Assembly (NCBI RefSeq): GCF_001017655.1
Contig: NZ_CP010904.1
Location: 960,001 to 992,000, forward strand
Reading direction: 5' to 3'
Length of the DNA stretch: 32,000 nucleotides
Origin: Kiritimatiella glycovorans
GTDB taxonomy: Bacteria; Verrucomicrobiota; Kiritimatiellia; Kiritimatiellales; Kiritimatiellaceae
Shown here: positions 1 through 32,000 of the stretch, in pieces
Layout: every line of letters starts with the position of its first letter
Position numbering within the stretch: the stretch's first letter is position 1
Made by a program: the position numbers and the translations under genes
The notes under the pieces: generated by a model
The model's database searches: none
Seen by the model: the letters and a program-made list of their open reading frames with translations, nothing else
Told to the model about the DNA's origin: nothing

Positions 1-181
1 GGTCCTTCAGCGGTTCGCGCACGGTCAGGTTGAGCGTCGCGTCCAGGCTGGGCGGGTCGCCTTCGCGGTCGTACTGGGTGCTCATGCGCGCCCCGTTCTC
101 ATGCAGCGCCAGCAGCGCGCGCTCGTAACCCTCGGCCAGGGTCTCGCCTTCCACGTGCAGTACGGGGATGTCTCCGCTCAT
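1..181 (-). CDS. Hypothetical protein, N-terminal 60 codons only (gene runs off the left edge); possibly thymidylate-synthase-like
   Basis: Absent from the ORF track because it is truncated. Minus-strand ATG at 181-179 follows GGAGGAGGAGAAGAC (reverse complement of 182-196). My hand translation is MSGDIPVLHVEGETLAEGYERALLALHENGARMSTQYDREGDPPSLDATLNLTVREPLKD, open to base 1. The family guess rests only on remembered archaeal-type ThyA-like N-termini and is weak. Confidence 0.5.
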   Translation of the reverse strand, partial: MSGDIPVLHVEGETLAEGYERALLALHENGARMSTQYDREGDPPSLDATLNLTVREPLKD

Positions 182-322
182 GTCTTCTCCTCCTCCTCGA
201 TGGACGCGTTCCTGTTGCACCTGACGGTATAGCATATCCCGCCCCGAAATCGGAAAGAAACCTGTTTCATCCCCGGCGCGAGTCCCCTAGGATGGCGCGT
301 CTGCTCACAGAGGAGAGGGATT

Positions 323-1147
323 ATGACGGTACAGGATACGGGGACGAGGATCATGGCGGTGTTCTGCGATTTCGAGAACATCGCGCTGGGGGTGCGCGAG
401 GCGAAGGACGCCCGCTTTGAAATGGCGCGCGTGCTGGAGCGCCTGCTGATCAAGGGAAACATCGTCGTGCGCAAGGCGTACTGCGACTGGGCGCGCTACA
501 AGGAATTCAAGCCCTCCATGCACGAGGCCTCTTTCGAACTGATCGAGATTCCCCATGTGCGGCAGTCGGGCAAGAATTCCGCGGATATCCGCATGGTGGT
601 GGATGCGCTCGACCTCTGCTACACCAAGGAGCACGTCGATACGTTCGTGATCATCTCCGGCGATTCCGACTTTTCACCGCTGGTCAGCAAGCTGCGCGAG
701 AACAACAAGACCGTGATCGGCGTCGGCGTCAAACAGTCCACGTCGGACCTGCTGACCGCCAACTGCGACGAGTTTATCTACTACGACGACCTCATCCGGC
801 GGGAGGAAACGGGCCGCAAGCGCGCGGCGGCCGTCTCCCGTTCGGCCGGGAAGTCCAGAGGCGGGAAGTCCGGAGGCGACGCGGACGACCGCAAGGAGGA
901 GGCGTGGAACTTGATCGTGGAGACCTACGAGGCGATGGTCGAGGAGCGCGGCGAAGGGAGCAAGATCTGGGGTTCGATGATCAAGCAGACCCTCAAGCGG
1001 CGTAAGCCGGGGTTCAACGAATCCTTCTACGGCTTTCGCTCGTTCAATGAACTCCTCGAAGAGGCCCAGCAGAAGGGCATCCTGGATCTGGAGTACGACG
1101 AGAAATCGGGCGGATACATCATCCGCGGATGCCACGGGGCGGGCTGA
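323..1147 (+). CDS. NYN (LabA/DUF88-like) ribonuclease-fold domain protein with C-terminal OST-HTH/LOTUS domain
   Basis: 274-aa ORF. The N-terminal half has NYN/LabA-type motifs (AVFCDFENI, KNSADIRMVVDA, VIISGDSDFSPLV). A Lys/Arg/Gly-rich linker follows. The C-terminus is OST-HTH-like (WGSMIKQTLKRRKPGFNESFYGFRSFNELLEEAQQKGILDL). SD GGAGAGGGA lies just upstream of the ATG. Confidence 0.85.
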   Translation: MTVQDTGTRIMAVFCDFENIALGVREAKDARFEMARVLERLLIKGNIVVRKAYCDWARYKEFKPSMHEASFELIEIPHVRQSGKNSADIRMVVDALDLCYTKEHVDTFVIISGDSDFSPLVSKLRENNKTVIGVGVKQSTSDLLTANCDEFIYYDDLIRREETGRKRAAAVSRSAGKSRGGKSGGDADDRKEEAWNLIVETYEAMVEERGEGSKIWGSMIKQTLKRRKPGFNESFYGFRSFNELLEEAQQKGILDLEYDEKSGGYIIRGCHGAG

Positions 1148-1165
1148 AGAACAGCGAGCCGCGAT

Positions 1166-2572
1166 ATGAACTACCTGAGTACACGCGGGGGAATGGCACC
1201 GGTCGGGTTCGGCGACGCCGTGCTGATGGGACTGGCGTCCGACGGCGGGCTGCTGCTGCCCGAGGCGATCCCGGAGGTACGCGACCGCCTCGAGGCGTGG
1301 CGCGGGCTGGATTACGCTTCGCTGGCCTTTGAAGTGATGCGGCTGTTCGCCGACGTGCCGGATGACGACCTCAGGCGGATGGTGGATCGAAGCTATGCCG
1401 TGTTCCGGGATCCCGAAGTGGCACCGGTGAAGCCGGTCGGACCGCTGTGGATCATGGAACTCTTCCACGGTCCGACGCTCGCCTTCAAAGACGTCGCCCT
1501 CCAGTTTCTCGGCCACCTCTTCGAATACCTGCTGGAGCAGCGCGGAGGACGGCTCAACATACTCGGCGCCACGAGCGGCGACACCGGAAGCGCGGCGATC
1601 TACGGCGTGCGCGGGAAGAAGGACATCCGCATCTTTATCATGCACCCGCGCGGCCGCGTGAGCCCCGTCCAGGAGCGTCAGATGACCTCCGTCCTCGACG
1701 GGAATGTTTTCAATCTGGCCGTGGAGGGCAGTTTCGATGACTGCCAGCACATCCTGAAGTCGATCTTCGGCGACGTGGAATTCAAGCAGCGGCATGCGCT
1801 GGGAGCGGTCAATTCCGTCAACTGGGCCCGCGTGATGGCGCAGATCGTCTACTACTTTTACGGGGCCTTCCGCGTGATGGATTCCACGGGCGCGGGTCGC
1901 GTCCGTTTCTCGGTGCCGACGGGCAATTTCGGCGATATTCTTGCGGGCTATCTGGCGTGGAAGATGGGGCTGCCGGTGGACCGCCTCGTGCTGGCGACCA
2001 ACGAGAACGACATCCTGGCGCAGTTCTTCACCCGCGGCGTGTACCGCCGGGGCGAGGTGCACGCGACACTGAGCCCCTCGATGGATATCCAGGTCGCGAG
2101 CAATTTCGAACGCTATCTCTATTACCGGTCGGGCGAAGACCCCCGCAAGGTGCGTCATCTGATGGAAACCTTCCGCCGGACGGGCGGGATCAGCGTGGCC
2201 GCGGACGCCTCGGGCCGGATCGATCCCGTCTTCGCGGCGGGACGCGGGTCGCGGGAGCTTACGCTGGCGGTCATCCGCCGCTATCGTGAAGACTATGACT
2301 ACCTGGCCGACCCGCACACGGCGGTGGGGATCGGCGTGGCGGAAGATTTTTGCGATCCGGAGGCTCCCATGATATGCCTCGCGACCGCGCACCCGGCCAA
2401 ATTTCCGGACGCGATCCGGGAGGCGACCGGCGAAGAGGCGCAGCACGCGATTCTGGACCGCTGCCTGAACGCGGAGACGCGGACGGAACGCATGCCCGCC
2501 GACGAACAGGCCGTCCGGGCGTTTATCGCAGACCATGCGCTGGAAGCGGGATCTGAGACAGAATCAGAGTAA
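1166..2572 (+). CDS. thrC: Threonine synthase
   Basis: 468 aa. Canonical ThrC start MNYLSTRGG. PLP-lysine motif FHGPTLAFKDVALQ and GATSGDTGSA loop, colinear with long-form ThrC throughout. The last six codons (SETESE) and the TAA stop lie inside the hexamer repeat. Confidence 0.95.
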   Translation: MNYLSTRGGMAPVGFGDAVLMGLASDGGLLLPEAIPEVRDRLEAWRGLDYASLAFEVMRLFADVPDDDLRRMVDRSYAVFRDPEVAPVKPVGPLWIMELFHGPTLAFKDVALQFLGHLFEYLLEQRGGRLNILGATSGDTGSAAIYGVRGKKDIRIFIMHPRGRVSPVQERQMTSVLDGNVFNLAVEGSFDDCQHILKSIFGDVEFKQRHALGAVNSVNWARVMAQIVYYFYGAFRVMDSTGAGRVRFSVPTGNFGDILAGYLAWKMGLPVDRLVLATNENDILAQFFTRGVYRRGEVHATLSPSMDIQVASNFERYLYYRSGEDPRKVRHLMETFRRTGGISVAADASGRIDPVFAAGRGSRELTLAVIRRYREDYDYLADPHTAVGIGVAEDFCDPEAPMICLATAHPAKFPDAIREATGEEAQHAILDRCLNAETRTERMPADEQAVRAFIADHALEAGSETESE

Positions 2573-2666
2573 GAGTGAGAGACAGAGACAGAATTAGAGT
2601 CAGAATCAGAGTCAGAATCAGAGTAAGAGTGAGAATCAGAATCAGAGACAGAGACAGAGACAGAGT
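2553..2666 (+). repeat. Imperfect tandem hexanucleotide array, 19 consecutive NAGARW units (CAGAGT/CAGAAT/CAGAGA dominant), strongly purine-rich on the + strand
   Basis: Read directly in 6-nt register from 2553: ctgaga cagaat cagagt aagagt gagaga cagaga cagaat tagagt cagaat cagagt cagaat cagagt aagagt gagaat cagaat cagaga cagaga cagaga cagagt. It decays into GAGTGAG (2663-2669, 2674-2680, 2701-2707) and GAAACCTGAG (2680-2689, 2694-2703) direct repeats up to the dapF start. Confidence 0.9.
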
Positions 2667-2709
2667 GAGCGTTGAGTGAGAAACCTGAGACTTGAAACCT
2701 GAGTGAGGC

Positions 2710-3543
2710 ATGAATATCGACTTCTGGAAAATGCACGGCGCGGGTAATGACTTCATCCTGATCGACGACCGGGAGGGAGGTTTTCCTGCGGACGATCCGC
2801 AGCTTATCGCGGAGATGGCCCGACGCCGCACGGGGATCGGCAGCGAGGGCCTGATCCTGATTCAGCGCTCCGGTGAGGCCGACCTCAGGATGCGTTTTTT
2901 CAATCCCGACGGGGGCGAGGTGGAGATGTGCGGCAATGGAGCGCGGTGTTTCGCGCGCCTTGCCTTCGACCTGGGGGCGGCGCCGCGCGCGATGGAATTC
3001 GAAACGGTCGCCGGGCGGCTCGGCGCCGAAGTGCTCGAAGACGGGAGCGTGCGGCTGCGCATGACCGAACCCTCCGGATGGGTGCTCGACGGGCGCCTCG
3101 AGGTAGAGGGAGAGGAGTTGCGCTATGATTTCGTCAATACCGGCGTGCCGCACGTGGTCCTGACGGTGGAGGATCTCGACGACGTGGATCTGGAAGGCAC
3201 GGGGGCGGCCGTACGGTACCATCCGCAGTTCGCCCCCGCGGGCACCAACGTGAACTTCATGCAGGGGTGCGACGGCAACACGCTGTGCGTACGCACCTAC
3301 GAGCGCGGCGTCGAAGGCGAGTCCGGCGCGTGCGGCACCGGCATCGTGGCCTGCGGGTTGACCGCGGCGCGGCACGGATTGACGTCCCTGCCCGTCACGG
3401 TCCGCGCGGGAAGCGGCGACCTCCTCGAGGTGGACCGCCGTGAGGAAAACGAATGCGGGCCGCGCGTGACGCTGACCGGCCCCGCCGTCTACGTGTACCG
3501 GGGTCGCTGGAGGCCGAGTCCGCGGCAGAATAAGCATTTTTGA
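2710..3543 (+). CDS. dapF: Diaminopimelate epimerase
   Basis: 277 aa. KMHGAGNDFILID start motif. Both catalytic-Cys motifs are present (FFNPDGGEVEMCGNGARC and ESGACGTGIVA). SD GAGG sits within GAGTGAGGC before the ATG. Confidence 0.95.
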   Translation: MNIDFWKMHGAGNDFILIDDREGGFPADDPQLIAEMARRRTGIGSEGLILIQRSGEADLRMRFFNPDGGEVEMCGNGARCFARLAFDLGAAPRAMEFETVAGRLGAEVLEDGSVRLRMTEPSGWVLDGRLEVEGEELRYDFVNTGVPHVVLTVEDLDDVDLEGTGAAVRYHPQFAPAGTNVNFMQGCDGNTLCVRTYERGVEGESGACGTGIVACGLTAARHGLTSLPVTVRAGSGDLLEVDRREENECGPRVTLTGPAVYVYRGRWRPSPRQNKHF

Positions 3544-3577
3544 ACTTTTTCCTTTGGCATTGATCAAAAGCTAACAT

Positions 3578-6448
3578 ATGGTCTCCGTTCCCATGGAATC
3601 AGCAACAGGCAGTCAGGGAAGCCGCGTATGGAGGGGCGTTGCCGCCGCTCTGGTGTTCATCACGCTCGCCGTCTCCGCCGAAGCGCAGTCGGTTTCGAGC
3701 ATGTCGACCAGCCAGCTCATCTCGCAGGCGGAGTCGATGCTGGCGGAAAAAAGGTACGGTCAGCTTCCCGAATACCTGAATGAGATCATCACCCGTCTCA
3801 GCGAGATCGAGAGCGAGGATGCGCGCGGCACGCTGGACTTCGCACGCTTCCGGCTCGGCGAGGCGTACTTCTTCACCGAACAGTACGACAAGGCGGTCAC
3901 CACCTTTGAGACGTATCTCAAGGAGATGCCGAAGGGTCAATGGCGGCAGTCGGCCAGCATCTACACCGCCGAGGCCCACGCCATGCGGCAGAACTGGCAG
4001 GGGATTATCGATGCCCTCGAGCCCGTCATGGCCGAAGCCGCGGAGCTTTCCGAAAAGCGCAGACGACTCGCGAGCCTGCTGATCGGCCAGGCGAATTTCA
4101 AGCTGGAGCAGTGGGGCGAGGCCTATCCCGCGCTTCGCTACGCGATGGACCATGCCGAGCGCGATGAAGTGCGGCGCAATGCCACCGTGATGGCGGTCAC
4201 CTGTCTCGTGCGTCTCGACCGGTTCGACGAGCTCAGCCGCCTCCTGCCCAGGGTTTACCAGTCCGACGCCCGCTACGACGTGGCGCTGAATATCGCCCTG
4301 ATGGAAGGCGGGGCGCGCAAATACGACGCCGAGCAGTACATGGAGGCGCTGCTTCTCTACCGGCTCGTGTTCCTCAAGTCGGAACTGCTCGATCGCCTCA
4401 AGGCCGACATGGCCGCAAATAAAAAAATCGTGGAGGAAAAGTTCCGGGCCGGCGCGGGCAAGGATTACGATCGGTACAAAGAGCGCAAGCGGCGCGCGGA
4501 ACGGGAACTCGAAACGCAGCAGGAGCAGCTCCGGGAGCTGCAGGACATCCCCGATTACGATATCGATATCCGCATGCGCATCGCCCAGACCTACGACGGG
4601 ATGAAGCGTCACTGGCCCGCCTACCTGCTCTACCGTTCCATCTACCGCAACCACCCCGACCACCAGCTCGCCGAGACCGCGCGCTATGCGACGTTTTCCT
4701 CTCTGCTCGGCCTGAAGCTCGAAGAGCGCGCCGTCGAGGAGGGCATCGCCTATCTGGACGATCATCCGCGCGGCGAATACTGGGAGCAGGTTTCGCTCAA
4801 TCTTACGCGCCTGCACATGAAGAACGGCGACTTCGAGCGGGCTTTGGCGATGGCGGGGCGCGCCCTGGAGGAACGCCCGCGGCATTCCGACCGCGACGAG
4901 CTGCTCTACCTGACGGGCTTCAGCCATTTCAAGCAGGGCGATTACGAGAAGGCGATCGGGCAGTTCGCGGAGGTCAGCGAAGATCACCCCGGCAGCTCGT
5001 TCGCCGAACCCGCCGGGTACTGGCACGGGATGTGTCTGCTCTACCGCGGCAAATATCCGGAGGCGCGTGCGCAATTCGCTTCGTTCATCGACACCTACCC
5101 CGACAGCCGGTTCGCGCAGGACGCCACCTACCGCCTGGGCGTCTGTTATTACGGCGAGGGCGAGATCGAACAGGCGGAGGAAACCTTCTCGCAGTTCATC
5201 GAGAAGTATCCGCTCAGCGACCTGCTCTCCGAGGCCTACGCCATGCGCGCCGATATCGAAGCCTCCCGCGGCGAGGTCGAGGCCGCGTACGAGGATTACG
5301 TCAAGGCGCGCGAAAACGCGAAACACGCCTACCAGGTCAGCTATGCCGTCTTCCGCAGCGCGAAGCTGTACGAGATGGAAGGCCGCTACGAAGAGATCAT
5401 CGAGATCATGAACGGCTACCTGGAGCGCTGGGGCGAGGAAGCGGATGTCGCCGAGGCGGCGTACTGGATCGGCAAGGCGCGCCGTGAGCAGGGCAATCCG
5501 GCCGGGGCGCTGGAGGCCTATCTCGACGCGATTACGCGCTTCGGCGACGATCAGAGCAATTACGGCGTGGACCTGATCATCGACGATATCGTCAACCGCA
5601 CATCCGAGTTCGAGGGCAGCGAGGGTTATGAGCAATTCCTCAGGGAACTGGAATTCAAACTCCGCCGCATGGGCGGGGACAAGAGGACGCTGAAACTGCG
5701 GCTGCAGACGCTTTTCGCTCAGACCACCGACTCGGACGACAAACGCGAACAGTATATGCAGCAGATCCTGCAGCCGGAGCTGATCGACGAGGCCGCCCCG
5801 TCCACGCTCGCGCTCATGAGCCGTGCCGCCTATGCGCGCGGGAAGTACGACCTGGTGCAGAAGGCCTACACCGAGTTCAGGGAGCGGCACGAGGCCTCGG
5901 ATCTCTTCCTCGATGCCATGCTCGCCCGCGCGGGCGTCCACATGGTGGACGAGGAATTCGACAAGGCGGAACCGCTGCTGAACGACATCCTCGACCGCTA
6001 CGGGTACGTCGCCGACACCGGCGAGGCCCAGAAGATGCTGGCCGATGTCTACCGGGAGAAGGGCCAGTACGAACAGGCCGTCGAGAATTATAAGAAGATC
6101 TTCTCCGTCCCGGCCTGGGGTGGCGAGATGAAGCCCGAGGCCCTGTACTGGATGGGTGTCAGCCACTTTGAAAACGGTGACGTGCGCAAGGCGTTCGGCT
6201 TCTTCCAGCGCGTGTACGTGCTGTACGAAGCCTATCCCCAGTGGGCGGCGCGGGCCTACCTCAAGAGCGCGCGCTGTCTCAAAATTATGGGCAAACAATC
6301 CGAGGCCCTCGCCACGTACAGGGAAATGCTGAACAAGCGTGAAGTCTACGCCGGACTGCCTGAGTACGAGGAGGCGCTGGAGCTGCGGGACGAGCTGCAG
6401 GCCGAGCTGCCGGAGTCGACGGCTGAAGAGGCGTCGGAGGAATCGTAA
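3578..6448 (+). CDS. Large secreted tetratricopeptide-repeat (TPR) protein, first gene of the ExbBD-associated cluster
   Basis: 956 aa. Signal-peptide-like N-terminus (VAAALVFITLAVSAEA/QS). Many TPR-like helix pairs recur (e.g. LGEAYFFTEQYDKAVTTFETYL, YLTGFSHFKQGDYEKAIGQF, YRLGVCYYGEGEIEQAEETF, YWMGVSHFENGDVRKAFGFF). A charged coiled-coil-like segment sits around KERKRRAERELETQQEQLRELQ. The start is uncertain (ATG 3578 or 3593; neither has a clear SD). Confidence 0.85.
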   Translation: MVSVPMESATGSQGSRVWRGVAAALVFITLAVSAEAQSVSSMSTSQLISQAESMLAEKRYGQLPEYLNEIITRLSEIESEDARGTLDFARFRLGEAYFFTEQYDKAVTTFETYLKEMPKGQWRQSASIYTAEAHAMRQNWQGIIDALEPVMAEAAELSEKRRRLASLLIGQANFKLEQWGEAYPALRYAMDHAERDEVRRNATVMAVTCLVRLDRFDELSRLLPRVYQSDARYDVALNIALMEGGARKYDAEQYMEALLLYRLVFLKSELLDRLKADMAANKKIVEEKFRAGAGKDYDRYKERKRRAERELETQQEQLRELQDIPDYDIDIRMRIAQTYDGMKRHWPAYLLYRSIYRNHPDHQLAETARYATFSSLLGLKLEERAVEEGIAYLDDHPRGEYWEQVSLNLTRLHMKNGDFERALAMAGRALEERPRHSDRDELLYLTGFSHFKQGDYEKAIGQFAEVSEDHPGSSFAEPAGYWHGMCLLYRGKYPEARAQFASFIDTYPDSRFAQDATYRLGVCYYGEGEIEQAEETFSQFIEKYPLSDLLSEAYAMRADIEASRGEVEAAYEDYVKARENAKHAYQVSYAVFRSAKLYEMEGRYEEIIEIMNGYLERWGEEADVAEAAYWIGKARREQGNPAGALEAYLDAITRFGDDQSNYGVDLIIDDIVNRTSEFEGSEGYEQFLRELEFKLRRMGGDKRTLKLRLQTLFAQTTDSDDKREQYMQQILQPELIDEAAPSTLALMSRAAYARGKYDLVQKAYTEFRERHEASDLFLDAMLARAGVHMVDEEFDKAEPLLNDILDRYGYVADTGEAQKMLADVYREKGQYEQAVENYKKIFSVPAWGGEMKPEALYWMGVSHFENGDVRKAFGFFQRVYVLYEAYPQWAARAYLKSARCLKIMGKQSEALATYREMLNKREVYAGLPEYEEALELRDELQAELPESTAEEASEES

Positions 6449-6451
6449 GTT

Positions 6452-7300
6452 ATGCGTTTTAAGCGGATGGTATGGTGTGGAGTGCTGATGGCGGCTGCGG
6501 CGGTGACGGCGCAGGATGAGCCTCTGGCGCGCATGACGCTGCAGAGCGGGAAGAAGTGGGTGGTCTATCTCCAGGGGCGCAAGGGCGATGTGCTCGAGAT
6601 GCGCCGCAAAGGCGATCAGAACGCGATCCAGATGCCCGCTTCCGCCTTCAGCGAAATGGAATTCCGCATCGAGGTGGACCTCGAAGAGGCCCGCGACTGG
6701 TATCGCAAAGGGGAATTCGACCGCATTCGCCAGGAAGTGGGCGGTCTGATCGAGGAACGACTTCCCTATCTCGATATCCCCAACAATCTTACGCCGTACT
6801 CGATTCTCATGCTCAAGGCGAACTACTGGGACGGGCATTACGATGAAGTCGTGGAGTCCGCGGAACGGTTGAGCGAGTCGCTCGACGACGACGTGCGCAG
6901 GACCGCGGAGGGATTCCGCGCCCTCACGCACCTGGAGCGCGAGGAGACCAACGACGCCCGCCGCATTATCGAGAAGCTCGACATCCGCGAGGATGCGGAG
7001 GGACAGGGTGCCATGGACTGGTATCTGCTCTCGCTCTACAGGCAGCAGCGCGGCGAACTGATTTCCTCTCAGGAAACCGTCGCGCACGTGGTGGCCTTTC
7101 ATCCGCGCGATTTCGAGTGGATGCCGGCCGCCCTTCATCATTCGGCCGAGTTGTACGGACTTTCCGATGACTTCAACGCGGCCGACCGCGTCATCGCGGA
7201 AGTGCGGACGTTCTTCGGTCATACATTCTGGAGCAACCGGGTGGATTCACTCCAGACCCGGTTGCGTGAACTCGAACGTGAAGCCATGAAATCGGAGTGA
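6452..7300 (+). CDS. Secreted hypothetical protein (helical, TPR-like C-terminal half)
   Basis: 282 aa. Starts 3 nt after the TPR gene stop. Signal peptide MRFKRMVWCGVLMAAAAVTA/QDE. I recognise no family. Coding is supported by position in the operon and non-shadow amino-acid composition. Confidence 0.7.
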   Translation: MRFKRMVWCGVLMAAAAVTAQDEPLARMTLQSGKKWVVYLQGRKGDVLEMRRKGDQNAIQMPASAFSEMEFRIEVDLEEARDWYRKGEFDRIRQEVGGLIEERLPYLDIPNNLTPYSILMLKANYWDGHYDEVVESAERLSESLDDDVRRTAEGFRALTHLEREETNDARRIIEKLDIREDAEGQGAMDWYLLSLYRQQRGELISSQETVAHVVAFHPRDFEWMPAALHHSAELYGLSDDFNAADRVIAEVRTFFGHTFWSNRVDSLQTRLRELEREAMKSE

Positions 7301-7340
7301 CGAGACAACGTCTCAGGGAGTAACCCGGAGAAGGAGTGCC

Positions 7341-8150
7341 ATGTACAAGACGAAAGATACCCGACGGATGACGAAAGCGTTCTTCGCCGTGATGGCCCTG
7401 GTCCTGTTTGCGGCGGCAGCGGCCTGGGCGCAGGAGGAGGGCGCGGCGGCCGAAGATCCCGAAAAGATGCTGACGCTCTGGGACATGATCAAGGCCGGCG
7501 GCTGGGCGATGGTCCCGCTGCTGCTCTGCTCGCTCGCCACGGTCACGTTCATCGTCCAGAACGCCCTCGTGCTGAGCGAGAAGAAAATGCTGCGCCCGGA
7601 CCTCGTGCCCGGCCTGAAGCGCAAAATGGCCGACAAGGATCTCGCCGGCGTGAAGGAAGTCTGCAGCAGCGAACGTTCCCTGCTCACCGATGTGCTCGGG
7701 GCGGGTCTTGAGCGGTGCGGCGGAGCGGACGACCTCGAGATGGAAAACGTCAAAGAGGCTATTGACGAGGCCGGAACCGAACAGATGGCCACCTACATGA
7801 AACCGATCAACTACCTCTCGATCATCGGCGCGGTCTCGCCGATGCTCGGACTGCTCGGTACGGTGATCGGTATGGTCAAGGCGTTCCAGACGATCGGCAC
7901 CCAGGGGATGGGCCGGCCCGAAATGCTGGCGGCCAATATCGGGGAGGCCCTCATCACGACGGCCACGGGCCTGATCATCGCCATTCCCGCCATGCTGTTC
8001 TATTTCTTTTTCCGCAACAACTTCACCAAGTATATGGCCACGATGGGGCGCACCGTGGGCGGCATGCTCGACGCGCTGTGCACCGGCCGCGTTCCGGAAG
8101 AGGAGGGACTCGAGGAAGCCGCCGCGGAGGGCGAAACGGAGACCGCGTAA
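7341..8150 (+). CDS. exbB: MotA/TolQ/ExbB family proton channel
   Basis: 269 aa. Family signature SPMLGLLGTVIGMVKAFQ ... NIGEALITTATGLIIAIPAMLFYFFFRN. N-terminal signal-like segment (LFAAAAAWA/QEE). SD GAAGGAG lies 5 nt upstream. Confidence 0.9.
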   Translation: MYKTKDTRRMTKAFFAVMALVLFAAAAAWAQEEGAAAEDPEKMLTLWDMIKAGGWAMVPLLLCSLATVTFIVQNALVLSEKKMLRPDLVPGLKRKMADKDLAGVKEVCSSERSLLTDVLGAGLERCGGADDLEMENVKEAIDEAGTEQMATYMKPINYLSIIGAVSPMLGLLGTVIGMVKAFQTIGTQGMGRPEMLAANIGEALITTATGLIIAIPAMLFYFFFRNNFTKYMATMGRTVGGMLDALCTGRVPEEEGLEEAAAEGETETA

Positions 8151-8189
8151 CGGCGGAACAACCCCGGCCGGAGCAGCGGAGAGGATGCT

Positions 8190-8597
8190 ATGAAATTCAC
8201 GATGCCCAAAGGAGAAGAGGCCGAGGTGCAGATGGCACCGATGATCGATATGGTGTTTCTGCTGCTCATCTTCTTTATGGTGGCCTCTCAGCTCAACGAG
8301 ATGAACAAGATCGACGTCGACCTGCCCGTGGCCGAGGATTCGGCCATACCGGAAGACCAGTCGGGGCGGCGGCTGATTTCGGTCAAGGAGACCGGACAGG
8401 TCTTCGCCGGACTGAATCCGGTGTCGCTGGAACGGCTTACCGAAATCGTGAAGCAGGAACTGGAGATTAATCCGCAGGTCCGCTTCTTCATCCGCGCCGA
8501 CGAACAGGTGCGCCACGGTGAAGTGAAAAAAGTGATGAAGACCTGCGCCGAGGCCGGGGCGGCCGACCTCATCTTCGCGACCTACCAATCGGAGTAA
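8190..8597 (+). CDS. exbD: ExbD/TolR family biopolymer transport protein (copy 1)
   Basis: 135 aa. N-terminal membrane helix MAPMIDMVFLLLIFFMV keeps the conserved intramembrane Asp. C-terminal periplasmic domain ends ...IRADEQVRHGEVKKVMKTCAEAG. SD GGAGAGGA upstream. Confidence 0.9.
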   Translation: MKFTMPKGEEAEVQMAPMIDMVFLLLIFFMVASQLNEMNKIDVDLPVAEDSAIPEDQSGRRLISVKETGQVFAGLNPVSLERLTEIVKQELEINPQVRFFIRADEQVRHGEVKKVMKTCAEAGAADLIFATYQSE

Positions 8598-8603
8598 CGC
8601 GGC

Positions 8604-9035
8604 ATGGATATTCGTGAAATGCTCGATGAGAAGCCGGAGCTGCAGATCGCGCCGCTGATCGATGTGGTCTTCCTGCTGCTCATCTACTTCATGGTCAGCG
8701 CCTCGCTCATCAAACAGGAGGCCGAACTCGGGGTGACCCTGCCCGGCAAGGTCGAGCAGACCGAAGAAGTCGAGATGCCCGACGAGCAGGTGATCATGAT
8801 CAACGGCTCGGGCAAGGTGCTGCTCAACAATCGCGAATACGGCAATGTCGACTCCCGCGAAATGCCCGAGCTGGTGGCAACGCTCGGCCGCTACCGCCAG
8901 GCGTCAGAGGCCCTCAACACCAAGGCTTTCGTGACGGTCCAGGCGGCGGATGAGGCGCTCCACCAGCGGGTGGTCGATGTGATGAACGCCTGCGCCGCGG
9001 CGGGGATCAAAAACCTTACATTCGGTATTCAGTAA
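8604..9035 (+). CDS. exbD: ExbD/TolR family biopolymer transport protein (copy 2)
   Basis: 143 aa. IAPLIDVVFLLLIYFMV helix keeps the intramembrane Asp. C-terminal ...VQAADEALHQRVVDVMNACAAAGI. Only a 6-nt gap from copy 1. Confidence 0.9.
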   Translation: MDIREMLDEKPELQIAPLIDVVFLLLIYFMVSASLIKQEAELGVTLPGKVEQTEEVEMPDEQVIMINGSGKVLLNNREYGNVDSREMPELVATLGRYRQASEALNTKAFVTVQAADEALHQRVVDVMNACAAAGIKNLTFGIQ

Positions 9036-9038
9036 TCC

Positions 9039-10352
9039 ATGGCCAAAATACGCCGAAGAAAATATAAAAAGACGCACTGGACCCGGAATGCCGCGCTCGT
9101 CAGCATGATCATCCATGCGCTGTTCCTCTTCACCGCCGGATCGATCGTGGCGGTCAAGGTGTTCAAGCAGGCGGAGACGACCTTCGAGGGCTCGAATCGC
9201 GAACGCCCGAAGATGGAGCTGCGCCAGCTCAAGATCCCGGTCACCGTAAAAAATATGCAGCGGCGCAGCAGGCGCCCCGCGGTTCAGGTGCAGCCCCGCC
9301 TGGCGGCGCGCACGGTGGCGGAGCAGAAGATGCCCGATATCAGCCTCCCGAGCCGCGGTCTATCCGGCGACCTGGCCGGAGGTATGGATCTGGGCGGGAG
9401 CGTGGAAGGACTCGGCACCTCGGGCGGAAGCCTCGGATTCGGCATCTCATCGATCAATTTCTTCGGGGTGAAATCCGAGGGGGAACGAGTGATGTTCCTT
9501 ATCTCGGCCCACAATTCGATGATGCTCGATGAACGCGGCGGGATCCCGGCCTACACGAAGGTCAAGGAAGAGATCGTGCGCCTGATCAGAGGCATGTCGC
9601 CCGCGACCGTGTTCAACGTCGCGGTGTTCTCAGGCCACCGGGTCAACATGTTCGCCCAGGAGATGGTGCCGGCGACCGAGCCCAACCGTGACCGCGTCGC
9701 CTCCTGGTTTGCGCAGTTCAACACGTCCCACGACCAGCGCGGCACCCGAGGAAATAACTACCGCCCCTCGCGCACCTTCGAGCCGATCGGCGAACACATC
9801 GTCCATCAGACCCGCGCTCTGATGTCGGCCTTCGAGCAGCAGGCGGACTCGATCTTCATGATCGCGGCCGAGCGCTGGTCCCTCCGCGTGGAGATGACCG
9901 AGGAGGAGCGCATTGAATACCGTGATGACCGCGGCTGGGACCAGGAGCGCCTGAAACAGTGGCGTGAAGTATTCATCCCGCGGGCCCGGAAGGAACTGGA
10001 GCGGATCAACAGAGAGCGGCAGAAGAAAGGTCTTCCCCCCGCCGTTTACCGTCATCTTCCCCACTTTATCCACGAACGCTGGCCGAATAGAGAGCAGCCC
10101 CCTGCGTTCCCTCACTATTCCCAGGACGATCAGGAAGAGACGATCGAAAATGCCGTGATCAGTCACTATCGGCGCGAAGGCCTCGACAAGCCCTCCGTCA
10201 ATATTATCCTCTTCCGCGGGAAAGATGAGGAAATGGACCGTAAGTCCCGGATCGACGCGGATTTCTTCGACGAGATCACGCAGGATTACCGCGGCACCTT
10301 CCGCGTCCTGGAAGGGCTGGAAGGGATCGATTACGAGATGACCGACGACTGA
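9039..10352 (+). CDS. Membrane-anchored protein: TonB/TolA-like N-terminal helix plus degenerate vWA-like periplasmic domain (paralog A)
   Basis: 437 aa. Starts 3 nt after the exbD2 stop. Basic N-terminus, then one hydrophobic helix NAALVSMIIHALFLFTAGSIVAV (S22-x3-H26). Arg/Pro/Gly-rich linker follows. The block FFGVKSEGERVMFLISAHNSMM...VKEEIVRLIRGMSPATVFNVAVF...ADSIFMIAA...SVNIILFRG resembles the strand pattern of a vWA fold, but SAHNS replaces the DxSxS MIDAS. Confidence 0.8.
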   Translation: MAKIRRRKYKKTHWTRNAALVSMIIHALFLFTAGSIVAVKVFKQAETTFEGSNRERPKMELRQLKIPVTVKNMQRRSRRPAVQVQPRLAARTVAEQKMPDISLPSRGLSGDLAGGMDLGGSVEGLGTSGGSLGFGISSINFFGVKSEGERVMFLISAHNSMMLDERGGIPAYTKVKEEIVRLIRGMSPATVFNVAVFSGHRVNMFAQEMVPATEPNRDRVASWFAQFNTSHDQRGTRGNNYRPSRTFEPIGEHIVHQTRALMSAFEQQADSIFMIAAERWSLRVEMTEEERIEYRDDRGWDQERLKQWREVFIPRARKELERINRERQKKGLPPAVYRHLPHFIHERWPNREQPPAFPHYSQDDQEETIENAVISHYRREGLDKPSVNIILFRGKDEEMDRKSRIDADFFDEITQDYRGTFRVLEGLEGIDYEMTDD

Positions 10353-10502
10353 GCCGCCGGCTATGCCGTGCGGCCGGGATGCTCCTGAACAGGGGTCTGA
10401 AGAGGGTAGCCCGCCGCTTTTATCTGGTCTGGTCCCACCTCCATCCGGCATACTCGCCGACATCTTTGAGGCGTTACGGACAGGTTCCCCCCGGAGACGA
10501 AC

Positions 10503-11825
10503 ATGGGTTTGATGGACCGCATAAAGGGCGTTAAAAACCAGGGCCGACCTCACTGGACACGCAATGCCGCGCTGGTGAGTTTGGCGGTGCACGCGCTGCT
10601 TCTGCTGGCCGCGGGATCGATCGTCGCCGTCAAGGTCTACAAGCAGCAGCAGACCACCTTTGTGGGCGGTGACCGCGAGCGTCCGCGGCTGGAGCTGCGC
10701 AAACTCCGCATCCCCATCACGGTCAAGAACATGCAGCGCCGCAGCGCGCGCCCCTCCGTCCAGATCAATCCCCGCCTGGCGGCCCGGACCATGGCGGACC
10801 AGGCCATGCCGGACGTGAGCATGCCCGCGCGCGAACTCGGGGGGGACATGCTCTCCGGGCTCGACCTCGGGGGCGGCGGCGTCGAAGGACTGGGCACCGG
10901 AGGCGGGAGCCTCGGCTTCGGGATCTCGTCGGTCAATTTTTTCGGGGTGAAATCCGAGGGCGAGCGGGTGATGTTCCTCGTCTCCACGTGGAGCGGGATG
11001 ATGGTCGACGATCGCGGCGGGATCCCGGCCTACACCAAGGTCAAAGAGGAAATCGTACGCCTGATCAACGGTATGTCCCCCGCCACGGTGTTCAACGTGG
11101 CGATGTTCGACATCAACAAGGTCAATATGTTCTCGCGTGATATGGTCCCGGCCACAAAGGACAACCGTCGCCGGGTTTCGGACTGGATCGAACCGTTCAA
11201 TACGGAATACGGTCAGCGAGGCGCGCGCGAAAACAACTTCTATCCGCGCCGCACCTACGAGCCCGTAGGAGAGGACATCTGTCATCAGACGAAAGCCCTG
11301 CTCGCGGCGTTTGAGCAGCAGGCGGACTCGGTCTTCATGATCATCGCCGACCGGTGGTCGAAGCGTGAACCGATCACCGAGGAGGAACTGGTCGATTTCT
11401 GGGAGGACCACGGCTGGTCGGTGGAGGAGCAGCAGCACTGGGAGGATGTAATCGTTCCGCGCGTCCAGGATGAACTGGAGCGGATCAACCGAGACAGGAA
11501 GAAAAAGGGTCTTCCTCCCAAGGTGATCCGGCACACCTACGAGTTTGTAGGCGAGCGGTGGCCGGACATGGAGCGCCCCCCCATCCCGCCTCACTACGAC
11601 GAGGAGCAGCAGCTCGAGACGCTCGAGGAGGCGGTGATCTATAACTTCCGGCGCGAGGGGCTGGGCATCCCGTCCGTGAATATCATTCTCTTCCGCGGCG
11701 AAGACGAGGACCTCGATCGGCGCGATCAGCGCACGGCCGCGTTCTTCGACGACATCAGCGACGAGTTCAAGGGCCGTTTCCGCGTGCTCGAGGGGCTTGA
11801 GGCGATCGAGTATGACTATGAATGA
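10503..11825 (+). CDS. Membrane-anchored protein: TonB/TolA-like N-terminal helix plus degenerate vWA-like periplasmic domain (paralog B)
   Basis: 440 aa, colinear with paralog A over the full length. Helix NAALVSLAVHALLLLAAGSIVAV (S26-x3-H30). Core FFGVKSEGERVMFLVSTWSGMM has STWSG in the MIDAS position. SD GGAGAC lies upstream after a 150-nt spacer. Confidence 0.8.
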   Translation: MGLMDRIKGVKNQGRPHWTRNAALVSLAVHALLLLAAGSIVAVKVYKQQQTTFVGGDRERPRLELRKLRIPITVKNMQRRSARPSVQINPRLAARTMADQAMPDVSMPARELGGDMLSGLDLGGGGVEGLGTGGGSLGFGISSVNFFGVKSEGERVMFLVSTWSGMMVDDRGGIPAYTKVKEEIVRLINGMSPATVFNVAMFDINKVNMFSRDMVPATKDNRRRVSDWIEPFNTEYGQRGARENNFYPRRTYEPVGEDICHQTKALLAAFEQQADSVFMIIADRWSKREPITEEELVDFWEDHGWSVEEQQHWEDVIVPRVQDELERINRDRKKKGLPPKVIRHTYEFVGERWPDMERPPIPPHYDEEQQLETLEEAVIYNFRREGLGIPSVNIILFRGEDEDLDRRDQRTAAFFDDISDEFKGRFRVLEGLEAIEYDYE

Positions 11826-11951
11826 GCATGATGAATTCGCGGGCATGGGCGTCTATTCGCTTCACACCGAAAACATTTAACGGGCGAACCGCCAATGGAC
11901 GCAGATCCACGCGAATAATTCTGGGGCTGCTCAGGGTTTCCGCTCAGCGTT

Positions 11952-12824
11952 TCAGATCGACGATCCTCTCCAGTGGAGTTTCTGGCTGAGCAGTTTGAAG
12001 TAGCTGTATTCTTCCAGGTGGACGAAACGGACGCCGCATTTCGCGCGGCGCACATGCAGGGTGCAGCCGGGGGTGATGTCTCCGGGGTGATCGCGCCCGT
12101 CGATTGAAAGCACGAGGGGCTTGGCCGACTCACCCACCCGGATTGAAATCGTGCTCCGGTCCGGGATGACCAGCGGGCGGCTGCTCAGGGTGTGGGGGCA
12201 GATCACGTTGATCGCGAACACGGGCGAGCCGGGGTAGAGGATCGGTCCGCCCGCGGAGAGCGAATGCCCCGTGCTTCCCGTGGGCGTCGACACGATCAGA
12301 CCGTCGCACATGAACGTGGCGATGTGTTCCCCGTCCACGCTGAGATCGAGCGAGACGATGCTCGACGAAGCGCCCCAGCCGACCACCACGTCGTTCAGCG
12401 CGCGCGCGCGGGCGGGCTCGTCGTCGCCGGGCACTTCAAGTTCGCAGGCGAGGGCGGCGCGTTCCTCGATTGTGCAGGCCCCCTCGCAGAGGGCGTCGAC
12501 GGCCTGTTCCACCGCCTCTTCGCCCACCGTGGTCAGAAATCCGAGGCTGCCGAGGTTGAGTCCCAGGATCGGCGTATCCGAACCGCACAGGAGGCGTGCC
12601 GCGTAGAGCACCGTGCCGTCCCCGCCCATCGCGAACAGGACATCCGCGCGCCGGGCCAGGTCCCCGGCCGGCACGGATTCGGCCGCCGCCATGCATGCTG
12701 CCGTATCGGGGTCTGCCAGCAGGGCCAGTCCGCGCTCTGCCGCACGGGTCTCGAGCCGGCCGAGCACGGATTCCGCGTCGGCGCGCTGCAGGTTCGCTAC
12801 AATACCGATGCTCTCAGGCTTCAT
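11952..12824 (-). CDS. nadK: NAD(+) kinase
   Basis: Motifs GGDGTVLYAARL, NLGSLGFLT, ALNDVVV and STPTGSTGHSLSAGGPI. I place the start at ATG 12824 (MKPESIGIV...), preceded by GGGAGGGGGAG, not at the track's 12983, which would run through the tlyA 3' end. Overlaps the tlyA stop by 11 nt. Confidence 0.9.
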   Translation of the reverse strand: MKPESIGIVANLQRADAESVLGRLETRAAERGLALLADPDTAACMAAAESVPAGDLARRADVLFAMGGDGTVLYAARLLCGSDTPILGLNLGSLGFLTTVGEEAVEQAVDALCEGACTIEERAALACELEVPGDDEPARARALNDVVVGWGASSSIVSLDLSVDGEHIATFMCDGLIVSTPTGSTGHSLSAGGPILYPGSPVFAINVICPHTLSSRPLVIPDRSTISIRVGESAKPLVLSIDGRDHPGDITPGCTLHVRRAKCGVRFVHLEEYSYFKLLSQKLHWRGSSI

Positions 12825-13596
12825 CTCCCCCTCCCTTTGCGGTCGTGTCCTGCGCGTGGTCGCCCTCCAGCGTCCACAGGGCCAGGTATTCGACATTCCC
12901 CGCGGGGCCGCGCACCGGCGAAGGCACGCAGTCGATCCAGCGGCAACCGGGCTGATCCTGACCGAAACGCCGGACGCGTTCAATGGTATCCTTCCGGACC
13001 GACTCGTCGCGCACGACGCCGCCGCGCGCGACCTGACCGCGACGCGCCTCGAATTGCGGCTTGATCAGGGTGACCATCCACGTGCCGGGCGAGGCGAGGG
13101 GGATGACCGCGGGCAGAATAAGGGTCAGCGAGATAAAGGAGACGTCCACGCAGATGAACCCCACCCGTTCCGGGAGGGCGTCCGGTTGCAGGTAGCGGGC
13201 GTGGACGCGTTCCATGACGACCACGCGCGGGTCCTGCCGGAGCCGATAGTCGAGCTGGCCGTAGCCGACATCCACGGCGTACACGCGCCGTGCGCCGTGC
13301 TGGAGCAGGCAGTCGGTGAACCCGCCGGTCGAGGCGCCGACATCCAGCGCCGTGCGGTCCGTGACCTCGAGGTCGAACGCGTGCAGCGCATGTTCCAGTT
13401 TGTAGGCGCCGCGCCCGACGTACCGCTCGCGCGCGGCGACCTCGATCTCCGCGTCCGGCATGACGGGCCGTCCCGGTTTTGTGACCGGGACGCCTCCGAC
13501 CCTGACCTCGCCGGCGATGATGAGGCGCCGGGCCCGCTCCCGGCTCTGCGCCAGCCCCCGTTCGACGAGAAGTTGATCAAGACGCGGTTTTTTCAT
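12814..13596 (-). CDS. tlyA: TlyA family 16S/23S rRNA (cytidine-2'-O)-methyltransferase
   Basis: S4-like N-terminus MKKPRLDQLLVERGLAQSRERARRLIIAGEVRV. SAM motif ALDVGASTGGFTDCLLQHGARRVYAVDVGYGQL. Start chosen at ATG 13596 (the family-typical N-terminus). The tlyA-nadK adjacency is a widely conserved synteny. Confidence 0.9.
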   Translation of the reverse strand: MKKPRLDQLLVERGLAQSRERARRLIIAGEVRVGGVPVTKPGRPVMPDAEIEVAARERYVGRGAYKLEHALHAFDLEVTDRTALDVGASTGGFTDCLLQHGARRVYAVDVGYGQLDYRLRQDPRVVVMERVHARYLQPDALPERVGFICVDVSFISLTLILPAVIPLASPGTWMVTLIKPQFEARRGQVARGGVVRDESVRKDTIERVRRFGQDQPGCRWIDCVPSPVRGPAGNVEYLALWTLEGDHAQDTTAKGGGDEA

Positions 13597-13651
13597 ACCA
13601 TGCCGTGTTCGAAAGACTGAATCGCTATTACGCAACGGACGGAAGCATAGC

Positions 13652-14773
13652 ATGCCCGGACTCTACATTCACATCCCCTTCTGTCTGCGGAAGTGCCCGT
13701 ACTGCGACTTCTATTCGATCCCGCTCCGGGACGGACGCATCGCGGATCGGTACCTCAACGCGCTCGGGCGGGAACTGCGCCTGCTGGCCGCGGAGTTCAG
13801 GCCCGCGACGGTCTACGTCGGAGGAGGGACGCCGACCGCGCTCGAACCCGAACAGCTCCGCCGCCTCTTCCGGATGCTGCACGAACACGCCGGGGCGGCC
13901 GATGCGGAGGAGGTTACCTGCGAGGCGAATCCCGGCACGATGGAGCGCGAGACGCTCGATGCGCTCCTCGAGTCGGGGGTCAACCGGATCTCGGTCGGAG
14001 TGCAGTCATTCTGCAACGCCGCGCTCAAGAAACTGGGGCGGGTGCACAGCGCGGAACAGGCGTGGGAAGCCTGCCGCCGGGCGCGCTCGGCGGGGTTCGG
14101 CAACATGAGCATCGACCTCATCGGCGCCGTGCCGGGCGTCCGCAGGCGGGACCTGCGCGAGACGGTCGACAGGGTGCTGGACCTGCGGCCGGAGCATATC
14201 TCCTTCTACCTGCTCAGCTTCGAGGAGGGCACGCTGTTTCACCGGCTGCGGGAACGGGGCGCGATCGCGGAATGCGAAGAGGAGGAACAGGTCCGGCGGT
14301 TCGATTATGTGCGCGGAAAGCTTCGCCGCACCGGGTACCGTCATTACGAAATATCGAACTTCGCCGTCCCGGGGTTCGAAAGCCGGCACAACCTCCTGTA
14401 CTGGGACGGGGAGGCCTATGCCGGCTGCGGAGCGGCGGCCCATTCCTTCCTGCAGGGCGAGCGTCGCGCCAACGTGCGCGACCTGGAAACCTATCTCCGG
14501 AGGCTGGAGGAAGGGGCTGCGCCGGTCGCCGAAAGCGATGTGATCCGGCCCGAAGCCCGGGCCCGCGAGCTGCTGGTCATGGGCCTGCGCAAGATCGGCG
14601 GCGTCGAGCGCGAGACCTTCCGGGAAACGACCGGCTACGACTACTGGAGTCTCTGCGGGCCGGAAATCACCGACCTCGCGCGCCGGAATCTGCTGGAGGT
14701 CGACCGCGAACGGATACGCCTGACCGGCGAAGCGCTGCTGATCAGCGACACCGTTTTCGCAGAGCTCATCTGA
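13652..14773 (+). CDS. hemW: Radical SAM family heme chaperone HemW / HemN-like oxygen-independent coproporphyrinogen oxidase homolog
   Basis: 373 aa. Begins LYIHIPFCLRKCPYCDF (CxxxCxxC radical-SAM cluster motif), followed by GGGTP and the HemN-C-like tail. Divergent from tlyA across a 55-nt spacer. Confidence 0.9.
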   Translation: MPGLYIHIPFCLRKCPYCDFYSIPLRDGRIADRYLNALGRELRLLAAEFRPATVYVGGGTPTALEPEQLRRLFRMLHEHAGAADAEEVTCEANPGTMERETLDALLESGVNRISVGVQSFCNAALKKLGRVHSAEQAWEACRRARSAGFGNMSIDLIGAVPGVRRRDLRETVDRVLDLRPEHISFYLLSFEEGTLFHRLRERGAIAECEEEEQVRRFDYVRGKLRRTGYRHYEISNFAVPGFESRHNLLYWDGEAYAGCGAAAHSFLQGERRANVRDLETYLRRLEEGAAPVAESDVIRPEARARELLVMGLRKIGGVERETFRETTGYDYWSLCGPEITDLARRNLLEVDRERIRLTGEALLISDTVFAELI

Positions 14774-14784
14774 GCGTTTTTTGC

Positions 14785-14813
14785 TTGTTTATGCCGGCCC
14801 GTTCCCGTATGAA
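14785..14813 (+). promoter_or_regulatory. Candidate sigma-70-type promoter for rpmB (TTGTTT, 17-nt spacer, TATGAA)
   Basis: TTGTTT at 14785-14790, a 17-nt spacer, then TATGAA at 14808-14813, about 45 nt upstream of the rpmB ATG. This is a motif match only, and the promoter consensus of this lineage is unknown to me. Confidence 0.3.
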
Positions 14814-14857
14814 TGCCCGTTCCACGGAAGACGTTCAGAACGCAGAGGGATCTGATT

Positions 14858-15085
14858 ATGGCCAAAGTATGTGAACATTGCGGCAAGGGTCCGACTACGG
14901 GCAACCGCATTATACGCAAGGGTTTAGCTAAAAAGAAGGGCGGCATCGGGCTGCACACGACCGCCGTGACGCGGAGGCGGTTCATGCCGAACCTCCAGAA
15001 AATCCGGGTCCGCGAGAACGGCGGGGTTGTGACGCGCCGGATCTGCACCGCCTGTATCCGGGCGGGCCGGATCGAAAAGGCGTGA
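14858..15085 (+). CDS. rpmB: 50S ribosomal protein L28
   Basis: 75 aa from ATG 14858 (MAKVCEHCGKGPTTGN...RRRFMPNLQKIRV...), preceded by AGAGGGA. Two CxxC pairs (CEHC and CTAC) suggest the zinc-ribbon form. The track's 14813 start adds a non-family N-terminal extension. Confidence 0.9.
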   Translation: MAKVCEHCGKGPTTGNRIIRKGLAKKKGGIGLHTTAVTRRRFMPNLQKIRVRENGGVVTRRICTACIRAGRIEKA

Positions 15086-15127
15086 ATAGAGCAGGTATAC
15101 AGGACCCAAACGTGTACGGGGTGTCAG

Positions 15128-16426
15128 ATGGATAATCCCAGAGAACTCGGCCAGGCCCGACTCAGCCTGGATGATACGCAAATCAGTTTTCCGGTGATCG
15201 AGGGCTCCGAGGGCGAGCGGGCGGTCGATATCCGCAAACTGCGCAAGGAGACCGGGCTGATTACCTACGATCCCGGGTTCGTCAACACGGGGTCCTGCTG
15301 CAGCCGGGTCACGTTCATCAACGGGGAAGAGGGTATCCTCCGCTACCGCGGATACGACATCGAGGACCTGGCGGAAAAATGCGAATTCATCGATGTCGCC
15401 TACCTCCTCGTGCACGGGGCGCTGCCCACGGAAGACGAGCACCGCAAATTCAGCCGTCTGCTCAACGAGCACTCCATGATCCATGAGGATATGCGCCATC
15501 ATTTCAGTTTCTACCCGGAGCGGGCGCACCCGATGGCGGTGCTCTCCGCCATGGTGGTCTCGCTCTCCACCTTCTATCCCGAGCTTGAGGAGGGCTGGGA
15601 CGAGGAAACCGACATCACTGTCTGCCGCCTGCTGTCCAAGCTCCGCACCATCGCCGCCTTCTCCTATAAGAAATTCATCGGCGAGCCGATCGTGCAGCCT
15701 AAGGCGGGCCTCAAGTATACCGAGAATTTTCTGAACATGATGTTCAACTCGCCGGTGAGCGAGTTCGAAGTCGATCCGATTATCGCCCGTGCGCTGAACA
15801 AACTGCTGATTCTCCACGCCGATCACGAGCAGAACTGCTCGGCGTCGGTGGTGCGGATGGTCGGCAGCGCGGAGGCCAACCTCTACGCCTCCATCTCGGC
15901 CGGCATCTGCGCCCTGTGGGGGCCGCTGCACGGCGGCGCCAACCAGCACGTGATCGAGATGCTCGAGTACATCCGCAGCGAGGAGAACGGAGACGTGTCC
16001 AAGGTGCTGGAGCGCGCCAAGGACAAGTCGGATCCCTTCCGGATGATGGGCTTCGGCCACCGGGTCTACAAGGCGTACGATCCCCGCGCCCGGGTGGCGA
16101 AACGCATCTGCCGTGAAGTCCTGAATCACCTGGGTCATGAAGACCCGCTGCTTGATATCGCGGTGGAACTCGAACAGGCGGCGCTGGAGGATGAGTATTT
16201 CAAGGAACGTAACCTCTACCCGAACGTGGATTTTTATACCGGCCTTACCTATCGCGCGATCGGCATCCCGACGAACATGTTTACGGTCATGTTCGCGATC
16301 GGAAGAATCCCGGGATGGATTGCGCAGTGGCAGGAAATGCGCGAAGATCCGCATAGCCGCATCGGAAGGCCGCGGCAGGTTTACATCGGTCCCACATCGG
16401 ACGAAACCAGCCCGATTCAGATGTAA
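15128..16426 (+). CDS. gltA: Citrate synthase (type II)
   Basis: 432 aa. ILRYRGYDIEDLAEK, catalytic regions LILHADHEQNCSAS, GPLHGGAN and MGFGHRVYKAYDPRA. Full-length colinearity with GltA. Confidence 0.95.
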   Translation: MDNPRELGQARLSLDDTQISFPVIEGSEGERAVDIRKLRKETGLITYDPGFVNTGSCCSRVTFINGEEGILRYRGYDIEDLAEKCEFIDVAYLLVHGALPTEDEHRKFSRLLNEHSMIHEDMRHHFSFYPERAHPMAVLSAMVVSLSTFYPELEEGWDEETDITVCRLLSKLRTIAAFSYKKFIGEPIVQPKAGLKYTENFLNMMFNSPVSEFEVDPIIARALNKLLILHADHEQNCSASVVRMVGSAEANLYASISAGICALWGPLHGGANQHVIEMLEYIRSEENGDVSKVLERAKDKSDPFRMMGFGHRVYKAYDPRARVAKRICREVLNHLGHEDPLLDIAVELEQAALEDEYFKERNLYPNVDFYTGLTYRAIGIPTNMFTVMFAIGRIPGWIAQWQEMREDPHSRIGRPRQVYIGPTSDETSPIQM

Positions 16427-16475
16427 GACCCGGAGTGCAACACGGAGCCCGGGAATCCCTCCGGCTCCCGCGATC

Positions 16476-16500
16476 TCCGGAAGGCGGACCGGATTTTTTT
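16476..16500 (+). terminator. Possible intrinsic terminator or attenuator after gltA
   Basis: TCCGG (16476-16480) pairs with CCGGA (16489-16493) around an 8-nt loop, followed by T7 (16494-16500). The stem is only 5 bp. A competing GGCGGA (16483-16488) / TCCGCC (16500-16505) hairpin would bury the T-tract. The next ATG is only 13 nt downstream, so the call is weak. Confidence 0.4.
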
Positions 16501-16513
16501 CCGCCCGGATGCC

Positions 16514-16924
16514 ATGAATAAAGACGAAAAGGCCCGACACGACGATCAGGTCGAATGCGCCTTTCTCGAAGCCGTCGCCCGGCGGCTTCCCATGGACGAT
16601 GAGGTGCTCCGTCCGCTGGCCGAAGCCTATACCCGGCTGGGAGACTACGGGTCCGGGCTCGGCGTGGACCGGCAACTGGCCCGTCTCTGCCCCGAAGATC
16701 CGCTCGTCTGGTATAACCTGGCCTGCAGCCATGCGCTGCTCGGCGCGGTCGACGAGGCCGTGGCCGCACTCGGACGGGCGGTGGAAATCGGCTACGACGA
16801 CTACGACTGGATGAAACAGGACCGGCACCTCGATCCGCTGCGCGACGACCCGCGCTTTCAGTCGCTGCTCGAATGGGTGTACGCCTACGGCGACGACGAA
16901 GAGGAGTCGTACGAGGAGTTCTAG
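16514..16924 (+). CDS. Small TPR-like protein
   Basis: 136 aa. TPR-type segment LVWYNLACSHALLGAVDEAVAALGRAVEIGYDDYDWMKQDRHLDPLRDDPRFQSLL, typical of a TPR end-of-group domain. Acidic tail. Confidence 0.7.
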   Translation: MNKDEKARHDDQVECAFLEAVARRLPMDDEVLRPLAEAYTRLGDYGSGLGVDRQLARLCPEDPLVWYNLACSHALLGAVDEAVAALGRAVEIGYDDYDWMKQDRHLDPLRDDPRFQSLLEWVYAYGDDEEESYEEF

Positions 16925-17799
16925 GTCTCCACCCCGAGTCCCGCCCGGATCGCGATTCCGACCAGGAAACTCACGGCGGCCACGCCGAGGCTGAGCAGAC
17001 TCATCTCCGTGAAACGGGCGCGGAAGGGTTCGTCGTTGGCTACGGATAGGTAGTAGTTGAACAGGGCGATGATCCCGAGGGCCTCCGCCAGCACGAAGGC
17101 GAGGCAGACCCCGTAGTGCCCGAACACGAGGTAGGGCAGAATCAGCAGCGCCACGGTGATGAAATAGGCGGTGCCGGTGTACAGCGCGGCCTTGACCGGC
17201 CGGCGATCCTGACGTTCCGCCTTGGCCGAGAGGTACTCGGAGGCCGCCATCGACAACGCAGCGGCAAAACCGGTGATCGATCCGCTCAACGCGATGAGTT
17301 CGGTGTTGCGCAGGGCGAAGGAGAGACCGGCGAGCGCCCCGGTCAGTTCAACGAGCGCGTCGTTGAGCCCGAGCACCACCGATCTTATGTAGCGCAGCCG
17401 CTCCTCGTCGATCATCCTGAGCAGCTTTTCCTCGTGCCCCTCCTCGTCGTGAAAGACGCGCTCGGCGTCGCGGATCTTCCCCGCCAGTTCCTCGTAGTGG
17501 TCCTGGGCGTCGTCCTCGTTGCGCTCCATCAGCTTGATGCCGAAGGTCAGCCCGAACACGCGGCTGATCCACGTGTAGAACAGCACCCGCTTCCGGTCGG
17601 GCTCGACGTCCTCACCGGTATAGTTCTTCCAGAGCTCGTAATGCTCCTTTTCGTCGTCGGCGATGCGCCGGAGCACCTCCGCGTTTTCCGAAGCGGACGG
17701 AAGCTCCGCAAGGGACTGGTAGATATGATATTCCGTGATTTCGTTGCGCTGGAATTTCAGCAGCAGCGCCCGCGTCGAGGGGTCTGTCGTCGTCTGCAT
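16921..17799 (-). CDS. VIT1/CCC1 family iron/manganese transporter with N-terminal ferritin-like domain
   Basis: 292 aa. N-terminal ferritin/rubrerythrin-like helices (NEITEYHIYQ..., DEKEHYELW, DEEGHEEKL). C-terminal VIT membrane domain (GLNDALVELTGALAG..., SMAASEYLS...). SD AAAGGAG upstream. Confidence 0.85.
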   Translation of the reverse strand: MQTTTDPSTRALLLKFQRNEITEYHIYQSLAELPSASENAEVLRRIADDEKEHYELWKNYTGEDVEPDRKRVLFYTWISRVFGLTFGIKLMERNEDDAQDHYEELAGKIRDAERVFHDEEGHEEKLLRMIDEERLRYIRSVVLGLNDALVELTGALAGLSFALRNTELIALSGSITGFAAALSMAASEYLSAKAERQDRRPVKAALYTGTAYFITVALLILPYLVFGHYGVCLAFVLAEALGIIALFNYYLSVANDEPFRARFTEMSLLSLGVAAVSFLVGIAIRAGLGVET

Positions 17800-18012
17800 G
17801 CCGTGCTCCTTTAGCGTGCCCCAGGCTCTGCTCCATTCCCGCGCGGCGCCGCTTCAGCTTCCCCGGAACCGGAATCGGGAACGCGGCCGACCGCCTTTTA
17901 TCTTGCCCGTACTGCGCACGTTCTTATCATGGGCCTTTCGAGACGTGCAATCACCGATGCCGACCCCGCTCCGCAGGCGGGAGTGGCGTCCATCAACGAA
18001 AGGATATCCATC

Positions 18013-19095
18013 ATGGCCAGAGTCTACAATTTCAGTCCCGGACCGGCGACGCTCCCCGAGGAGGTGCTGAAGGAAGCCCAGACGCAGCTCGCGGATTACA
18101 AGGGCAGCGGGATGTCGATCCTCGAATCCAGCCATCGCGGCAAAGAATATTCCGCCGTGCACGAGGAGGCCCGCAGCAATATCGCCGAACTGCTGAACCT
18201 TACGGAGGACTACGCCGTGCTCTTTATGTCCGGCGGGGCGAGCACGCAATTCGCGCTGGCGCCGATGAACCTGATGGGCGAGGGCGGCCGCGCGGATTAC
18301 GTCGACTCCGGATCGTGGTCGACCAAGGCGATCAAGGAGGCACGGAAAATCGGGGAGGTCCATCTGGCCGCCGACGTCAAGGACGCTTCGCCCGCGCGGA
18401 TGCCGAAGCCGGAGGAACTGACCCTGGATCCCGGCGCCGCCTACCTGCACCTGACGAGCAACGAGACCATCGCCGGGACGCAGTGGAAGACCTTCCCGGA
18501 TACCGGCGAGGTGCCGATCGTGGCCGATATGTCCTCCGACATCTGTTCGCGCACGTTCGACGTGAACCCCTTCGGCCTGATCTACGCCGGCGCACAGAAA
18601 AACCTGGGCCCCGCGGGGGTCACCATCGTCGTCATCCGCCGGGACCTGGCCGAGCGCGCGGCAGGACACCTTCCGACGCTGTTCCAGTACCGCACGTTCG
18701 TCGAAAAGGACTCGCTGGCGAACACGCCGCCGGTGTTCCCGATCTATATCGTGTCGCTGGTGACGCGCTGGCTGCTGGATAAGGGCGGGATCGCCGGGAT
18801 CGAGCAGCAGAACCGCGACAAGGCGGCCAAACTCTACGCGGCGATCGATGGCTCGGACTTCTACCGGGGCACCGCGGCTGCGGATTCGCGCTCGGATATG
18901 AACGTCACCTTCCGCCTGGCCGAAGAGGAACTCGAAAAGACCTTCATCGAAGAGGCCGCCCGGCAGGGCATGAAGGGCCTGAAAGGACACCGCTCGGTCG
19001 GCGGCGTCCGCGCCTCGATCTATAACGCCTTCCCGGTCGAAGGCGTCGATGCGCTGGTCGACTTCATGAAGGAGTTCGAGAAGAAAAACGGGTAA
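18013..19095 (+). CDS. serC: Phosphoserine aminotransferase
   Basis: 360 aa from ATG 18013 (MARVYNFSPGPATLPEEVL, SHRGKEY, GAQKNLGPAGVT). GAAAGGA lies upstream. The track's 17929 start adds a non-homologous extension. Confidence 0.95.
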   Translation: MARVYNFSPGPATLPEEVLKEAQTQLADYKGSGMSILESSHRGKEYSAVHEEARSNIAELLNLTEDYAVLFMSGGASTQFALAPMNLMGEGGRADYVDSGSWSTKAIKEARKIGEVHLAADVKDASPARMPKPEELTLDPGAAYLHLTSNETIAGTQWKTFPDTGEVPIVADMSSDICSRTFDVNPFGLIYAGAQKNLGPAGVTIVVIRRDLAERAAGHLPTLFQYRTFVEKDSLANTPPVFPIYIVSLVTRWLLDKGGIAGIEQQNRDKAAKLYAAIDGSDFYRGTAAADSRSDMNVTFRLAEEELEKTFIEEAARQGMKGLKGHRSVGGVRASIYNAFPVEGVDALVDFMKEFEKKNG

Positions 19096-19098
19096 CCG

Positions 19099-20664
19099 TT
19101 ACCGCTTCGATTTCCCGCCGCCCAGGGCGCGGCGGAACTCCCGCGGCTCGGGACTGCCCAGGGCGGCGGTGAGGGCGAAATAGATGACGGCCCCGCCCGC
19201 GACCGCCCCGAGCACGGCGCCGATCTGGGCGGCTTTGACGGGGAGCGCGCCGCCCATGCCCCGTAAAACTCTGTGCAGAAGAAGGGCGGCGGGCACGAGC
19301 GCGGCGGTGCCCGCCGCGGCGCGCAGCGCCGAGAATCGGAGAACCTTCCAGTTCAGGGGGGCAGTCTCCCGCTGCAGAATGCGCATCAGCGCCGCGGCGT
19401 GCGCGGCCTCGGCCAGCACCGTGGCGAGCGCGATCCCGCCGTGCTTGTACGGCCTCGGCAGCGCGAGGATCAGCGTCACGCTCAGCACGAGATTCAGAAC
19501 CATCGCCGCGGCGCCCACCCGCACCGGCGTCCGGGTGTCCTGGCGCGCGTAAAAAGCGGGAATGAGCACCTTGGCGGCGCTGAACACCAGCAGACCGGGC
19601 GCGTAGCAGCGCAGCGCAATCGCCGTGAGCTGCGTCGACTGCCCGTCGAAAATCCGCCATTCGAAAAGCATCCGCACCACCGGTACCGCCAGGACACCCA
19701 GACCCGCGGCGGCGGGAAGCATCAGGTAAAACATGCGGCGCAGCCCGTCGCCCGTCTCCGACGCAATGCGGCTGTGATCGGCCCGCGCGGCATGACCGGA
19801 AAACACGGGCAGAAGCACCGACCCGAGCGCTGTGGCGAAAATGCCGAGGGGAAAGTAGATGAGGCGCTCGCTGAAAAAAAGCGCCGCGGGCGCCTGCGGG
19901 CCTACGGCGTAGGCGAGAAGGCGGTCGATCACCACGTTGAACTGCGTGACCGCCATGCCCAGCGCCGCGGGGCCCATCAGCTGGATCACGCGGCGGACGC
20001 GCGGATCGCGGGTGTCGGGGTCGAAGCCCGGCCGGAACCCCCGTTCGATCGCGGAGGGCACCTGGACCAGCCACTGCAGGATGCCCGCGAGTACGACCGC
20101 CCAGGCGACGACCCGGATCTGCCCCGCGGGTCCGCCTCCGACCTGCGGACAGATCAGCACGACCGCCGCGATCCAGACGAGATTGAGCAGACACGGAGCG
20201 GCAGCGGGGACCGCATAATGGCCGCAGGCGTTGAGGGCCGCGCGGAAGAGCGCCGCAAGGCAGATGAACAGCATGTAGGGAAACATGATCCGCGTGAGAT
20301 CGAGCACCGGCTGCAGACGGTCCGGGACGGCGGCCAACGACAGGAGACCGTGAGCGGAGAGCACCACTCCCGCCGTGAGGGCGAGCAGGACGAGGGCAGC
20401 CAGCGAGAACACCTTCCGCGCGAAGATCCAGGCCGCATCCCGCCCCGTGTGTTCCAGGTCGTGCGTGAACACGGGGATGAACGACGAGGAAAGAGCGCCT
20501 TCGCCGAACAGCCGCCGGAACAGATTGGGAAGCGTAAAGGCGAGCACGAACGAGGACATCGCCCCCGAGGTGCCGAAAAAACCGGCCATGAGCACGTCGC
20601 GCGCCAGTCCCAGCACACGGCTCAGCAGGGTGCATCCCCCCACCGTCGTGACCGATTTCAGCAT
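19099..20664 (-). CDS. murJ: Lipid II flippase MurJ (MviN family)
   Basis: Family-typical N-terminus MLKSVTTVGGCTLLSRVLGLARDVLMAGFFGTSGAMSSFVLAFTLPNLFRRLFGEGALSSSFIPVF. Polytopic membrane protein. Start taken at ATG 20664; 20691 is possible. Confidence 0.9.
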   Translation of the reverse strand: MLKSVTTVGGCTLLSRVLGLARDVLMAGFFGTSGAMSSFVLAFTLPNLFRRLFGEGALSSSFIPVFTHDLEHTGRDAAWIFARKVFSLAALVLLALTAGVVLSAHGLLSLAAVPDRLQPVLDLTRIMFPYMLFICLAALFRAALNACGHYAVPAAAPCLLNLVWIAAVVLICPQVGGGPAGQIRVVAWAVVLAGILQWLVQVPSAIERGFRPGFDPDTRDPRVRRVIQLMGPAALGMAVTQFNVVIDRLLAYAVGPQAPAALFFSERLIYFPLGIFATALGSVLLPVFSGHAARADHSRIASETGDGLRRMFYLMLPAAAGLGVLAVPVVRMLFEWRIFDGQSTQLTAIALRCYAPGLLVFSAAKVLIPAFYARQDTRTPVRVGAAAMVLNLVLSVTLILALPRPYKHGGIALATVLAEAAHAAALMRILQRETAPLNWKVLRFSALRAAAGTAALVPAALLLHRVLRGMGGALPVKAAQIGAVLGAVAGGAVIYFALTAALGSPEPREFRRALGGGKSKR

Positions 20665-20835
20665 ATGATGATCGCGACTCACGCAGCGCAACCTTTCAAC
20701 GCAGAGAAAACGTAAGGGTCCGTTCTCAGGACGCGTTTTTCAAGCATAACGCCCCGGTTCTTCAATTCACGCTTGAGTGAACGCAACAGGAGCATAGACT
20801 GCCCCGATACCGGTAATGGCAAAAGCGAGGCCCCG

Positions 20836-21963
20836 ATGAACGTACCTCTTCTGGATCTTCGACGTCAGTACGAAACCCTGCGCGATGAAATCGAACCCGC
20901 CGTCCGGGAGATTTTCGAGACGCAGCGCTTTGTCGGCGGTCCGGCGGTGGAGGCATGCGAGCGCGCCATGGCGGAATACTGCGGCGCGGCCTTCGGCTGC
21001 GGGGTCTCCTCGGGTACGGACGCGCTGCTCGTCTCGCTGATGGCGGAGGACATCGGGGAGGGCGACGAGGTGCTGACGACGCCCTTCACCTTCTTCGCGA
21101 CCGCGGGATCGATTATTCGCTCCGGCGCGCGGCCGGTATTCGCGGACATCGATCCCGTCACCTACAACCTCGATCCCGAAGCCGCCGCCGCCGCGGTGAC
21201 CTCCTCGACCCGGGCGCTGATGCCCGTGCATCTATTCGGGCAGCCGGCGGCCATGGATCCGCTCGGCCGGCTGGCGGAGGAGCGCGGTCTCGCGATGATC
21301 GAAGACGCCTGCCAGGCGGTCGGAGCGGAATACCGCGGGCGGCGGGCCGGGTCGTTCGGGGACTACGGCTGCTTCTCGTTCTTTCCTTCCAAAAATCTCG
21401 GCGGGGCGGGGGACGGCGGAATGATCGTCACCGGCGACGAGGCCAGAGTGAAGCGCCTGAAGTCGCTGCGCAATCACGGCATGGAAGAACGCTACCACCA
21501 TCACACCATAGGCGGAAACTTCCGTCTGGACGCGCTGCAGGCGGCGGTGGTGACGATCAAGCTACGCTATCTCGAGGCGTGGAGCGAGGCGCGTCGCGCC
21601 AACGCCGAACGATACGCCCGGCTCTTCGCCGGGACCGCCTGCTTCCGGTCGGGTGCGGTCCGCCTGCCGGAGACGGCGCCCGAACGGCGGCATATCTTCA
21701 ACCAGTACGTGATCCGCGCCGAACGGCGTGACGCGCTGATGGCCCGTCTGCGCGAATCGGACGTGGGTTGCGCCGTCTACTATCCCGTTCCGCTGCACCT
21801 GCAGCCCTGTTTCAGGTCGCTGGGATACGCGCGCGGCGATTTCCCCGTGAGTGAAAAGGCGGCCGCCGAAGTGCTCGCCCTGCCGATCTTTCCGGAACTC
21901 ACCGACGACGAGGCCTCCCGCGTGGTGGAGGCGGTCGAGGCGTTCTACCGGGACGACGCCTAG
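20836..21963 (+). CDS. DegT/DnrJ/EryC1/StrS family sugar aminotransferase
   Basis: 375 aa from ATG 20836 (MNVPLLDLRRQYETLRDEI...). Contains GTDALLVSL, FSFFPSKNLGGAGDGGMIVT (PLP-Lys region) and NFRLDALQAAV. Confidence 0.9.
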   Translation: MNVPLLDLRRQYETLRDEIEPAVREIFETQRFVGGPAVEACERAMAEYCGAAFGCGVSSGTDALLVSLMAEDIGEGDEVLTTPFTFFATAGSIIRSGARPVFADIDPVTYNLDPEAAAAAVTSSTRALMPVHLFGQPAAMDPLGRLAEERGLAMIEDACQAVGAEYRGRRAGSFGDYGCFSFFPSKNLGGAGDGGMIVTGDEARVKRLKSLRNHGMEERYHHHTIGGNFRLDALQAAVVTIKLRYLEAWSEARRANAERYARLFAGTACFRSGAVRLPETAPERRHIFNQYVIRAERRDALMARLRESDVGCAVYYPVPLHLQPCFRSLGYARGDFPVSEKAAAEVLALPIFPELTDDEASRVVEAVEAFYRDDA

Positions 21964-22925
21964 AGGAACGCCGCCAGCCACAGCGGCACGATGACGAGCG
22001 CCAGCGCATGGGTCAGCAGGACCCCCGCGGACATGAAGGCCCGGTCACCGCCGTACACCTCCGCCAGTGCGATTCCGCTGATCGCGACCGGCATCACGGC
22101 GACGATGCTCATCACGCGTTCCACCATCGGCGGCAGCGGAAGCGCGTACAGCAGTCCCAGCGCGAGGGCGGGAACCGCGACCAGGCGCACGGCGCTCATC
22201 GTCCAGAGCATCGGGTCCCGGAATTGACGGATGCGCTGTGACCCGACCCGGCTGCCCGCCACGATCATGGCCAGGGGGATCGTGGCCTCTCCGACCGTCC
22301 GGGTTGTGCGGAACAGAAAAGCGCCGAGGTTGCGGCCCTCGGGGTCGAGCAGCGCCCCGGACCAGCCTGCGGCGTCGGTGAGCGCGCGCACGGCGATCGC
22401 GACGGGAATTGCGATCAGGGCGGGATTCAGCAGCCCGCGGAAGTCGGCCGAACGGAGCGTCTGTCCCTGCAGGGTCCCGGCCCCCAGCGTCCAGAGCACC
22501 AATTTCGCGCCCAGCGAAGAAAACACGAGCACCGCCACGCCGCGGTCGCCGTAAAGAAACAGCACGATCGGCAGCGGCAGAAAGACGAAGTTGTTGACCG
22601 TGCACTGAAAAAGAAAGGCGCGGCGTCTTCCCGACTCCTCGTTCCGGAAGGCGGTCAGGGCGGCGCGGCCGACGGCGAACCCGGTCAGCATGATCGCCGC
22701 GCCCAGCAGGGGCACCTCCCAGTCGCGCGCGAGGGTTCGGAGCGTGTACTTGCTGTAGATCGAGGTGAAAATGAGACAGGGGAAGACCACATTGATCAGC
22801 AGGTTGGCGAGCTGCCGCGTGCCTTCGGCCGTCAGCCAGCCCCGGCGGCGCGCGATGACGCCGGGCAGCATCATCGCCAGGATACAGAGCACATTGAATA
22901 CGAGCAGCATGAAGGTGTCGGGCAT
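21960..22925 (-). CDS. AEC (auxin efflux carrier) family transporter
   Basis: About 10 hydrophobic segments. N-terminus MPDTFMLLVFNVLCILAMMLPGVIARRRGWL is typical of the family. Start chosen at ATG 22925, because the track's 22970 is a TTG with a polar non-family extension. Confidence 0.85.
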   Translation of the reverse strand: MPDTFMLLVFNVLCILAMMLPGVIARRRGWLTAEGTRQLANLLINVVFPCLIFTSIYSKYTLRTLARDWEVPLLGAAIMLTGFAVGRAALTAFRNEESGRRRAFLFQCTVNNFVFLPLPIVLFLYGDRGVAVLVFSSLGAKLVLWTLGAGTLQGQTLRSADFRGLLNPALIAIPVAIAVRALTDAAGWSGALLDPEGRNLGAFLFRTTRTVGEATIPLAMIVAGSRVGSQRIRQFRDPMLWTMSAVRLVAVPALALGLLYALPLPPMVERVMSIVAVMPVAISGIALAEVYGGDRAFMSAGVLLTHALALVIVPLWLAAFL

Positions 22926-23019
22926 GGGGCGGTCCTTGACTTGTTTTTTCGATGGGCTGAGTGTAGACAAGAGCGCGGCGAATGCAAGCGGGGCTCCGTG
23001 AGCGAAAGGAAGGGATGAG

Positions 23020-24123
23020 ATGGAGGCATGGCAGGAGTTTCAGGTGGCCGGGAACGAGTGGTGGCGGATCGCCGCGCTTTTCGGCTGCGTGCTGGGCGGA
23101 TTGCTGATCGGTGCGCTGGTGCGCTGGTGGCTGCAGCGTGTCAGCTCGGGTTCCCGTCTCCGGAGTCGGCGAATCATGCGGACGGTGGTTTTCGCGGTGG
23201 CCCGGCCGGCCATGTTTTTCTTTTTCGTAACGGGACTGCAGGCTGGTCTGCGTTTTCTGAGGTTGAGCGAGGGGGTACAGGGCCTGGCCAACGATACGGT
23301 CCGCGTACTCTTCACCATCTCGGTTGCCTACCTCCTCTACGCGCTGGTCGACGTGCTCGAACAGGTTCTCAAACGCGCCGCCGACGGCACGAAGACGCGG
23401 CTCGACGATATGATGGTGCCGATGGTGCGCAAGAGCGCGCGGGTGACGGTCGTCGTGCTCGCCCTGGTGCAGATCGCCCAGATCCTGAGCGATAAGCCGA
23501 TCACCTCCATACTGGCCGGGCTCGGCGTCGGCGGTCTCGCCGTCGCACTGGCCGCACAGGATACGCTCAAGAACTTTTTCGGCTCGCTGCTCATCTTCGC
23601 CGACAAGCCGTTCGAGATGGGCGATCGCGTAAAGTTTTCAGGCTACGACGGGCCGATCGAGGAGGTCGGTTTCCGCTCGACCCGTATCCGGACCCTGGAA
23701 GGCCACCTGGTCACTATTCCCAACGCCCAGCTCGCCAACGCCCCGATCGAGAATATCGGTAAGCGACCGCACATCCGGCGCGTGATGAAAATCGGGGTTA
23801 CCTACGATACGCCGCCGGAAAAGGTCGACCGCGCACTCGAAATCGTGGGGGAGGTGCTCGACCGCCACGAGGGCATGGATCCCTCCCTGCCGCCGCGGAT
23901 CTATTTCGACGACTTCGGCGCCTTCTCGCTGGATATCATCGTCTTCTACTGGTATCACCCCGCCGATTACTGGAAGTACAAGACCTTCAGCGGTGAGGTC
24001 AACCGAGAGCTGCTGCGGCGGTTCAACGAGGAAGGTATCGAGTTCGCGTTTCCGACTCAGACCCTGTATCTCGCCGGCGATGAAAACCGCCCGCTGGGAG
24101 TCGATACGGGGCCGGGCGGCTGA
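23020..24123 (+). CDS. Mechanosensitive ion channel (MscS family)
   Basis: 367 aa. N-terminal TM helices. MscS core DTLKNFFGSLLIFADKPFEMGDRVKFSGYDGPIEEVGFRSTRIRTLEGHLVTIPNAQL. SD GGAAGGGA upstream. Confidence 0.9.
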   Translation: MEAWQEFQVAGNEWWRIAALFGCVLGGLLIGALVRWWLQRVSSGSRLRSRRIMRTVVFAVARPAMFFFFVTGLQAGLRFLRLSEGVQGLANDTVRVLFTISVAYLLYALVDVLEQVLKRAADGTKTRLDDMMVPMVRKSARVTVVVLALVQIAQILSDKPITSILAGLGVGGLAVALAAQDTLKNFFGSLLIFADKPFEMGDRVKFSGYDGPIEEVGFRSTRIRTLEGHLVTIPNAQLANAPIENIGKRPHIRRVMKIGVTYDTPPEKVDRALEIVGEVLDRHEGMDPSLPPRIYFDDFGAFSLDIIVFYWYHPADYWKYKTFSGEVNRELLRRFNEEGIEFAFPTQTLYLAGDENRPLGVDTGPGG

Positions 24124-24129
24124 GGGCGC

Positions 24130-26259
24130 TCAGGCGCCCGGTTCCCGGTCTCCGCTCCGCGCGACGTTGTCCCGGTCCATGCGGATCATGTCCGCCATGA
24201 TGTTCAGGGTCTCGTCGAGGACCGGGTCGTCCTTCTCTTCGCCCTCTTCTTCCTCCAGCGGCGACTGCACCGCCTCCGCGCGCAGGTCGTCGATATCCCG
24301 CTCCTCCCGGGCGCGTTCAAGCCGCGCCTCCAGGTTCAGCGAAACCGTCCCTTCCTCGAGCATGGCGCGGCTTTCGTCGAGTTGGTCGAGATAGGTGCGG
24401 AACGACGGATTATCCTCCTGCCGCGTCTCGGAGTTGCGGAGCAGTTCGGGCAGCATGTCCCTCCAGTAGCGCGTGGGACGGTAAAAGGCATGGCCGATGC
24501 GGCTCCATCCCAGGGCGTGGGGAAGCTCGTTCTCGCCGATGTCCATGTACTGCAGTACGGAGGGGAGGACGATGTCGGATTCGACCCCGCGGACCTGCGT
24601 CGAACTTCCGTTGATCCGGAAAAAGCTGGCGGTGGTCACCTTGATCTTTCCCAGCTCGTCGCGGTTCTGATCGAGCGGCACGATGGTCTGGACCGTACCC
24701 TTGCCGTGGGTGCGGCGGTCGCCGACGATAATGGCGCGTCCATAATCCTGCAGCGCCCCGGCCAGAATCTCCGACGCGGAGGCGCTGAGCCGGTTTACGA
24801 GCACGACCAGCGGGCCGGAGTAGAGCCGGCCCGTGTCGGTGTCGCTGAGCACCTGCACGCCCCAGCGCCGCTCCCGGATCTGTACGACGGGCCCGGCATT
24901 GATGAACTGCCCGGTTATGTGGATGGCCTCCTGGAGCGATCCGCCGCCGTTGCTGCGCAGATCGAGTACGAGTCCTTCGGCCCCTTTTTCGATCAGGTCG
25001 TTCAGGATCCGGCGCATGTCGCGGGAAGACCGGCGCGCCTTCTCCGGGTTCTCGCGGGCCGCTTCCATGTCGAGATAGAAATCGGGGAGGGTGGCCAGCC
25101 CGACCCGGTAGGTGCCGCCGCGCAGATCAACCTCCCGGACCTCGCCTTTGGCGGCCTGCTCCTCGAGTTTGACTTTGTCGCGGACCAGGGCGATCGTCTC
25201 GGTGCGTCCCCCGCGGGCGCGGGCCGCGGGGATCACCCTGAGGACGACCGTGGTGTCCTTCTCGCCGCGGATGAGCTGGACCGTTTTGTTCAGCGGCCAG
25301 TGAAGCACACTCTGCGGCTGTTCGTCGCCCTGGCCGACCGCGATGATCTTGTCGCCGGGCTGCAGCCGCCCGTCGCGATCCGCCGGGCCGCCCGGGATGA
25401 TGCGCACGATCTTTGCCGCCCCGTCCTCACTGCGGAGCACCGCCCCGATCCCCACCAGCGACAGCCGCATGGAGATGTTGAAGTCCTCCACGGTGGAGGG
25501 CGACATGTAATTGCTGTGCGGATCGTAGGCGCGCGCAAAGGCGTTGAGATAACGCTCCACGAGCCATTCCTCGTCGTAATCGCGCAGCACGGTCAGGTAT
25601 TGCTGGTACGAATCGCGAATGAACGCCTCCGGCGATTCGAGCTGCTCTTCGAGGTCCCTGTCCGCGGAGCCCGTATCGCCTTCACCGCTTCCGGGCGGCC
25701 CGGAACCGGCCGCATCGGTGCGATTCGTGGCTTCCCGGTCCAGTTCCAGGCTGACGCGGCGCGCCACGTACTCGTTTTTAACCCGTTTGCGCCAGAGTTC
25801 GTCCCACGCTTCGCGATCTTCGGGCCAGGGTGCACGGTCGCGTTTCCAGTCGTAGATCTCCTCGCGATCGAGCCTGAACCCCTCATTCAGCAGTGCAGTG
25901 ACATGATCGACGCGGTTGCTGACGCGCGACATGAACACGGAGAAGACTTCGCGGGCGAAGGAGGTGTCGCCCTTTTTCAGCCGGTCGTCGAGCCGGTCGG
26001 CCTCGGCGCGGAACGACTCCACATCGCTCCGCATGAAATAGCTGTGGTTATAGTCGAGCGAGTCGAGGAAGATGGTCAGGGCGTTGGTCGCGATCTCGTC
26101 GTTGAGCGGCTGATCGAGCAGATGCATCTTAGGCAGCCGGCGCGCGAGCTGCTTCGCGATCGGCCGCGAATCGAACGGCGTGTCGCCGGACCGATCCTCC
26201 GCGGTTGCGGTCAATGCGGCCAGCGCGCACCAGCATAGGAATAATAGACGTTTGATCAA
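24130..26259 (-). CDS. prc: Tail-specific (carboxy-terminal processing) protease, S41 family
   Basis: 709 aa. Signal peptide, then PDZ segment LVGIGAVLRSEDGAAKIVRIIPGGPADRDGRLQPGDKIIAVG. S41 catalytic region LVVLVNRLSASASEILAGALQDYGRAIIVGDRRTHGKGTVQ. TTG start at 26259 follows GGGAGG with a 5-nt spacer. Confidence 0.9.
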   Translation of the reverse strand: MIKRLLFLCWCALAALTATAEDRSGDTPFDSRPIAKQLARRLPKMHLLDQPLNDEIATNALTIFLDSLDYNHSYFMRSDVESFRAEADRLDDRLKKGDTSFAREVFSVFMSRVSNRVDHVTALLNEGFRLDREEIYDWKRDRAPWPEDREAWDELWRKRVKNEYVARRVSLELDREATNRTDAAGSGPPGSGEGDTGSADRDLEEQLESPEAFIRDSYQQYLTVLRDYDEEWLVERYLNAFARAYDPHSNYMSPSTVEDFNISMRLSLVGIGAVLRSEDGAAKIVRIIPGGPADRDGRLQPGDKIIAVGQGDEQPQSVLHWPLNKTVQLIRGEKDTTVVLRVIPAARARGGRTETIALVRDKVKLEEQAAKGEVREVDLRGGTYRVGLATLPDFYLDMEAARENPEKARRSSRDMRRILNDLIEKGAEGLVLDLRSNGGGSLQEAIHITGQFINAGPVVQIRERRWGVQVLSDTDTGRLYSGPLVVLVNRLSASASEILAGALQDYGRAIIVGDRRTHGKGTVQTIVPLDQNRDELGKIKVTTASFFRINGSSTQVRGVESDIVLPSVLQYMDIGENELPHALGWSRIGHAFYRPTRYWRDMLPELLRNSETRQEDNPSFRTYLDQLDESRAMLEEGTVSLNLEARLERAREERDIDDLRAEAVQSPLEEEEGEEKDDPVLDETLNIMADMIRMDRDNVARSGDREPGA

Positions 26260-26424
26260 AGAAGCCTCCCATTATGAAAAGCCCCTTGTATCATCCACCG
26301 GCCCGGATGTGAAACCGTTTTGGGTTTGAAAGACGTGGATTCATGGGGAAGATGGCCGGGTTGCGCCACGCCCGCGGCGGATGGAGCCGTAGTTGGCACC
26401 ACAGAAGAAAGGACGACGATTTCT

Positions 26425-28044
26425 ATGAGTGACACGCCCGTAAAAGCGAACCGGCGGCCGGAGTGGAAGGCGCTCGCATCTCACGCGGAAACCATGAAGG
26501 CCGTCCACCTCCGCGAGCTGTTCAGCCACGACCGGGGCCGCGCCTCCCGTTTCACGCTCGAAGCCTGCGGCCTCACGCTCGACTACTCCAAGAACCGCAT
26601 CACCGACGAGACCCGCGAGCTTCTGCTCAAGCTGGCGGAGGCCGCCGGGGTGCCGGAAGAGGCCGACGCGATGTTTCGCGGCGAGAAGATCAATCGCACG
26701 GAAAATCGCGCCGTGCTCCATACCGCCCTGCGCGCGCCGAAGGACGCCGAAGTCTTCGTCGACGGCCGGAATGTGATCCCGGAAGTGCATGAGGTGCTCG
26801 ACTGCATGAGCACGTTCGCGGAGCGGGTGCGGAGCGGCGAATGGCGCGGGGCGACGGGAAAACCCGTCCGGAATATCGTCAATATCGGGATCGGGGGTTC
26901 CGACCTCGGGCCGGCGATGGCCACCGATGCGCTGCGTCCCTGGGTGCGCGAGGACCTGAACGTGCGGTACGTCTCGAACGTGGACGGCGCGCATCTCTTC
27001 GACGCGCTGCGCGGACTCGACCCGGCGGAGACGATGTTCGTCGTGGCGTCCAAGACCTTCACCACGCTCGAGACGATGAGCAACGCCATCTCTGCCCGCA
27101 CCTGGATGCGCGAGGCCCTGGGCGGCGACGCGGGAGGGCATTTCGTCGCCGTCAGCGCCGCCCCGGAGAAGGCCATCGAGTTCGGAGTCCCCGAAGATCA
27201 GATCTTCGGGTTCTGGGACTGGGTGGGAGGACGCTACTCGCTCTGCTCGGCGATCGGCCTGCCGCTGATGCTCGCCATCGGACCGGAGGCCTTCCGGTCG
27301 ATGCTCGGCGGATTCCGCGAGATGGACGAGCATTTCCGCGGCGCGCCGCTCGATTCGAACATGCCGGTGATCCTCGCGCTGCTCGGGGTCTGGTACAACA
27401 ATTTCTTCGGCGCGGAGACGCACGCGATCCTTCCCTACGCCCAGCGGCTGCACCGGTTCGCCGCTTACTTCCAGCAGGGCGATATGGAGAGCAACGGCAA
27501 ATCGGTAGACCGGGAGGGACGGCCCGTGGAGTGGGAGACCGGCCCCGTCATCTGGGGCGAGCCGGGCACCAACGGTCAGCACGCCTTCTTCCAGTCGATC
27601 CACCAGGGCACCAGGCTCGTGCCGGGCGATTTCATCGGTTTCTGCCGCAGCCGCGACACGTATCCCGGTCACCAGGACAAACTGATGGCCAACTGTTTTG
27701 CCCAGACCGAGGCGCTCGCCTTCGGACGGACCCGGGAAGAGGTCGAGGCCGAAGGCGTGCCCGAACACCAGGTGCCGTATCGGGTATTCGAGGGCAACCG
27801 TCCGACGAATACCATCCTCGCCGACGAACTCGATCCGCCCGCGCTGGGGCGCCTGATCGCCCTCTACGAGCATAAGATCTTCACTCAGGGCGTCCTCTGG
27901 GATATCTACTCCTTCGACCAGTGGGGGGTTGAACTGGGCAAAAAACTTGCAAAGACCCTGCTCGCGGAGTTTGAGGGCGAACCCGGCGGACACGACGGGT
28001 CGACCGACGCACTCGTGCGACGTTACCTGGACAGACGCCGATGA
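26425..28044 (+). CDS. pgi: Glucose-6-phosphate isomerase
   Basis: 539 aa from ATG 26425 (GAAAGGA upstream). Contains [31 protein letters not shown] and [13 protein letters not shown]. The track's TTG start at 26320 adds a non-homologous extension. Confidence 0.95.
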
Positions 28045-28054
28045 CCGGGAGGCG

Positions 28055-29518
28055 ATGATGACGAAATTATGGAAGACGATACTGTTTCTGATGCTGGTTG
28101 GCGCGCCGCGCATTCCTGCGGAAGTCTCGGAGCGGCCGAACATCCTGTGGATCTTTTCGGACGATCACGCCGTACAGGCGATCGGCGCCTACGGCGGGCG
28201 CTTTGAAAATGAGCACCTCACCCCGAACCTCGACCGGATCGCAGGGGAGGGAATGGTCTTCGACCGCGCCTGCGTGGCGAATTCGATCTGCGCGCCGAGC
28301 CGCGCGACGCTCCTCACGGGCAAACACAGCCATCTGAACGGCAAGCGGACGAATCGGGGCCCGTTCGATCACGATCAGCCGCAGTTTCAGAAGATCCTGC
28401 GCCGGTCGGGCTACCAGACCGCGATGGTCGGAAAGATCCACCTCCCGGGCGCCATGCAGGGCTTTGACTACTGGGAAGTACTTCCGGGACAGGGCCGATA
28501 CAACGATCCCGTCTTTATTACGGAAGACGGCAAGACCACGTATAAGGGCCACTCGACGGACATCATTACCGACCGCGCGCTGCGATGGCTTGAGGAGGCA
28601 CGCAAGCCGGAGGAGCCCTTTATGCTGATGGTTCATTTCAAGGCGCCGCACCGGACCTGGATCCCGGCGGAGCGCTTCCGCCGGCAATTTCGCGGCCGCA
28701 CCTTCCCGGAGCCCCCGACGCTGTTCGACGACTACCGCGGCCGCGGCACCGCCGCCCATGAACAGGATATGAGCATCCGCGAAACGATGCGGCTGAAACA
28801 GGATTTGAAGGTGGGCTTGTGGCCGGAACGGACGGAAGGGTACGAGGAGGCTTCACCGGCGGGAGACGACCTCGTGCGTTGGAAGTACCAAGCCTATATG
28901 CGCGATTATCTCGCCTGCATCGCCGGCGTCGATGAAAATATCGGGCGTCTGCTTGCCGGACTCGAGGAGCACGGGCTCGATGAGAACACCGTCGTCATGT
29001 ACTCGTCGGACCAGGGCTTCTACCTGGGAGAGCACGGATGGTTCGACAAGCGGTTCATGTACGAGGAATCGTTCCGCACGCCGTTGCTCGCGCGATGGCC
29101 CGGCGTCATCCGCCCCGGATCAAGGAACGATGATCTCGTGCAGAACATCGACTTTGCGGAGACCTTCCTCGAGATCGCCGGCGCGCCGGTTCCGGACGAT
29201 ATGCAGGGCCGCAGTCTCGTGCCGCTGCTGAAAGGCCGGACGCCCGCGGACTGGCGCGATTCGCTCTACTACCACTATTACGAATATCCCGGTGTCCATG
29301 CCGTCCGGCGGCACGAAGGCGTGGCCACCGAACGCTACAAACTGATCCGTTTCTACGGAAAAGATGTGCCGGGCGGCGAAGAGTGGGAACTGTACGACCT
29401 GAAAAACGATCCGCAGGAGATGAACAGTGTCTACGGCAACCCGGAGATGGCCGGGGTGGTACGCGGATTGAAGACCGAGTTGCGTGCACTTAAGGATCGC
29501 TACGAGGTGTCCAAATGA
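28055..29518 (+). CDS. Secreted sulfatase (formylglycine-dependent, Cys-type)
   Basis: 487 aa from ATG 28055 (GGGAGG upstream, 10 nt after the pgi stop). Signal peptide MMTKLWKTILFLMLVGAP. Contains NILWIFSDDH and the sulfatase signature CAPSRATLLTGK, with GKIHL and SDQGFYLGEHGWFDK downstream. Confidence 0.9.
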   Translation: MMTKLWKTILFLMLVGAPRIPAEVSERPNILWIFSDDHAVQAIGAYGGRFENEHLTPNLDRIAGEGMVFDRACVANSICAPSRATLLTGKHSHLNGKRTNRGPFDHDQPQFQKILRRSGYQTAMVGKIHLPGAMQGFDYWEVLPGQGRYNDPVFITEDGKTTYKGHSTDIITDRALRWLEEARKPEEPFMLMVHFKAPHRTWIPAERFRRQFRGRTFPEPPTLFDDYRGRGTAAHEQDMSIRETMRLKQDLKVGLWPERTEGYEEASPAGDDLVRWKYQAYMRDYLACIAGVDENIGRLLAGLEEHGLDENTVVMYSSDQGFYLGEHGWFDKRFMYEESFRTPLLARWPGVIRPGSRNDDLVQNIDFAETFLEIAGAPVPDDMQGRSLVPLLKGRTPADWRDSLYYHYYEYPGVHAVRRHEGVATERYKLIRFYGKDVPGGEEWELYDLKNDPQEMNSVYGNPEMAGVVRGLKTELRALKDRYEVSK

Positions 29519-29555
29519 ATCCGACGAGGCGCTCCGTGAGGTGCCGAACGGCAGG

Positions 29556-30218
29556 TCAGGCTTTGCGCGCCCGGAACGGCTTCTTTCTCCCCGGGAAACA
29601 GCTGCGGCATATGGGGCAGGTACGTCCATCACAGCCGCGCGCGCTGCAGTACGCCCGGCCGTAATAAATGAGCTGCAGGTGACGCCTGAGCCACTCTTCT
29701 CGCGGGAAGAGATTCTTGAGATCCTTTTCCGTCTGCTCCACGCTGCGGCCGTCGGTCAGTCCCCAGCGCTGGGCGAGGCGGTGAATGTGGGTGTCCACCG
29801 GGAACGCCGGTTCGCCGAAAGCCATGGCCATGACGACTGAGGCGCTTTTGTGGCCGATTCCGGGCAGGGCCTCCAGCGCCTCGAACGTGCGCGGGACCTC
29901 TCCCCCGTGACGCTTCAGCAGCGTCTGCGAGAGGCGGTGGATAGAGCGGGCCTTGCGGTTGGCCAGCCCGCAGGTGCGGATCAGTTCGCGAATGCGGTCT
30001 TCGCCCAGCCGGACCATCTGCGCCGGGGTCGAGGCCTCGCAGAGCACGCCGGGCATGACCTTGTTGACGCGGGTGTCGGTGCATTGCGCGGAGAGTACCG
30101 TGGCGATCAGCAGTGAATAGGGATCGCGGAAATCGAGCGGCAGGCCGACCTCGGGAAACGCCTCGTCGAGCATCCGGCCCGCGATTATCGCGCGCTCCCG
30201 CCGGGTGCTCACCGCCAC
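29556..30218 (-). CDS. nth: Endonuclease III
   Basis: 220 aa. PYSLLIATVLSAQCTDTRVN, HhH-GPD motif LPGIGHKSASVVM, VDTHIHRLAQRWGL. C-terminal Cys cluster (CSARGCDGRTCPICRSC), the position of the 4Fe-4S ligands. Confidence 0.95.
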   Translation of the reverse strand: MAVSTRRERAIIAGRMLDEAFPEVGLPLDFRDPYSLLIATVLSAQCTDTRVNKVMPGVLCEASTPAQMVRLGEDRIRELIRTCGLANRKARSIHRLSQTLLKRHGGEVPRTFEALEALPGIGHKSASVVMAMAFGEPAFPVDTHIHRLAQRWGLTDGRSVEQTEKDLKNLFPREEWLRRHLQLIYYGRAYCSARGCDGRTCPICRSCFPGRKKPFRARKA

Positions 30219-31036
30219 CCCGCAAGGTAGGCGATCCAGGCCTCCGCGTTCTCATAGCTCGTGCGCCGGCGCCACACCTCGTCCGATTCGCCGTCGTCGG
30301 TCCAGCCGTGCAGGTAGGCTTCGCTCGACCGGAACCCCGCCTCGGCGAGCAGCTCGCGAACCTCCGGGATGGTCCAGAGGCGCCAGTCGTAATGGTGCGC
30401 GCGCCGGATCGTACCCACGCCGGGGATGCGGAAGTGAATGTAGTTCCGGCACCGGTGCGTGATCACGTCGTAGAAATCCTGGTCCCAGACGTAGGTGAAC
30501 GGGGGAACCCGGACGCCCTCCGGGGTGGTGAACCCGTCCACTGCGCGGGGTTCCTCCTTCTCTTTAACGGCCTCCGTGCCGCCGTAGAGGTCCAGAATCA
30601 GGACCCCGCCGTCCTCGAGCCCCTCCCGGGCGGCGGCAAAGTATTCGCGCAGTTCGTCACGCGTGTAGAAGATGCAGAACGAGAAATTGAGCGCGAAGGT
30701 AACCTGCACCGGCGGGATCCGCGCCGTCCGCACATCGCCTTCGATCAGCTCCAGCCGATCGGCTTCCGGACGCGACAGCCGCTCGACGTGGTGGCGCCGC
30801 GACCAGTCCAGCGTGGGGCGGTGAAGGTCGACCCCCCACGCCCGGTTCGCGGGACGGCGGCGCACCCAGGTCGACGCCAGCAGCGCCGACCCGCAGAAGT
30901 CCTCGCGAATCCGTTTGGGCCGTCGTCCGTGACGCCGACGGTAGATCCGGCCGGCGAAGTCCAGGTCGTTGTCGACCCCCTGTACCGAGGCCTCGTACAG
31001 GTAGGGCAGCGTTTCGTTCAGTTCGGATTTGCGCAT
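30209..31036 (-). CDS. Class I SAM-dependent methyltransferase (substrate unknown)
   Basis: 275 aa. Motif-I-like IREDFCGSALL, then WGVDL and a post-I/II pattern (LIEGDVR, GGVLILDLYGG). Overlaps the nth start by 10 nt. Confidence 0.8.
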   Translation of the reverse strand: MRKSELNETLPYLYEASVQGVDNDLDFAGRIYRRRHGRRPKRIREDFCGSALLASTWVRRRPANRAWGVDLHRPTLDWSRRHHVERLSRPEADRLELIEGDVRTARIPPVQVTFALNFSFCIFYTRDELREYFAAAREGLEDGGVLILDLYGGTEAVKEKEEPRAVDGFTTPEGVRVPPFTYVWDQDFYDVITHRCRNYIHFRIPGVGTIRRAHHYDWRLWTIPEVRELLAEAGFRSSEAYLHGWTDDGESDEVWRRRTSYENAEAWIAYLAGWR

Positions 31037-31049
31037 GAGGGACTCCGAT

Positions 31050-31469
31050 TCAAGTTCGTTCGTCTTCAGGCGATGGATGGTGTTCGAGAAATTGTCTCGG
31101 GTTCAGCACGTGTACGCCGCAGCGCCGGGCCGGGGGATAGTGTTTGAGATTCCCGGTGATCAGCAGGGAGCCGGAGCAGGCGGCGACTTCCGGAAAGGGG
31201 CGGTCGCCCTCGTCAGGAAGGGTGGTCTGCAGCGGGGGAGCACTGTACGGCAGGGAGGATTCTATGAGGTCATGCAACAGAGCGTCCGTATGTCGCGGGT
31301 CGATTCTGAATCGCGGTCTTTTCAATACGTCCTCATATTCAGTCAGGATGCGGGCGTCGACCGACAGCACCAATGCTCCGTCCAGAACGAGCCGCACGAT
31401 ATCGCCGCATGGCCCACAAGGTGAGAGCAGACCCGAGACCAGCACATGGGTATCAGGGACGACGTTCAC
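31050..31469 (-). CDS. PIN-domain protein (putative toxin-antitoxin system toxin component, PIN family)
   Basis: VVPDTHVLVSGLLSP...ILTEYEDVLKRPRF...DEGDRPFPEVAACSGSLLITGNLKHY matches the stand-alone PIN toxin family layout. I favour the GTG start at 31469 (GGAGGA 10 nt upstream; family N-termini begin right at the VxDTxV strand). The ATG at 31550 is the alternative and would overlap the upstream gene by 26 nt. Confidence 0.75.
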   Translation of the reverse strand: MNVVPDTHVLVSGLLSPCGPCGDIVRLVLDGALVLSVDARILTEYEDVLKRPRFRIDPRHTDALLHDLIESSLPYSAPPLQTTLPDEGDRPFPEVAACSGSLLITGNLKHYPPARRCGVHVLNPRQFLEHHPSPEDERT

Positions 31470-31524
31470 TCCGCACGCTTCCTCCTCTCTCTGCGCGCCG
31501 CATGAATTTCGGCATTGATTTCTT

Positions 31525-32000
31525 TCATCGTGATCCTTGTCCGGACTCATCGTCCATATGCGCCGGCGGAGGGGGAGGGGGGTGGCGGCGGCTGAGACCG
31601 AGCAGCAGGGCGCCGAAGCCGAACGCGGTTACGGCGATCCAGAGCGGGCCGGCGAAGGCGGGCAGGGCGGTGAGCAGGTAGAGCGCCAGCAGTCCCAGCG
31701 CGGCGGTGGCGAAGTCGCCGCCGCCGGCGCGGCGGTTCGTTCTCAGCAGCAGGCTGCCGATCACGAGGGCGACGACGACGCGTCCGAGGTAGGCCAGCCC
31801 TGCGGAGAAGCCCAGCAGTACCACGCCCAGCGGAGTGCCGATCAGGCTGATCAGGAGAAAGAAAATGACCACCGGGAGCAGGAGCATGGCGGCGGTCCCG
31901 GTCAGACCGCATCGCCAGGGATGCTGGCGGAACAGGGCCGCGGACGTGTGGGCATAACCCGGAAACAGGCGCATGAAGGGAAAGGCGACGATCAGGGCGG
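31525..32000 (-). CDS. Integral membrane protein, C-terminal part (frame stays open to the right edge)
   Basis: Several hydrophobic helices (LLLPVVIFFLLISLIGTPLGVVLLGF, VVVALVIGSLLL, LGLLALYLLTALPAFAGPLWIAVTAFGFGALLLGL), then a poly-Pro tail. The codons upstream of the track's Met (…ALIVAFPF-M) are open and hydrophobic, so the gene probably starts beyond base 32000. Confidence 0.6.
   Translation of the reverse strand, partial: ALIVAFPFMRLFPGYAHTSAALFRQHPWRCGLTGTAAMLLLPVVIFFLLISLIGTPLGVVLLGFSAGLAYLGRVVVALVIGSLLLRTNRRAGGGDFATAALGLLALYLLTALPAFAGPLWIAVTAFGFGALLLGLSRRHPPPPPPAHMDDESGQGSR

Follow-up and report, generated by a model that had tools for sequence, protein, structure and literature searches.

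What does the motor encoded in positions 3578-11825 of a 32,000-nucleotide stretch of the Kiritimatiella glycovorans chromosome (contig NZ_CP010904.1, positions 960,001 to 992,000; here called the window) drive? This part of the window contains seven ORFs, all on the + strand and separated by gaps of 3, 40, 39, 6, 3 and 150 nt, exactly as the first-pass annotation had them. They encode, in order, a TPR protein, a small TPR protein, an ExbB/TolQ-like protein, two ExbD/TolR-like proteins and two paralogous single-pass proteins. Are the last two a TonB or TolA in disguise, a new class of transducer as was first proposed, or anchored proteins that have no connection with the motor? The genes and the regions discussed below are:

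3578..6448, + strand: periplasmic TPR protein, 956 aa; first gene, conserved; TPR_6 8e-42 (Pfam)
6452..7300, + strand: small TPR protein, 282 aa; second gene, conserved; beta-rich N-domain and a short YbgF-like TPR/helical-repeat domain
7341..8150, + strand: ExbB/TolQ-like motor subunit, presumed pentamer-forming; MotA_ExbB PF01618, 8e-31
8190..8597, + strand: ExbD/TolR-like subunit 1, membrane Asp20; PF02472 1.5e-28
8604..9035, + strand: ExbD/TolR-like subunit 2, membrane Asp20; PF02472 1.3e-19
9039..10352, + strand: vWA force transducer 1, 437 aa; TonB/TolA-like anchor, linker and vWA head
9078..9164, + strand: TM helix of transducer 1, residues 14-42, helix in the model; Ser22-x3-His26, His codon 9114-9116
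9174..9239, + strand: candidate motor box (D-box-like) of transducer 1, residues 46-67; F49 and proline-flanked P57-KMELRQLKI-P67
9441..10349, + strand: vWA-fold head of transducer 1, residues 135-437, from the AF2 model and Foldseek; MIDAS lost (SAHNS)
10503..11825, + strand: vWA force transducer 2, 440 aa; tandem paralogue; His30 codon 10590-10592

The ExbB/TolQ-like subunit has an N-terminal signal-like extension and matches the NCBIfam models tolQ (4e-23) and exbB (3e-19), both under their curated cutoffs. Across the motor, the TolQ and TolR models score slightly above those of ExbB and ExbD. The two ExbD/TolR-like proteins form distinct orthologue groups, both conserved into the Lentisphaerae: ExbD1 is 41–45% identical to its positional orthologues against 33% to ExbD2, and ExbD2 is 44–52% identical to its own, one Lentisphaerae locus among them. 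Each retains the membrane Asp that had been read from the translations (APMIDMVF and APLIDVVF), and this residue aligns with TolR D23. The motor would be an ExbB/TolQ-like ring around a heterodimer, made of two ExbD/TolR-like proteins that diverged long ago and would each bring a proton-binding Asp.

The two single-pass proteins are indeed paralogues, 62–65% identical and each other's closest relatives. Neither matched any Pfam or NCBIfam family, and a profile search for a TonB_C or TolA domain in them was empty at E<=1, which agrees with the first reading of their periplasmic parts. Their N-termini tell more. Ser22 and His26 of transducer 1 align with S16/H20 of Escherichia coli TonB and S18/H22 of TolA; among 84 homologous sequences the His is invariant and the Ser at least 90% conserved. 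In the SHLS motif, Leu and the second Ser do not have the canonical spacing, and A33 and V37 stand there instead. The N-terminal profile found no TonB or TolA chains in a PDB sequence set. Transducer 2 is matched by the anchor profile at 6.8e-36.

Immediately after the helix, residues 46-67 are a candidate motor box, a D-box-like assignment made from conservation and position. In the 84 sequences, F49, R56, P57, L61-Q65 and P67 either do not vary at all or reach at least 90% conservation, and the position corresponds to the published 'stator box' (Tichowtungia residues 55-60) and to the TonB D-box pattern, although the AF2 model of the monomer predicts no strand here. The N-terminal module has a mean pairwise identity of 68% against 36% for the head, a difference that indicates a common conserved partner. 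A partly disordered, motif-bearing linker of roughly 90 residues leads from it to the head.

The head had been described as a MIDAS-less vWA fold, and this was correct. In the AlphaFold2 model of transducer 1 (mean pLDDT 79), most of residues 135-437 have a pLDDT of about 84–98, mostly above 90, with a dip to 55–62 at residues 231-250. The best Foldseek matches of the model are vWA domains: ITIH1 (1e-6), then alpha2delta, C2a, Rpn10 and TFIIH p44. At the DxSxS position of the MIDAS, transducer 1 has SAHNS and transducer 2 STWSG.

The output module is therefore non-canonical, but the class is not new. Force transducers with a vWA head and TolA/TonB-like topology were described in June 2025 in Mol Biol Evol (PMC12204202, Fig. 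4a-b), by computation only and in work seeded from the sister genus Tichowtungia; 'vWA force transducers' is the only name that the paper's account of them gives. [quoted passage not shown] Docking of the His onto the motor by AF3 is reported for it. Transducer 1 is 33% identical over its full length to Transducer 2 of Tichowtungia aerotolerans (E 3e-70), and the K. glycovorans locus is a real additional member of the class, with the difference that the MIDAS motif is gone from the window proteins. In PMC12204202, K. glycovorans is entered with only tolB-pal, without TolA, and this locus is absent from its entry. A second family in the same paper, the Idiomarina-type TolQ-only 'trans-pore helix' proteins (Fig. 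4c-d), also pairs a membrane-tethered vWA head with a TolQ-like protein. In that family, however, the vWA proteins take the place of ExbD/TolR and have the Asp within their own helix, whereas the K. glycovorans cluster has two ExbD genes and its vWA helices carry His, not Asp.

The vWA proteins might instead be Bat-like or other anchored scaffolds, with the motor serving a canonical TonB or TolA from another locus. TPR proteins and tandem membrane-anchored vWA proteins do recall the BatA-BatE loci, as the first-pass annotation remarked, and the TPR protein matches BatC weakly (2e-7). That likeness proved superficial: the BatC match involves only TPR repeats and scores 30.7 bits where the cutoff is 175, profile searches of the window turned up neither a BatA N-terminal domain nor a MoxR ATPase or DUF58, and Bat loci have no ExbBD motor. 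A 2016 genome paper draws a receptor in the outer membrane of K. glycovorans together with an 'energization complex', both for ferric siderophores, and in relatives most members of the transducer family do not adjoin a motor, but tonB genes are likewise usually unlinked to exbBD. Tichowtungia, with the same locus, is reported in PMC12204202 to lack both TolA and TonB. An invariant His helix followed by a conserved juxtamembrane block would also be hard to explain, and we regard this uncoupled arrangement as most improbable.

The order TPR, small TPR, ExbB, ExbD, ExbD, transducer is found in four Kiritimatiellales and three Lentisphaerae loci, and in all the gene order is shared by 8 loci from two phyla. 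Housekeeping genes (dapF, thrC, NAD kinase, citrate synthase, PGI and others) flank the cluster, and mobility genes are absent among them. These results support the proposal of a lineage-core system rather than an island.

Taken with the Ser-x3-His helix, the vWA head and the lack of TonB_C and TolA domains, this recurrent order makes it very probable that the cluster encodes a machine of the Ton/Tol type, powered by the proton motive force and belonging to the vWA force transducer class. The two tandem single-pass proteins would dock outside the ExbB ring through their TonB/TolA-type helix (Ser22-x3-His26) and present the conserved juxtamembrane strand region to the periplasmic domains of ExbD. 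The linker would carry the movement of the motor outward, and the MIDAS-less head at its end would grip a periplasmic or outer-membrane partner. Much of this resembles TonB-ExbB-ExbD: the motor families are of the 5:2 type and have a membrane Asp, the transducer spans the membrane once and has Ser-x3-His, a proline-flanked, strand-like juxtamembrane motif lies at the D-box position and, in relatives, transducers are multi-copy and mostly unlinked to the motor. Unlike TonB, the transducers of the cluster have neither TonB_C nor a proline-rich rod, and end in a vWA head of about 300 residues; the cluster also has two different ExbD genes and no TonB-dependent receptor nearby.

Both TPR proteins have the signal-peptide-like N-termini ascribed to them from the translations. 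The 956-aa protein matches many TPR families of Pfam besides TPR_6 and has TIGR02795 YbgF/CpoB-type repeats in 8 stretches (1.8e-51); its orthologues lie upstream of the motor in eight loci. Homologues of the 282-aa protein hold the same position in 6 Kiritimatiellales loci and are longer, 397–419 aa, in 3 Lentisphaerae loci. TIGR02795 is matched by 7 of the 10 members of this small family, and a low-confidence AF2 model (pLDDT 56) has beta strands followed by helical repeats. The two secreted proteins are most likely adaptors or scaffolds, which may recognise conserved linear motifs in the linker or connect the vWA head to its target.

Could the cluster be the Kiritimatiellota counterpart of MUL1, the mucin-utilisation locus of Akkermansia muciniphila (the TPR protein Mul1A, Mul1B and neighbours)? 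By description, MUL1 also belongs to a PVC bacterium, combines a TPR with a small secreted protein and has a role in glycoprotein intake; Mul1A has been described as a gene for mucin transport, intracellular accumulation of mucin requires the MUL genes, and PMC12204202 calls the TPR-tolQ-tolR-tolR-vWA arrangement common in PVC bacteria including Verrucomicrobia. In sequence, the likeness comes down to one marginal match of the 282-aa protein to NCBIfam Mul1B (E 0.014, residues 11-114), scoring 14.6 bits where the cutoff is 75 and seen in 1 of the 10 family members. The Lentisphaerae homologues do not match Mul1B, and the large TPR protein matched no Mul1 model. We set the Mul1B resemblance aside as unsupported and consider this correspondence unlikely.

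In relatives, each genome has 5–9 or more members of the transducer family, most of them at a distance from the motor. Within 1 kb of these dispersed copies, the density of sulfatase genes is about 2.4 times that at 2–10 kb (19 observed against about 8 expected), a modest enrichment because sulfatases are extremely dense across these genomes. CAZyme, PEP-CTERM, fucosidase, GH28 and sialate-esterase genes are also neighbours. Some proteins fuse the same anchor to a PA14-like head, often in tandem with vWA genes, and PA14 is matched by 9 of 12 such members (best E 2e-5). The searched parts of PMC12204202 have no occurrence of 'PA14', and the passages on 'paralog' there concern TonB; paralogue expansion, sulfatase enrichment, PA14-like fusions and the conserved small TPR gene go beyond what those parts describe.

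Such a family would suit glycan capture and import. The motor would power interchangeable ligand-binding heads, vWA or PA14-like, and these would draw into the periplasm either polysaccharide itself or a pilus or outer-membrane component loaded with glycan. Neither TonB nor SusC would be needed for such 'selfish' uptake, and the motor-linked copies would be the general-purpose members of the set. K. glycovorans reportedly lacks genes for TonB-dependent polysaccharide uptake. However, its two window proteins lie among housekeeping genes rather than in a degradative locus, both have lost the MIDAS site, and no conserved outer-membrane partner adjoins any cluster. For this locus glycan capture is an appreciable but lesser possibility.

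vWA and PA14 are also classical adhesion domains, and by analogy with the Agl-Glt machinery of Myxococcus and its vWA adhesin PMC12204202 speculates about an adhesin; the transducers might drive or unmask one at the cell surface, in adhesion or gliding. Weak matches to the gliding TPR proteins GltE and GltC occur in one member each of the small TPR family, but they are generic TPR matches far under cutoff. Held at the inner membrane by a linker of only about 90 residues, the heads are not exported; no Glt-like outer-membrane components adjoin the cluster, and we think this very unlikely.

For a vWA force-transducer machine in K. glycovorans, our best guess is that the motor-linked copies do a Tol-like envelope job. 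Against this, the vWA head bears no relation to TolA domain III, tolB-pal is at another site in the genome, and the TPR proteins precede the motor and either greatly exceed CpoB in size or differ from it in the N-domain. In relatives, too, a multi-copy, dispersed and sulfatase-adjacent family looks substrate-specific rather than housekeeping. On the other side, the motor is marginally nearer TolQ and TolR, K. glycovorans is catalogued in PMC12204202 with tolB-pal but 'unable to annotate TolA', and the cluster is a single-copy core locus whose own operon encodes CpoB/YbgF-type repeats in both TPR proteins.

The cluster at 3578-11825 consists of seven plus-strand open reading frames, and the gene boundaries and the gaps of 3, 40, 39, 6, 3 and 150 nt recorded between them in the first-pass annotation were verified. 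A 282-aa small TPR protein is encoded by the second gene; the others are as follows.

3578-6448, plus strand, 956-aa protein with TPR repeats (Pfam)
7341-8150, plus strand, MotA_ExbB domain protein (PF01618, 8e-31)
8190-8597, plus strand, ExbD1 (PF02472, 1.5e-28)
8604-9035, plus strand, ExbD2 (PF02472, 1.3e-19)
9039-10352, plus strand, transducer 1 (437 aa)
10503-11825, plus strand, transducer 2 (440 aa)

No Pfam or NCBIfam family rose above noise for the 282-aa protein or for either of the two transducers, which are indeed paralogues, with 62-65% mutual identity. As had been noted, both ExbD copies keep the membrane aspartate (Asp20), which aligns with D23 of E. coli TolR. The MotA_ExbB and ExbD domains of the ExbB/TolQ-ExbD/TolR 5:2 motor, with this aspartate, are thus all present in the cluster. 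None of the motor genes reaches an NCBIfam equivalog cutoff, be it that of tolQ, exbB, tolR or exbD.

A promoter and terminator scan of the cluster gave the same counts as shuffled sequence, with no plus-strand terminator within it; this absence is compatible with one operon and is not evidence for one. The sole sizeable gap is the 150-nt spacer between the transducer genes (10353-10502), and the start codon of transducer 2 is uncertain because its open frame reaches upstream to 10470. A weak promoter-like site is present at 10183-10210, within the transducer 1 gene. Long minus-strand open reading frames run antisense to the cluster at 3599-7222 (1207 aa), 7191-8588 (465 aa) and 9630-11846 (738 aa). 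The G+C content over this region is 61-64%, family matches or conserved homologues belong to the sense-strand genes and not to the antisense frames, and the latter are taken as by-products of composition.

The putative output proteins of the motor had been guessed to carry a vWA fold lacking the MIDAS. An AlphaFold2 model of transducer 1, built from an 84-sequence alignment, has a mean pLDDT of 79. Residues 14-42 form a helix, followed by a low-confidence linker (pLDDT below 50 at residues 70-131) that is basic, glycine-rich and contains few prolines; residues 135-437 fold confidently into one domain. For this domain the top PDB matches in Foldseek are all vWA domains: ITIH1 (1e-6), alpha2delta, complement C2a, Rpn10 and TFIIH p44. 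The position of the DxSxS motif, which is retained in some relatives, is SAHNS in transducer 1 and STWSG in transducer 2, as expected of a MIDAS-less domain. Neither paralogue matched the TonB C-terminal domain (TonB_C, PF03544) or TolA, domain III included, in Pfam or NCBIfam at E<=1. Unlike TonB, the window transducers have a vWA fold in place of that C-terminal domain and lack the proline-rich rod that spans the periplasm; unlike the Tol-Pal system, the window contains neither tolB nor pal. The window transducers thus combine the topology of TonB/TolA with a vWA head that lacks the MIDAS, in line with the guess of the first-pass annotation. Mean pairwise identity across the family is 68% in the N-terminal module (residues 1-69), 61% in the linker and 36% in the vWA head. 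This gradient points to a common partner for the anchor (the N-terminal His helix and juxtamembrane candidate motor-box region) and to targets that probably diverge for the heads.

Within the single transmembrane helix His26 is the sole residue invariant among the 84 homologues, and the serine four residues before it is conserved in at least 90% of them. These are S22 and H26 in transducer 1, and S26 and H30 in transducer 2. Aligned on the histidine, the E. coli helices read LLSVCI-H-GAVV (TonB) and IISAVL-H-VILF (TolA), and the window helices LVSMII-H-ALFL and LVSLAV-H-ALLL. The Ser and His of the window helices match those of the SHLS motif, described in PMC12204202 as the contact of TonB and TolA with their motors; the Leu and second Ser of SHLS are spaced differently from the canonical motif.

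Beyond the helix, residue F49 and the block R56-P57-x3-LKKLQ-x-P67 are invariant or at least 90% conserved in the 84 homologues. The block, in which hydrophobic and polar residues alternate between flanking prolines, takes the place occupied in TonB by the D-box, P-ISVTMVT-P, which is captured as a beta strand by the ExbD dimer (PMC10907165). F49 and P57-P67 also lie where the published motor or stator box is predicted; the monomer AlphaFold2 model predicts no strand in this region. A search of the PDB sequence set with an anchor profile found no chain at E<=10, a result that is uninformative on kinship with TonB/TolA because the 25-residue helix is too short. For the same reason the relation of the anchor to TonB/TolA rests on motif, position and synteny.

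A class of vWA transducers has already been described (Mol Biol Evol 2025;42:msaf138; PMC12204202). In that paper its members begin with a helix that bears SHLS, continue with a disordered stretch that includes a motor box, and end in a vWA domain; an AlphaFold3 model, from a species other than K. glycovorans, puts the conserved His on the motor. The paper assigns the transducers no function and gives no deletion phenotypes. The family seed, Tichowtungia aerotolerans (Kiritimatiellales), is described there as being without recognisable TolA or TonB, and the supplement reports two tandem transducers there, the 'stator box' lying near residues 55-60. When Tichowtungia Transducer 2 was transcribed from the supplement and used in BLASTP, it matched transducer 1 over residues 8-437 with 33% identity (E 3e-70). 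By this full-length match the window locus is a member of the vWA force transducer family. For K. glycovorans the supplement lists tolB-pal alone, with TolA not annotated; the locus is therefore an unrecorded member of a published class, in a cultured species.

Support for the interpretation as a motor with a non-canonical transducer comes from the domains and motifs of the proteins, their fold, the synteny and their place in a known family. The suggestion that this might be a new class does not stand, since the class had appeared in print in 2025, and this limits the novelty. Four leads go beyond the searched parts of the paper: a modular anchor that also carries PA14 heads, vWA and PA14 genes in tandem pairs, expansion of paralogues beside sulfatases and a conserved small TPR gene.

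How might such a machine work? By analogy with TonB/TolA and with the published AlphaFold3 model of a relative, the ExbB/TolQ-like ring and an ExbD1/ExbD2 heterodimer would turn proton flow into movement. The two transducers would dock through the His helix, with the conserved juxtamembrane region gripped by the motor, and the linker would carry force to the vWA head, which may hold a periplasmic or outer-membrane partner. Extended peptides are ligands of TPR domains, and conserved linear motifs are present in the transducer linker. Both TPR proteins are likely to be adaptors.

Other identities were considered for the cluster proteins. The likeness to the Bat aerotolerance loci that had been raised is not borne out, as no BatA N-domain, MoxR or DUF58 is found in the paralogues or the rest of the window. 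The cluster TPR protein scores well below the BatC cutoff (30.7 bits against 175), and the 282-aa protein well below that of the Mul1B family, NF052542 (14.6 bits against 75, E 0.014). One of ten small-TPR family members matched Mul1B, and none of the Lentisphaerae homologues of the 282-aa protein did. A protein search with the small-TPR alignment returned 3 proteins, and a model of the 282-aa protein from 3 sequences had a pLDDT of 56, too unreliable for a fold search. At the sequence level a link to Akkermansia Mul1 is unproven.

Recurrence of the gene order was investigated by a locus scan with one genome per species, which returned 80 loci whose ORFs were compared with the window proteins by BLAST. 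On L001, a Tichowtungia-like metagenomic contig, the genes run TPR (936 aa), 264 aa, ExbB, ExbD, ExbD, homologue (487 aa). The same six-gene order recurs in three loci of the Kiritimatiellales (L039, L056, L081) and three of the Lentisphaerae/Victivallaceae (L064, L071, L080). In the latter three the small second gene is longer, 397-419 aa, and homologous along its length. In L017, L020 and L046 the vWA gene is instead upstream of the TPR gene. ExbD1 and ExbD2 share 33% identity, and each is 41-52% identical to its positional orthologues, Lentisphaerae included. Since each is closer to its positional orthologue than to the other, the pair is ancient, which fits a putative heterodimeric stator.

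The flanks of the cluster vary, with YidC, an Na/H exchanger, M16 peptidase or phosphoglucomutase, dapF in the window and murB in L001, and no conserved outer-membrane partner gene was found beside the motor-linked clusters. Because the flanks differ between genomes, the conserved unit is TPR, small TPR, ExbB, ExbD1, ExbD2 and transducer(s). The motor-linked copies do not group together, and the idea that they form one orthologous clade was rejected; the window pair is a lineage-specific tandem duplication. Upstream of its cluster L001 additionally has a HepT/nucleotidyltransferase toxin-antitoxin pair (1562-2183), and just after the transducer gene a 1120-aa FHA/YscD-like protein is encoded (11707-15069); neither is conserved in other loci.

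In the window the surroundings are housekeeping genes, and mobility genes are absent, in agreement with the first reading. The other genes encode an NYN domain protein, threonine synthase, dapF, NAD kinase, a HemN-like protein, citrate synthase, PGI, a tail-specific protease and one sulfatase. This housekeeping setting is one of several features that suggest that the motor-linked copies have a Tol-like role in the envelope. The motor also fits the TolQ/TolR models slightly better than those for ExbB/ExbD, both TPR proteins contain YbgF/CpoB-type repeats, and the PMC12204202 supplement reports that K. glycovorans has tolB-pal, at another locus, without tolA. The motor may also have a canonical client elsewhere in the genome, since PMC5148204 (2016) depicts a ferric-siderophore receptor in the outer membrane of this organism together with an energising complex.

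In relatives the family is expanded. Pontiella sulfatireligans has at least 6 family loci on one contig, Pontiellaceae B12227 at least 9, and two other isolates 5-6, and approximately 70 of the 80 loci lack a motor within 10 kb. An anchor-only profile searched against 1.84 billion representatives matched 395 proteins at E<=1e-3 and 183 at E<=1e-10. The matches form three length classes: about 440 aa (vWA), about 380 aa, and about 600-670 aa. In the ~380-aa class 9 of 12 members match PA14 (best E 2e-5) and 4 match GLEYA; in the longest class a PA14-like region is joined by an SHD1 domain (3e-9) and additional C-terminal sequence. In L020, from Kiritimatiellaceae, a 613-aa protein with the same anchor and a PA14-like/SHD1 body is encoded directly 3' of ExbD2 (16713-18554). 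Because this protein holds the place after the motor and the vWA gene is upstream of the TPR gene, the post-motor slot is interchangeable.

With the anchor profile applied to all loci, a second same-strand anchor gene was found within 8 kb at about 19. Two anchor genes are directly adjacent in at least 10, usually a vWA gene and a PA14/SHD1 gene, which suggests that the vWA- and PA14-headed partners work together. Loci with same-strand vWA/PA14-like pairs include the following.

L008, 9983-13277
L028, 3969-7173
L031, 7875-11374
L053, 9848-13247
L025, 9971-13266
L024, 162-5273
L014, 9941-12470
L040, 9950-12431
L088, 9998-13121

Beside the dispersed copies, which have no nearby motor, the density of sulfatase starts is 1.43 per 10 kb within the first kb and 0.43-0.69 per 10 kb at 2-10 kb; 19 sulfatase genes were observed in the first kb and about 8 expected. 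Mere genome background was rejected as the source of this link, since distance binning gives a modest, real local enrichment. Neighbours of individual dispersed copies include sulfatases, a fucosidase, GH2, GH28, GH95, a sialate esterase and PEP-CTERM proteins. The window sulfatase gene, at 27929-29518 (Sulfatase 1.6e-52, SGSH_C 2.5e-69), is beside phosphoglucose isomerase, 16 kb downstream of the cluster, and does not adjoin the transducers as in many Pontiella loci.

Relatives of K. glycovorans are major degraders of sulfated algal polysaccharides. The expansion, PA14 heads and sulfatase association in these relatives suggest that the transducer system captures or imports glycans. Also favouring a glycan role are the possible kinship of the Akkermansia MUL1 locus and the reported absence from K. 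glycovorans of genes for TonB-dependent polysaccharide uptake (PMC5148204). A bolder reading, which we consider improbable, is that the anchor defines a modular PMF transducer superfamily in Kiritimatiellota/Lentisphaerota, with swappable heads on one shared TolQ/TolR-type motor, for polysaccharide capture or import without TonB/SusC. Its heads would be vWA, PA14-like, and PA14-like with SHD1, often in tandem pairs, up to 9 or more copies per genome and sulfatase enrichment beside them, and it would perhaps extend to other PVC bacteria. If true, it would explain 'selfish' glycan uptake in PVC bacteria, for which a mechanism has long been sought. The expansion, PA14-like pairing and sulfatase adjacency make the system a testable candidate for large-glycan transport without SusC/D in these bacteria.

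To our knowledge, Ton and Tol were long the sole cases of a 5:2 proton motor that acts on the outer envelope by pulling a tethered transducer. With a third type of head, the motor has been re-used for another task. To ask what a vWA-headed transducer pulls on, K. glycovorans is a clean test organism: it can be cultured, its genome is small, and reports give it tolB-pal but no tolA (PMC12204202 supplement) and no polysaccharide TonB-dependent receptors.

Two further observations concern the dispersed copies. In Pontiellaceae B1224 a distantly related ExbB/ExbD-like set (L032, 16714-19031, minus strand) is encoded on the opposite strand to a dispersed vWA gene, at a distance of about 5 kb. This second set, with two adjoining ExbB-like ORFs and then one ExbD-like ORF, implies more than one motor type in such genomes. 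In Pontiella-like genomes, proteins with PEP-CTERM sorting signals adjoin dispersed members (L006, 7147-8079 and 8177-8986; L088, 2419-3351), and one of these neighbours ends ...PEPATIGLLAAFGGGLLLIRRRFMI.

Follow-up and report, generated by a model that had tools for sequence, protein, structure and literature searches.

Tandem vWA-headed paralogs beside an ExbB/ExbD-type operon of Kiritimatiella glycovorans as candidate periplasmic force transducers

Motors of the ExbB/ExbD type have long been thought to work via TonB or TolA. The locus studied here raises the question of what else such a motor might drive, since an exbB-exbD-exbD gene set in Kiritimatiella glycovorans is followed by two similar genes, which we call A and B, whose products combine a TonB/TolA-like anchor helix with a different kind of head. 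The locus lies in a window of 32,000 nucleotides (contig NZ_CP010904.1, positions 960,001 to 992,000), and all coordinates below are window positions on its forward strand. The original prediction, made from the DNA sequence, was that A and B are stator-coupled transducers with a new, metal-independent, vWA-like head. We consider it probable that they arose by lineage-specific duplication of a "vWA force transducer", in which a vWA head takes the place of the C-terminal TonB/TolA domain.

The operon and its two terminal genes

The gene order of the operon is TPR protein, 282-aa protein, ExbB/TolQ, ExbD, ExbD, A and B, with A and B at its end and intergenic gaps of 3-40 bp from its start up to A. 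The first gene (3578-6448) encodes a 956-aa protein with an N-terminal signal peptide that matches many Pfam TPR families and, over eight stretches, the YbgF/CpoB TPR model TIGR02795 (173.7 bits). A counterpart occupies the same operon position at loci L004, L036, L068, L077, L078, L086, and L087. The second gene (6452-7300) encodes a secreted protein of 282 aa that matches no Pfam family and matches the NCBIfam model for Mul1B weakly (E 0.014; 14.6 bits, the cutoff being 75). Its homologs at the same position in L004, L036, L053, and L078 include some with a C-terminal TPR.

The motor genes encode an ExbB/TolQ-like proton-channel subunit of 269 aa (7341-8150; PF01618 MotA_ExbB, E 8e-31), which has an N-terminal extension resembling a signal peptide, and two ExbD/TolR-like subunits of 135 aa (8190-8597; PF02472, E 1.5e-28) and 143 aa (8604-9035; PF02472, E 1.3e-19). 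The two ExbD proteins are heterologous, with about 30% identity in cross-matches, and the translations of both retain the transmembrane Asp20 (MAPMID20MVFLLL and IAPLID20VVFLLL). The best NCBIfam models for the channel subunit are TolQ (82 bits) and ExbB (70 bits), both below their equivalog cutoffs, and TolR is the top-scoring model for both ExbD proteins. Neither tolB nor pal was found among the genes of the operon or the window, and the surroundings of the operon in the window are housekeeping genes (dapF, thrC, NAD kinase). An anti-phage defence motor such as Zorya was rejected as a reading, since none of the seven operon proteins matched a PADLOC model. Promoter and terminator scans gave results at chance level only.

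Paralog A (437 aa, 9039-10352) starts 3 bp past the stop codon of the second exbD gene, and its sequence is identical (100%) to that of a hypothetical protein of K. glycovorans with the UniRef name "VWFA domain-containing". Paralog B (440 aa, 10503-11825) follows after a spacer of 150 bp, the folding of which is nothing special (z 0.77), and has a GGAG 9-12 nt upstream of its ATG. Neither protein matched Pfam or NCBIfam at E <= 0.1. BLASTP aligned the two with 263 of 424 residues identical (62%, E = 0.0), and a global alignment gave 64% identity over 435 codons; its top 68-residue block has 58 identities, the same count as originally given. The overall dN/dS ratio is about 0.27, with a value of 0.22 across the anchor, linker, and vWA core; GC3 is 0.80 for A and 0.83 for B. 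Both copies are intact and under purifying selection, and in the comparison of identity and dN/dS that had been proposed neither shows the relaxed selection or pseudogene features that would speak for decay. A pseudogene reading was rejected on the same grounds. The ORFs, their coordinates, and the architecture first described for the two proteins proved correct in every detail checked, and the C-terminal tails FRVLEGLEGIDY and FRVLEGLEAIEY are present.

Anchor, linker, and head

Each protein has a basic N-terminus, a single strong hydrophobic stretch containing Ser and His, and an Arg/Pro/Gly-rich linker, the arrangement that had been predicted. The hydrophobic stretch comprises residues 21-39 of A (VSMIIHALFLFTAGSIVAV) and 25-43 of B (VSLAVHALLLLAAGSIVAV), with a mean Kyte-Doolittle value of 2.1-2.3 compared with 1.2-1.3 for the next-best window. 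The corresponding anchor helices span residues 17-41 of A (9087-9161) and 21-45 of B (10563-10637). Ser and His are spaced as Ser-x3-His, at S22 (nt 9102-9104) and H26 (nt 9114-9116) in A and at S26 and H30 in B, and Asp is absent from both helices. Among 202 relatives the His is kept in 192 (95%), the Ser in 172, and the complete S-x3-H in 170 (84%), despite merely 25-35% identity elsewhere, and the spacing is thus conserved in orthologs, as the original prediction required. Of the SHLS motif, the S and H alone align in register: A33 and V37 stand where its L and second S would be, and S35, which is conserved, is out of register. When a profile built from 22 anchor regions was compared with the PDB, it retrieved no TonB or TolA chain at E <= 10, only chance transmembrane matches. 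The resemblance of the A and B anchors to TonB and TolA appears, from these comparisons, to be at the level of a motif only.

The helix is followed by a box, ERPKMELRQLKIPV at residues 55-68 of A (9201-9242) and ERPRLELRKLRIPI in B (10677-10718), which is a candidate "motor box" for contact with ExbD. This segment, "RPKMxLKKLQVPV", is the top-conserved block of the family, with a mean top-residue frequency of 0.87 over residues 61-70. Conservation is 0.8-0.87 in the anchor and box and 0.25-0.6 in the head, a pattern that would be expected if one motor serves many heads. The Gly/Arg/Pro-rich linker of A occupies residues 69-135 (9243-9443), with pLDDT < 50 for residues 70-131, and Arg, Pro, and Gly make up 32-36% of the 92 residues after the transmembrane stretch in A and B.

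The head of A (residues 136-437, 9444-10349) was modelled by AlphaFold2 (AF2) from an 85-sequence alignment, with pLDDT > 90 across most of residues 135-437 and alternating strands and helices. Foldseek matched the model to vWA domains with E values of 7e-7 to 1e-3, including the vWA domain of ITIH1 (E 3e-6), and further matches were to Cachd1/alpha2-delta, TFIIH p44, Rpn10, and Sec23; relatives of the family match Pfam VWA, VWA_2, and VWA_3. The model and these matches bear out the vWA-like alpha/beta fold that had been proposed. The charged helical insert, originally put at about 100 residues before the last strand, is modelled as about 95 (residues 286-380, 9894-10178). Its helices at 288-297, 302-329, 340-347, and 362-378 are 40-41% charged and precede a strand at 386-393, and the final strand (421-425, FRVLE) is followed by a helix.

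At the MIDAS-equivalent site, A has SAHNS (residues 156-160, 9504-9518) and B has STWSG (residues 161-165, 10983-10997) in place of DxSxS, so that the motif is lost in both copies, as predicted; relatives have D-x-S-x-S/T or D-x-S-x-x at the same site. A and B therefore do not have the MIDAS of a canonical metal-dependent vWA domain of the integrin I-domain type, which combines DxSxS with a Thr and an Asp. DxSxS/T is found in 32 of the 202 relatives, and together with the beta4 Asp in 24, while the first Asp is absent from 41. Judged from these counts, MIDAS decay is common in the family and a degenerate MIDAS its normal state. Because the A and B heads are without any first-loop MIDAS Asp or Ser, their binding of a partner should be metal-independent.

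Relatives, precedents, and a proposed mechanism

A word-indexed homolog search gave seven relatives, and profile searches were needed for more. The architecture of A and B is shared by 266 cluster representatives (E <= 1e-30) and is therefore not a chance combination. The operon layout was seen at at least 10 other loci, in the Kiritimatiellales (L004, L036, L053, and L078, with a rearranged form in L017), the Lentisphaerota (L061, L068, and L077), and the Verrucomicrobiota/Opitutae (L086, from Ruficoccus, and L087). Motor-linked orthologs are mostly single-copy (L004, L036, L053, L061, L068, L077, L078, and L086), so a pair, which was originally suggested to reflect heteromers or two specificities, is not required, and the survey that had been proposed does not show orthologs always in pairs. 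Pairs and multi-head fusions do recur (L087, L021, L085, and P0096), and tandem pairs arose several times without being universal. Chains with one anchor and two to four heads exist, and the same anchor also occurs on non-vWA heads that are PA14-like or SHD1-containing; the PA14-like head of P0094 had sub-threshold Pfam PA14 matches only and an AF2 pLDDT of 38.

In Pontiella, a large radiation of motor-distant copies lies inside fucoidan, sulfatase, and CAZyme clusters. These copies are co-directional with genes for GH29, GH95, GH141, GH2, sulfatases, esterases, an MFS transporter, and two-component systems, and 53 of 59 sulfatase ORFs neighbouring family genes are on the same strand. A three-gene module recurs, in which a vWA transducer gene is followed by one for a protein of about 620 aa with the same anchor and then by a homolog of the fucoidan lyase FdlA (E 3e-44). 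Pontiella genomes are very sulfatase-rich, and their paralogous loci are non-independent observations. Since proximity to sulfatases is weak evidence in genomes so dense in them, we rely on the strand bias, tight spacing, and recurrent module. In K. glycovorans, the copies within the window are the motor-linked A and B only.

The original prediction had taken the head and transducer class to be new, but vWA force transducers were predicted computationally in a 2025 paper, [quoted passage not shown] (Mol Biol Evol 2025;42(6):msaf138; PMC12204202). In the passages of that paper on which we draw, the family has the architecture TMH-SHLS, linker, and vWA C-terminal domain, with a seed from Tichowtungia (Kiritimatiellota); its synteny in PVC bacteria is TPR-tolQ-tolR-tolR and then the vWA gene; in an AF3 model the His sits at the motor site of TolA/TonB; and the family came to light in work on species without discernible TolA or TonB. 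A and B share the three-part architecture, the helix His, and the PVC operon: each has the transmembrane His, a Gly/Arg/Pro-rich linker preceded by a conserved box, and a vWA head, the published linker being disordered or proline-rich, roughly 100 residues long, and equipped with a motor box. The box at residues 55-68 is probably the motor box of those passages. We found a homolog in a Tichowtungia sp. MAG (L019; 29% identity, E 1e-48), which may be the published seed. Compared with the same passages, the tandem copies, each of which has lost the first MIDAS loop completely, are additional here, as are the common MIDAS decay, the recurrent but non-universal pairs, the motor-distant radiation in Pontiella, the multi-head fusions, and the non-vWA heads.

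The reading of A and B as stator-coupled transducers is well supported computationally by the conserved ExbB-ExbD-ExbD synteny, the conservation of S-x3-H, and purifying selection; the coupling itself we infer from synteny, motif conservation, and the published AF3 model. In the mechanism that we propose, an ExbB/TolQ-like pentamer and the two ExbD/TolR-like proteins, paired as a heterodimer, would use the flow of protons to generate movement. Docking on the exterior of the pentamer would be through the Ser-x3-His face of the A or B anchor helix, and the post-helix box, RP[KR][ML]ELRxLxIP[VI], would touch the periplasmic ExbD dimer. The flexible linker, of about 65 residues, would cross the periplasm, and the vWA head would grip a periplasmic or outer-membrane partner, for which the 956-aa TPR protein, the 282-aa protein, or another outer-membrane component are candidates. 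Force would in this way reach the outer envelope.

The TonB proteins that work with ExbB/ExbD (E. coli TonB, HasB, and paralogs) are similar in having a Ser-x3-His signal-anchor, a conserved post-helix segment, and an extended linker, in the position of the gene after exbB-exbD-exbD, and in the sharing of one motor by several paralogs per genome, as described for Bacteroides TonB paralogs in the passages drawn from PMC10350073. A and B differ in having no TonB_C domain (PF03544 unmatched) and no detected sequence homology to TonB.

Alternative readings and possible function

The principal alternative is that the operon replaces Tol-Pal, with A and B acting as TolA analogues in outer-membrane integrity or constriction, the TPR protein being CpoB/YbgF-like, and nutrient uptake playing no part. 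We regard this as unlikely on balance and nevertheless worth serious attention. TolA likewise combines an S-x3-H anchor with a motor of the TolQ/TolR type and has a CpoB-like TPR protein encoded in its vicinity, and the vWA family was encountered in work on species without discernible TolA or TonB, as stated in the passages used from PMC12204202; A and B, however, lack domains II and III of TolA and do not match TIGR02794, and the operon has no tolB or pal. The repeated matches of our TPR protein to the YbgF/CpoB model point in the Tol-Pal direction, but the score stems from generic repeats. Similarly, the motor subunits score TolQ above ExbB and TolR best, but every NCBIfam Tol score is far under its equivalog cutoff. 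The N-terminus of P0254 has a faint TolA_full match (E 0.085). A single operon amid housekeeping genes, as in K. glycovorans, would suit a Tol-like role, as would the adjoining lptF/G, rpsR, or murB genes in L086, L087, and L004, whereas the motor-distant Pontiella copies in CAZyme and sulfatase clusters would be hard to explain.

Bat operons in other bacteria contain tandem vWA proteins with N-terminal transmembrane anchors. A and B could accordingly be scaffold or adhesion proteins like BatA and BatB, which also are membrane-anchored vWA paralogs in tandem with TPR proteins adjoining, and their adjacency to exbB-exbD would then be coincidental and involve no motor coupling. The absence of sequence-level homology to TonB or TolA fits this reading, which we find improbable nonetheless: the synteny is kept across three phyla, A begins directly behind the second exbD gene, the His and Ser within the transmembrane helix are polar and near-invariant, and the box is more conserved than the head. 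A and B also have no BatA-type N-terminal domain, no MIDAS, and no MoxR or DUF58 signals in their motor-linked locus.

The passages used from PMC12204202 describe a second class, TPH-vWA, in which the helix is trans-pore and ExbD-like and has a conserved Asp, heterologous pairs are typical, and exbD/tolR genes are absent nearby. Although A and B are such a pair, it is very improbable that their helices lie in the pentamer pore like those of ExbD/TolR as an obligate heterodimeric stator pair, given that the helices have Ser-x3-His and no Asp, that the operon holds two genuine ExbD/TolR genes, each encoding the transmembrane Asp, and that orthologs are mostly single-copy. That one copy is a decaying duplicate, in which MIDAS loss marks loss of function, is equally improbable and already largely refuted: the missing MIDAS in both copies and the 150 bp between them would fit, but both ORFs are full length with low dN/dS and similar GC3, and a degenerate MIDAS is normal in the family.

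We return to the force-transducer reading. Because the Pontiella relatives lie inside fucoidan, sulfatase, and CAZyme clusters, we favour a nutritional role like that of TonB, with polysaccharides captured or imported at the outer membrane, in preference to gliding. Tol-like envelope maintenance by the motor-linked core copies is a serious alternative, and the motor-linked pair of K. glycovorans, in its housekeeping neighbourhood, fits a Tol-like role equally well.

A possible comparison is with MUL1, the mucin-utilisation locus of Akkermansia muciniphila, which was reportedly described by Davey et al. in 2023 and is said to encode the TPR protein Mul1A and Mul1B. In passages of PMC13174399 and PMC12570417, this locus of a PVC bacterium, centred on a large TPR protein needed for mucin import, is called Sus-like. 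The gene after the TPR gene weakly matches the Mul1B model both here and in Ruficoccus (E 0.059), but these matches reach 12.6-14.6 bits, far below the cutoff, and the Mul1A model is unmatched; we treat the link as a lead and not as a relationship. Tentatively, the SxxxH anchor and box may be a general adaptor that plugs substrate-specific periplasmic heads into one ExbB/ExbD motor, permitting glycan import free of SusC or TonB-dependent transporters, with A and B as the motor-linked core and MUL1 perhaps the same machine. The setting for such an adaptor would be the Kiritimatiellota and possibly the wider PVC group, with heads that are vWA (with or without MIDAS), PA14-like, or SHD1-containing, and that come singly, in pairs, or two to four per chain. 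If MUL1 is the same machine, it would provide the first phenotype for the family.

A third transducer type, whose head is of the adhesion kind, implies proton-driven force on further processes of the outer envelope. The Kiritimatiellota specialise in breaking down sulfated polysaccharides of algae. K. glycovorans was reported to have no TonB-dependent transporters for polysaccharide uptake (PMC5148204), which raises the question of how large glycans pass through its outer membrane. The presence of anchor-bearing paralogs in fucosidase, sulfatase, and fucoidan-lyase clusters and the conservation of the anchor beyond that of the heads make it a concrete, testable hypothesis that these transducers energise glycan acquisition. 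A and B are a clean MIDAS-less, duplicated example of the family, suited to questions of metal-independent binding and of cooperation between two heads.

Architecture of the paralogs and the published family

Between paralogs A (437 aa, 9039-10352, +) and B (440 aa, 10503-11825, +), BLASTP finds 62% identity (E 0.0); over 435 aligned codons the figure is 64%, with 58 of 68 residues shared in the best block. Each has one hydrophobic helix, preceded by a basic N-terminus, with Ser and His four residues apart (S22/H26 in A, S26/H30 in B), and Arg, Pro and Gly make up 32-36% of the 92-residue segment past the helix. In an AlphaFold2 model made from a family alignment of 85 sequences (mean pLDDT 78.5, residues 135-437 mostly above 90), the head is a beta-alpha-beta domain with an insert of four helices (288-378) ahead of a strand at 386-393; segment 286-380 is about 40% charged, and the head ends with a last strand, FRVLE, and then a helix. 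Foldseek matched the modelled head to vWA domains in the PDB, including those of ITIH1 (E 3e-6), Cachd1, alpha2-delta, an Aeromonas adhesin (vWFA), TFIIH p44/Ssl1, Rpn10, Sec23 and complement C2a, which bears out the vWA-like fold predicted originally. The MIDAS loop reads SAHNS in A and STWSG in B. All of the sequence elements listed in the original prediction (identity block, helix Ser and His, linker, insert, MIDAS loop and tail) are present. An NCBI hypothetical protein of K. glycovorans, labelled "VWFA domain-containing" in UniRef, matches paralog A at 100% identity.

A and B had been taken for stator-coupled transducers with a new, metal-independent head. The available text of PMC12204202 describes vWA force transducers as having a transmembrane helix with a His and an SHLS motif, then a disordered linker that contains a motor box, and a vWA domain at the C-terminus; they came to light beside motor genes in species lacking TolA or TonB, such as Tichowtungia aerotolerans, and an AF3 model puts the His at the TolA/TonB site. 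According to that text no phenotypes exist for these proteins, and gliding is raised as speculation. Because it already reports this architecture and motor-gene setting, the earlier reading is, as far as that text goes, an independent rediscovery, and its claim to a new kind of head and transducer lapses. A and B show the defining features of the published account that could be tested, and belong to a computationally defined kind already described; the feature itself is real and was correctly observed. They do not fit the second class of that account, TPH-vWA, since their helix has no Asp and their operon has its own ExbD pair.

Our claim is that A and B work like TonB and TolA, not that they are TonB or TolA. 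Pfam and NCBIfam scans found no TonB_C or TolA domain in either protein, the anchor profile, run against the PDB, matched neither TonB nor TolA chains, and of the SHLS motif S and H alone are in register.

Motor operon, duplication and conservation

A compact row of forward-strand genes begins with a 956-aa TPR protein (3578-6448), followed by a 282-aa secreted protein (6452-7300), an ExbB/TolQ-like protein (7341-8150; PF01618, E 8e-31) and two differing ExbD/TolR-like proteins (8190-8597 and 8604-9035; PF02472), both of which keep the transmembrane D20. Paralog A starts 3 bp past the second ExbD gene, and B lies 150 bp past A. The same series, with one small protein after the TPR protein and a vWA protein at the end, occurs in the Kiritimatiellales (loci L004, L036, L053, L078), in the Lentisphaerota (L061, L068, L077), in Ruficoccus amylovorans (L086) and in L087, with rearranged versions in L017, L014 and L043. 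This recurrence is strong comparative evidence for a functional link between the vWA proteins and the motor. Synteny and motif comparison, together with the independent publication as far as its available text extends, make the motor-coupled transducer reading well supported.

The ExbB/TolQ-like protein has a signal-peptide-like segment and a short acidic extension (MTKAFFAVMALVLFAAAAAWAQEEGAAAEDPEK) before its first channel helix, recalling "long ExbB" forms. Two antisense ORFs on the reverse strand (9630-11846, 738 aa; 3599-7222, 1207 aa) were rejected as genes; they overlap real genes and are artefacts of the 62-68% G+C. Elsewhere, the window encodes a rubrerythrin-VIT1 fusion protein (16921-17799, -) and a MurJ-like flippase ORF (19099-20691, -) with no Pfam match, around which AT skew is unusually high (0.24-0.26).

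Searching 1.84 billion representatives with a profile gave 266 proteins at E <= 1e-30, rising to 746 at E <= 1e-10. Named members come from the Kiritimatiellota (Pontiella, Pontiellaceae, Tichowtungia, Kiritimatiellaceae), the Lentisphaerota (Victivallis, Victivallaceae) and the Verrucomicrobiota/Opitutae (Ruficoccus, Rubellicoccus, Cerasicoccus, Puniceicoccales). The Ser-x3-His spacing holds up in orthologs: among 202 single-head relatives, 192 have the His and 170 the complete S-x3-H, with Thr or Ala replacing Ser in another 19. Apart from B (64%), the 85 aligned relatives are 24-34% identical to A. Conservation is highest in the anchor (consensus KSSAALVSLGIHAVLIVVALSFVAV) and the box just past it, RPKMxLKKLQVPV (mean top-residue frequency 0.8-0.87), and lower in the head (0.25-0.6); more distant members show Pro/Glu-rich spacers of the classic TonB-like kind past the helix. 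In a subgroup of about 400 aa (L063:9971-11170, L064-L075, L084), the helical insert is missing and VVLAGPAST stands at the MIDAS site; its location is fixed, behind a conserved 294-aa protein and upstream of tuf-nusG-rplK-rplA-rplJ. Several relatives (P0196, 827 aa; P0138, P0172, P0206 and P0216, about 600-710 aa) have N-terminal extensions, presumably cytoplasmic, with a Ser/Thr protein kinase domain (E 7.5e-27) or a TPR_19 repeat, which hints at signalling variants.

In a neighbor-joining tree, A and B were mutual closest relatives and grouped with motor-linked copies from other lineages, so they are lineage-specific duplicates of the motor-linked core copy. Nei-Gojobori estimates were dN 0.28 and dS 1.05, giving a dN/dS of 0.27 that is approximate, as dS is near saturation; the ratio is higher in the insert (0.44) than in anchor, linker and vWA core (0.22). 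Both ORFs are intact with similar GC3, and there is no sign of relaxed selection or decay.

Motor-linked orthologs are mostly single-copy. Duplicates have been retained independently outside K. glycovorans: L087 has a pair behind the motor (432 and 429 aa, 64% identical to each other), to which an orthologous pair on another contig is 79-82% identical, copy for copy; L085 has two 436-aa copies (79% identical) and L021 a tandem pair. Some relatives have two to four vWA heads on one anchor (P0096, 1424 aa; P0102, 1399 aa; P0101, P0104, P0105 and P0113, about 780 aa), and in P0096 loops without the DxS signature (EATPE, DGSRA) alternate with DxSD loops (DVSDR, DASDE). The recurrent pairs and multiple heads are consistent with heads that cooperate, or with heads of different specialisation, and prove neither.

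The MIDAS loss in A and B is real, yet unexceptional within the family: of 202 relatives, 161 have the first Asp, only 32 the full DxSxS/T, and 24 this plus the beta4 Asp. The loss may have preceded the duplication, because the first loop position is Ser in both copies. P0166, near A and B in the tree, retains DVSLS and is just 27-28% identical to them.

Motor-distant relatives and glycan clusters

Eighty genome loci were recovered (L005-L084), and only about 10 of them adjoin a motor gene or an operon TPR gene. In the tree, the motor-distant copies make up one large radiation, and Pontiella/Pontiellaceae genomes have at least 7-9 copies each. The motor-distant copies are members of co-directional gene clusters that also encode GH29 fucosidases, GH95, GH141/CBM, GH2, beta-helix proteins, sulfatases, esterases, an MFS transporter and two-component systems. 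Of 59 neighbouring sulfatase ORFs, 53 share their strand with the family gene, a glycan-cluster association to be read with the caveat that Pontiella genomes are sulfatase-dense and the loci paralogous.

In 16 loci the family gene is followed by one for a roughly 620-aa protein that has the same Ser-x3-His anchor and box and another head, with sub-threshold matches to SHD1. This class (about 613-666 aa, box RPKMQLKK; L005:11382-13280, +; L088:9394-11259; L017:16713-18554; L022, L025, L050) is often directly behind the vWA-type gene, and in L017 directly behind the second ExbD. A third module gene, in 7 loci, encodes a homolog of the fucoidan lyase FdlA (PDB 7XZ7-7XZF, E 3e-44; L005:13451-14788, +; L088:11261-12622), and this links the motor-distant transducers with clusters for fucoidan utilisation. 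Gaps among the module genes of L088 are 14, 2 and 6 bp. A further class of about 365-385 aa (P0090-P0095; L011:11367-12473; L037:11346-12434) has an identical anchor and linker and a PA14-like beta-sandwich head (Pfam PA14 E 9e-5 to 5e-4, below cutoff; AF2 pLDDT 38, no usable model).

The process powered by the motor

For the K. glycovorans copies, a Tol-like role fits equally well as a nutritional one: their operon includes a CpoB-like TPR protein and has a housekeeping flank. Upstream are an NYN-domain protein, threonine synthase and DapF; downstream, on the opposite strand, are NAD kinase and a TlyA-type methyltransferase. For the family, we favor a nutritional, TonB-like role, because of the glycan-cluster context of the motor-distant copies taken together with the report that K. 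glycovorans has no TonB-dependent polysaccharide uptake systems (PMC5148204).

The gene behind the TPR gene gives weak matches to the NCBIfam family Mul1B in the window (6452-7300, +; E 0.014) and in Ruficoccus (L086:6158-7246; E 0.059), both far below the family cutoff of 75 bits. Mul1B is part of mucin-utilisation locus 1 of Akkermansia; the TPR protein of that locus, Mul1A, is required to import mucin according to the available text of PMC13174399 and PMC12570417. The window operon and Akkermansia MUL1 are possibly the same machine. The main interest of A and B comes from the wider genomic context of their family, which suggests a role in acquiring glycans that can be tested.
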